Of a stretch of 40,000 nucleotides of DNA, positions 1 to 40,000 are shown piece after piece. The DNA is taken from NCBI RefSeq assembly GCF_039822625.1, contig NZ_JBDLLG010000018.1, positions 1 to 40,000 on the forward strand, in the 5' to 3' direction. This stretch comes from Marinimicrobium locisalis (GTDB lineage Bacteria > Pseudomonadota > Gammaproteobacteria > Pseudomonadales > Cellvibrionaceae). The notes under the pieces were generated by a model. That model saw nothing but the letters and a program-made list of their open reading frames with translations, ran no database searches and had not been told where the DNA came from. How positions within the stretch are numbered: the stretch's first letter is position 1; each line of letters opens with the position of its first letter. The position numbers and the translations under genes were made by a program.

Positions 1-11
1 GACGACGTACG

Positions 12-56
12 GTGGGTCAAAATTAATGGCCAAACGTGGGTCAAAATAGATGGCCA
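12..56. repeat. Two 21-bp iteron-like direct repeats, GTGGGTCAAAAT-NN-ATGGCCA, at 12-32 and 36-56
   Basis: Read directly: gtgggtcaaaatTAatggcca and gtgggtcaaaatAGatggcca, 19/21 identical with a 24-bp period. They lie immediately 5' of, and overlap, the start of the Rep ORF. Confidence 0.6.
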
Positions 57-1469
57 TTGACAAGGGGCACCGAAACAGATATCTATGAGGCTTATCACCG
101 CCTAGGGGCTGAGGGCATGCTGGGGCTAGTATCCCAGCTTACGAACAAGACCGGCATTCCCTTTCCGCTTGCCAACCCTGAGAAGGCACCTAAGAAGGCA
201 AAAGTCGCCGCCTTGGCCAGAGTCTGCGATGAGCTGTGGTGGCGCCGGAAAGTCAGGACCAAGCAATGGCGAGAGCTGGAGGCGCTGGCTCGCGAGATGG
301 GACTGGTGAGCCTCAAGCGAGGGGCCTACGTCTCAGACTTCACCTTTAAGCGCCGCTGGCTCCAAAAACAAGAGAATCGAGCCCTACTAGAGGCTCTGGA
401 AGCCATCAACGAAGAAGGTGCCACCTATACGCTTGCGGAGCTGGCTGACCTCTCAACGTCGAACCCGGCCATTCGCCGCGCAGAAATGATGGTTCGGACT
501 CGGGGATTTGAAGAGATAGCCAAACACTCGACAGTCGCCTACCAAGCGATGTTTTATACCATTACCTGCCCCAGTAAATTCCACTCGGCACTGCATTATG
601 GTGGCGCCAACCCCAAGTACCAAGGCTCCACTCCACGAGAAGCCCAAGAATACCTGAACACACAATGGCAGAGAGCCCGAGCGGCATTCGGTAGGAAGGA
701 TATTCAACCCTACGGAATGCGCGTCACTGAGCCGCACCACGACGGAACGCCCCATTGGCACCTCTTGCTCTTCATTCCGGCGAACCAGGCCGCACAAGCA
801 ACCGAGATTTTGAGGCACTACGCCCTGGCGGAAGACGGGGATGAGCCAGGAGCGGCACTAAGACGCTTTACCGCCGAGACCATAGATCCCAAGAAAGGCA
901 GCGCTACCGGCTACATCGCCAAATACATCTCCAAGAATATCGACGGTCTCGGCATCGACGCCGATTCCTACGGACGGGACGCCAAAGAAAGCGCCATAAG
1001 AATTGAAGCCTGGGCTTCCGTGTGGGGGATTCGTCAGTTTCAGCAGATTGGAGGCCCTAGCGTCACCGTCTGGCGGGAGCTACGGCGACTGGACTCGACA
1101 GCCGAGGACAAGGACCTACTCCAAAGGCTAGTCGCGGCCGCCGACAGCAGCGACTGGGAAGAGTATACGCGCCTCATGGGCGGCGCCATTTGCGCAAGGA
1201 AAGCGCGCCCACTAAGACCCATGATGATTACGCGGGAAGCTCTCAATAAGTACGGGGAAGCGGTAAAGACCTTGAAGGGGCTGCTCTATGGCGTCGAGCG
1301 GGTAGCAACCCGCGTCCATGAGTGGACCGTACGCCTTGTCAGTCAAAACGTCAGCCAGGCGACAGCGGATGCTGAGGTTTCCGCTATTCAATCCGATCAT
1401 ATCCAACACATGAACCCCTACCTACTGGCACCGCCGTCAAATTTCGCGCCCTTGGAGTTCTGTCAATAA
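36..1469 (+). CDS. Rolling-circle (HUH) replication initiator, phage P2 GpA family
   Basis: HUH-type motif TPHWHLLLF and a Tyr motif GYIAKYISKNIDG typical of the Phage_GPA family. The start is uncertain. The GTG at 36 lies inside repeat 2, the first in-frame ATG is at 117, and an upstream stop sits at 24-26. Confidence 0.75.
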   Translation: MGQNRWPLTRGTETDIYEAYHRLGAEGMLGLVSQLTNKTGIPFPLANPEKAPKKAKVAALARVCDELWWRRKVRTKQWRELEALAREMGLVSLKRGAYVSDFTFKRRWLQKQENRALLEALEAINEEGATYTLAELADLSTSNPAIRRAEMMVRTRGFEEIAKHSTVAYQAMFYTITCPSKFHSALHYGGANPKYQGSTPREAQEYLNTQWQRARAAFGRKDIQPYGMRVTEPHHDGTPHWHLLLFIPANQAAQATEILRHYALAEDGDEPGAALRRFTAETIDPKKGSATGYIAKYISKNIDGLGIDADSYGRDAKESAIRIEAWASVWGIRQFQQIGGPSVTVWRELRRLDSTAEDKDLLQRLVAAADSSDWEEYTRLMGGAICARKARPLRPMMITREALNKYGEAVKTLKGLLYGVERVATRVHEWTVRLVSQNVSQATADAEVSAIQSDHIQHMNPYLLAPPSNFAPLEFCQ

Positions 1470-1493
1470 CTGTACTCCAAGGTCAAAGTAGCT

Positions 1494-1703
1494 CTAAATC
1501 ATCGAGCAACCAAAAAAGGGTTTCACGTTGTGATGAAGGTAAGACCCTAACGATTCCGCCCCCATTAACTCCGAGTAAATATGGTCGGGAACATCATAAT
1601 ATTGATAGATACGAGCATTATTAAATTCCACTTCCAGAATCGACGAATCCGGGTCGTACCCCACCGAGACCAAATTGCTTGAACTTACGGGTGTTCGTTC
1701 CAT
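1494..1703 (-). CDS. KTSC domain-containing small protein
   Basis: 69 aa. SSNLVSVGYDPDSSILEVEFNNARIYQYYDVPDHIYSELMGAESLGSY matches the KTSC (PF13619) pattern. Confidence 0.7.
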   Translation of the reverse strand: MERTPVSSSNLVSVGYDPDSSILEVEFNNARIYQYYDVPDHIYSELMGAESLGSYLHHNVKPFFGCSMI

Positions 1704-1741
1704 AGTAACTATCTCCAGCGCTATCGACGTTAGCTAATAAT

Positions 1742-3532
1742 TTACTCGTCATCAAGGTAGGCATTTTGCTTTCGCCATGATTCCACGAGCTTTCGGTAAT
1801 CCATTGCCTTATAAGGCTTCGACCAACTCTCAGAGACTTTGGGGTCTCGACTGTCTGGAAAACGCCCCTCCCTAGGAACCTTAAACCGACAGCGCATGGG
1901 AAGCTTGGCAGCCTCTCCCGTCACGATAGCTTCACCAGTTCTCAATATGGGAAGGGCATCTACAATGCCGGAAAGGCCATCAGACATCGCCGATTTTACT
2001 CTTGCTCGGTCCGTGGCGTTGTTAATCCTCAAAGCAAACATAGTACCGCACTGAGAAAGAATTGTTTCATCGATCTCGGATGGCCGCTGACTAACGAGCA
2101 TTAGACCCACACCAAACTTTCTACCTTCCTTTGCAATTCTGCGCACCATTTCCTTTGAGAACCCGATACTTTCATTTGACAAGTACCTATGCGCTTCCTC
2201 CATTACCAACAAAAGAGGGGCCTTTTTCATCCCCTCTTCAAGGTTCCTTCCCCATATAGCAGCTTCAAACAAAACATCCAGCACTGCCCCAAGAAGAAGA
2301 CTAAGCCTAGCTGAGGGCATTCCGGACAAATCCAGTATTGTAACGGGCTTATCTCCTCCCACCCAGCTACCGATTAAATCCGACAAGTCGGATTTAATAT
2401 TACCGTCGGCGTCAGGATTCCAGTCACCTGGGGAAAGAAAGAACTCATACTGACTATCGGTCAATCTAGACTTCATGAGGTCAAGAGACCTTTTCATCAC
2501 TTGAGCACCACCTTTCGCAACATGGCTATCTGTGCGTTGGCTAGGCGGCTTAAATTTTGGCGATCTTAACTGCTCTGCGTCACCCTCATCATCAAAGGCG
2601 GGTTTAGTTTTCTCTTTATCATACCAATTTACATTATCCTCGAAGCTCAAGTCATACCAGATTCGCTTCAATCTAAAAGGCAAAGGTGTGTAGGGTGTTA
2701 TCTTGTCGATATCAATATCCATTGAGTTTTCTTTAGCGAACGCTTTCTTTTCGTCGACAATCGCGTCCATAAACTTATTCTTAACAAGCTCATTCTGGCC
2801 ACAAAGAAACTCAATTAAACTCTCGGGTGAGACACACCAGTATGGAATAAATAAACGCTTCTCGTCTTGCCTAGGGAACACCGAGTAAACCGTGGAAATA
2901 TCTCCCAGTGCAGATGCATACTCCCCGTGAATATCAAAGAGAACTATCCGAGAAGAGGGCTTCAAAATCTCGTCACTGGGACCTGCCACTACTGAACGCA
3001 ATAGGCTAGAAACGCTTGTCGACTTTCCTGAACCTGTGGAGCCAAGTAACGCGGAGTGCCTATTAACAAGATCATCAAGATCGACACTTACGTCAATTCC
3101 ATCTGAGCTAGACAGCCTCCCTATAACCACTTGCCCGTCAGACTGAGAACCGTAAATCTTTCTCAAGTCCTCTTCAGTAACCAAATGAGCCTCGTCGCCG
3201 ATGCTTGGAAATTGGCTAATTCCTCGCTCGAACTCATCCCCAATGGCCTCCCCAACAAGCTCAACCCGGACAGTTCGTCGCTCGGGGTCACTATCATCTA
3301 AGCCTGATGCTGTTGATTCCGCTGTTTCGGAAATGACACCATAAAGATTGTTGTAACCTTGCGGGATTCGTACAAAACTACCGACCTGGCCAATTTTATG
3401 TGTCCTCCCGCCTATTATTAGCAACCCCGATCGAACTTGTGCGGTAAGAAGAACGATTAGGGAGCCCCCAGACACCGACAACACAGAACCCAGATAGGTG
3501 GGGTTATTCTTCATTTTCCCCTCCCTCTTCAA
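1742..3532 (-). CDS. herA: HerA-like (DUF87) ATPase, partner of SIR2 in the SIR2-HerA anti-phage system
   Basis: Walker A GSTGSGKS. Walker B-like LLLVMEEAHRY. FtsK/HerA-type C-terminal half (VSQRPSEID). It overlaps the end of the upstream SIR2 gene. An alternative start MKNNPTY lies at 3514. Confidence 0.8.
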   Translation of the reverse strand: MKREGKMKNNPTYLGSVLSVSGGSLIVLLTAQVRSGLLIIGGRTHKIGQVGSFVRIPQGYNNLYGVISETAESTASGLDDSDPERRTVRVELVGEAIGDEFERGISQFPSIGDEAHLVTEEDLRKIYGSQSDGQVVIGRLSSSDGIDVSVDLDDLVNRHSALLGSTGSGKSTSVSSLLRSVVAGPSDEILKPSSRIVLFDIHGEYASALGDISTVYSVFPRQDEKRLFIPYWCVSPESLIEFLCGQNELVKNKFMDAIVDEKKAFAKENSMDIDIDKITPYTPLPFRLKRIWYDLSFEDNVNWYDKEKTKPAFDDEGDAEQLRSPKFKPPSQRTDSHVAKGGAQVMKRSLDLMKSRLTDSQYEFFLSPGDWNPDADGNIKSDLSDLIGSWVGGDKPVTILDLSGMPSARLSLLLGAVLDVLFEAAIWGRNLEEGMKKAPLLLVMEEAHRYLSNESIGFSKEMVRRIAKEGRKFGVGLMLVSQRPSEIDETILSQCGTMFALRINNATDRARVKSAMSDGLSGIVDALPILRTGEAIVTGEAAKLPMRCRFKVPREGRFPDSRDPKVSESWSKPYKAMDYRKLVESWRKQNAYLDDE

Positions 3533-4688
3533 CGACCTCCGGACTAGGGATTAGGCTCTTCCCCCCTCCAGACTTAGCCAAGAGTCTAGCGAAAGACACG
3601 AAATCACCTAAGATAAACTTTTCATTTTCCCAGTATTCGCTTCTCATGACCTCCCAGTTTTTACTTGGAAGATCCCCTAGCTTCCAGTTAGCCTTCACTC
3701 CATTAATCACAGCGCCGTCCTTACAATACACACTGATATTAGGGCGTCGCTGTGCAAGTTCGACAGAAGGACTTTCTTCATCGAGTTTTTTAAACTGAAA
3801 TGCGAGAATCGCTGCCGATGCATTTTCAGACATGCACTCATCTAATTTTGCCGAAATATGAGCATCCGCAAACGAAAAACCTGCGGTAATCAAAAGGCTG
3901 TCGGGTTCAAGCAAGAAAGCTTTCAGCCTTTCAAAGAGTGAGGTGAATGGTGCTGACTGTGTTTGATCGTATTTTACGTGCGACGGGTAGACCATTGTTC
4001 CTGCACCCGAGCCTTCGCGTCTCACCACCTCACCGGTCGGGCTCTCAGACCAATTTATTGATCCATGTAACTTCCATAGCCTAACCCACCTTGCAGGCAA
4101 GTCATTGCTGGAAATACTGGATGGGTCGAAGAAGGCAGTTTTAGAGCCAGAGAAGCCATCAAAATAAGGGGTTCGAACCCTCTCCAAAGCCTCTTCTAGG
4201 AGCAAATCATAGTTCGTCGTAAATAGCTCAACCGCGTGGTCACGCCTGATCCCATTTATCCAAGATATCATGTCCGAATATGGGTTTTCCCCTTCAGGTA
4301 ACGGTTTATCCACTACCTCTTTTATAACCCCACAAATCCGCTCAGAGAGAGCGGTATAGCCATCAGCATCCAAACCATGAACTTTTGATGTGCCTATCAC
4401 TTCAGCAAGAGATCGCACCCTAGACAGGACTAACTCGAGGTTGCTGTCATTTAAATCTTCCTCCAACAGTTCAAACGCAGATCTCTCTTCAGCGTCTAAC
4501 CCCTGACGGACAATTTTCGTTAACCCAGCGATATCTGGAATGAGCGGCTCCCAACCGCCGTCTTGAGATATGTTAATACTGACAGGAGCACCAGCCCCAA
4601 TCAGCACCCCTATTTTCTTTCTTCCATGAGTCAAGATATGCTTAAAGTCGTACATATATTGATCAGGGTTGTGGACGGTCTCAGCCAT
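3504..4688 (-). CDS. SIR2-family (SIR2_2) NADase-type defence protein
   Basis: GVLIGAGAPVS N-terminal glycine-rich loop, then FTTNYDLLLEEA and WKLHGSINW motifs typical of SIR2_2 domain proteins. It is co-oriented with the HerA gene and overlaps it. Confidence 0.8.
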   Translation of the reverse strand: MAETVHNPDQYMYDFKHILTHGRKKIGVLIGAGAPVSINISQDGGWEPLIPDIAGLTKIVRQGLDAEERSAFELLEEDLNDSNLELVLSRVRSLAEVIGTSKVHGLDADGYTALSERICGVIKEVVDKPLPEGENPYSDMISWINGIRRDHAVELFTTNYDLLLEEALERVRTPYFDGFSGSKTAFFDPSSISSNDLPARWVRLWKLHGSINWSESPTGEVVRREGSGAGTMVYPSHVKYDQTQSAPFTSLFERLKAFLLEPDSLLITAGFSFADAHISAKLDECMSENASAAILAFQFKKLDEESPSVELAQRRPNISVYCKDGAVINGVKANWKLGDLPSKNWEVMRSEYWENEKFILGDFVSFARLLAKSGGGKSLIPSPEVVEEGGENEE

Positions 4689-4844
4689 TTAAGCTCCTTA
4701 ATGATCGCCGTTGCCATTGACGCAGTATCGACACCCAAAATACGGTGGCAAACATAAGGATTCAAGAGAAAACGAATATATGTCTCAGAACGGACCTGAA
4801 ACCATCAGAAAAATAGGACTTAATATGGACTTAAATGACGGGCA

Positions 4845-4871
4845 CAAAAAAGCCCGCTACATGAGCGGGCT
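4845..4871 (-). terminator. Rho-independent terminator of the tRNA-Ala gene
   Basis: Minus strand reads AGCCCGCT-CATGT-AGCGGGCT followed by TTTTTTGTG, beginning 29 nt after the tRNA 3' end. Confidence 0.7.
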
Positions 4872-4899
4872 TCTAAGTCGCTGATTTAACAGCATTTTT

Positions 4900-4975
4900 T
4901 GGTGGAGCCTAGCGGGATCGAACCGCTGACCTCAACACTGCCAGTGTTGCGCTCTCCCAGCTGAGCTAAGGCCCC
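4900..4975 (-). tRNA. tRNA-Ala (anticodon GGC)
   Basis: Minus strand reads GGGGCCTTAGCTCAGCTGGGAGAGCGCAACACTGGCAGTGTTGAGGTCAGCGGTTCGATCCCGCTAGGCTCCACCA. It has a 7-bp acceptor stem with the G3:U70 alanine identity pair, anticodon loop CTGGCAG, a GTTCGATCC T-arm and an encoded CCA. Confidence 0.95.
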
Positions 4976-5116
4976 ACATTTGGGTGCGCTTCGTGAGAAG
5001 CGGGGCGCATTGTAGCACCCCGAAAGAGGCTGTCAATACTAAATTGAGCAAATTTCCTAATTCTTTGATTTTTAGGTAGTTTTTGTTCAATTTCAGCCGC
5101 CCCTACCCGGCTTTCG

Positions 5117-6595
5117 CTATAGGGCCAGGTAGGCTTTTTCCAGCTTTTTGAGCTGTTTTTTGCCGACGCCGCCCAGCACTTCCAGGGCCTGGCGCAGGCG
5201 GGCGCGGCTCAGGTCCGGGCCGAGCAGGACCATGGCGTCCATCACCGAGAAGGAGGCCGTGGTGCCCGAGATGGCCACGAACAGCGGGGCCAGGAAGTCT
5301 TTGACCTTGGTCTCGGTGGCGTCGGCCAGGGCTTTGAGCTCGGCGAAGATGGCGTCTCGCTCCCAGTGGCGCAGGGCTTCCAGGCGCCAGAGGGCGAATT
5401 GGAGGACGCGCTTTTGCTCGTCCAGCTCCATCTTGTTGCCGGTGAAGTGGGCTTCGGTCAGGCCCAGGTTGCCGGTGGCCAGGAAGCTGACCAGGGGGGC
5501 GAAGTCCCCCAGGGTTTCCATGCGGGGCTGGGCGTGGGGCAGCACTTGCAGGAGCGTCTCCCGGTTGTAGACCCAGGCTTGCAGCCGGTCGGCCAGTTGC
5601 TCGGTGGAGAGGTCTTCACGAATCCACAGGCCGTTGAGCCAGGAGAGTTTTTCCACATCGAAGATGGGGCCGCCGAGGGAGACGCGGTTGATGTCGAAAT
5701 GGCTCTGCATTTCCGCCAGGGTGAACTTTTCGCGCTCATCGGGCATGGACCAGCCCATGCGGCCGAGGTAGTTCAGTACCGCCTCGGGCAGGAAGCCGGC
5801 GGCCTGGTAGTACAGGATGCTGGTGGGGTTTTTGCGCTTGCTCAGTTTGGACTTGTCCGGGTTGCGCAGCAGTGGCAGGTGGCACAGCACTGGCGCTTCC
5901 CAGCCGAAGTATTCGTACAGCTTGAGGTGTTTGGGGGCGGAGTTGATCCATTCCTCCCCACGAATCACGTGGGTGATGCCCATCAGGTGGTCGTCCACCA
6001 CGTTGGCCAGGTGGTAGGTGGGCATGCCGTCGCCCTTGAGCAGGACCTGCATGTCTACCTGGGACCAGTCGATGTCGATGTCGCCGCGCAGCATATCTTG
6101 CACCTTGCAGCTGCCCTCTTCCGGCACTTTCATGCGGATGACGTAGGGCTCGCCCGCGTCCAGGCGCTGTTTGACTTCCGCGTCGCTCAGCTTGAGGCCT
6201 CGGCCGTCGTATTTTGGGGTTTCACCCCGGGCCTGCTGTTCGGCGCGCATTTCGTCGAGTTCTTCGGCGGTGGCAAAGCAGTAGAAGGCGTGGCCTTTTT
6301 CCACCAGTTCCTCGGCGTAGCCGCGATAGAGGTCCATGCGTTCGCTCTGGCGGTAGGGCCCGTGGTCACCACCGACGTCCGGGCCTTCGTCCCACTCGAT
6401 GCCGAGCCAGCGCAGGCTGTCCAGAATGGCTTTTTCCGATTCCGGGGTGCTGCGGGTCTGGTCGGTGTCTTCAATGCGCAGCAGGAACTGGCCGCCGTGC
6501 TGGCGCGCGAAGCAGAGATTGAACAAGGCGATGTAGGCGGTGCCGACGTGGGGGTCGCCCGTCGGCGAAGGCGCAATGCGGGTGCGAACGGTCAT
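5117..6595 (-). CDS. gltX: Glutamate--tRNA ligase
   Basis: N-terminus [22 protein letters not shown] (HIGH-type motif) and a KLSKRK KMSKS-type motif. 492 aa, the typical length. Confidence 0.95.
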
Positions 6596-6760
6596 AGTAT
6601 GAATTCCGTCGAGTTTGTCGGTTTTGAGTGTATGGGGGGCGGAGTCACCCGGCTTGTCGGTTCGCTTGACGCGTCACGTTGCGCCAGGAGGCGACGAGCC
6701 GGGGGCGCCGAAAAAACGGCGCCCATTGTAACTCAACTAAAGGCGGGGATGGAGGGCGGC

Positions 6761-7666
6761 TTATTGCGGGTCGGGTTTGACGAACCGCAGGGTCATGCGA
6801 TCGCTCTCGCCGATTTCCTGATACACATCCCGATTCTCTTCGCCCAAACGCAGGGTGGGCGGCAGGGTCCAGACGCCTTCCGGGTGGTCGTGGGTGTCCC
6901 GGGGGTTGGCGTTGATGTTGCTGCGGTCTTCCAACTCCAGGCCGGCCGCTTCCGCCAGTTCAATAACCTCCTGCTCCGAGACATAGCCTGAGCTGGCGGT
7001 TTCTTCCGCCGGCGCATTGTCTTCGGCCCGGTGCTGAACCACGCCCAGAACGCCGCCGGGCTTGAGCACTTCGGCAAAAGCCGCAAACATGGCTGGCGCC
7101 TGACCGGCGTTGATCCAGTTATGGGTATTGCGGAAGGTCAGCACCATGTCGGCGGACTCTGGCTCGCCGAGGGTGGGGTCGGCCGGGTTGTAAAAGCGCA
7201 ACTCGGCGTCGCCGTAGACGGCAGTTTGCTCGTCAAACCGGGTTTGGATTTGCTCGGCCTGACGAACGATGTAGGACGGCATGTCCGCCAACTCAGGGTT
7301 GGGCTGGAGGGCGATGTATTGGCCTTCCTCTTTCACAAACGGTGCAATGATCTCCATATACCAGCCGCCACCGGGGTTGACTTCGATCACCGTGTCGTCC
7401 CGTTCAAGACCAAAGAAGAACAGCGTTTCTTCCGGGTTGCGGTACTCATCGCGAGCGCGATTGGCGTCACTGCGGTGCGAGCTGGTCAGAATTTTCAATA
7501 TGGTATCGCCCGGCGCTTCTTCTGCCGCTTGCTGGGGTTCTTGAGCCGGGGCCTCGGTCATAGCGGTCGTTTCCGCTGCTTCCTCTTTGCTGTTTTCGGT
7601 TTGCGAATCACAGGCGGCCAACGCCAATAGCGCTGACATCCCTACTACCGTCTTGAGTGCTTTCAT
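6761..7666 (-). CDS. Predicted lipoprotein with class I SAM-dependent methyltransferase fold
   Basis: Signal peptide plus lipobox (MSALLALAAC). VIEVNPGGGWY and VLKPGGVLGVV resemble methyltransferase motifs I and post-I. The function itself is not supported further. Confidence 0.55.
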   Translation of the reverse strand: MKALKTVVGMSALLALAACDSQTENSKEEAAETTAMTEAPAQEPQQAAEEAPGDTILKILTSSHRSDANRARDEYRNPEETLFFFGLERDDTVIEVNPGGGWYMEIIAPFVKEEGQYIALQPNPELADMPSYIVRQAEQIQTRFDEQTAVYGDAELRFYNPADPTLGEPESADMVLTFRNTHNWINAGQAPAMFAAFAEVLKPGGVLGVVQHRAEDNAPAEETASSGYVSEQEVIELAEAAGLELEDRSNINANPRDTHDHPEGVWTLPPTLRLGEENRDVYQEIGESDRMTLRFVKPDPQ

Positions 7667-7715
7667 GTATTGCCTCCGGTTTTTATAAAGTCGTTAAAGG
7701 AAATGCGTGCGTCAA

Positions 7716-8162
7716 TTATTGCCAACGGCCCAGGGCTTCTTGGTCTTTGGCTTTGGCCTCAACCCAGACCGGGCCGTCTTCGGTTTTTTCTTGTTTCCAA
7801 AAGGGCGCGCGGTTTTTCAAGTAGTCCATAATAAATTCAGCCGCCTGAAACGAGGCATCCCGGTGGGAGCTGGTCACGCCGACGAACACGATTTCATCGC
7901 CCAGGGTCATCGCCCCCACCCGATGAATAACGCGCACCCGCTCCAGGGGCCAGCGTTCGCGCGCCTCGCTGACAATCGCTTCCAACGCTTTCTCGGTCAT
8001 TCCCGGGTAGTGTTCCAAACTCAGGCCGGTGACCTGACGACCATCGTTGCGGGCGCGCACCCGGCCCACGAAAAACACCGCCGCGCCGGAGTCGACATCA
8101 TCGCCCGTCAGTTGACTGTATTCGCGGGCGACGTCAAAGGGTTCTCGTTGCACCGAGATCAT
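7716..8162 (-). CDS. moaE: Molybdopterin synthase catalytic subunit MoaE
   Basis: 148 aa with a family-typical sequence (FVGRVR...LEHYPGMTEKAL...HRDASFQAAEFIMDYLKNRAPFWK). It follows moaD after a 2-nt gap. Confidence 0.9.
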   Translation of the reverse strand: MISVQREPFDVAREYSQLTGDDVDSGAAVFFVGRVRARNDGRQVTGLSLEHYPGMTEKALEAIVSEARERWPLERVRVIHRVGAMTLGDEIVFVGVTSSHRDASFQAAEFIMDYLKNRAPFWKQEKTEDGPVWVEAKAKDQEALGRWQ

Positions 8163-8164
8163 GC

Positions 8165-8413
8165 TTAGCCTCCCGTCACCGGCGGCATAAAGGCCACTTC
8201 GTCGCCGTCCTTCACTTCGTGATCGGATTTCACCAACTCCTGGTTTACGGCGAATAAGACGCCGCTCTGGCTCAACGGTTCCCGCCAGTTCGGGTGTTCG
8301 GCCACGAGCCGTTCCCGAACCAGGGTCACGTTGTCCTGCTCAACCGCTTCGGTCGTCAGGGAGTCGCACCCCAATTGGTCCCGAAGGCGGGCAAAAAACC
8401 GTACCTGTATCAA
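8165..8413 (-). CDS. moaD: Molybdopterin synthase sulfur-carrier subunit MoaD
   Basis: C-terminal ...PPVTGG, the hallmark of MoaD. I prefer the TTG start at 8413 (82 aa). It is preceded by GGAGG and forms a TTGA overlap with the moaC stop. The 123-aa track ORF (to 8536) would overlap moaC by 127 nt. Confidence 0.85.
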
Positions 8414-8919
8414 GAGTTCGCCTCCTGTTCTGACACGTTGCCCGGCCATTCCCGAACATAGTGGCCCCAGCGCCCGCCGGATTTCTCCAGCAAGCGCAGG
8501 TTTTCTATCACCATGCCCATGTCCACGGCTTTGCACATGTCGTAAATGGTGAGCGCGGCGACGCTGGCCGCCGTCAGCGCTTCCATTTCAACCCCTGTTT
8601 GCCCGGTGAGCTTGCAGCGCGTTTCAATTATCACGCCGGCGGGTTCTTCCTGAAGCTCGAACTCCACGCCCACTTTGCTTAACGCCAGGGGGTGACAGAG
8701 CGGAATTAAGTCACTGCACTGTTTGGCCGCCTGAATACCAGCGATACGGGCGACGGACAGCACGTCGCCTTTTTTAAGGCCGTTTTCACGGATTAAGGCC
8801 AGGGTGGCCGGTTGCATTCGGATAAAAGCGCCGGCGCGCGCCTCTCTGACGGTGGCGTCTTTATCGGAGACGTCCACCATGCTGGCACGGCCGTGATCAT
8901 CAGTGTGAGTCAAACTCAT
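8410..8919 (-). CDS. moaC: Cyclic pyranopterin monophosphate synthase MoaC
   Basis: [27 protein letters not shown]... and DLIPLCHPL... are typical MoaC. I chose the start at M16 of the track ORF (8919). The track start at 8964 remains possible. Confidence 0.9.
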
Positions 8920-9014
8920 AGTAAACCCGGACTGGTTAACGGAAGTACCGCGCATCATACCCAAAAAAAGCGCCCGCCGGGGGCGGGCAGGCGCTTTGCG
9001 TGGCAGGCTACCGA

Positions 9015-11753
9015 CTATTGGCTAGCCAGGTTACGCAGTACGTAGTGCAGAATGCCCCCGTTCTGGAAGTAGGCGTACTCGTTGGGGGTATCGATCCGCA
9101 CCTTGGCGTTGAAGGTTTTAGATTTACCCTCCGGGTGCTTGGCCGTGACTTCGACCGTTTTGCTGTCTGCGTTCACCACGGGGATATCGAACTCTTCCTC
9201 ACCGGTAAGCCCCAGGGATTCCACCGAATCGCCCTCTTCAAACTGAAGCGGCAGGATGCCCATACCCACCAGGTTGGAGCGGTGAATCCGTTCGTAGCTT
9301 TCGGCGATCGCCGCGCGTATGCCCAGCAGGGCGGGCCCTTTCGCGGCCCAGTCGCGAGAGGAACCGGAGCCGTATTCTTTACCGGCCAACACCACCAGCG
9401 GTGTGCCGTCTTCACGGTAACGCTCGGCGGCATCGAAAATGCTGATGACCTCGTTCTTCGGCAAGTAGGTGGTCCAACTGCCTTCGGTACCGGGGGCCAT
9501 TTGGTTTTTGAGGCGCACATTGGCAAAGGTGCCGCGCATCATGACTTCGTGGTTACCCCGGCGCGAGCCGTAGGAGTTGAAATCGGTCGGCTTCACGCCC
9601 TGCTCTTGCAGGTAGCGCCCCGCCGGGCTATCCGGCATGATCGCGCCGGCCGGGGAAATGTGGTCCGTAGTGATACTGTCGCCCACTTTGACCAAGCAAC
9701 GCGCGCCTTCAATCGGTTTGATCTCGGGGGGCTCGGAGCCCATGCCGTCGAAGAAAGGCGGCTTGCGCACGTAGGTGGAATCCGGCCAGGCGTAGAGTTG
9801 GCTTTCTTCCACCGGCAGGGCCTGCCAGCTCTCGTCGCCGCTGAAGACATCGGAGTATTTGTCGGAAAACATTTCCGGCTCCATGAAGGACTCAATGGCC
9901 TTTTGGATGTCTTTGGTGGAAGGCCAGATGTCTTTCAGGTACACCGGTTTGTTGTCCGCGTCGTAACCCAGGGGCTCATTTTGGAGGTCGGCATCCATGG
10001 TGCCGGCCAGCGCATAGGCCACCACCAGCGGCGGCGAGGCCAGATAGTTGGCCCGCACATCGGGGTGAATTCGACCTTCGAAGTTTCGGTTACCGGAGAG
10101 GACCGATGTGACCGTCAAGTCGCCCTTGTGAATGCCTTCGCTGATTTCATCCGGCAGCGGCCCCGAGTTGCCGATGCAGGTGGTGCAGCCATAGCCCACC
10201 AGGTAGAAGCCAAGCCCTTCCAGCTCGTCCAGCAGGTCGGCTTTTTCCAGGTAGTCAGTCACCACCTTGGAGCCCGGTGCGAGGGAGGTCTTTACCCAGG
10301 GCTTGGTGCTCAGGCCTCGCTCGCGGGCGTTTTTGGCCAACAGGCCGGCGGCCATTAACACGGCCGGGTTGGAGGTGTTGGTACAGCTGGTAATGGCCGC
10401 GATCACTACCGCGCCATTCTTCAGCAAAAACTCTTCACCGTTGTATTTGACCGGGACGGCGCCTTGGTCGGCCAAGGGCACGCCGCCAACGGCCGCCGCA
10501 CCACCCTCGGCCGCAAAATCCTGCTCAGTGGAGGCGATGGTGTTGTGGTGGTGATGCCCGATTTCCTCCAGCACCTTATGGAAGGCGGGCTTGGCGTCAC
10601 GAAGCGCCACGCGATCCTGGGGCCTCTTGGGGCCGGCAATGGACGGTTCGACGGTGCTCAGATCCAGCTCTAGAACATCGCTGTATTCCGCATCCGGGCT
10701 GTTGTCGTCGTGCCACATGCCCATGGCTTTCATGTATTGCTCGACCAGTTCCACCTGCTCCTTCGAGCGGCCGGTGAAGGACAGGTAGTCCAGCGTCTGC
10801 TGGTCCACCGGGAAAATACCGCAGGTCGCGCCGTATTCGGGCGCCATGTTGCCGATGGTGGCCCGGTCCGCCAGGGTCAGGTGTTTGAGGCCGGGGCCGA
10901 AGAACTCGACGAACTTGCCTACCACACCCAGCTTGCGCAGCATTTGGGTCACGGTAAGCACCAAGTCGGTCGCGGTGGCGCCTTCGGGCAGCTTGCCGGT
11001 CATTTTGAAACCAACCACTTGGGGGATCAGCATAGAGATGGGCTGGCCCAGCATGGCCGCCTCGGCCTCGATGCCGCCCACGCCCCAACCCAGTACGCCC
11101 AGGCCGTTAATCATGGTGGTGTGGGAGTCGGTGCCCACTAGCGTGTCAGGGTAGGCTTCCAGCTGACCGTCTTTCTCCCGAGTAAAGACGCCGCGGGCGA
11201 GGTATTCGAGGTTAACCTGGTGGACAATACCGGTGCCCGGCGGCACCACCTTGAAGTTGTCAAAGGCTTTTTGACCCCAGCGCAGGAACTGATAGCGCTC
11301 GCGGTTGCGCTTGATTTCAATTTCGGTGTTCTTTTTGAACGAGTCATCCCCGCCGAAGTAGTCGACCATGACCGAGTGGTCAATGACCAGCTCCACCGGA
11401 GAGAGCGGGTTAATCTGTTCCGGTTTGCCTCCCAAGCTTTTAACCGCATCGCGCATGGCGGCCAGATCGACAATGGCCGGTACGCCGGTAAAGTCCTGCA
11501 GCACGACGCGGGCGGGTACGAAGGCGATTTCCTGGGAGGGCTGGGCTTTCGGGTCCCAGCTGGCCAGGGCCTCAATATCGGCATCGCTCACCAGCCCGGT
11601 GTCCGAGTGCCTCAGCAGGTTTTCCAGCAGTACTCGCAGTGAATAGGGAAGCTTTTGAACGTTGTAGCGCTTTTCGACTTCGCTGAAGGGATAATAACGA
11701 TAGTCTTTGCCCCCGACCTTGAGGGTGTCGGTGGTCCGGTAGGAATCAGCCAT
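9015..11753 (-). CDS. acnA: Aconitate hydratase A
   Basis: 912 aa with N-terminus [13 protein letters not shown]...[14 protein letters not shown]. Fe-S ligand context [10 protein letters not shown] and [10 protein letters not shown]. Confidence 0.95.
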
Positions 11754-12019
11754 AACTGCCTCACGGGTTGCTTTGAAGTTAATCCATCATATCTTTAGAG
11801 ATTAGGCCACGCGGCCCTTCACCGCCAGCGGCCTATCCGGATAGGCAGGCACTGGCGGTGTAAATGCGCTTCTTTTTAAGGATATGGGGGCTTATGTTGT
11901 TAATCCAAGCCCAGAAGGCTCTCACAAGAGAACCGCAAGAGAACCAAGAGACCCATTCATTGCGAATCAGTTCATTGCTGGAGTGCGGCCAATCAACGCT
12001 TGAGCACAGGAGGTAACCT

Positions 12020-12721
12020 ATGAGCCAACCACCGATTTTCCGCCGCTGGCCCCCACGGGAGCGGGGAATTATCCAGCTCTACTCCATGAATACGCCCAAC
12101 GGCATCAAAGTGGCCCAGGCGCTGGAGGAGATGCATTTGCCGTACGAGCCCCATACGGTCGATATCACAAAGGGTGACCAACATACGCCCGAGTTTCTCT
12201 GGATCAACCCCAACGGCAAAATCCCGGCCCTCTACGACCCGGAGGGCCCCGATGGGCGGCCCATCAGTTTGATGGAGTCGGCAGCGATTCTGACCTATTT
12301 GGCCGAGAAAACCGGCGAACTTGCCCCGGTGGACCCGGATGGCAAAAGTGCCTGTCTGCAGTGGCTGTTCTTTCAGATGGGGCATATAGGCCCAATGTTC
12401 GGGCAGTTCGGGCACTTTTACGTGTACGCGGTGGATAAGTGCGACCACCCCTACCCCGTCCAACGTTATGCCGATGAAACCCGCCGGCTGTTGGGCGTGT
12501 TGGAGCGGCATTTGACCAACCGGGACTACATGCTGGGGGAAAGTTTCAGTATTGCCGATATGGCCATCGCCCCCTGGGTGGACTGCCTGGAGCGGTTCTA
12601 CGACGCCCGGGAGATGCTAAAGCTGTGGGAGTTCCCCGCCGTGAATGGGTGGCTGGAGCGCTGCACGAGACGCCCCAGCTACGCGGTGGCCCTTGAGGTC
12701 TGTGACCCCAAGCGACGCTAA
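12020..12721 (+). CDS. Glutathione S-transferase family protein (Nu-class, YfcG/YghU-like)
   Basis: Strong SD (AGGAGG) before the ATG. IQLYSMNTPNGIKV...INPNGKIPAL...ESAAILTYLAEK is the thioredoxin-like GST N-domain pattern of Nu-class enzymes. Confidence 0.8.
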   Translation: MSQPPIFRRWPPRERGIIQLYSMNTPNGIKVAQALEEMHLPYEPHTVDITKGDQHTPEFLWINPNGKIPALYDPEGPDGRPISLMESAAILTYLAEKTGELAPVDPDGKSACLQWLFFQMGHIGPMFGQFGHFYVYAVDKCDHPYPVQRYADETRRLLGVLERHLTNRDYMLGESFSIADMAIAPWVDCLERFYDAREMLKLWEFPAVNGWLERCTRRPSYAVALEVCDPKRR

Positions 12722-12728
12722 CCCTCGG

Positions 12729-13490
12729 CTAGAACTTGTACACCAGGTTGGCGTAAGTGGTGGTGTCGGTATTCTCTTTCTCCGGCCCCACCTCGCTGTC
12801 GTGCTGAATGGTGTAGCCCACTTTCATTTGCATGGAGCCGTTGATTTGCAGTGCCAAGGATGTGTCGGACACGGTGCGAGTGTTCTCGTCGCTGGATTCC
12901 ATGCTGAGTGTTTGTTTGAAGTCCGCCGTGGGTGAGACCTGCCAATCGAACTGAGCGGCCGCGCGCACCAAGGCCCCACTTTCGTCGACAACGCCGTCTT
13001 CGGTATCTTGCTCCGCCCAGTAGTAACCAGGACCAAGCTCTGCATCCAGCTGCATGGTGTCGGTTTCAAACAGGCGGTTCCCGTAACCCAGGGCGAGCGT
13101 CGTATACTTCTTGTACGCCCCAAACTCGTCATCGGTGTGGGAGCCAAAGACAAACAGGTTGGCGTTTTCGCGATTGATTTTATAGGCGCTTTTCACCGAG
13201 CCGGAGAACTTTTCCGCCGTAGTCTCCGTGGCCACCGAGCCATCGGGCTGGGCAACCTCATCCTCGGAATAAAGGATGTTGAGGGTGTACTGGTTCTTCC
13301 AGCGCTCAAGGTCCTGCGCCGCGTCCAGCTTGCCGTTAAAAGTGGTGCTTTCGGTGTTACCGGAGGTGGCAATGGCCCCAATTTCCGCCGAGGCCTTCCA
13401 GGTACGTTTCTCTTCGTCTTGCGCCATAACCGCTGGCGCCGCGCTCAAGGCCATCACTGAAGCGGCGATGGTCGTCAGTTTTGCCTTCAT
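12729..13490 (-). CDS. DUF481 (YdiY-like) outer-membrane beta-barrel protein
   Basis: Signal peptide MKAKLTTIAASVMALSAAPAVMAQ. Alternating beta-strand pattern with a C-terminal ...YANLVYKF aromatic terminus. SGNTES motif as in DUF481. I chose the start at M16 of the track ORF. Confidence 0.7.
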   Translation of the reverse strand: MKAKLTTIAASVMALSAAPAVMAQDEEKRTWKASAEIGAIATSGNTESTTFNGKLDAAQDLERWKNQYTLNILYSEDEVAQPDGSVATETTAEKFSGSVKSAYKINRENANLFVFGSHTDDEFGAYKKYTTLALGYGNRLFETDTMQLDAELGPGYYWAEQDTEDGVVDESGALVRAAAQFDWQVSPTADFKQTLSMESSDENTRTVSDTSLALQINGSMQMKVGYTIQHDSEVGPEKENTDTTTYANLVYKF

Positions 13491-13659
13491 AAACTCAATC
13501 CTTACTGCGTCGACAAAAGCCGATAGTCTACACAATTGCTTTTGCTTTTTCGCCCGGAGGCGATTTTCCGGGCCTGTGGAAAAAGTGGTACAATGCTCGT
13601 TTAGAGAGTTTTGCTTTTAAAGCCTCAATTCAAGCCCTCAGAGTTCAATCAAGGCCCCT

Positions 13660-14688
13660 ATGACGCCAATTTCCCGGCACAGTTCTGCCATTTCCGCCAT
13701 CAGCCGACGCTTCTGCGCCGCTCCGATGATGGACTGGTCGGACCGCCATTGCCGGTATTTCTGGCGCCTGCTCAGCCGTAATACGCTGCTCTACACCGAA
13801 ATGGTCACCACCGGCGCTCTGATCCATGGGGACCGGGCCCGACATCTGGACTACAATGCCGCGGAACACCCCCTGGCGCTTCAGCTCGGCGGCAGTAACC
13901 CCGCCGAGCTGGCCGAATGTGCCCGCATGGCGGAAGACTGGGGCTACGATGAGGTCAACCTAAACTGCGGGTGCCCCAGTGACCGGGTGCAGAACAACAT
14001 GATCGGCGCTTGCCTGATGCATGAGCCGGCGCTAGTAGCCGAGTGCATTGATGCCATGCAGCAGGCTGTGTCCATCCCGGTAACAGTCAAACATCGAATC
14101 GGTGTGGACGATATGGACGCCTACGAAGGGCTATCCCACTTCGTCGAGACCATTGCCCAAACCGGATGTCGCACCTTTATCGTGCACGCCCGCAAGGCCT
14201 GGCTCCAAGGCCTGAGCCCGAAACAGAATCGCAATGTACCGCCCCTTGATTACGGGCGGGTGAAGCTCCTTAAGCAAGAGCACCCAGACCTTGAAATCGT
14301 GATTAATGGCGGCATAAACACCCTTGAGCAAGCGCAAACGTTGCTGACCGACCTGGACGGCGTTATGCTGGGGCGGGAAATCTACACCAACCCCTACCTG
14401 TTGGCGGAGGTTGACCAGCAGCTGTTTGGAGACTCACGCCCCGTGGCGTCCCGCGCCGACATACTGGACGCTTTCAGCGACTATATTGGAACCGAGCTGG
14501 CCCGTGGCGTGTCTCTGAAGTATATGACCCGACATATCCTGGGCCTGTATCAGGGCCAGCCCGGCGGGCGTCAGTTCCGCCGAGTGATCAGCGAAGAAGC
14601 CTACAAACCCGATGCCGGGCTGGAGGTGCTTGAACGCGCCAGAGCCCGGGTCGAGGTCGAGCGTCAACCCGCTTCATTGGCGGGATAG
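13660..14688 (+). CDS. dusA: tRNA-dihydrouridine synthase A
   Basis: RFCAAPMMDWSDRHCRYFWRLLS and NLNCGCPSDRVQ are close to the canonical DusA sequence. Confidence 0.9.
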   Translation: MTPISRHSSAISAISRRFCAAPMMDWSDRHCRYFWRLLSRNTLLYTEMVTTGALIHGDRARHLDYNAAEHPLALQLGGSNPAELAECARMAEDWGYDEVNLNCGCPSDRVQNNMIGACLMHEPALVAECIDAMQQAVSIPVTVKHRIGVDDMDAYEGLSHFVETIAQTGCRTFIVHARKAWLQGLSPKQNRNVPPLDYGRVKLLKQEHPDLEIVINGGINTLEQAQTLLTDLDGVMLGREIYTNPYLLAEVDQQLFGDSRPVASRADILDAFSDYIGTELARGVSLKYMTRHILGLYQGQPGGRQFRRVISEEAYKPDAGLEVLERARARVEVERQPASLAG

Positions 14689-14918
14689 AAAAGCCCGAGG
14701 GAGCCCTCACAGGACCTCAACGAAAAAAGGGCTGTGGCGACCAGCGGTGACAGGGCTGGCGCCAGGAGAGACAAAAAGCAAAACTTCAAGCGGGAAGCTA
14801 TTTGTAATACAATATGGACTATACACGAACGCACAACAGGCCGACGCCCGTGCCTTATCAAGGCGACGACCGGCCATTTGACATTCATCCAATACGTTAA
14901 CGATAGGACGGGATAACA

Positions 14919-15878
14919 GTGACTACGAAACTCGAACAGCTGAAGAAAATGACCGATGTGGTCGCCGACACCGGCGAAATCGAGGCGATCAAAAAGTACA
15001 AGCCTCAAGATGCGACCACCAACCCCTCTCTGCTGCTCAAAGCGGCCCAGATCCCCGAGTACTCTGAGTTGGTAGACGCTTCCGTGGCGGCCGGCAAAAA
15101 AGAAGGCGGCAGCGACGCTCAGCAAATCAGCTACGCCGCCGACCACTTGGCCGTGGCCATTGGTAGCGAAGTACTGAAACTGATTCCGGGCAAGGTCTCC
15201 ACCGAAGTGGACGCCCGCTTGTCTTTCGACACCAAGGGCAGCATTGAGAAGGCACACCACCTGATCGACCTGTATGAGAAAAACGGCGTTGACCGCTCCA
15301 AGGTCCTGATCAAACTGGCCTCCACCTGGGAAGGCATTCGTGCCGCCGAGGTTCTGCAAAAAGAAGGCATCAACTGTAACCTGACGCTGTTGTTCAGCTT
15401 CACCCAGGCCGCGGCGTGTGCCGATGCCGGTGCCTACCTGATTTCACCCTTTGTGGGCCGGATTCTGGACTGGTACAAGAAAAACACCGACAAGACAGAA
15501 TACACCGCCGAAGAAGATCCGGGTGTGGTATCGGTTCGTCACATCTACAACTACTTCAAGCAGCACAACTACGACACCGTCGTGATGGGCGCAAGCTTCC
15601 GTAACTCCGGCGAAATCGAAGCCCTGGCCGGCTGCGACCGTTTGACCATCAGCCCCGCGCTGCTGGAAGAGCTGAGCAATGACAGCGGCACTCTGGAGCA
15701 GAAACTGTTTGCCGACCAGGCCGGCGGCGAAACCATCGCCAAGCCCAACGACAACGAGTCCAGCTTCCGCTTCGCGCTGAACGACAACGCCATGGCCACC
15801 GAAAAGCTGGCCGAAGGCATTCGCAAGTTCGCCGAAGACCAGATCAAGCTGGAAGACGTACTTAAAGGGCGTGCGTAA
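14919..15878 (+). CDS. tal: Transaldolase (TalB type)
   Basis: GTG start. [35 protein letters not shown] and the active-site region [11 protein letters not shown] match classical transaldolase B. Confidence 0.95.
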
Positions 15879-15883
15879 ACGCT

Positions 15884-16342
15884 GTGCTGAGTAAAATTAC
15901 ACAGTTCATCGAGCAGCATCTGCAGCCGGAAGAGAACGCGCCAGCGTTGTCTTCCGAGCAGAAGCAGTTGGCGGTGGCCGCCCTTTTGATTGAGGTGGGC
16001 ACCGCTGATCGGCTGCTGGATGAGACGGAGCTGCAGACCCTGCGCACCATCCTCCAGCGTAAGTTCAACTTGGAGCCCGAGAAGCTCAATGAGCTGAGCG
16101 CGCTTGCCAAAGCTGAACAGGATGATGCCACCTCGTTGCACCAGTTCACCTCCCAGATAAACGACGCTTGCACCCAGGACGAAAAGTACGACCTGATCAA
16201 GTCCATGTGGGAAGTGGCTTATGCCGACAACGAGCTGGATAAATACGAAGAGGCGCTGATCCGCCAAGTGGCGGAGCTTATTCACGTCTCCCACTCCATG
16301 TTTATTCACGCCCGCAACACAGTACGCGACGCGCAGAGCTGA
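15884..16342 (+). CDS. TerB-family (tellurite-resistance-like) small protein
   Basis: 152 aa, helical and acidic. ...LLIEVGTADRLLDETE... and ...MWEVAYADNELDKYEEALIRQVAELI resemble the duplicated TerB-like motif. This is a family-level call only. Confidence 0.55.
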   Translation: MLSKITQFIEQHLQPEENAPALSSEQKQLAVAALLIEVGTADRLLDETELQTLRTILQRKFNLEPEKLNELSALAKAEQDDATSLHQFTSQINDACTQDEKYDLIKSMWEVAYADNELDKYEEALIRQVAELIHVSHSMFIHARNTVRDAQS

Positions 16343-16360
16343 CGCGGCGAGTTACAACAG

Positions 16361-16403
16361 CACACAAAAAGGCGAGCCACACAGGGCTCGCCTTTTTTGT
16401 GTG
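16361..16403. terminator. Bidirectional rho-independent terminator
   Basis: cacacAAAAAGGCGAGCC-acacag-GGCTCGCCTTTTTTgtgtg. It sits between the convergent TerB-like and GPH transporter genes. Confidence 0.8.
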
Positions 16404-16475
16404 CTGAACGAAAACGCGGTAGCGTTTCACTCAGCCACAGGGGCCGGGCCAGAGGCCCGCCCACCCGCGTCGACT

Positions 16476-17933
16476 TTATAACAACGTATCCTGGTTTGGT
16501 CGGTCAGTCCCTTCCGCCGCACGGCGCTCCTTAAGCTTCTCTTCGATATCGTTCATCGTTTTATTGTTGAGCGGATAGACCACCATACAGGCCACGCACA
16601 GAACGCCGAAGAAGGCGGGAATAAAGCTCATTAGCGTCAATATGCCCTGGGTCGCTTCAGCGGTCTGCTCTACGTTGGCCTCAAACCCGTAATAGCTGAG
16701 CGCCCAACCGGTCACGCCGCCGCCAATGGCCAACCCCAATTTGATCGCAAACAGGGAAATGGCCATAAGCAGCCCAGTGGCCCGACGGTGGTTTTTCCAT
16801 TCACCGTAGTCGGCGGCGTCCGTGTACATGGCCCACTGGAGCACAGAGACCGGCCCCCAGACAAAGCTGACCACCAGGTTGGTCAGGAAAATCGGGACAA
16901 TACTCTCGGGCGGCAAATAGAAGAAAAGCAGCGAAAGCACTGAGCTGATCGCCATACAGCCGACGTAGGTGAGCTTCTTGTCAAACACTCTAGCCATTTT
17001 TTTGGTCAACAATACGCCGAGAATGGTAGCGGCGCTGCCCAGCCCCAAAAACAAGGAGTTCAGGGTTGTCATTGTCGGCTCAAACGTCATTCCCAACAAA
17101 TGGACCGGCTGCTCGCCGATGTAGTAGCGGAAGTAATAGGCGATGGCCGAACTGCGAACCACAATAAAAATCAGCTGAAAAACCGTCGCCGCCGCGATCA
17201 TCACCCAGGCGACGTTGGTAAAAAGGTCTTTTAAGTGAAGAGTCGTCTTTTCCCTGTGCTGGGGCGGGGCGATGCGTTCCTTGGATGACACAAAGGTGAT
17301 AAATAACAAGCCCACCGCCAGAAGCCCGAAAACGCCCATGGTGAGCTGCCAGCCCAGCTCGTCGTTGCCCTGCCCCAGGCCGGCGACCAAGTACAAGGTG
17401 CCGAACTGAATAATCAGGCCACCGACAAAAGTGCCCACGAAACGGAAAGACGACAGCTCCACCCGCTCCATGGAGTTCGGTGTAATAACCGCCATCAATG
17501 ATGAATAGGGCACGTTCACCAAGGTATAGAAAACCATTAAGCCGTTGTAGGTAATGTACGCATACACTAGCTTGCCGGTGTCATCGAACATATCCGGTGT
17601 GGTGAACGCAAGCACGCCCATCACGGCCATGGGTACCGCAAAGAAAAAGACGAAAGGCCTGAACTTACCCCAGCGGGTGTTCGCCCGGTCCGCCAATGCG
17701 CCGATAATCGGGTCGGTAATCGCGTCAAATAGACGGGAGACGAACAACATTGTGCCCACGACGGCGGCCGACAAGCCAAACACGTCGGTGTAGAACACCA
17801 TGGTGAAGTATAGGAAGGTCTGAAAATACAGGTTAGACGCGGTATCCCCCACGCCATACCCCACTTTCTCCCAAAACTTTAGCTTGACCGGTGTGGGCTC
17901 TTTATTAGCGGGCGCGGCCGTTGAGTTTTCCAT
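16476..17933 (-). CDS. MFS transporter, glycoside-pentoside-hexuronide (GPH):cation symporter family
   Basis: About 12 TM segments. N-terminal EKVGYGVGDTASNLYFQT, then DAITDPIIGALADRANTRWGKFRPF and the later WKNHRRATG motif, all typical of MelB/YicJ-type GPH carriers. Confidence 0.8.
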   Translation of the reverse strand: MENSTAAPANKEPTPVKLKFWEKVGYGVGDTASNLYFQTFLYFTMVFYTDVFGLSAAVVGTMLFVSRLFDAITDPIIGALADRANTRWGKFRPFVFFFAVPMAVMGVLAFTTPDMFDDTGKLVYAYITYNGLMVFYTLVNVPYSSLMAVITPNSMERVELSSFRFVGTFVGGLIIQFGTLYLVAGLGQGNDELGWQLTMGVFGLLAVGLLFITFVSSKERIAPPQHREKTTLHLKDLFTNVAWVMIAAATVFQLIFIVVRSSAIAYYFRYYIGEQPVHLLGMTFEPTMTTLNSLFLGLGSAATILGVLLTKKMARVFDKKLTYVGCMAISSVLSLLFFYLPPESIVPIFLTNLVVSFVWGPVSVLQWAMYTDAADYGEWKNHRRATGLLMAISLFAIKLGLAIGGGVTGWALSYYGFEANVEQTAEATQGILTLMSFIPAFFGVLCVACMVVYPLNNKTMNDIEEKLKERRAAEGTDRPNQDTLL

Positions 17934-18396
17934 AGTTCCCTGCCTTAATCGGTTGAAGAAAACGCTGTCCTCATCGGCCCTCTTGGGGGACGCACGTCGA
18001 GGTGAACGAACGGGCAGCCGGAGGTACGGGGCGTGGAGTCAGGCCCCAAAAGCCGCCAATGGTAGCAAGTGGGGCCCCCAGCGGCAATTAGGGCCCCCGC
18101 GGCAGTAAAGGGCCTTGAATGACCTCAGCTGGAATCTGGAATTAAGTGACTCCAGGCGGCCCGAGGGCGTGGGCTGCCCGGTAAAATACCGTTAGGCGAG
18201 CGAATTTGGTTTGCTGGCGGCCGAATAATCGGTTTATACTGCCGAGCTTATAGTAATATTAACTATATATGAGGGTTCGGCCGCCCGGCTGAGCCGTACG
18301 GGGCCATATCCGCTACACTCTGGCCTCTAGCAATGGCGCGAGAGGGGCCCAAAAGCCACCTCTGATGTTAACGACATACAATAAGACTCGAGCACT

Positions 18397-19881
18397 ATGA
18401 ATAATCAATCACAGATTCTCACGGTCAAAGAGAAGGTCGGCTACAGCCTGGGTGACCTGGCGGCTAACCTCGTATTTCAGACCATGGTGACCTTCATCGC
18501 CTACTACTACACGGACGTGTACAAGCTGGAAGCCAGCACGGCCCAGTGGGTGATTGCGACCTGTGGCATTATCGGCGGGGTGTTGTTCGCCCCCGTTATG
18601 GGCGTGATCGCGGACCGCACCCGCACCCGCTGGGGTCGCTACCGGCCCTGGATTCTATGGACGTCCGTTCCTTTCGGCGTCATGGTGCTGCTGACTTTCA
18701 CCACACCGGATGTCAGTTATGAAATGAAAGTGGTCTACGCCTTTGCAACCTACCTGGCGCTGGTCACCCTCTATACGGCCAACAACCTGCCCTACTCCTC
18801 GCTCAGCGGCGTACTGACGGGCAACATGTCCCAGCGCAACAGCCTCTCCGCCTACCGGTTTGTGGCCGTGATGGTGGCGCAGTTTGTGGTTCAGGTGTTG
18901 TTGCGGCCCGTGGTTCTGATTCTGGGTGATGGCGACGAAGCGGTTGGTTTCGAGAAGATCATGATGATCTTTGCCATCGTGGGTGTCATTTTCTTCTTAA
19001 TCACCTTTTTCACCACCCGTGAAAGGGTGATGGAGAAGCCCAACGAGACCAGCTCGATTGCCCAAGACGCGGGCGACCTGATGCGGAACCTCCCCTGGAT
19101 TATTCTGCTGTTTGTAACGGTACTGGTCTTTACCAACCTGGCACTCAAGGGCGGCACCTACGTTTATTACTTTAAGTATTACGCCGGTCAGGCCGCTTTG
19201 GCGGAATTCCTGAGTGATATTGGTTTTACCGGAATGATCGCCGGTATTCAGGAAATTTGGCCGAACTTTAAATGGCCCGAAGAGCCGGACGCCTCCGCCT
19301 TTGGCCTGTTTAACGGCGCGGGCATTATTTTGATGATCGTGGGCATTGGGTTCGCCCGGCCGCTTGCCGACCGTTTTGGTAAGCGCAACGTCTACGGGCT
19401 CGGGCTGTTTCTCTCAACCCTGCCGCTGCTCGCGTTCATGATCATTCCAAGGGATGCCATCGGCTGGATGTTCGTCTCCCAGATTCTGCACGGCTTCTTC
19501 TACGGCATCACCATTCCGCTGCTGTGGGCCATGACGGCGGATGTAGCGGACTATTCCGAATGGCGCAACCACCGCCGGGCCACCGGGGTTATCTTCTCGG
19601 CCATGATCCTGGGGCTGAAAGGCGGCCTCACCCTCGGGGGAACGCTGGTCGTGGCCATTTTGGCCGCCTATGGCTACGAGGCCGGCCAAGCCGAGCAGAG
19701 TGATGAGTCTATCCTCGGTATCCGGCTCATGATGAGCCTTTATGCGTCAATCCCCTTCCTGATCGCCTGCGGCTTGCTGTTCTTCTATCGGATTAACAAG
19801 CCAGTGGAAAATCAAATTGAGAAAGAGCTGGGTGACCGTCGTAACCAGCCGATGCCGGAACCGGACGAGCCCACCGTGTAA
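18397..19881 (+). CDS. MFS transporter, GPH:cation symporter family (paralogue of 16476-17933)
   Basis: The same motifs are present: EKVGYSLGDLAANLVFQT, GVIADRTRTRWGRYRPW, WRNHRRATG. Confidence 0.8.
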   Translation: MNNQSQILTVKEKVGYSLGDLAANLVFQTMVTFIAYYYTDVYKLEASTAQWVIATCGIIGGVLFAPVMGVIADRTRTRWGRYRPWILWTSVPFGVMVLLTFTTPDVSYEMKVVYAFATYLALVTLYTANNLPYSSLSGVLTGNMSQRNSLSAYRFVAVMVAQFVVQVLLRPVVLILGDGDEAVGFEKIMMIFAIVGVIFFLITFFTTRERVMEKPNETSSIAQDAGDLMRNLPWIILLFVTVLVFTNLALKGGTYVYYFKYYAGQAALAEFLSDIGFTGMIAGIQEIWPNFKWPEEPDASAFGLFNGAGIILMIVGIGFARPLADRFGKRNVYGLGLFLSTLPLLAFMIIPRDAIGWMFVSQILHGFFYGITIPLLWAMTADVADYSEWRNHRRATGVIFSAMILGLKGGLTLGGTLVVAILAAYGYEAGQAEQSDESILGIRLMMSLYASIPFLIACGLLFFYRINKPVENQIEKELGDRRNQPMPEPDEPTV

Positions 19882-19928
19882 ACGGGGCGTAGCTCCAGAG
19901 GGGGTTGAACCCTCCTCCCGACAAAAAA

Positions 19929-19958
19929 GGCGAGCCACCCCGGTGGCTCGCCTTTTTT
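19929..19958. terminator. Rho-independent terminator (palindrome with flanking A- and T-runs)
   Basis: acAAAAAAGGCGAGCCAC-cccg-GTGGCTCGCCTTTTTTgtg, about 40 nt after the transporter stop. Confidence 0.8.
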
Positions 19959-20128
19959 GTGCCCCGCCCTGTCGGCCAGCGACGACTTGGCCGGCCCCAC
20001 CGGCTGCACCCTATATTGCCGCCCGGGCCGGCAGTTGCTACCATTAGCGGCTTTCGGGGCCGGCTCCCAGCCCCATTGCCGGCACGTCCAACCTTTACCG
20101 TTCGCACAACCTCGACACGAGCCATTCT

Positions 20129-23041
20129 ATGTCCGCTGATTTCCGCTCCGCGCCCCTGGCGCAACTGGCTTACGCCGACGAATTCGCCCACCGCCACATT
20201 GGTCCGGATGCCGCTGAAACCCAAGCCATGGTGGATGCCCTGGGGGTCAAGAGTCTGGACGAGCTGCTGGACAAAACCGTGCCCGAGTCCATTCGCCAGC
20301 GCGACCCCTTGGAGCTGGGCGGTCCCATGACCGAGCATCAAGCGCTGGCGGAGCTCAAGCGCATCGCCCGCAAGAACCGCCTGCTCAAAAGCTACATCGG
20401 CATGGGCTACTACAACACCTTCGTCCCGCCGGTGATTCAGCGCAACGTATTGGAAAACCCGGGCTGGTACACCGCCTACACGCCCTACCAGCCGGAAATC
20501 TCCCAGGGCCGCCTGGAGGCCTTGCTGAACTTTCAACAGATGATCATGGACCTGACCGGCATGGAACTGGCCAACGCCTCCATGCTGGACGAGGGCACCG
20601 CCGCGGCGGAGGCCATGGCCATGTGCAAGCGCCAGAACAAGAAAAACCGCTCCAACGCCTTTTTTGTGGATGAAGACACCCACCCGCAGACCCTGGCGGT
20701 CCTCAAAACCCGGGCCGAGCACTTCGGCTTTGAGGTGGTGGTCGCCCCGGCCGAGCAGCTGAATGACACTGAGTGTTTCGGTGCCCTGCTCTCCTACCCC
20801 GGCTCCACCGGCCAGGTACGTGACCTGACTGACCTGATTAGCCGGGCCCACGAGAAAAATGTGCTGGTCACCGTCGCCAGCGACCTGATGGCCATGATAC
20901 TGCTCAAATCCCCCGGCGCCATGGGCGCGGACGTGGTGATCGGCAGCAACCAGCGCTTCGGCGTGCCCATGGGCTTCGGTGGCCCACACGCGGCGTTTTT
21001 CGCCTTTCGGGATGCCTACAAGCGTTCCGCCCCCGGTCGCCTCATTGGCGTTTCCGTGGACAGCCACGGTAAGACCGCCCTGCGCATGGCCATGCAGACC
21101 CGCGAGCAGCACATCCGCCGGGAGAAGGCCAACTCCAACATCTGTACCTCACAGGTGCTCCTGGCGGTCATGAGCAGCTGCTACGCCGTCTACCACGGCC
21201 CCGAGGGCCTGCGCCGGATTGCCGAGCGCATTCACCGCCTCGCCCGCCTGCTGGGCGAAGGCCTTAAAGACAAGGGGTTCAACCTGCGCCACGAGCACTA
21301 CTTCGACACCGTGGTGGTGGAGCTGGACAGCGAGAAAAAGCAGACCGGCCTGTACCAGGCCGCTCTCACCCATGAGATCAACCTGCGCAAGGTGGGCACC
21401 ACGGCCCTGGGCATCAGCCTGGACGAAACCACCGCGCTGGAAGACGTTGACCGTCTGTTGAACGTCTTCTGTGCCGGGGACCACGCCCTGAACCTGCCCC
21501 ACCTCGATCACGAGCTAGCCGCCCACAACCGTCCGGATGCCATCCCGGAGGAGCTGGAGCGTAGAGACGAAGTGTTGACTCACCCCGTGTTCAACCGCTT
21601 CCACAGCGAAACCGAGATGCTGCGCTACCTGCGCCGCCTGGAAGGCCGGGATATCGCCCTAAACCAGTCCATGATTCCGCTCGGCTCCTGCACCATGAAG
21701 CTCAACGCCACGGCGGAAATGATTCCGGTCACCTGGCCGGAGTTCGGTCAGCTGCACCCCTTCGCCCCGCTGGACCAGGCCAAGGGCTACCAGCAGCTGT
21801 TCGAAGAGCTTGAGCAAATGCTCCAGGCCTGTACCGGCTATGACGCCATCAGCCTGCAGCCCAACGCCGGCTCCCAGGGCGAATACGCCGGCCTGGTGGC
21901 CATCAAAAAATACTTTGAAAGCAAGGGCGAAACCGAGCGCCACCTGTGCCTAATTCCCGCCTCCGCCCACGGCACCAACCCGGCTTCAGCCCAGATGGCG
22001 GGCATGAAGGTGAAAGTGGTCAATTGCGATAAAGACGGCAACGTGGACCTCGCGGACCTGAAAGCCAAAATTGACGAGCACGGCAAAGCCATCGCCGCCA
22101 TCATGATCACCTACCCCTCCACCCACGGGGTGTTCGAGGAGAGCGTCACCGAGCTGTGCGAGCTCATTCACAGCGTCGGCGCTCAGGTGTATATCGACGG
22201 TGCCAACATGAATGCGCTGGTGGGCCTGGCCGCGTTTGGTCAGTTCGGCGGCGATGTATCGCACTTGAACCTGCACAAAACCTTCTGTATTCCCCACGGC
22301 GGCGGCGGCCCGGGCATGGGCCCCATCGGCGTGGCGGAGCACCTGGCACCCTTCCTGCCCGGCCACCCGGTGCAGGGCGTACCCGAGACCGACCCGGCCA
22401 ACGGGACCATCAGCGCCGCCCCCTGGGGCTCGGCCAGCATCCTGCCGATCAGTTGGATGTATATCAAAATGATGGGCCGCGAGGGCATGCGCCAGGCCAC
22501 CGAATACGCCATCCTGAACGCCAACTACGTGGCCAAGCAGCTAAGCGGCCACTACCCGATTCTGTACAAAGGCAAAAACGACACCATCGCCCACGAATGC
22601 CTGCTGGACCTGCGCCCGCTGAAGGACGCCACCGGCATCACCGAAGAAGACATCGCCAAACGCCTGATGGACTTCGGCTTCCACGCCCCCACCATGTCCT
22701 TCCCGGTGCCGGGCACACTGATGATCGAGCCCACCGAATCCGAGTCCAAAGAAGAACTGGACCGCTTCGTGGAAGCAATGATCACCATCCGCAAGGAAAT
22801 CGCCCACATCGAAAGCGGCGAATACGAACTCACCCAAAGCCCGCTGCGCAATGCGCCGCATACGCAGGACGACATGATGGATGAAGGTTGGGATCGTGCT
22901 TACAGCCGCGACACCGCGTCACGACCGGCGGCGTGGTTGAAGGAGCACAAGGTATGGCCGACCGTGAATCGGATTGATAATGTTCATGGGGACCGGAATT
23001 TGATTTGTTCTTGTCCGAGTATGGAAGAGTATAAAAGTTAA
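20129..23041 (+). CDS. gcvP: Glycine dehydrogenase (decarboxylating), single-chain P-protein of the glycine cleavage system
   Basis: 970 aa. N-terminal FAHRHIGP, then [30 protein letters not shown]-lysine region [18 protein letters not shown]. Confidence 0.95.
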
Positions 23042-23051
23042 GCCGAAAAAA

Positions 23052-23117
23052 TGTCGATGGACAATAAAAGTTTGAGACTCAACAATAAGGTTTGAGGCTA
23101 TAATGAAGTTTGACCCA
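23052..23117 (+). mobile_element. Tn7-like transposon end remnant: terminal TGT plus three tandem ~20-bp subterminal repeats
   Basis: TGTCGATG-GACAATAAAAGTTTGAGACT-CAACAATAAGGTTTGAGGCT-ATAATGAAGTTTGACCC. GTTTGA cores lie at 23070, 23090 and 23108. The layout and sequence resemble the Tn7 right end as I recall it (TGTGGGCGGACAATAAAGTCTTAAACT...). It begins 10 nt after the gcvP stop. No tns genes follow. Confidence 0.4.
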
Positions 23118-23119
23118 TA

Positions 23120-23236
23120 GTACAGGGTCCCTTCGGTTATGCCTTCCTCGGCCGAGGCCGAGACGACGGTTCGGTTGATCGGAGGGAGCAGCTTGCTCAG
23201 CACGGCCGCTTTGCGCTCTTCGGAATAGCGTGGCAT
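23120..23236 (-). pseudogene. N-terminal 39-codon fragment of an HTH_Tnp_1-type (IS3-like orfA) transposase
   Basis: MPRYSEERKAAVLSKLLPPINRTVVSASAEEGITEGTLY matches the N-terminus of IS orfA-type transposases, where ...TLYNWR is expected. The similarity stops abruptly at 23120, 2-3 bp from the Tn7-like repeats. Confidence 0.6.
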
Positions 23237-23497
23237 GTTTGCTCTCATACCGCCCACTCTGGATTGGGTTTAGGCGAAACCGCCAACTGGACAACTAGGC
23301 TGACAGAGTGGGTTACCAGGGCAGCGGCAAGTGGAGAAACTCCACCCCGCCAGCGAGCGACAAGTGATGAAGGTGATTGATACCTATTTGGAGGCGGCTC
23401 AACCGAAGAAACAGGCCTAATCCATAAAGAGCGCAGGCCCAGGGTGCGGACACACCCAGGGCCTGCTAACCACAGCAACCTGCACCGGAGGTTACCA

Positions 23498-25349
23498 GTC
23501 GAGTAGGCCGAGGGAACTGCCCCCTCAGCCTCTCTCAGAACCGTACGTGAGCCTCTCGACTCATACGGCTCTTCGTATTCAGCACATTTGACATTTTCCA
23601 GTGTGCAAACAGATATCTCGACTGCGTTCGCAGCTTGTCGATAAAAGTCCAACTCTTTCGGCAACTTCGTCTCAGTCGTTTGTACTTCTTTCTGGCCCAA
23701 CGCATTAGCGTTTGGTCCAGGTACTTCCTGAGCCGATACACACCGTCTGCTAGTCCGAAATGGCCATAATAATTCAGCCATCCTGTCACCACAGGATTGA
23801 GCTTCGCCGCCAATTCTACCGGCGTCCTGCCGCTCCAGTTGATCACATCCCACTGCCTTACTCGTTCTTTGATCCGCTTGAAGGCTTTCGCGCTCATTGA
23901 CGGACTAAAGTTCGTGTAGTTCTGCCCCTTGCGGTTCCTGGCTGAGCGTGGCCTGAAAGTGTACCCCAGAAAATCGAAGGTGATCACCGCGAACGGCCCC
24001 CTCCGGTTGCTATCCTTGCAGTACACTTTCCTTGTCTTGTCTGGATGAGCCTCTAGACCACAAACCATCAAACGCTCCTTGATCGCGGACAGCAGCCGAT
24101 CCGCCTCCCAAGGCGTCCGGCAGTGATACACCACATCATCCGCGTACCTTTCAAAGGGTATCTTAGGATATTCCCTGACCATCCACGCATCCAATGCATA
24201 GTGCAAAAACAAGTTGGCTAATAGCGGACTGATCACACCACCTTGGGGCGTGCCACGATGTCGACTTGCTTGCCGACCGTCGGCGTACTCCACCGGCGCC
24301 GTTAACCAGCGCTCAACATATAATCGTACCCAGGGGTGCGAGTTATGCTTGTCCAGCGCTTTTAACAGCAGGGCATGGTCTATGTTGTCGAAGAATCCCC
24401 GAATGTCTACATCAACAACCCAGTCTACCCACCAACAACGCTGCTGCGCCTGGCGCACGGCGTCTATTGCGGATTTACCCGGGCGATAGCCATAGGAATC
24501 CGGGTGGAATACCCTCTCCAACTCCGGCTCCAGCTCTTGTTTAACCACCATTTGGGCAATACGGTCTTCCACGGTGGGTATTCCCAGCGGACGTAAACTG
24601 CCATCCGCCTTTGGAATCTCCACGCGTTTAACCGCCGCCGGAAAATAGCTGCCTGACGATAGCCGGTTCCACAGTTTGTACAGGTTATTACCCACATCCG
24701 CTTCGAACTGCTCAATCGAGACACCGTCAATGCCTGCACATCCCCCATTGGTTTTGATGCGCTTCCACGCCTCCCAAACCACACGCTTGGGTATGTCAAA
24801 TGGCTTTGTGCTAATCGCTAATTCCTCCCCTTGCGGGTTGATTGAACGCTTATCACTGAATACGACAACCCCTTCGCTCCACCGCCATTACAGAGGCTTC
24901 ATCACTACTACGGGTTGTTCCGCCCCTGTGCCGGATATTGGTACTCAACTTCTTGTAGGTTCTCTACTTGAAGGGCTCCCTTAACACCCCGGCGACAGGT
25001 TCTCCTGTTCCATCCAAAAGCCTGCTGTGTGTTCACGCCGCCTTTATGCCGGATGCCGCCCAGTCGGTAAAACAGGTTTCCTCCGAGCTTATCCCCGTGT
25101 TTAGCCAGCCACGGGTTTTGACATCGTCTTACTCGCTTTCGACACCTCATCGACGGTTCACTTGCGTTCGTCTCCACACAACTTACCTGACGTATCGGGT
25201 ACGCCTTTTCCTCAAACGCTTCCGACCAAAGCTCTTAACTTCAGCCACTTTGAGGCGGTTTGCCATCACTTCCTGTAAAGCGATGGCGGAGGGCCTACCT
25301 CCATCTCCTGGATAGCATGGCTTGATTCGATCAAGCCTTCAGGACGCAC
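23498..25349 (-). mobile_element. Complete bacterial group II intron (about 1.85 kb) with intron-encoded RT/maturase
   Basis: On the minus strand the 5' end is GTGCG at 25349. Domain V is GAGCCGTATGAGTCGAGAGGCTCACGTACGGTTC at 23571-23538. Domain VI is GAGAGGCTGAGGG-GGCAGTT-CCCTCGGCCT(A)CTC with the bulged A at 23504, and the 3' end ...CGAC is at 23498. A hairpin loop GCTGGCTAAA (25109-25100) contains TGGCT, which is complementary to the last 5 exon nt AGCCA (candidate EBS1/IBS1). Confidence 0.85.
23535..24782 (-). CDS. Group II intron reverse transcriptase/maturase (no recognisable HNH endonuclease domain)
   Basis: VWEAWKRIKTNGGCAGIDGVSIEQF, RPLGIPTVEDRIAQ, the RT motif 5 YADDVV and a maturase X-like C-terminus (GWLNYYGHF). 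The conserved KPFDIPKR lies upstream of the listed GTG, so the true start is probably a non-canonical codon further 5'. The last codons and the stop overlap domain V. Confidence 0.9.
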   Translation of the reverse strand: MVWEAWKRIKTNGGCAGIDGVSIEQFEADVGNNLYKLWNRLSSGSYFPAAVKRVEIPKADGSLRPLGIPTVEDRIAQMVVKQELEPELERVFHPDSYGYRPGKSAIDAVRQAQQRCWWVDWVVDVDIRGFFDNIDHALLLKALDKHNSHPWVRLYVERWLTAPVEYADGRQASRHRGTPQGGVISPLLANLFLHYALDAWMVREYPKIPFERYADDVVYHCRTPWEADRLLSAIKERLMVCGLEAHPDKTRKVYCKDSNRRGPFAVITFDFLGYTFRPRSARNRKGQNYTNFSPSMSAKAFKRIKERVRQWDVINWSGRTPVELAAKLNPVVTGWLNYYGHFGLADGVYRLRKYLDQTLMRWARKKYKRLRRSCRKSWTFIDKLRTQSRYLFAHWKMSNVLNTKSRMSREAHVRF

Positions 25350-25405
25350 TGGCTGACGCCAAGTCTACGCAAGCGGCGCCGGTGTGTCATACCCGGCGCA
25401 TCAAG

Positions 25406-25582
25406 ATGGGACAGATGATGTACGACTACCGGCGCAAGGACCGATCCCAGGCCCGGGTGCCCTGGTTGCAACTCAGAGGCCATTGGCTCGAACAGGCCGG
25501 GTTTGCCATTGATACGCCGGTCAGTGTTCGGGTGATGGACGGCTGTCTGGTGTTGATCGCTGCTGGTGACAAGGTGGATTAA
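25406..25582 (+). CDS. SymE-family (AbrB-fold) type I toxin-like protein
   Basis: ...RVPWLQLRGHWLEQAGFAIDTPVSVRVMDGCLVLIA matches the SymE_toxin pattern (P.L.L.G.WL..AGF..G..V.V....G.LVI). The start is ambiguous: ATGs at 25406, 25415 and 25418, and the track ORF starts at 25322. Confidence 0.7.
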   Translation: MGQMMYDYRRKDRSQARVPWLQLRGHWLEQAGFAIDTPVSVRVMDGCLVLIAAGDKVD

Positions 25583-25590
25583 AGGCAAAA

Positions 25591-25616
25591 AGCCCAGCCG
25601 GGTTTCTGGCTGGGCT
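25591..25616. terminator. Shared hairpin terminator between the convergent symE-like and immunity genes
   Basis: aaaAGCCCAGCC-gggtttc-tGGCTGGGCTttaaa. The stem is strong but the U-tracts are short. Confidence 0.55.
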
Positions 25617-25629
25617 TTAAATCATTACG

Positions 25630-26055
25630 TTACCTTTTTCGCAGCCATCTAATTTGTGTATAAACCTTTGTAATTTCGACAGCAATAACAGCACTTAAAA
25701 GAACTATATATAGCGCCGGAACAAACTGCTTTAGCGACATAACAAAAAATGCACTTGGGGGAATGATTAGAAAAAACCTGAAAGGCGCCTGCGCTAGAGA
25801 TAAATACACGCCCGATTTCATTCTAACCAGCATAAGTATCGCCGATACGATCACTGAAGCCTTCATCAGATGTCCAACAACCGTCAGGGTAGCGGGATAA
25901 GCTGCTCCAAAAGACTTAGCAGCATCCAAGTCGGAAACAAAATTCGTGTAATATGGAACATTGCCGTGATAGATAGCGAGTCCAATCATCCACACCACGT
26001 ACGCTAAATCGAGCGCACCCCAAAATATTATTGTTCGATCTAAATTAAGCTTCAT
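25630..26055 (-). CDS. Putative Rhs immunity protein, 4-TM inner-membrane protein (141 aa)
   Basis: The ATG at 26055 overlaps the Rhs stop (ATGA), indicating translational coupling. Four hydrophobic helices are visible (IIFWGALDLAYVVWMIGLAIY, LTVVGHLMKASVIVSAILMLV, FRFFLIIPPSAFFVM, ALYIVLLSAVIAVEI). The gene is AT-rich relative to the rhs core. The track ORF start (26124) lies inside rhs and is unlikely. Confidence 0.6.
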   Translation of the reverse strand: MKLNLDRTIIFWGALDLAYVVWMIGLAIYHGNVPYYTNFVSDLDAAKSFGAAYPATLTVVGHLMKASVIVSAILMLVRMKSGVYLSLAQAPFRFFLIIPPSAFFVMSLKQFVPALYIVLLSAVIAVEITKVYTQIRWLRKR

Positions 26056-29000
26056 GGCAGAACATCCCAGGTTGGAGACGGAACTGGTGGTGCCCAGTGC
26101 CAAGAGTTTCCTTCTACTGCCCATGGGTCAGGATGATCCCCAAATGTCTGTTCAATTGTTCGAGTATCTCCCTCCATAGGATCATCTGGCATACAATAAT
26201 CTCTCTGATTTTGCGGATCATTCGGGTGATCAACCCAAGTTTGGGTCACATCCCTTGTAGCCCCCTCGAAATTATATGCATTCATGACAGTGCCTTCATC
26301 AAGGTTGGAAAGCCTGTCGACAATGCCAATAGCCCAATTTTTGACTCCGTGATGATCTACACCTGTAGTCACCCAAACAAGTCCCAATGGATCTACATAT
26401 TTCAGAGGATTTCCACTCACGTAAGCGTAAGTATTGAGCCCTCCTCGCAGACCTATAGGATCACTCTGAAGATACCTCCCGGTGGTCGGATCGTAATCCC
26501 TGAAGTAGTTGTAATGCAGCCCCGTTTCACTGTCGAAGTACTGGCCCGGAAACCGAATTTTGTTGGTAACTTGCGCGACTTCCACGCTGGCTTTTCCAAA
26601 CGGCGTGTACACGGCCTTCCACACCACGGTCTGCTGCGCATCGGTCAACAGCTGTGGGGTCCCCAGATGATCATTGTGATAGTAGTACACTCGATTTCCG
26701 CTGACCATCGACAGTGGAGCGCCTTCCAGGTAGACGTATTCCCGTATCGCATTGCCCGCGCTGTCGTATTCGCCGATCAACTGACCCTGCTCATTGTAGA
26801 GGTAGTGGATGACGGTGCCATCCGGGAGGGCCTTGATGACACGCTGGCCCAGGGCGTTATGGGTGTAGTCCGCCACCGTGGTACCGGACTGTGAGGCTTG
26901 TACCATCCGGTTGGCGGCGGAGTACTCAAACTGATAAGTGCCGTTGTTGATGGTATTGCCGACCGCGTCGTATTGGTAATTCTGGGTGCCTTTCAATAGG
27001 AGGTGGTGGCTGTCGGTGGCGTACTGGTAGTTTTCAGCGACACCGTCGGTGGTCTTGTCGGTGCGATTGCCGACCGGGTCGTAACTGAATTGAAGGTCGT
27101 AGTCGGAATTGATTGCTTCCACCAGACGGTTGATCGGATCATAGGCATAGTCGACGGCATTGCCTGTATTGGTCGGGTCTTCAATGCGGGTGATGTTGTT
27201 GACGGCATCGTACTCGTAGAGCCGGCGGCGCAAGGGGTCGCTGTCGCCCAGCTCGATGCCGGTCAGGCGGTAGTCGAGGTCATGGGTGCGGACCTCCTGC
27301 AGGCCATTGCCGTAAGTCACTTGGGACAGGGGGCCGAACGGCAGGTAGTCAATCGAATCCGCCAGCACCTGATCACTGCTTTGGCCGTTAAGCCGGGTGT
27401 GCAGAGCGCTCACCCGACCTTGAGTATCGCGGGTCAGGGACAGCTGCTGCCCAGAGGGGTAGGTGACGCCCGTCAGCTGGCCCGCTCTGTCATACTGGTA
27501 CTCGACAGTCAGCGCGTGGCCGTTGAGTTCGGTTTCCTTGCGGGTCACGTTGCCCAGGTGATCGTAAAAGTAACGGGTGGTACCAGACGGGTCTTCGACT
27601 CGAGTCAGCCGACCGATGCCGTTGCGGCCTGGGTCCTCGCTGTCATAGTGGTAGCTGACATTCTCCCCGGGGAAGTCCGGGTAACGCACGGCGGTCAGGC
27701 GATTGAGGGCATCGTAGTCGTATTCGGTACGCACGCCACGGGCGTCCTGGCGGGAGATGCGATTGCCCGCGCTGTCGTACTCAAAGGTGGTTAGGCCGGT
27801 GTCGGGGCTGGTCACTTCCACCAGATTGCCCAGGCCGTCGTAGCGGTAGTGGGTGGTGAGGCCCTCGGGGTCGGTGACGGAACTGATCTGGTCTCGGCTG
27901 TTGTAGGTGTAGTGAGTCTCGCCCAGCGCGGGGTCGATCACTTCGCTCACCCGGTCCAGGGCGTCGTATGCCCGCTGGGTTTCATTGCTGCGTTCATCCA
28001 GAGTGCTGACCCGGTTGCTGTTCACGTCATAGCCATATCGGCGCACGCCGCCATCGGCTGACGTCTGTTCCAGCAAGCGTCCAAGTTCGTCAAAGACCTG
28101 GGTGTGACGCTTGACCAGCTGACCACCCACGTCGTGGATGCGCTCGGTGGTCACGTTGCCCATGGCATCGTGTTGGAACTCGACGCGCTCGCCGTCCGTC
28201 GCCTCGATGGCGGTCAGGCGATGGGCGGCATCGTATTCGTAGCTCAGGTGGGTGCCGTCCGGTAGGGTCAGGCGGGTGAGCTGGCCGACCCTATCCCGCT
28301 CGAAGGACGCGACCGCCCCTCCGGTCTGCTGACGGATGAGTCTGCCTCGGGCATCGTAGTCCAGCTCGGTGACAACGCCATTGGGATCGACCAGACGCAC
28401 GGGACGGCCAGCTGCATCATGGTTCGTGATCTCAGTCGTTTGATATAGGGCGTTGATGACGCGCACTCGGTTACCCTGGCCGTCGTACTCAAATCGGGTG
28501 CGATCAGGTACGTCGGTGCGCGGGCCGTCAATGTCGGTAACCTGCCCGTATGAGTTATGGCTGTACCCAGTGACCTGGCTAGCGCCCGTGGCCCTATCGA
28601 CGACACGAATCTCGCTACGATTGCCAGCGGAATCATAACTCAAATGGCGGCTCTGAGCTGTATCGTGAATAGCCGTGGGACGGCGAAATTCTGGGTGCCA
28701 CTCGATAGCGCTGCTGCGTTCGTCTACCGTCTCAAATGCTTCCACGCGTCGCAGCTCCAATCCTCGCTCGTCATGAGTATAAAGGCTAGCCACGCCACTA
28801 TAGTCGACTTTCTTGGCAAGATGGCCATTGGCATCATATGAAAAAAGAGCATCCTCTGGAGCGCAATTCTCACAAGCACGCCGTTCAATGCGGGTTACCC
28901 TGCCCCGCCCATCGAATAGGTCGTGCTCATAGAGCAGTGTGGTGTCGCGCTCTGCGTCTACTTGGTAAGTGACCTCAGTTTGGTGATCCCCCAGATAGCG

Positions 29001-30800
29001 AAGCGCCACCCGACCGGCGCCACCGGCGTGCTCACTAAGCACCGCGCGCCCCTCACTATCGTATGCGTAGGTGGCATGGCGCTCACCATCTTCATCAATG
29101 ATACCGGTGATATTCCGAGGGTTATCTGGGTCTTCGAACAGATACTGCCGGCGCGGATTATCGGACGAATCGTTAGTCGTGTCATCCGGGTAGATTACGG
29201 TAGTCAGGTTGCCGAGGCTGTCGTATTGATAGCGGAAGACGTGCCCTTCTGGAGTCGTGATAGCGACTACCCGATAACCGCCACTTTTCCATGCTCGCTC
29301 ATACACCATGGATCGACCGCGTTCATCGGTTATCTCCTGGCGTCGAATGTTGCCCTCGACGGTCCACGAACTCCCATTCGGCTCGTTCATAGACCTTAGG
29401 CCATTAGAAGCGTGAATAACGAGAACTCTGCCGCCGGCCATCTCATAGCGATATAACCGGGTTTCCGGATAATAGCTAAGGACTTCTCCCTCGGCATTGC
29501 GGTATTCAGAGGTCGCTGAAAAGCCACGGTAGTCGTCAGTCACGAAAACGTCGACTCGATTACTGGGGAAACGCAGCTTCACGGCACGAAGCTTTCGATC
29601 CCCCCATTCCATGCCTACATTGACATGCTCCACTTGGTAATCCAACGACCAATTCCATCCTGCCTCAGTTTCTGAGAAACGGTTAGGAAGCCTCTGTGCG
29701 CTCGGATCATCACGATGAGCATAGAGATTCCGATCACGAACCGACTCGCGAACGCGACGACTACTATACGTGCGCATGATGCTGAGACCATCGGGAGCGA
29801 AGTAATCAGTCTCGTGCTGCACTTTCGCTCCAGTGATACAGGAGATCGGGTTGCCCACCAACGAACTGGCGCTATCCCCGAGCCCAGAACTACCCGAGCC
29901 TGAAGCAGAGGTGCTCTCAGAGCAGGGCTGATAAGGAATATCATCCACCTGACACAGTTCCGGCGTACGGTGAAGGCGCGCCACACCAAGCTTGCGATTA
30001 AACTCCCAATAGGGCTCGTGGGGGATATTCTCGCAGTAGGGAGAACCCGCTACGATCTGATAACCACAACCACAAACGTCAAAATAAGCATTGAAAGGTA
30101 CCTTTCCATGGTGATAGATGTAACCGGTATTGCCCTCATCGTCGACATATATAGAACGCGCGGCACAACTGTAGGGTAAGTTCGCAACTGTCCTTCCGTG
30201 GGAGTCAACAGAGCTTTCTGCTCTGTTCCAATCGATTTCGATCACGACTTGACCTTCTCCGCCCCACTCCTCGTGCTTGTTGTGACAGGCTTCTCGAATT
30301 GCATCTACTGCAGTTGTTGATAAAACACTTGCGCTGGCACGCCAGCCAGTTTTAACTCCATCCCCCTCGGGAAGCGCCACTGTAGTACCTTGATGAATCA
30401 CTTCTTCCGAAATGGCCGGATAACTTGAGACAGCACAAAAAATGACGAATACCATCCAGGCCACACGAGAGAGCGCTCTGGATCTATGGCGAAAATGCGC
30501 ATCATGAGGGCACCGATCCCCCACCCCCCAGAACTGTGCCCCTGCTCTCTCCGCCCAGGCCAGAGGCTCCTGCTTGCGAGGACTCCACTTGATCACGAAA
30601 TTCTCTTGTCCCTGTTTACATAAACGCTTTCGGTTTTCACTAGGATCATTGGCGCTGTCCAGACGAAACTCTATCGATGCCCCCGTCAAAATTCGGGCAC
30701 GAGGGATGATCTGCCTTATCGCATTCAACAATCCGTTACTGGCAAAAGGGCCGTCGGAACGAGCAAAACAAAAACTCCATTTCTTTGTCGACATCGTCAA
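26052..30800 (-). CDS. Rhs / YD-repeat polymorphic toxin with a variable C-terminal toxin domain
   Basis: Dozens of YD repeats (YxYDxxGNL/R). N-terminal plug-like [18 protein letters not shown]. Rhs core end ...[13 protein letters not shown]...[59 protein letters not shown], followed by a 108-aa tail. The start is uncertain. The ATG at 30794 has an AAGGA SD. The ATG at 30455 would instead give a signal-peptide-like N-terminus ([18 protein letters not shown]). Confidence 0.9.
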   Translation of the reverse strand: [1582 protein letters not shown]

Positions 30801-30942
30801 AATCCTTATAAAATATTAATCGAGCTATGATGGTTTCTGGTGTATGACCTGAAAAAAAGCGGTGCATCCTGTTGTTTAATCCTAGTAGATCAAAAGCCAA
30901 CACGGGGAGATACTCCCCGAGTCTGACGGTAATATACTCGAC

Positions 30943-31227
30943 TTAAAAACGCAAGCTCAAGACGCGCTGAACGACCTGCTGAAGCACGGCGCCCAGCAGT
31001 TGCTATCCAAGGCCATTGAGACGGAACTGGCAGAGCTTTCGGAGCAGTTATTCAGACCTCCGCGTGGAGGACAATCTGGCAGTGGTGTGTGCAATGGCTT
31101 TTTGCCTGAGAGAACTGTGCAGACCGGGGCTCGGAGACGTGCCAGTCAAGGTCCCCAAAAGTAAGCGACCGATCCGGCAGCGGCATCAAGTTCAACAGGA
31201 GCCTGACTCCGCCGCACCTCAATCTCA
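30943..31227 (+). pseudogene. Frameshifted N-terminal fragment of an IS256/Mutator-family transposase
   Basis: Homologous segments are spread over three frames: LNDLLKHGAQQLLSKAIETELAE / CNGFLPERTVQTG / LGDVPVKVPK / SGSGIKFNRSLTPPHL. Compare family N-termini of the type ...VVRNGYLPER.IQTG.G.V.VK.PKVRDRSG.GIKF.S.L.PPYLR. No catalytic domain follows. Confidence 0.7.
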
Positions 31228-32196
31228 CTAACCCGAATATTTCATCAATAAGCTACCCGGTGTGCGTGATTGCTTAGAGGCGCTGCTGAGCAACAGCATT
31301 ACCTGGCGGGTATTTCGAATGACTACACCACCGATTTTCAATAGCTTCAAACGGATGGTGCCGACCTGGACCGAGACCCACTCGGTGCCCGCCAGCGCCA
31401 AGTTACGCAGTCGTTCCACCAGCGTATAGGCCATTGCGGACAGTAGAAGGGAAAACTGATTGGGCCACCACTCATGGCAGGAGATTCGGCCAGAGAACAG
31501 GAGTTGCTGCTCCTTGATCCGGTTTTCAGTATCGCCTCGTGCGCAGTAGACTTTGGTGCAGAGGTGTTTGTCGCTCTGTTTGAGGTTGGTGACTACAGAC
31601 CGGAGGTTCACATTGCTCAGCGCGGTTCCACGATTACGGTTTCTGTGCTGAGCAGGAACAATCCGGCGCATTTCCTGAGAATAGTGCCGGTTCAAAAGCT
31701 CATAGGCTTCGGTTACCTCCTGACGAAGTTGGATCTTCTGAGCACCGGCCACACGGCCAACCTTGTTGTGCCGGTGCAGTTTAATCAGCGCCTGCTGGTA
31801 TTGAATCAGGGCGTTCTGAAAGCTGGTGGTGCGGCCCTGGGCGGCTGCCACACCCACACCGGCAACGCCGTTGACGTCCGCAGGGGAGGGTAGCTCAAAA
31901 TTGGCCAAGTGGCGCTCGTAGAATTCGGCCATAGCGTGAACATCCTCACCATAATTCGCCACGCATTGGTCCAGGTTTTGGCGAGCGGTCATCGGCAGGC
32001 TGTTGAACTGTTGTGTCACTATCTGCGAAGCGAGAGAGGACGAAGAGGATGTATTGTATGCGAAGTACCCAGACATCGTCGTATTTCCATTGGAAACCTG
32101 AGGGTTACAGCTTAAAAACTGCTCCAGAGTTTCCGGGTCCTGCTGGCAAAGCTGATTGGCGTTGGCAGGGGTCCGTGAAAAGCGGATATCCGGCAT
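31228..32196 (-). pseudogene. Chimeric ORF: 5' about 210 codons of an unknown gene fused in frame to a C-terminal fragment of an IS1380-family transposase
   Basis: Good SD (AAGGAG, 7 nt) before the ATG at 32196. The last ~110 aa (VYCARGDTENRIKEQQLLFSGRISCHEWWPNQFSLLLSAMAYTLVERLRNLALAGTEWVSVQVGTIRLKLLKIGGVV) match the conserved C-terminus of IS1380 transposases. The junction is near 31560. The N-terminal part has no motif I can assign. Confidence 0.65.
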
Positions 32197-32593
32197 GGTA
32201 AAGCTCCTTGATCGTTCCCTAAGGTGAGGAGGAGCGCGCTCTCCTCCCTAACATTATTAGAATACTATGATTAGCGTCTTTGCAAGTCAATTCACCGGAA
32301 GGCCCTAATTTTCATCTGTGAACGGGCTCACACTTTTCGCCGTGATAACGTGGCAACAAGCAAACCGTCACCAACTCCTGAAAAGCCTCTACTACCTTAC
32401 TACCTTGGGCAGCACCTCCTTCGGTTTCGGGCGGGCGGCTTACCGACTTCATAGCCCCTTGTACGATCAGAACCTCTACGGTCTACTGTGTTGCCTGGAA
32501 GCAACTACTTTGGCGGGGACACTGGAAAGGGGGTTAGGCGCGTCTCCTTTAGACATACTTTGGGTCACAACAACGAATCACTTTGCACTAGTT

Positions 32594-32612
32594 AATGTTA
32601 TGTTATAACATT
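32594..32612. promoter_or_regulatory. Zur-box-like operator upstream of the dksA2-type operon
   Basis: AATGTTATGTTATAACATT is an 18/19 match to the palindrome AATGTTATAWTATAACATT and contains the perfect 12-bp palindrome ATGTTATAACAT (32600-32611). It lies 70 bp upstream of the dksA2-type start. The downstream genes are classical Zur-regulon members. Confidence 0.65.
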
Positions 32613-32681
32613 ACTAACTTAAATAATGCCCAGTTTCACCCGCAACATGACGCTGGTAGACGTCAAAAGTAGGCAAAAATT

Positions 32682-33092
32682 ATGGCGGTTACAGAAGAAT
32701 GGCTGACCCTGGCCTCTGACGAAGAGTATATGAACGCCAACCAACTGGCCTTTTTTCGGGACAGGCTCTTGAAGCTGAGGGGGGAGAGTCTCCTTACCAT
32801 TGAGGCCACCCAACATAGTCTCGTCCAACGCCCGGAGCTAGACGACAGTGCCGAGCTGGCTCAGTACGAGGAGGAGTCGTGGCTCACGCTTCGCATCATT
32901 GAGCGCGAGGCAAAGCTGGTGAAAAAGATTGATTCCGCCCTGGCGCGCATTCGTCGGGGAGCCTATGGCTACTGCCTCGCCAGTGGCGAGCCGATTGGCA
33001 TTCAGCGGCTTCTGGCCCGGCCTACCGCCGAGTATTGCGCAGAAGTCAAAACGCAAATTGAAGAACAGGAAAAGCACTATGGCAAACGTTGA
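32682..33092 (+). CDS. dksA2: DksA-family protein of the zinc-independent DksA2 type (C4 zinc finger degenerated)
   Basis: DksA/TraR C-terminus [28 protein letters not shown]. Only the first Cys of each CxxC pair is kept (CLAS...CAEV), as in the Zur-regulated DksA2 of Pseudomonas. Confidence 0.75.
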
Positions 33093-34299
33093 AAGAAGGC
33101 TTCCCGTCACGGTTCTCTCCGGCTTTCTGGGCGCCGGAAAGACCACGGTGCTGAGCCATGTTCTGAACAACCGCGACGGCCGCCGGGTGGCGGTTATCGT
33201 CAATGATATGAGTGAAATCAACATCGACGCGGCGGCCGTACAGAGCGAGGTTCAGTTGAACCGCAGCGAGGAAAAGCTGGTGGAAATGAGCAACGGCTGC
33301 ATCTGCTGCACGTTGCGCGAAGACCTGCTCCTGGAGGTCCGCCGCCTGGCTCAGGAGGGGCATTTTGACTACCTTCTGATTGAGTCCACCGGGATTTCCG
33401 AACCCCTGCCCGTGGCCGAGACGTTTACCTTCGCGGATGAAGAAGGCAACAGCCTCTCCGATGTCGCGCAGCTGGATACCATGGTGACGGTCGTGGACGC
33501 CGTGAATTTCCTCAAGGATTACGATGAGGCCAAGTCACTGCAGGAAACCGGCGAACATTTGGGCGAAGAGGACCAGCGCAGCGTGGCGGAGCTGCTAGTG
33601 GACCAGGTCGAATTCGCCGATGTGATTCTGATCAGCAAGACCGACCTGGTGAATAAGCCAACCTTACAGCGTTTGGAAGCCGTACTCAGAACGCTCAACA
33701 CCGAGGCGGAAATCATCGCCATCGAGCACGGCGAGGTGAATATCGACAAGGTATTGGGCACAGGCCACTTCAGTTTCGAAAAAGCCCAGCAAGCACCGGG
33801 CTGGCTGAAGGAAATGCGCGGCGAGCATGTCCCGGAAACCGAGGAGTACGGTATCGGTAGCTTTACCTACACCGCGCGCCGCCCCTTCCACCCGCAGAAG
33901 TTCCACGCCTTTCTTCACGGCGACTCCATCACCGGAAAGCTGATTCGCTCCAAAGGTTACTTCTGGCTCGCCAGTCGGCCAGAGTTTGCCGGCCAGTGGA
34001 GTCAGGCGGGAGGCATGGCGCGGTACGGTTTCGCGGGAATGTTCTGGAATGCGGTTCCAAAGGAAAATTGGCCGGACGATGAAGAGTACCTAGCCTCCAT
34101 CCAACAGCAGTGGGAGGAGCCTTTCGGGGATATGCGCCAGGAACTGGTTTTCATTGGTCAGGGCCTGAATCGTCAGCAGTTTACCCAAGCGCTGGATAAC
34201 TGCCTGCTCAATGACGAGGAGCTGCACAGTGGCCCCGAGCAATGGGTGACCCTTCCCGATCCTTTCCCCCAATGGACCCAGCCCGCCGCTGAAGAATAA
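33079..34299 (+). CDS. COG0523-family (CobW/ZigA/YeiR-like) metallochaperone GTPase
   Basis: P-loop GFLGAGKTT, metal-binding [10 protein letters not shown], Walker B-like LLIESTG, and a CobW_C-like C-terminal domain. The start MANVERR at 33079 overlaps the dksA2-type stop. The longer track ORF (32929) is out of frame with dksA2 and unlikely. Confidence 0.85.
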
Positions 34300-34312
34300 C
34301 CTAGGAGGTTAC

Positions 34313-34705
34313 ATGCGAAACGTACAAACCATCACCGATAAAACCGCCATCGGGTTGTCCACACTTTGTGCGATCCACTGCCTGATGCTGCCTGTCGCCA
34401 TTGTCATGCTACCTTCTTTGTTCGCCACCTCATTAGGTGACGAAAGCTTCCACCAGTGGCTTCTGCTGGCGGTAATACCCAGTAGCGCGACTGCCCTGAC
34501 CCTCGGGTGTCGGAGACATGGTCGCTGGGGGGTGGTCACCACCGGTGTTCTGGGTTTAAGCGTGCTGGTATTCACCGCCTTTTTCGGGCACGACCTGTTG
34601 GGCGAGACCGGCGAGAAGATTGCCAGCGTGGTGGGAGCGGCGCTGATTGTTGCCGGGCATCTGAAAAATCACCTCGCCTGCCGGAAAGGTTATTGTACAA
34701 CGTAA
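34313..34705 (+). CDS. MerC-domain-like small membrane protein (about 4 TM)
   Basis: Strong SD (TAGGAGG). STLCAIHCLMLPVAIVMLP with a CxxxC-type Cys pair in TM1 resembles MerC-family proteins. A C-terminal Cys pair (ACRKGYC) is present. Confidence 0.55.
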   Translation: MRNVQTITDKTAIGLSTLCAIHCLMLPVAIVMLPSLFATSLGDESFHQWLLLAVIPSSATALTLGCRRHGRWGVVTTGVLGLSVLVFTAFFGHDLLGETGEKIASVVGAALIVAGHLKNHLACRKGYCTT

Positions 34706-34906
34706 AACTGAAGTCGTTTACATAGATATCTAGCGCCAAGTGAAGCAAGAGCTTGAGACACTCACCATGTTCTACAAAATCAGCAGCGAGTACAGCATGT
34801 ATAAAAATCACAGTGGGTATCGTCATCGATTCCTTGATGCTAGGGCCGCCGAAATGTATCAAGCACGTCGGCGCCAACGGCATTGTGACTTACTCTTGCC
34901 AAAAAG

Positions 34907-36574
34907 GTGGCGGGGAACTTAAAAGCAGATAAAGCCGAAAGCACCTTCACCCACAACTGCCCTGAGGCCATCGTGCTAGCTTATCTTATCCGTCAATCCC
35001 GCCCACTATTGATGGCCGCCTCCGCCGCTAGCGTAATATCTGGGATATGCGGCGTTCTTATGATTTCCAGAATCAACGTCGCAATCACGACAGAACACCA
35101 TTCCAAAGCTCTAATCTGGAGCTTTTTTGGGCTGATAGTGCTGTTAATGCTTTGTCGGATTTTATCATCGGCACTGTTCGAGCGCTTGGCTCAGCATGCC
35201 ATGGCGGAACTACGGCGCTACATATCAGGAAGGGTTTTGGCAGCTGAACTGCGGCAACTGGAGGAAATAGGGAGCGCCAAAATACATTCCGCACTAAGCG
35301 AGCATTGCTCAAGTGTCGTCCAGTTTTTCGTTACCCTACCCTCTCTATTGAATAACTCGGTGGCTGTTGTTGGATGTATGGCCTACATGGCGCTACTTTC
35401 ATGGCAGATATTTTTGGCCGCGTTGGTCATGGTTGGGTTAGGATCCCTGGGCCACTATCTGGCACAATTAAAGGCAATAGAGTTTCTAAAAAAAGCCTCT
35501 CACGAGCAAGATCGGCTGTTTGGGCACTTCAGGGCTCTTACCGATGGAGCGAAGGAGTTGCGTCTCAATGCTCGCAAACGCCGCATGTTCGGTAACGAGC
35601 TTTTGGGTCAATCAATCGAGGAAGTCCGCAAAAACCGCACAGCAGGCGCCTCGATTTTTATGGTTTCCTCCAGATGGGGAAACTTTCTAATTTATGCGTT
35701 CATTGGATTAGTGTTGTTTGTACTCTCAAAAAACATCCCCAATCGAGCCGAGGTGATGACAGGGTTCGCATTGGTATTTTTTTACATGATGGGACCTTTG
35801 GAAGGGCTATTAAGTGCCATCCCCCGCGCCAAAGTTTCCGGAGTGGCCGCCAATCGAATTGAAGCGATTGTCAGCGACATGCCCGAAACCGAATCGATGT
35901 CAACGTTAGCTCATCCAGATCGCTCATTTACTTCTTTACAACTTAAATCGGTGACCCATCGTTATTATCATGAACGAAGCGATGAACTGTTCGAGCTCGG
36001 GCCTATCAACTTGGAGTTTCAGCCAGGAACGGTTACCTTTCTGGTGGGTGGCAATGGCAGTGGCAAAACAACTTTAGCAAAACTAGTGACGGGGCTCTAT
36101 ACTCCGGAATCCGGCAATGTTTTCCTTAATGGCGTGCCGATAGCTGACTCCAGCCGCGATGACTACCGTCAGTTATTTTCCGCTGTGTTCTCAGACTTCC
36201 ATTTATTTGAACAGTTATTGGAGGTGCATCGCTCTAATCTCGACGAAGCAGGAAACCGACTGCTGCACCGGCTACATCTACACCATAGGGTTAAAGTCAA
36301 CGACGGTGCTTTTACCACCCAGTCTCTTTCTCAGGGGCAACGTAAACGTCTGGCTCTTGTGACAGCTCACCTGGAAGACCGACCTTTCCTGGTGTTTGAT
36401 GAGTGGGCTGCAGATCAGGACCCTACGTTTAAAGAAGTGTTTTATCGGGAGCTGTTACCCGAGCTTAAATCTGAAGGAAAGACCGTTTTGGTGATCTCCC
36501 ATGATGACCGCTATTTTCACCTAGGAGACCGGCTGCTGACGCTGGAGAACGGAAATCTGACCACAGTACCCTGA
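34907..36574 (+). CDS. Cyclic-peptide-type ABC exporter (fused TMD-NBD, YojI/McjD-like): candidate lasso-peptide exporter/immunity (D)
   Basis: Six predicted TM helices followed by an NBD with Walker A GGNGSGKTT, signature LSQGQRKRLAL and Walker B LVFDEWAADQDP. The DEWAADQD variant is typical of cyclic-peptide exporters. The start may be the GTG at 34973, which has GAGG 5 nt upstream. Confidence 0.8.
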   Translation: MAGNLKADKAESTFTHNCPEAIVLAYLIRQSRPLLMAASAASVISGICGVLMISRINVAITTEHHSKALIWSFFGLIVLLMLCRILSSALFERLAQHAMAELRRYISGRVLAAELRQLEEIGSAKIHSALSEHCSSVVQFFVTLPSLLNNSVAVVGCMAYMALLSWQIFLAALVMVGLGSLGHYLAQLKAIEFLKKASHEQDRLFGHFRALTDGAKELRLNARKRRMFGNELLGQSIEEVRKNRTAGASIFMVSSRWGNFLIYAFIGLVLFVLSKNIPNRAEVMTGFALVFFYMMGPLEGLLSAIPRAKVSGVAANRIEAIVSDMPETESMSTLAHPDRSFTSLQLKSVTHRYYHERSDELFELGPINLEFQPGTVTFLVGGNGSGKTTLAKLVTGLYTPESGNVFLNGVPIADSSRDDYRQLFSAVFSDFHLFEQLLEVHRSNLDEAGNRLLHRLHLHHRVKVNDGAFTTQSLSQGQRKRLALVTAHLEDRPFLVFDEWAADQDPTFKEVFYRELLPELKSEGKTVLVISHDDRYFHLGDRLLTLENGNLTTVP

Positions 36575-36578
36575 AAGG

Positions 36579-37505
36579 CTACAACGAAGGCACCGACGAC
36601 TTCTGCAGGTCCAATTTGGCTTTAAGAACAGATGTCTTACGAATTACGGGAACGACCCGTGCCAGACGATCATCGACATAATCTTTGAATAATGGCGGTC
36701 GCGGCGAGTCGAGATAAAACTGTCGATCCTGCTTAACGGCAGCAGGCAACAAAAAGTCTGACACATCCGCCTCGGACGCATCCATCAAAAGGCAAGGCAC
36801 GTAACAGAAACCCAGCTCGCGCAATGCATATACGCGGTGTGAGCCATTGGTCAGGATAATTCGACTACCCGAACGCGTGGCGCTGATCACGTTGTCGCTG
36901 AATCCTACATACATCACGATCGCATGGCTTGCCGCGCCAACGGGGCTGAAGTTTTGAATTGCATCCGGTTCGAGTGTTACGACGTCCAGAAAACGCAGGT
37001 CATTTGACGCCGAAGTGAACATATAACCGCCATCGGATTGTGTGCACCGAACGGTGGGATGCGAGTGGGTACCGCGGCAAGAAACAAGATCGATAACATC
37101 CTGAGCACTCGGGTCAGACACAAGGGAGGTCTGAATCTTTTCAACGTGACGCAAATTGATGGATTCCTGAAAAACGACCAGCCGATCAATCTCCACCATG
37201 CACCAACGTCGCGGTACCAGTGAAGCAACCCTTTGCATTGAGGGTTGCCGCAGCACCTCCTCCGCCAGAGGTTTCATTTCTTCCGAAAGTTCGCGCACAC
37301 CAATGCTATCGGCGACACCAGCTTCCTCATCCATGACTTGTAAAGCTACGGCGCGCGCTTCTCGCCACTCAGCCACCAAAGCGGGGTCCTCAAAGCTCCT
37401 GGGAGAACATCGCTCCCGGATAAAGCGTATGAATTGGGGTAATGGAAATAACCCCTTAATCACTATGGTCGGATTGCTACCTTCGTCACCCATCCCGGTG
37501 TTCAT
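36579..37505 (-). CDS. Orphan 308-aa protein of unknown function, divergent from the lasso precursor
   Basis: Long clean ORF with coding-like composition. I recognise no family. The only hint is RIILTNGSHRVYALRELGFCYVPCLL, which resembles the (D/N)GxHR...G...VP motif of ParB/sulfiredoxin-fold proteins. A Zur-type box lies 50-65 bp upstream of its ATG. Confidence 0.6.
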   Translation of the reverse strand: MNTGMGDEGSNPTIVIKGLFPLPQFIRFIRERCSPRSFEDPALVAEWREARAVALQVMDEEAGVADSIGVRELSEEMKPLAEEVLRQPSMQRVASLVPRRWCMVEIDRLVVFQESINLRHVEKIQTSLVSDPSAQDVIDLVSCRGTHSHPTVRCTQSDGGYMFTSASNDLRFLDVVTLEPDAIQNFSPVGAASHAIVMYVGFSDNVISATRSGSRIILTNGSHRVYALRELGFCYVPCLLMDASEADVSDFLLPAAVKQDRQFYLDSPRPPLFKDYVDDRLARVVPVIRKTSVLKAKLDLQKSSVPSL

Positions 37506-37526
37506 ATGTGCCCCAGCCTGTAGTTA

Positions 37527-37554
37527 TTGAATGTAAATTTGCTATCTTTATAGT
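37527..37554 (+). promoter_or_regulatory. Putative sigma70 promoter of the lasso precursor operon (TTGAAT-16 nt-TATAGT)
   Basis: TTGAAT at 37527-37532 and TATAGT at 37549-37554. The -10 element abuts or overlaps the Zur-type box. Confidence 0.4.
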
Positions 37555-37570
37555 GATGTTATAACATTTC
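37553..37570. promoter_or_regulatory. Zur-box-like operator in the divergent promoter region of the lasso cluster
   Basis: GTGATGTTATAACATTTC, whose reverse complement is GAAATGTTATAACATCAC. It contains the same perfect 12-bp palindrome ATGTTATAACAT (37556-37567) as the box at 32600-32611. Confidence 0.6.
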
Positions 37571-37686
37571 ATTAAGTCGGATCAACAATCCCCGACTTCT
37601 ACGTTTTTATCCGTAGAGACTTTTCATCAACCCGCAATTGGCTGATGAAGATATTCGTTAGATAACGAACACAAGAGGTGATCATT

Positions 37687-37869
37687 ATGAACGAACTGAT
37701 TGAACTAGGCGTGTTAAACACAGGAAACAACGCGCAAAACAGCAGCGCTTTACCGCAGCACGAGCTCAGGGAGCTAGGCTTGGTGGTTTCAGAGACCAAA
37801 GCTCACGACCACAGCAGTAAGATGGACGACACCTTTCCATCCACATCCCCGGATTCTCTCTCACGTTGA
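37687..37869 (+). CDS. Candidate lasso-peptide precursor (60 aa)
   Basis: SD AAGAGG lies 8 nt before the ATG. The leader ends ...LRELGLVVSETK, fitting LxxxGxxxxxTx with Thr at -2. The predicted core is AHDHSSKMDDTFPSTSPDSLSR with Asp9 as ring acceptor. It sits directly upstream of the B and C genes. Confidence 0.55.
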   Translation: MNELIELGVLNTGNNAQNSSALPQHELRELGLVVSETKAHDHSSKMDDTFPSTSPDSLSR

Positions 37870-37879
37870 CATCCGGATT

Positions 37880-37915
37880 GGCGGGCGACTCCTCCACAAG
37901 AAGGAATCGCCCGCC
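37880..37915 (+). other. Stable stem-loop between the precursor and the B gene
   Basis: GGCGGGCGA-(18 nt)-TCGCCCGCC, a 9-bp GC-rich stem. It starts 11 nt after the precursor stop. No U-tract follows. Confidence 0.5.
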
Positions 37916-37937
37916 TCCCAAAAATAACGAGGTCTTC

Positions 37938-38642
37938 ATGGACCCCAAGGTGGAATCTCCGTACTTTCTCTCCAAGCAGGCACATGTATGCATCGCTGGC
38001 GGAACGATGTTTATGCTGGATGAGATAAACGGAAAATACCTAGCAATTGAAAAAACGCAAGCGGCAAGCTTCGAGCCCTTTATTGGAAATTGGCCGATAA
38101 AAGCGACAAGCTGTAACGCTCCGGTATTCCCTAGAGCTTTACTCCAGCGTCATTTAATAACTCCCTATCCTAACCTGGGAAAACCCGCCACACCGCCAAC
38201 AATTCAGCTACCCAACGTATGGTTAAGAGATGGGCAGCCTCGAGGACGACCCCGAATAACAGCGAAGGACGTTTATAGGTTCGCTATCTCCGTTTCTTGC
38301 GCACTCCATAGCAAAAAACGTTTACCGTTCAAAAATATAGTATCCATGGTTCAGAAGAGAAAACCATCCACACCAGAGCGACGGGTCGAAACTGACATAT
38401 TGGCATTATTGGTTCGTGTGTTCGATTGGCTTCGACCCTTTGCCTTTAAAAAAACAGATGAGTGTTTTCTTTACTGCTTGGCGCTCAACGAATTCCTGGC
38501 AAAATATAGCATCCACCCGACCTGGATATTCGCGGTTCAAGAGCAGCCGTTCACCGCTCACTGCTGGTTGCAATATGGTGACCAGGCGCTGACCGACATT
38601 CCATTCAACTTGCGGCGAATGGTGCCAATTCTCGTTCTCTAA
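37938..38642 (+). CDS. Lasso peptide leader protease, McjB-like (N-terminal RRE-like region fused to a transglutaminase-like Cys protease)
   Basis: SD ACGAGG lies 5 nt before the ATG at 37938. C-terminal ...ECFLYCLALNEFLAKYSIHPTWIFAVQEQPFTAHCWLQYGDQALTD fits the lasso B2 pattern C...PF.AHAW(V/L)...G....D (Cys/His/Asp triad). N-terminal HVCIAGGTMFMLDEINGKYLAIE looks like PqqD/RRE beta-strands. The track's GTG at 37866 overlaps the precursor stop and is less likely. Confidence 0.8.
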   Translation: MDPKVESPYFLSKQAHVCIAGGTMFMLDEINGKYLAIEKTQAASFEPFIGNWPIKATSCNAPVFPRALLQRHLITPYPNLGKPATPPTIQLPNVWLRDGQPRGRPRITAKDVYRFAISVSCALHSKKRLPFKNIVSMVQKRKPSTPERRVETDILALLVRVFDWLRPFAFKKTDECFLYCLALNEFLAKYSIHPTWIFAVQEQPFTAHCWLQYGDQALTDIPFNLRRMVPILVL

Positions 38643-38653
38643 GTCACCCACAT

Positions 38654-40000
38654 ATGTATCGATATATAGCGATTTTCTGGAACAGCTTCTCGTATCCGTC
38701 AGTAAATCAAGCCAGGCAAGTTAAGGCAAAGATAGAAACAAAATTTCCCAGTATGACATGCGCCTTAAAATCGGCTGATGCTGCAATCTACCATCAAAGT
38801 GACGACCAGGGAATATTTGAATGCAGCCAAGCGGGATCGCTCGTCATTTTTGGCAAGGTATTTGTTAAAAATTTCGGAACTGATATCGTGCCTGACACTG
38901 CCGTGTTCGACACCGGCTCTGCCACGGACGTTTGTAACAGTCAGGGGCGCGCACTCCTGAAAAACTACTGGGGAAGGTATATTGCATTTGGTTGTGACTC
39001 GAAGAAGGAAAAGTGGTTTGCTTTGCGAGACCCAACCGGAGAAATACCTTGCCATATCACCGTTATGGAACATGTCACCGTATTTTTCTCCAATACGGAG
39101 GACTGTTTGAAGCTGCAATTACGCCAGTTCTCCATTAACTGGCCCTACTTTGCCAGCTCGCTCATCCTTCCATTTCGAGATGGCAGCCAGACAGGTCTCA
39201 AAGAAATCACAACGCTGGAAGCAGCGGAGACGATGACTATTGAAAATGGAACTCCTGTGGCGCGAGAATCCCATTGGGATGTGGTACAAGCCGCCGCCGA
39301 GGACCCAATAACCGACTTGAACGAAGCTGTTCAGCTTGCACGAACAACCCTGCTTGGTTGTATTGGTGCATTGGCAAGCCAGCATACCCACATTCAGTTG
39401 AAGCTCTCTGGCGGGCTTGATTCCTCAATCGTCTTGGCGGGTTTGCTTCATGCCCCCTCAAAGCCCGAGGTAGAGTGCGTTCACCATTACGACCCCGGCA
39501 TCGGAGCGGATGAAAGGGAGTATGCAAGAATGGCGGTTGCAGGAGCCTCCCAATCCTCAGGCAGAACCTGCGAGCTTATTGAGCATGAACGAAGACCTTA
39601 CTGCTCCTTGGAAGAAATAATGGATTTCCCACGGACTGCTCGGCTCCTCTACTGCTCAGGCTACCTTCTCCATCGCGACGTCGGATCAATTAGCGCATTA
39701 AGCGGGGCGTCAACCCGATTTACGGGCGTGGGGGGCGATGCGGTATTCCTTCGTTTCAAGGGTAACGGCGGCGCGATCGACTACGCTTGGCGTCACGGGA
39801 TTAACCTGGAGTTACTGCGGGTCGCACTCGAAACCGCTCAGTCCGGTGATTCATTCTATGGGGTTTTAATGGACGCTTTTCGTTATGGAGTGCTCAAGAA
39901 GCCGCTTTCCGCGAATAAAAGGTGGGGAAGCCCTTGCGAATGGCTTCGCGCTGGCGCCAATCAAGCCGAACCCCAACCCGCGTGGATGCGACACGCGCTT
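38654..40000 (+). CDS. Lasso peptide cyclase, asparagine-synthetase-like (McjC-like), 3'-truncated by the window edge
   Basis: I translated 449 uninterrupted codons from the ATG at 38654 to position 40000. It is absent from the supplied ORF track because it has no stop in the window. It contains the PP-loop LKLSGGLDSSIVLAGLL and the later FTGVGGDAVF of Asn-synthase-B-type adenylating enzymes. Confidence 0.85.
   Translation, partial: MYRYIAIFWNSFSYPSVNQARQVKAKIETKFPSMTCALKSADAAIYHQSDDQGIFECSQAGSLVIFGKVFVKNFGTDIVPDTAVFDTGSATDVCNSQGRALLKNYWGRYIAFGCDSKKEKWFALRDPTGEIPCHITVMEHVTVFFSNTEDCLKLQLRQFSINWPYFASSLILPFRDGSQTGLKEITTLEAAETMTIENGTPVARESHWDVVQAAAEDPITDLNEAVQLARTTLLGCIGALASQHTHIQLKLSGGLDSSIVLAGLLHAPSKPEVECVHHYDPGIGADEREYARMAVAGASQSSGRTCELIEHERRPYCSLEEIMDFPRTARLLYCSGYLLHRDVGSISALSGASTRFTGVGGDAVFLRFKGNGGAIDYAWRHGINLELLRVALETAQSGDSFYGVLMDAFRYGVLKKPLSANKRWGSPCEWLRAGANQAEPQPAWMRHAL

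Follow-up and report, generated by a model that had tools for sequence, protein, structure and literature searches.

Whether a lasso-peptide gene cluster can be placed under the control of the zinc repressor Zur, and what its peptide would then do, is the question raised by a locus of Marinimicrobium locisalis. In the window (the whole stretch of 40,000 nucleotides that was analyzed), sequence and HMM matches delimit a lasso cluster consisting of D, a divergent gene for a 308-amino-acid (aa) protein, A, B, and C.

That these genes form a genuine lasso-peptide cluster is, to judge from their sequences, close to certain. The leader peptidase B (37938-38642, + strand), in which an N-terminal domain is fused to a B2 Cys protease, scores 59.7 bits on the lasso B2 model NF033537 (cutoff, 33), bearing out its earlier description as a McjB-type protease; it also matches Pfam Transglut_core3, contains PFTAHCWLQYGDQALTD, and has residues C176, H208, and D220 invariant among 23 homologues, at intervals (32 from C to H, 12 from H to D) matching those of McjB. 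The Asn-synthetase-like cyclase C (38654->40000, + strand) is incomplete at the window end, its frame running uninterrupted through 449 codons, SGGLDSS included, up to position 40000. Its identification as a lasso cyclase stands on this motif and on 60 to 83% identity to full-length 616-aa orthologues with Pfam Asn_synthase, but not on model scores, as the Asn-synthase and lasso-cyclase matches of the fragment (E, 1e-9 to 3e-9) are weak and far under every cutoff. Directly before B, as proposed earlier, lies the 60-aa lasso precursor A (37687-37869, + strand), an open reading frame conserved in AHxH-family loci, with its ATG at 37687 and AAGAGG 8 nt 5' of it. The leader reads MNELIELG...LGLVVSETK and the core AHDHSSKMDDTFPSTSPDSLSR, with a Thr at position -2, an acidic residue (Asp/Glu) at position 9 of the core, and a ring predicted to span Ala1-Asp9. 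Between A and B is a strong hairpin (GGCGGGCGA...TCGCCCGCC; 37880-37915, + strand; RNAfold), the A-B spacer folding at -28 kcal/mol, and counterparts of this hairpin occur in five orthologous loci.

D (34907-36574, + strand; 555 aa) belongs to the cyclic-peptide (YojI/PvdE/SyrD) family of ABC exporters, scoring 473 bits on TIGR01194 ("cyclic peptide export ABC transporter"; cutoff, 286) and 422 bits on the YojI model NF007813, which is under that model's cutoff. Its previous designation as a YojI/McjD-like exporter is upheld by the TIGR01194 score and the motif FDEWAADQDP, and its counterparts in L004 and L005 are 81 to 85% identical. The divergent gene (36579-37505, - strand), recognized by its conserved orthologues, encodes an accessory protein of 308 aa with a faint ParB/sulfiredoxin-like core. 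The earlier note had labeled this gene an orphan, which is incorrect: it is a conserved cluster member whose orthologues adjoin A-B-C in loci L001-L027 (L010 left out; 47 to 85% identity) and in the more distant L026 (36% identity). A word-index search recovered 76 homologues and a profile search 1210 cluster representatives; the protein has no Pfam match, and its AlphaFold2 model (pLDDT, 88) finds only weak ParB/Srx/SbnI/Noc matches (E, 0.07 to 1) when compared with the PDB by Foldseek. Similarly, the order D / accessory(-) / A-B-C does depart from mcjABCD, as had been pointed out, but is normal for the family and no peculiarity of the M. locisalis locus. Clusters orthologous to this one are present in Exilibacterium, Porticoccaceae, Steroidobacter, Woeseiaceae, Lysobacter, Pseudomonas, Stenotrophomonas, and Xanthomonas, and the family order is accessory(-)/A/B/C, then ATPase/ABC-2/ABC-2/TonB receptor. 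The lower GC content previously ascribed to the cluster is also evident (49% in D, 52% in the accessory gene, and 51% in A-B-C, against 57.5% in dksA2-merC and 56.6% over bases 1-30000).

The best Zur-like site of the window is putative Zur box 1 (TTAATGTTATGTTATAACATTAC; 32592-32614), which has the 17-bp core ATGTTAT-GTT-ATAACAT (32595-32611), matches 18 of the 22 positions of the gammaproteobacterial Zur consensus used for scoring, and reaches 29.2 bits with a matrix from other genomes. It lies before dksA2, zigA, and a merC-like gene, and possibly serves D. The earlier note had recognized a Zur-regulon operon here, and the gene content agrees: the dksA2-type paralogue (zinc-independent DksA; 32682-33092, + strand; Pfam DksA_N and zf-dskA_traR) has two of the four zinc-finger cysteines (CLAS...CAEV) and has relatives in dksA2-cobW-DUF1826-ZrgA operons, the COG0523 zinc metallochaperone GTPase gene zigA (33079-34299, + strand) scores 704.7 bits on the ZigA equivalog model NF038288 (cutoff, 600), and the last gene encodes a MerC-like small membrane protein (34313-34705, + strand; PF03203 MerC, E 1.2e-27). 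The same box core precedes dksA2 of the closest relative, L084, and the same motif stands before the textbook Zur operons of this window (dksA2-zigA), L084, and L086. The Zur operon itself may drive D, which has the same orientation; a search of the interval separating the merC-like gene from D found no terminator.

The second site, putative Zur box 2 (TTATAGTGATGTTATAACATTTC; 37548-37570; consensus, 16/22), has the 17-bp core TAGTGAT-GTT-ATAACAT (37551-37567), overlaps the predicted -10 of A, and lies 43 to 65 bp 5' of the divergent accessory gene. The reported overlap of GTGATGTTATAACATTTC (37553-37570) with the predicted sigma-70 promoter of A (TTGAAT-16-TATAGT; 37527-37554, + strand; 9/12 in a consensus scan) is confirmed; in Pseudomonas aeruginosa, the Zur box is a 17-bp palindrome, often over the -10 (PMC10393844). 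The 12-mer ATGTTATAACAT, described earlier as a core shared by the two sites, has just two exact copies in the 40-kb window, one at 32600 before dksA2-zigA and one at 37556 before A, with no additional matches at up to two mismatches (shuffle control: at least two matches in 7 of 100 shuffles, at up to two mismatches). The 12-mer is, however, only part of a longer box, and the predicted functional unit is the 17-bp 7-3-7 Zur palindrome. Box 2 is identical to the dksA2-zigA box at 19 of 23 positions, sharing the GTT spacer and the right arm, and its left arm is degenerate (4/7).

Box 2 was scored with an independent matrix whose sites came from other genomes, from promoters of TonB receptors, exporters, and dksA2, with no A-upstream site among them; it attains 17.5 to 20.3 bits, a range that must be read knowing that the matrix sites were chosen by likeness to the Zur consensus and so look more alike than they otherwise would. 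The contrast between 17 to 20 bits here and 29 for the dksA2 box, the degenerate left arm, the overlap with an AT-rich -10 region, and the weakening or loss of A-upstream boxes in some lineages (9.7 bits in L004/L091, 10 to 12 bits in L006, L007, and L009, and no box in L019) would suit a box that is chance or decayed promoter sequence, such that this copy, if perhaps not its relatives, escapes zinc regulation. We regard that as very improbable, given that unrelated lasso loci totaling 988 kb contain no position that reaches 10 bits and that, besides boxes 1 and 2, the only site in the window to do so is a weak Zur-like box about 200 bp 5' of D (GAAAGGTTATTGTACAACGTAAA; 34684-34706; 12.5 bits).

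Conservation argues in the same direction. Orthologous clusters from about ten genera retain the A-upstream box in the same position, and an unguided MAFFT alignment of the intergenic regions brought box 2 and its counterparts from 11 other genera together in one block, the sole conserved stretch besides the ribosome-binding site. In the nearest relative, L090, whose B is 87% identical to that of M. locisalis, matrix matches above 7 bits occur only upstream of D (a strong box of 24 bits, in the position of the weak box here) and upstream of A (22 to 23 bits, at the equivalent place). Within the orthologous 20-kb loci, most consensus matches of at least 15/22 are found either between the accessory gene and A or before the TonB receptor, and most of the remainder precede the exporter. 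By comparison, a set of 51 lasso loci at greater distance (957 kb in all) yielded two consensus matches, both in L026, which alone in the set was seen with the accessory gene, ABC-2 genes, and receptor together. Matches to the Fur consensus are poor (at most 13/19). Direct control of the cluster by Zur is thus very probable, and the central proposal of the earlier note, a lasso cluster under a Zur operator, withstood those attempts at refutation that are feasible in silico. We found no report of a Zur-regulated or metal-scavenging lasso peptide in the literature.

The strongest functional clue, out of reach of the earlier note, is an operon with its own Zur box that comes after C in the relatives and encodes a TonB-dependent receptor, an ATPase, and two ABC-2 (DUF3526) permeases; a TonB receptor lies beside the cluster in every relative locus with enough flank. 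As the window stops inside C, such an operon is only presumed, by extrapolation from the relatives, to follow C in M. locisalis. Two points weigh against zinc uptake by this route: no solved zinc receptor is a close match to the receptor, and transporters of the ABC-2 type mostly act in export.

As a whole, the locus is best explained, with a probability of roughly 55%, as a Zur-repressed lasso cluster making a zincophore-like peptide. M. locisalis would carry one copy of a horizontally mobile family of such clusters, and Zur repression would make it inducible by zinc starvation. The Zur box would cover the -10 and start region of the A promoter, just 5' of the accessory gene as well, and D would be reached through the Zur-boxed dksA2-zigA-merC operon and its own weak box. 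When zinc is scarce, Zur would leave the DNA and A would be made, cut by B, closed by C into a ring of nine residues (Ala1-Asp9), and exported by D; the peptide, with His2 and His4 in its ring, would bind zinc or a related divalent metal extracellularly and re-enter through the cognate TonB receptor. A role of the peptide in zinc acquisition, although the likeliest of the functions considered, is itself put forward tentatively, at a little short of even odds: the Zur-boxed promoters and the adjoining uptake receptor of relatives suggest a possible ribosomal zinc scavenger, which, if real, would amount to a zincophore of ribosomal origin, in analogy to the pseudopaline and staphylopine systems. 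Two histidines are by themselves insufficient for a zinc site, and the cluster offers no evident route across the inner membrane; both observations count against a zincophore role.

The main rival accepts Zur control as real and takes the product for a microcin-type antimicrobial, induced by zinc starvation to kill competitors, with D and/or the ABC-2 system providing export and self-immunity and the TonB receptor serving separate zinc uptake. Most characterized proteobacterial lasso peptides (among them microcin J25, capistruin, and ubonodin) are antibiotics to which a D-type exporter confers immunity, His residues are important for microcin J25 uptake into targets, and the ABC-2 ATPase resembles DrrA and lantibiotic-protection ATPases, all of which speak for this rival. 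The core, however, follows the pattern AHxHG..D...TSP (in the family, x1-His2-x-His4-(G/S)-(T/S)-x-x-(Asp/Glu)9 ... (T/S)TSP), with His2 and His4 invariant in AHxH-family loci and Asp/Glu9 retained, and is almost invariant over Pseudomonas, Stenotrophomonas, Xanthomonas, and Lysobacter, whose leaders vary, whereas antimicrobial cores are usually hypervariable. Moreover, a co-regulated, dedicated receptor kept beside the cluster wherever the flank suffices is the architecture of a metallophore and not of a toxin, and import of its own toxin would bring a producer no benefit. On balance we think an antimicrobial unlikely, and the zincophore-like peptide preferable.

Less probable still is that a Zur or Zur-like Fur-family repressor binds the boxes of a system whose cargo is Ni, Co, Cu, or Mn, or whose peptide serves, in the periplasm or outside the cell, to buffer metal or to signal and not as an uptake shuttle. 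Zur-regulated opine metallophores (pseudopaline and staphylopine) bind several metals, His-x-His suits Ni and Cu too, and the cluster has no obvious inner-membrane importer, but the motif is that found before dksA2-zigA operons, which are zinc-specific Zur targets, and the poor Fur-type matches likewise disfavor another metal.

Among known systems, microcin J25/capistruin (mcjABCD) shares with this cluster the precursor Thr at -2, the fused B with its Cys-His-Asp protease, the Asn-synthetase-like, SGGLDSS-containing C, an ABC exporter, and a hairpin 3' of the precursor gene; it differs from the present family in gene order, in lacking the extra conserved 308-aa protein, in its exporter (here YojI/PvdE family, or a different ABC family in other hosts), in the Zur boxes at promoters with the TonB receptor and ABC-2 operon attached in relatives, and in a core that is variable where ours is conserved. 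Astexin/caulosegnin-type isopeptidase clusters also have lasso genes beside a TonB-dependent receptor, and for them a "scavenging" hypothesis was raised earlier; here, in contrast, neither an isopeptidase nor FecI/FecR was seen, Zur boxes mark both A and the receptor, and ABC exporters are present. Like PvdE of pyoverdine export and recycling (PvdE, PvdRT-OpmQ), D belongs to the TIGR01194 family, and in L005 and L091 a Zur-boxed HlyD-plus-MacB pump resembling PvdRT lies upstream of D, a likeness of architecture only, with metal, regulator, and molecule all different. In the pseudopaline (cntOLMI/zrmABCD) and staphylopine systems, as in the present family, the genes for biosynthesis, export, and the TonB receptor share one locus, and a Zur box covers the promoter (PMC10393844), but the product is a nicotianamine-like opine and not a ribosomal lasso peptide of putative metal-binding capacity. 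The RiPP metallophores methanobactins and bufferins are likewise ribosomal peptides with a part in metal homeostasis (see PMC11626156), but they differ in acting on copper and using MNIO/DUF692 chemistry and are neither lasso peptides nor Zur regulated.

Immediately 5' of the ribosome-binding site of A, RNAfold predicts a 5'-UTR stem-loop (TTCATCA...TGATGAA; 37623-37649, + strand). RNAalifold returned no consensus structure and Rfam no match for it; a stem of other sequence occupies the equivalent 5'-UTR place in most orthologous loci.

The genes A, B, C, and D of the window constitute, judged by their predicted products, a lasso peptide cluster. The leader peptidase gene B (37938-38642, + strand) encodes a protein that scores 59.7 bits against the lasso B2 model NF033537 (cut-off, 33 bits), matches Pfam Transglut_core3 (PF13471), and is 100% identical to the "lasso peptide biosynthesis B2 protein" of Marinimicrobium locisalis; its Cys176, His208, and Asp220 are invariant across 23 homologues. 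No Pfam match for a leader-recognition (RRE/B1) domain was found in its first 116 residues, and fused proteobacterial B proteins are commonly missed by RRE/B1 models. The cyclase gene C (38654 to beyond 40000, + strand) is a 449-codon open frame cut by the window end and contains an SGGLDSS motif. This fragment has weak Asn-synthase and cyclase matches (E values of 1e-9 to 3e-9, far under curated cut-offs) and is 60 to 83% identical to 616-aa orthologues bearing Pfam Asn_synthase; a full-length orthologue has the same Pfam domain and likewise does not reach the NCBIfam cyclase cut-offs. The lasso assignment made in the earlier note is thus upheld by the B2 match and by a precursor with Thr at -2, Ala1, and Asp9, and of the two enzymes it asked to be scored on lasso models, B passes and the window-cut C stays under the cyclase cut-offs.

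The precursor gene A starts at the ATG at 37687 (+ strand), preceded at eight bases by AAGAGG, and encodes 60 aa, with a leader ending in SETK and a core beginning AHDHSSKMD. Across loci, precursors have a common leader form (MNELIELG...ELIELGxVVSETK) with Thr at -2, and their cores follow the pattern AH[NDSG]HG[TS]..D...[TS]TSP. Core position 1 is Ala (Gly in Woeseiaceae), and position 9 is Asp (Glu in Steroidobacter); a nine-residue ring is therefore predicted. The core AHNHGTLWDG(I/V)FPTTSP is common to Pseudomonas, Lysobacter, and Stenotrophomonas, the I/V position aside, while their leaders differ, and the Xanthomonas core departs from it at position 3 only. Within the family of orthologous clusters with an AHxH core, His2 and His4 are invariant, which is suggestive, and only suggestive, of a role as metal ligands; one comparison locus (L025) has neither the His-x-His motif nor Zur boxes, a single case. 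In Exilibacterium-like loci, a second precursor gene with the variant core AHDHGTLMDNCLPTTSPDGLPC lies 3' of C (at about 12745-12925 in locus L004 and at 6638-6820 in L091).

Upstream of A, the window has a candidate Zur operator closely resembling that of a typical Zur-regulated operon 5' of the cluster. The 12-mer ATGTTATAACAT occurs exactly twice in the 40 kb, at 32600 and 37556, each copy lying in a longer site: Zur box 1 (32592-32614, TTAATGTTATGTTATAACATTAC), before the DksA paralogue gene dksA2, matches 18 of 22 positions of the gammaproteobacterial Zur consensus, GAAATGTTATANTATAACATTTC, and Zur box 2 (37548-37570, TTATAGTGATGTTATAACATTTC), before A, matches 16 of 22. The dksA2 promoters of the closest available relatives carry TTTATGTTATGTTATAACATAAT (locus L084, whose DksA2 is 88% identical) and TTTATGATATGTTATATCATATC (L086, from Zhongshania), and the predicted Zur box of the clade is therefore a 17-bp 7-3-7 palindrome, ATGTTAT-GTT-ATAACAT. 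At A, the corresponding site is TAGTGAT-GTT-ATAACAT, in which the spacer and right arm are perfect and the left arm keeps four of seven positions. The 12-bp core singled out in the earlier note is thus present in two copies as described but is not the whole operator; as an operator in its own right we reject it, since it is the spacer-proximal part of the 17-bp unit found at the relatives' dksA2 promoters.

Box 2 covers the -10 element (37549-37554) of a promoter predicted by consensus (TTGAAT-16-TATAGT, 37527-37554), as had been claimed, so that the cluster's predicted promoter is overlapped by a Zur-type operator. This arrangement agrees with that of the Pseudomonas aeruginosa Zur box, a 17-bp palindrome often overlapping the -10 (PMC10393844). 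We also derived a matrix that excludes all sites upstream of A: its 14 training sites, selected by likeness to the Zur consensus, come from receptor, exporter, and dksA2 promoters in other genomes. Applied to the window, this matrix gives 29.2 bits for the dksA2 site, 20.3 and 17.5 bits for the site before A, and 12.5 bits for 34684-34706, and it reaches 10 bits nowhere else; in 988 kb of background loci, which are more GC-rich (62%), it reaches 10 bits at no position. Together with the identity of boxes 1 and 2 at 19 of 23 positions, these scores bear out the proposal that the site before A resembles the organism's own Zur targets. Regulation by Fur instead of Zur was considered and set aside, Fur consensus matches in these regions reaching at most 13 of 19.

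To place the cluster among its relatives, we compared it with 80 loci obtained by a B-protein alignment scan, one genome per species, and with further loci found by exact-protein match. By tblastn we recognized a conserved unit in which the accessory gene (- strand), A, B, and C precede genes for an ABC ATPase, a pair of ABC-2 permeases with DUF3526, and a TonB-dependent receptor; it occurs in Exilibacterium, a Porticoccaceae MAG, Steroidobacter, Woeseiaceae, Lysobacter, Pseudomonas, many Stenotrophomonas, and several Xanthomonas. A Zur consensus scan of each 20-kb locus (threshold, at least 15/22) gives one to six matches per locus, except for L019 and L025, which have none; most lie between the accessory gene and A or directly in front of the TonB receptor gene, and most of the others precede the exporter gene. 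At the place upstream of A, 10 of 13 representative loci reach at least 15/22, as does the nearest relative, L090; in L004/L091, L006, L007, and L009 the box is weak, and L019 and L025 lack it. The Lysobacter box AAATTGTTATATTATAACATATC matches at 19/22 and the Stenotrophomonas box AATATGTTATATCGTAACATTTC at 18/22, the many Stenotrophomonas loci not being mutually independent. In S. maltophilia (L016), a single box lies within the 70 bp that separate the receptor gene from the divergent gene for a 573-aa ABC exporter. In L090 (B 87% identical), the matrix exceeds 7 bits at two places only, about 160 bp upstream of D (24 bits) and in the accessory/A gap (22-23 bits).

When the intergenic regions from 12 genera are aligned without guidance (MAFFT), the boxes fall into one block, and nothing else is conserved apart from the ribosome-binding site. 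As a control, the consensus was matched only twice in 957 kb from 51 lasso loci that are more distant. Both matches are in L026, the one locus of the 51 where the accessory gene was seen together with the ABC-2 genes and the receptor, and one of them lies 70 bp upstream of the precursor gene of that locus. Predicted Zur-type boxes recur at corresponding positions in most related loci, and the relatives carry, linked to the cluster, a TonB receptor and ABC-2 operon under putative Zur control: all relatives with enough flank have the genes for biosynthesis, export, and TonB-dependent uptake together and Zur-boxed, while the window itself ends inside C. Beyond the plug domain, no solved receptor close to this TonB receptor was found.

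Our main reading, tentative at a probability of roughly 0.4, is that the lasso peptide is a ribosomal zincophore, made only under zinc starvation, binding zinc through ring histidines, and taken up again by a dedicated TonB-dependent receptor, the system being mobile among Gammaproteobacteria, where it occurs in an ICE-like region of P. aeruginosa and on the chromosome of S. maltophilia. Zinc starvation would derepress the synthesis, export, and uptake genes together; the peptide would bind zinc or a related metal through the histidines of its ring and come back through the TonB receptor. Lasso peptides have mostly been studied as antibiotics, and the main rival reading is that this one is an antimicrobial released under zinc starvation, which we disfavour because the core peptide is invariant and the producer itself encodes the receptor. 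The way these genes are regulated, and the genes that surround them, suggest that the peptide of this family serves in acquiring zinc or in competition when zinc is limiting.

We rate the locus as a combination of two known kinds, a lasso cluster and a Zur-regulated metallophore locus. Searches of the full-text literature, chiefly outside subscription journals, turned up no lasso peptide described as Zur-regulated, zinc-responsive, or metal-scavenging, nor do these core sequences appear there; the novelty of a Zur-controlled lasso cluster is accordingly provisional. If the zincophore reading is true, the peptide would be the first zincophore among RiPPs and the first lasso peptide shown to serve in nutrient acquisition; to our knowledge, the natural role of most lasso peptides is not established. 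Members of the family occur in two opportunistic pathogens, S. maltophilia and P. aeruginosa, as well as in the plant-pathogen genus Xanthomonas and marine Cellvibrionales. Withholding zinc by means of calprotectin is a major defence of hosts, and a zincophore encoded on a mobile element would therefore matter for virulence. Being short, gene-encoded, and easily mutated, the peptide lends itself to direct tests of the hypothesis.

The accessory gene (36579-37505, - strand) encodes a 308-aa protein with no Pfam or NCBIfam match. The earlier note called it an orphan, a label that does not stand: it adjoins A-B-C in L001-L027 (L010 not covered), with products 47 to 85% identical, or 36% in the more distant L026. 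Among 41 family members there are zero Pfam matches, and a PDB sequence search returned none; an invariant N-G-x-H-R motif is present. A profile search nevertheless recovers 1,210 cluster representatives at E values of at most 1e-3 (285 at 1e-30 or below), a family with no Pfam model, for which the lasso family provides a first genomic context. The AlphaFold2 model is confident (pLDDT 88), and Foldseek against the PDB gives only weak matches, the better ones all to ParB/sulfiredoxin-fold proteins (PadC, ParB, Srx, SbnI, and Noc; E values of 0.07 to 1) and spanning about 55 residues (TM 0.12-0.15 on the query). As guesses, the protein could tailor the conserved TSP tail as a nucleotide-dependent enzyme, or it could bind DNA as a regulator. 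A distant member (L088, 6808-7722) resides in a non-lasso neighbourhood with an HTH/Peptidase_M78 pair and a deaminase, and some members (P0386) are fused to glycosyltransferase and methyltransferase domains.

The exporter gene D (34907-36574, + strand) encodes a 555-aa protein that scores 473 bits against TIGR01194, "cyclic peptide export ABC transporter" (cut-off, 286 bits), and 422 bits against the YojI model, under that model's cut-off. Its top PDB matches are the generic transporters ABCB1 and MsbA, none specifically close, and McjD is absent among the matches listed. Four Cellvibrionales-like loci (L004, L005, L090, and L091) retain this type of D; other hosts have a different ABC exporter. 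Box 1 precedes a DksA paralogue keeping two of four finger cysteines, followed by a ZigA equivalog (704.7 bits; cut-off, 600) and a MerC-like membrane protein. These genes and D share the + strand, with 14 bp between zigA and the MerC-like gene and 200 bp from there to D, and in the latter gap the consensus scan detected no terminator; D may therefore be transcribed by read-through from box 1, besides its own weak predicted box at 34684, which sits at the place of the strong box in L090. The MerC-like gene (34313-34705, + strand) is third in the operon; in relatives' dksA2 operons (L084-L086), other genes follow cobW/zigA.

Horizontal acquisition, put forward in the earlier note, gains support from three sides. 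GC content is 49 to 52% in D, the accessory gene, and A-B-C and 57.5% in the dksA2-merC stretch; the gene after zigA in L084 (6794-7762) is EgtB-like (DinB_2 and FGE-sulfatase domains), neither merC nor D, and its position likely marks the insertion boundary; and an Rhs-type toxin gene and an IS1380 transposase fragment just upstream of the Zur operon are mobile-element debris beside the island. These features suggest that a lasso island was inserted beside a native Zur operon. The toxin gene (26052-30800, - strand) is a 1,582-aa ORF of Rhs/YD-repeat type by inspection of its sequence, and the transposase match (IS1380/DDE) is C-terminal in an ORF at 31228-32196 (- strand), a fragment fused to unrelated N-terminal sequence. 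Xanthomonadaceae copies of the cluster have a GC content equal to that of the host. The P. aeruginosa copy (L001-L003, 1-4625) adjoins the conjugative-transfer genes TraU and DUF1525; L001 and L002 have an IS (transposase) insertion directly before the exporter gene, and the accessory gene call is shorter in L002 (207 aa). A Stenotrophomonas-type copy occurs on a contig labelled Nocardiopsis yanglingensis strain A18 (L010), with an A-upstream box identical to that of L011 and a receptor-upstream box nearly identical to that of L012; this cluster in an actinomycete assembly looks like contamination or mislabelling.

Several smaller features accompany the cluster. A strong hairpin separates A and B (37880-37915, + strand), with equivalents in five orthologous loci that were folded, and the stem-loop at 37623-37649, just 5' of the ribosome-binding site of A, has counterparts of differing sequence in most loci. 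Folding at equivalent places in L001, L004-L009, L011, L013, L014, L020, and L024 gives a 5'-UTR stem in most loci, sequence by sequence, with modest z-scores; a conserved RNA structure is not borne out, RNAalifold yielding no consensus and Rfam no match. Genes for an HlyD-type adaptor and a MacB-type ABC pump lie directly upstream of D in L005 (3388-6965) and L091 (12649-15728), reminiscent of the PvdRT siderophore recycling pump, and in L005 a strong Zur-type double box, GTTATGATATGTTATATCATAAC, precedes the HlyD-MacB-D gene row. Near-perfect Fur-type boxes, unrelated to the Zur-type boxes, are found a few kilobases from the cluster in L004 (CAAATGATAATCATTATCATTTG, 2794-2816) and L091 (CAAATGATAATGATTATCATTTG, 16755-16777).

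Follow-up and report, generated by a model that had tools for sequence, protein, structure and literature searches.

A lasso peptide gene behind a Zur-like box in Marinimicrobium locisalis and its possible role in zinc acquisition

Most proteobacterial lasso peptides came to light through genome mining and are without known activity, and what they do for their producers has long been asked. A 40,000-nt stretch of Marinimicrobium locisalis DNA (contig NZ_JBDLLG010000018.1, positions 1 to 40,000; hereafter, the window) raises this question for a small ORF located at 37687-37869 on the forward strand: what does it encode, and what would the product be for? The initial annotation had read it as the precursor of a lasso peptide with an Ala1-Asp9 ring carrying a His-Asp-His triad. 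Direct translation yields a 60-aa product, MNELIELGVLNTGNNAQNSSALPQHELRELGLVVSETKAHDHSSKMDDTFPSTSPDSLSR, identical to the peptide quoted in that annotation, and ends at the stop codon 37867-37869. The ORF list gives a 63-aa version (37678-37869, +) starting from a GTG at 37678-37680. This GTG is included in the Shine-Dalgarno stretch AAGAGGTG (37674-37681, +), as read from the sequence, and the ATG at 37687 sits about 8 nt 3′ of its GAGG. The homologues align from an ATG start with the N-terminus MNELIELG, and the homologue from Microbulbifer elongatus has been independently called as a 60-aa gene. The preference for ATG 37687 over the GTG is thus well founded. From its sequence, the ORF is very probably lasA, the precursor gene of a class-II-type lasso peptide, for which an Ala1-Asp9 ring is predicted. 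Its 38-aa leader (37687-37800) includes one MNELIELG copy, a degenerate linker and, carrying Thr(-2), the recognition sequence HELRELGLVVSETK; the 22-aa core, AHDHSSKMDDTFPSTSPDSLSR (37801-37866), follows.

The gene order is lasA (37687-37869), lasB (37938-38642, +) and lasC (38654 onward, +), and the same order is found in 24 related loci. The 234-aa lasB product is 100% identical to the NCBI entry [quoted passage not shown] and corresponds to a putative leader-binding (RRE-like) domain fused to a transglutaminase-like Cys protease. It matches Pfam PF13471 at residues 131-231 and NCBIfam NF033537 (lasso_biosyn_B2) with 59.7 bits (cutoff 33). Residues C176, H208 and D220 are invariant in the homologue alignment, their spacing (32 and 12 residues) being presumably that of the McjB catalytic triad C150/H182/D194. 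Residues 1-131 gave no Pfam match and no PqqD HMM match. The AF2 model of LasB has a pLDDT of 86.9, and the best fold matches of its N-terminal domain are complexes of the lasso B1/RRE protein TbiB1 with leader (5v1u and 5v1v; TM 0.57 over the target, probability 0.82, with a weak E of about 0.5). The gene lasC (38654-40000), for an Asn-synthetase-like lasso cyclase, is cut by the window end after 449 of about 616 codons. Its ATG at 38654 gives the conserved N-terminus MYRYIA, the motif SGGLDSS is present, and the sequence is 80-83% identical to 616-aa proteins of two related loci (L001 and L002). A full-length homologue matches PF00733, and matches to the NCBIfam lasso cyclase model are sub-threshold. 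On the same strand, 34907-36574 encodes an ABC permease-ATPase fusion that matches NCBIfam TIGR01194, "cyclic peptide export ABC transporter", with 473 bits (cutoff 286), and E. coli PRK10522, which we take to be YojI, the exporter of microcin J25, with 422 bits. L001 and L002 have it in synteny at 81-85% identity, and it is present in M. elongatus (L161), the genome used for cluster content beyond the window end after look-ups of the exact B and ParB-like sequences of the window had given no record. We consider this protein the probable exporter of the lasso peptide.

A profile search retrieved 58 protein clusters, from which a set of 62 precursors with 43 distinct cores was obtained. The small ORF lies upstream of B in all 24 close genome loci, no other small ORF being conserved in its stead, and is found as well in every close metagenome locus with enough sequence on that side (L081-L088, L090-L092). 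Carriers include marine bacteria (Cellvibrionales), Stenotrophomonas maltophilia, Xanthomonas and some Pseudomonas aeruginosa. In the window leader, positions -12, -8, -2 and -1 are Leu, Gly, Thr and Lys, the Pro is found at -16 instead of -14, and Tyr is missing; only the LxxxGxxxxxTx part of the leader motif is therefore present, the very part that had been recognized. The proposed TK/A cleavage junction is retained, Thr(-2) being found in 62 of 62 precursors, next to Lys, Arg or Gln at -1. Distant clusters (L025-L077) display the same leader, (I/V)ELGxVSEETK, before Gly1 cores lacking HxH, so that the boundary assignment is backed by a broad family and HxH is specific to one clade.

The core starts AHDHSSKMDD (Ala1, 37801-37803; His2, 37804-37806; Asp3, 37807-37809; His4, 37810-37812), and Asp9 (37825-37827) is its sole acidic residue at positions 7-9, Asp3 coming too early and Asp10 lying outside this range. 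Residue 9 is Asp in 40 and Glu in three of the 43 cores, which agrees with the assignment of Asp9 as the predicted ring acceptor. Ala at core position 1 turned out to be the family norm (Ala in 30 cores, Gly in 13). The predicted mature mass, core minus one H2O, is 2399.0448 Da. His2, His4 and Gly5 are each conserved in 42 of the 43 cores, Ser5 of the window peptide being the only departure from Gly5, and residue 3 varies (C, D, N, G, S or W). The two histidines of the proposed His-Asp-His triad are hence near-invariant, whereas its central residue is not; the triad was rejected as a conserved unit in favor of HxHG, and any conserved ligand set would be HxH, not HDH. HxH on an extended strand is well known as a pair of Zn ligands, as with His94/His96 of carbonic anhydrase.

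Further conserved elements are found in the tail. TSP (37843-37851 in lasA) occurs in 39 of the 43 cores within the motif [FL]P[ST]TSP, to which position 12 belongs (F in 14 cores, L in 12); Phe12 (37834-37836) is a plausible candidate for the steric plug. In relatives with Cys3, this residue is always paired with a tail Cys (16/16). The two cysteines could be extra Zn ligands or form a disulfide; a ring-tail disulfide seems more likely, since in an extended strand residue i+1 faces the side opposite to residues i and i+2. The window core is hydrophilic and acidic, with a net charge of about -2, and eight protein clusters share an identical core, AHNHGTLWDGVFPTTSP. Between the window and its two closest relatives, synonymous to non-synonymous changes in the core codons are 11:2, 10:4 and 7:4, differences being mostly in third positions; in the leader linker (residues 9-24) they are 4:7, 2:10 and 2:6. 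Identity is 77-83% in the ORF and 51-65% in the flanking intergenic DNA. As judged from these alignments, purifying selection acts on the core and on both copies of the leader motif, but not on the linker.

Two known groups of lasso peptides resemble this family in part. The leader of the benenodin/subterisin family (NF033522, PF24178) is of the same type, ELIELGxVVSETK with Thr(-2). Through their leaders (profile positions 8-22), relatives of the window peptide match both models, all below cutoff (12.9-26.7 bits vs. 33 for NF033522, 14.1-25.2 bits vs. 27 for PF24178). UniRef calls one member, from Xanthomonas, "Benenodin family lasso peptide". The window precursor itself matches nothing in the Pfam and NCBIfam HMM libraries, and the benenodin/subterisin models do not detect it even at E ≤ 10. 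The family differs from benenodin/subterisin in its Ala-start cores, HxHG, TSP, 9-residue ring and duplicated leader, and also in its context, where a ParB-like partner and a Zur box are found. Among the part of the conserved flanking ORFs that was annotated, there is no recurring family of isopeptidase size. Caulonodins IV-VII are class II peptides of alpha- and gammaproteobacterial type starting with Ser1 or Ala1, whose B and C proteins accept a non-glycine residue 1. They share Ala1 with the window family, but lack HxH, show no homology in the core and are not known to be under metal-linked regulation. Distant loci L049, L061, L067, L077 and L104 show A1 or S1 cores as well. No description of a lasso family with HxHG was found in the open-access literature, to which the search was confined, and by these comparisons the family is an undescribed clade.

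The DNA upstream of lasA points to the conditions under which the peptide would be made. It includes a Zur-box-like palindrome, AGTGATGTTATAACATTTCA (37552-37571), with the core ATGTTATAACAT at 37556-37567. Compared with the published E. coli Zur motif, TRWNAYRWTATAWYRTNWCA (PMC6103462), it has one mismatch and agrees at 17 of 18 specified positions. The 40-kb window contains two matches to this motif, 37552-37571 and 32596-32615, where 0.10 are expected, and an identical 12-mer core is common to both. The second site precedes dksA2 (32682-33092), zigA (within 32929-34299) and a merC-like gene (34313-34705) and serves as a positive control within the window: ZigA matches NCBIfam NF038288 with 704 bits (cutoff 600), DksA domains were found by Pfam search, and zigA and dksA2 are listed as Zur-regulon members in Acinetobacter and Pseudomonas (PMC6103462). 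The exporter gene lies downstream of this Zur-boxed dksA2-zigA segment, on the same strand. Facing lasA, a consensus scan located a sigma-70-like promoter (37527-37554, +; TTGAAT, 16-nt spacer, TATAGT) with 9 of 12 matches, a call which taken alone is not significant (one found vs. 0.9 expected). Its -10 element, TATAGT, directly abuts the box at 37552-37571, which, as a sequence arrangement, is the usual geometry for a repressor.

Boxes of this type are also found in relatives. Exact TGTTAY-N3-RTAACA sites lie between the precursor and a divergent gene for a ParB/sulfiredoxin-like protein (36579-37505, -, in the window) in 16 of 24 related loci from several genera, only 28 such sites occurring in 520 kb; the box is weak or different in L001, L003, L016 and L161. 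The Zur context proposed for lasA thus holds at the sequence level, and we consider it probable that the operon is under Zur control. Lying behind a promoter-overlapping Zur box, it should be expressed only under zinc starvation. In at least 18 loci and in Microbulbifer, synteny with the cluster extends to genes for a TonB receptor, two DUF3526 ABC-2 permeases and an ATPase. This operon carries a Zur-like box of its own in front, 16 of 21 such operons having one at ≤1 mismatch, vs. 3% of random 400-nt windows. It is not visible in the window, which ends inside lasC. Against NCBIfam, the receptor matches generic receptor models and no specific family.

Taken as a whole, these features are best explained by a Zur-controlled class-II-type lasso peptide that is exported and works in zinc acquisition, a reading to which we give about an even chance. 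The fused B protein would bind the second leader motif, ELxELGxVVSETK, through its N-terminal RRE-like domain and cleave after Lys38 with its Cys protease domain. The C protein would then activate the Asp9 side chain and join it to the Ala1 amine, giving a 9-residue macrolactam, AHDHSSKMD, with the 13-residue tail threaded through the ring. Exported, the peptide would act outside the cell; its two ring histidines, possibly together with Asp3, Asp10 or the tail, would hold Zn(II), and the cognate receptor would take up the peptide-zinc complex or its metal. What sequence comparison shows is the gene itself, with its cleavage junction and ring acceptor, along with HxHG conservation, synteny and the matches to the Zur motif; Zur repression, export, zinc binding, zinc uptake and the threaded topology are inferred. 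The role itself, zinc binding or zinc acquisition, we hold to be possible, with slightly less than even prospects. The ring histidines and the position behind a Zur site suggest a possible first case of a knotted peptide serving zinc acquisition. We know of no lasso peptide acting as a metallophore, and in a 2026 review that mentions lasso peptides 245 times the word "zinc" does not occur. Only tentatively do we propose the fullest version, a first lasso zincophore and first ribosomal zinc metallophore: Zur-repressed, exported, capturing Zn(II) by the ring His-x-His, recovered via the co-regulated TonB-dependent receptor and possibly tailored at TSP by the ParB/Srx-like enzyme.

The gene set is of the zincophore type, with Zur-boxed biosynthesis and an exporter in the window and a TonB receptor operon in the relatives (boxes in 16/21). 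Opine zincophores (pseudopaline from cntOLMI, and staphylopine) follow the same logic of Zur-repressed biosynthesis, dedicated exporter and cognate TonB receptor, but are small non-ribosomal chelators with at least four donor atoms, whereas the window family is ribosomal, of 17-24 residues and with two invariant histidines for its presumed zinc binding. The cntOLMI genes are listed in the P. aeruginosa Zur regulon (PMC6103462). Asp3 and Asp10 of the window peptide are not conserved, which leaves His2 and His4 as the only invariant donors of its family. Known zincophores offer at least three to four donors; two might give too little affinity, unless the site is completed by other groups, by the receptor or in a 2:1 complex. 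It also counts against a zinc site that residue 3 is variable and, were the ring segment extended, would face away from the two histidines, and against zinc uptake that ABC-2/DUF3526 systems look like exporters. Neither an inner-membrane importer for the peptide-metal complex nor an isopeptidase was seen among the conserved neighbors annotated. Methanobactins are ribosomal secreted copper binders taken up via TonB receptors; unlike the window family, they use oxazolone/thioamide chemistry, another metal and other enzymes. In astexin-type clusters, the lasso genes have genes for a TonB-dependent transporter and an isopeptidase as physical neighbors, and this linkage has reportedly led to speculation about a scavenging function for such peptides. 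The window family shares the link to a TonB-dependent receptor and differs in having a metal-regulator box and a conserved candidate ligand pair; isopeptidase and FecIR-type genes were not found among its conserved neighbors annotated here.

The strongest competitor, which we nevertheless regard as unlikely, is that the product is an antibacterial, microcin-like peptide induced by zinc starvation, which would enter victims through their Zur-induced TonB receptors, HxHG being the pharmacophore for receptor or target and the exporter, and perhaps the ABC-2 system, providing self-immunity. The layout of A, B and C genes plus ABC exporter is that of antibacterial proteobacterial lasso clusters, and the window exporter belongs to TIGR01194 and matches PRK10522. 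Antibacterial lasso peptides enter cells via TonB-dependent receptors, as does microcin J25 via FhuA; a chelator would be expected to have more than two invariant histidines, and ABC-2 systems are typically exporters. The microcin J25 cluster (mcjABCD) resembles the window cluster in its A-B-C order and ABC exporter. Its leader ends in TK, its B protein is a fused RRE and Cys protease, with the Cys-His-Asp spacing also found in LasB, and it uses a TonB-dependent receptor. Mature microcin J25, however, is a hydrophobic peptide with a Gly1-Glu8 ring that acts on RNA polymerase, and FhuA, its receptor, is the victim's, whereas the receptor of the window family is encoded beside the cluster with a Zur-like box, and the exporter is of the TIGR01194 (YojI/PvdE-like) type. 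A co-regulated cognate receptor lies beside the cluster in nearly all genomes, and such a receptor would be hazardous for a producer if the peptide were a toxin. The hydrophilic, acidic core is unlike those of lasso peptides targeting RNA polymerase. Lastly, the locus is core-like across whole genera, with near-identical cores, and lacks the strain-level diversification typical of bacteriocins.

A second alternative does without metal chemistry. HxHG and TSP could be where the ParB/Srx-like enzyme recognizes or modifies the peptide (for example, by phosphorylation or nucleotidylation), or could serve receptor signaling, Zur only timing production. It draws on the fact that this 308-aa protein is the most tightly linked partner of the precursor: it is encoded divergently from it throughout the HxHG family, and 76 homologous clusters are 54-85% identical across genera. 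N220-G221-x-H223-R224, of the (D/N)GxHR nucleotide-binding type, is invariant in 34 sequences and, in the AF2 model (pLDDT 88.3), is located where strand 215-220 meets helix 222-230. Two family members are named "ParB/Sulfiredoxin domain-containing" in UniRef. Searches with the 34 members gave no Pfam or NCBIfam match, and a PDB profile search was negative. The top Foldseek matches, ParB, Srx, Noc and SbnI, are weak (E ≥ 0.085 over about 55 residues); they include NTP-using enzymes, sulfiredoxin and the serine kinase SbnI. Distant homologues, moreover, lie beside HxH-less precursors with a C-terminal Ser/Thr cluster (L094, L104, L022, P0195). Against this, HxHG is limited to the clade with Zur boxes, while the ParB-like partner is distributed more broadly and hence does not explain HxH; the protein family, furthermore, has no known catalytic activity and no HMM match. 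We therefore find this second alternative clearly improbable as an account of the peptide. Within the zinc acquisition reading, the ParB/Srx-like enzyme may tailor the conserved TSP tail.

More improbable still is that the palindrome is the operator of another Fur-family or an unrelated regulator, the peptide then not being zinc-controlled. The link to Zur is one of sequence similarity, some relatives carry a different palindrome (for instance GTAACGTTAC in L161), and no zur gene was found within the 40-kb window; yet the same 12-mer stands upstream of zigA and dksA2, both in the listed Zur regulon (PMC6103462), and 17 of 18 specified motif positions match. Least of all do we expect that ring or cleavage site lie elsewhere: Asp10 adjoins Asp9 and the leader holds a second, N-terminal ELIELG copy, but only 10 of the 43 cores have Asp and two have Glu at position 10, against an always acidic position 9, which argues for Ala1-Asp9 as the ring and led us to reject Asp10 as acceptor, 10-residue rings are to our knowledge not known in lasso peptides, the N-terminal copy in the window lacks Thr(-2) plus a small residue, and short single-copy precursors (P0190-P0192) retain the ETK/AH junction.

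For one family of lasso peptides, the HxHG clade offers a concrete, testable answer to the question of native role, consisting of a metal-regulator operator, a candidate ligand pair, an exporter and a cognate outer-membrane receptor, all conserved across several orders of Gammaproteobacteria. Its carriers include the opportunistic pathogens S. maltophilia and P. aeruginosa and plant-pathogenic Xanthomonas, and zinc acquisition matters in infection. If zinc is bound or delivered, a ribosomal knotted scaffold would join the short list of zincophores, and the ParB/Srx-like protein and the DUF3526 ABC-2 transporter would be implicated in a metal-uptake pathway. Even if the product is an antibiotic, control of a lasso peptide by zinc starvation would be new.

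Two regions of the lasA transcript are predicted to be structured. Between lasA and lasB, a GC-rich hairpin without U-tract (GGCGGGCGA ... TCGCCCGCC; 37880-37915, +) folds at -37.4 kcal/mol (z = -4.9; none of 200 shuffles folded as stably). A GC-rich hairpin of 9-13 bp is found 3′ of the precursor stop in all 21 loci examined, its sequence differing among them. It is likely a partial terminator or transcript stabilizer setting the A:BC ratio, and would probably hold the precursor in excess over B and C. The putative 5′ untranslated region (37572-37673, +) is predicted to form four short hairpins; the RNA fold of 37570-37690 has -29.1 kcal/mol (z = -2.7), and no Rfam family matches the region. 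A stem-loop of the TCAATCA...TGATTGA type is also seen in L001 and L002.

The ORF listing gives a 63-aa ORF that opens with a GTG (37678..37869, + strand). Translation from the ATG at 37687 yields exactly the 60-aa peptide that the initial annotation had quoted, and its preference for this ATG holds: the GTG sits within the ribosome-binding stretch AAGAGGTG, and homologues start with MNELIELG at an ATG. The homologue of Microbulbifer elongatus was independently called as a 60-aa gene. In the core (AHDHSSKMDD…), positions 7-9 offer a single acidic residue, Asp9.

An alignment of the leader peptidase B (A1) led to 80 genome loci. A conserved small ORF lies at the same position in all 24 close loci (from Exilibacterium, Porticoccaceae, Steroidobacter, Woeseiaceae, Lysobacter, Pseudomonas, Stenotrophomonas and Xanthomonas), and it is the only small ORF conserved at that site. 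A peptide profile (A4) matched 58 protein clusters, and parsing of these matches resulted in 62 precursors with 43 distinct cores. Thr(-2) is present in 62/62 precursors. Among the 43 cores, residue 1 is Ala (30) or Gly (13), residue 9 is Asp (40) or Glu (3), and 39 include TSP in the tail; the caulonodins are a precedent for Ala1. The predicted Ala1-Asp9 ring is as firmly assigned as comparative data permit. The His-Asp-His triad that had been proposed for the ring stands in part. His2 and His4 are each found in 42 of the 43 cores, the sole core lacking HxH being that of protein cluster P0195, a marginal match (E = 0.009), but residue 3 is variable (C 16, D 14, N 9, G 2, S 1, W 1). Gly5 is likewise present in 42/43, the window core with its Ser5 being the sole exception, and the conserved unit is HxHG. 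With HxHG in place of H-D-H as the one correction, the initial observation is confirmed and its interpretation supported. The distant clusters L025-L077 share the leader end (I/V)ELGxVSEETK at the cleavage site but carry ordinary Gly1 cores without HxH, which anchors the cleavage site and shows HxHG to be specific to the clade of the window peptide.

All 16 cores with Cys3 (from relatives P0159, P0169, P0171-P0190, L004 and L081) have a second Cys in the tail, while 24 of the 27 other cores are devoid of Cys. The pattern points to a ring-to-tail disulfide (class III/IV-like) or, alternatively, to additional metal ligands (H-C-H plus C). The Stenotrophomonas-type clusters P0193 and P0194 combine a normal leader with a frameshifted core (…SETARLAPLL… and …SKRRRTTTARCG…), corresponding either to a precursor pseudogene in some strains or to sequencing errors. 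Locus L007 (JBJNRH010000003.1, labelled Nocardiopsis yanglingensis) has a precursor, a box and neighbours of Stenotrophomonas type, the precursor being identical to those of L008 and L009, which suggests a contaminated or mislabelled assembly.

Codons of the window precursor were compared with those of related loci L001 and L002. In the core, synonymous:non-synonymous changes were 11:2, 10:4 and 7:4; for residues 9-24 of the leader they were 4:7, 2:10 and 2:6. These ratios indicate that the precursor gene is translated and under selection. Most leaders include two copies of ELIELGxVV, the short precursors P0190-P0192 and L003 (32-33 aa) only one, and in several long leaders the first copy retains a relic of junction and ring (…ETKAPNHGD…, …GPKAHNHGD…, …EAKAHDNS…). 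Taking together window positions 37687-37800 and relatives P0159, P0168-P0170, L081 and L082, the single-copy precursors and the relics indicate that the long leader arose when a short precursor was duplicated in tandem, window residues 9-24 being the first core in decayed form. With respect to L001, the N-terminal copy shows 3 synonymous and 0 non-synonymous changes, and because of this purifying selection it probably keeps some function.

Directly downstream of the precursor, B (37938-38642, 234 aa) contains a transglutaminase-like domain (PF13471), scores above the cutoff of the NCBIfam model lasso_biosyn_B2 and is 100% identical to the 'lasso peptide biosynthesis B2 protein [Marinimicrobium locisalis]'. 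Its residues C176/H208/D220 are invariant, and the best fold matches of its putative RRE-like domain, weak in E-value, are TbiB1-leader complexes. The Asn-synthetase-like cyclase C starts at ATG 38654 (MYRYIA…), shows an SGGLDSS motif and extends beyond the window end.

The E. coli Zur motif TRWNAYRWTATAWYRTNWCA (PMC6103462) matches the 40 kb at two places only, with 1 mismatch each (0.10 expected), and the 12-mer ATGTTATAACAT occurs in the window only twice, at 32600 and 37556. The first site (32596) precedes an operon (32596-34705, + strand) composed of a DksA-family gene in the dksA2 position (32682-33092), zigA (ORF 32929-34299, ZigA match from its residue 58; NF038288, 704 bits) and a gene for a MerC-family membrane protein (34313-34705). 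Zur-regulon members include zigA, dksA, COG0523 proteins, TonB receptors and cnt metallophore genes (PMC6103462), and the 32596 site therefore serves as an internal positive control. After the merC-like gene, on the same strand, lies a 555-aa ABC exporter (TIGR01194 'cyclic peptide export', 473 bits vs cutoff 286), which may be co-transcribed with this operon. The second site (37552-37571) adjoins the -10 of a putative TTGAAT-16-TATAGT promoter facing the precursor. Exact TGTTAY-N3-RTAACA is found between the 308-aa gene that diverges from the precursor and the precursor itself in 16/24 loci, with 28 such sites in 520 kb; the palindrome is weak or different in L001, L003, L016 and L161. A box with ≤1 mismatch heads the linked receptor operon in 16 of 21 loci, vs 3% of random windows.

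A GC-rich hairpin (37880-37915, z = -4.9) follows the precursor stop codon. Hairpins of 9-13 bp, GC-rich, unrelated in sequence and with no U-tract, occupy the equivalent position in 21/21 loci examined, and the element is probably a partial terminator or stabiliser. The putative 5′ UTR (37572-37673) includes four short hairpins (z = -2.7) and matches no Rfam family; a stem-loop of the TCAATCA…TGATTGA type recurs in L001 and L002.

ORF clustering across loci, Pfam, NCBIfam and the annotated Microbulbifer locus delimit a conserved gene set. The ABC exporter, which is sometimes combined with MacB and a membrane-fusion protein, is accompanied by A, B and C and by the ParB-like gene on the minus strand. 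Convergent with A-B-C are genes for a TonB-dependent receptor, an ABC-2 ATPase and two ABC-2 permeases of the DUF3526 type. The receptor operon is known from relatives, as the window ends inside lasC, short of that region in M. locisalis. The A-B-C-exporter layout is like that of microcin J25, linkage to a TonB receptor is shared with astexin-type clusters, and opine zincophores such as pseudopaline follow a similar regulatory and transport logic. The leader is of benenodin/subterisin type. Relatives of the window peptide score under the curated cutoffs, and the peptide itself has no match to the benenodin/subterisin models, which places it outside that family. In the literature searched, neither a lasso peptide linked to Zur or zinc nor these core sequences were found, and a 2026 review that mentions lasso peptides 245 times is silent on zinc. 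The window peptide represents a new lasso-peptide clade, with predicted Zur-box control, ring His-x-His-Gly, TSP tail, duplicated leader and fixed partner genes (ParB/Srx-like protein, exporter, TonB receptor and DUF3526 ABC-2 transporter).

We propose that, under zinc sufficiency, Zur would occupy the box over the promoter, and that zinc starvation would turn on lasA-B-C transcription, the hairpin after lasA favouring an excess of precursor. B would bind the leader and cleave after Lys38 via C176/H208/D220, C would form the Ala1-Asp9 isopeptide around the tail, and the exporter would secrete the peptide. A His-x-His pair on an extended strand is a type of zinc-ligating pair in proteins. The invariant His2-x-His4 pair and the co-regulated receptor suggest zinc capture and recovery, a role that we put forward tentatively, since two donors are few, residue 3 varies and the conserved neighbours include no evident importer or isopeptidase. 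The main alternative, that zinc starvation induces an antibacterial peptide entering competitors via their Zur-induced receptors, appears rather unlikely. That HxHG and TSP serve for recognition or tailoring only is improbable.

The divergent neighbour of the precursor, in the window (36579-37505, - strand) and in the family, encodes a 308-aa protein matching no Pfam or NCBIfam model, with 54-85% identity across genera. Its invariant N-G-x-H-R motif lies at a strand-helix junction in a confident AF2 model (pLDDT 88), and Foldseek gives weak matches only, their targets being ParB, Noc, sulfiredoxin and the serine kinase SbnI in all cases. At least 516 relatives occur in metagenomes, distant homologues being abundant in those from soil. 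Close metagenome relatives with enough flanking sequence adjoin HxH precursors, B and C; distant ones (33-39% identical) adjoin lasso precursors that lack HxH and in which Ser/Thr residues cluster close to the C-terminus (L094, L104), and others (L113, L122) have M50-HlyD fusions, a FemAB-like protein and a Gly/Ser-rich peptide as neighbours. A plausible candidate role of the 308-aa protein would be to tailor the TSP tail, perhaps in an NTP-dependent way. Cores of a different kind occur in outlying members with a linked ParB-like gene (L023 9811-9951, L022 9775-9870, L094): locus L023 combines the core HNGKPGIYIDPETGQCTDHSEDELGCPYFEE with a near-canonical Zur-like box, GGAATGTAAGAATATAACATTCC, and L094 carries three tandem precursors ending in …TRTA, …TRTH and …TRTM.

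Just upstream of the zinc/lasso region lie a group II intron (23498-25302, - strand; Rfam RF00029, RF01999) with its RT/maturase ORF (23535-24782), a 1582-aa RHS-repeat protein (26052-30800, - strand) and an ORF (31228-32196, - strand) whose match to a DDE transposase model is confined to the C-terminal part of that model. These three mobile/toxin elements suggest an island boundary or horizontal acquisition. The start of the window (36-4975) encodes a replication protein of the phage GPA type (36-1469), a HerA-like helicase (1742-3532, - strand) adjoining a SIR2-like protein (3504-4688, - strand), and a tRNA (4903-4975, - strand). This arrangement resembles a tRNA-linked mobile element carrying a SIR2-HerA pair for anti-phage defence.
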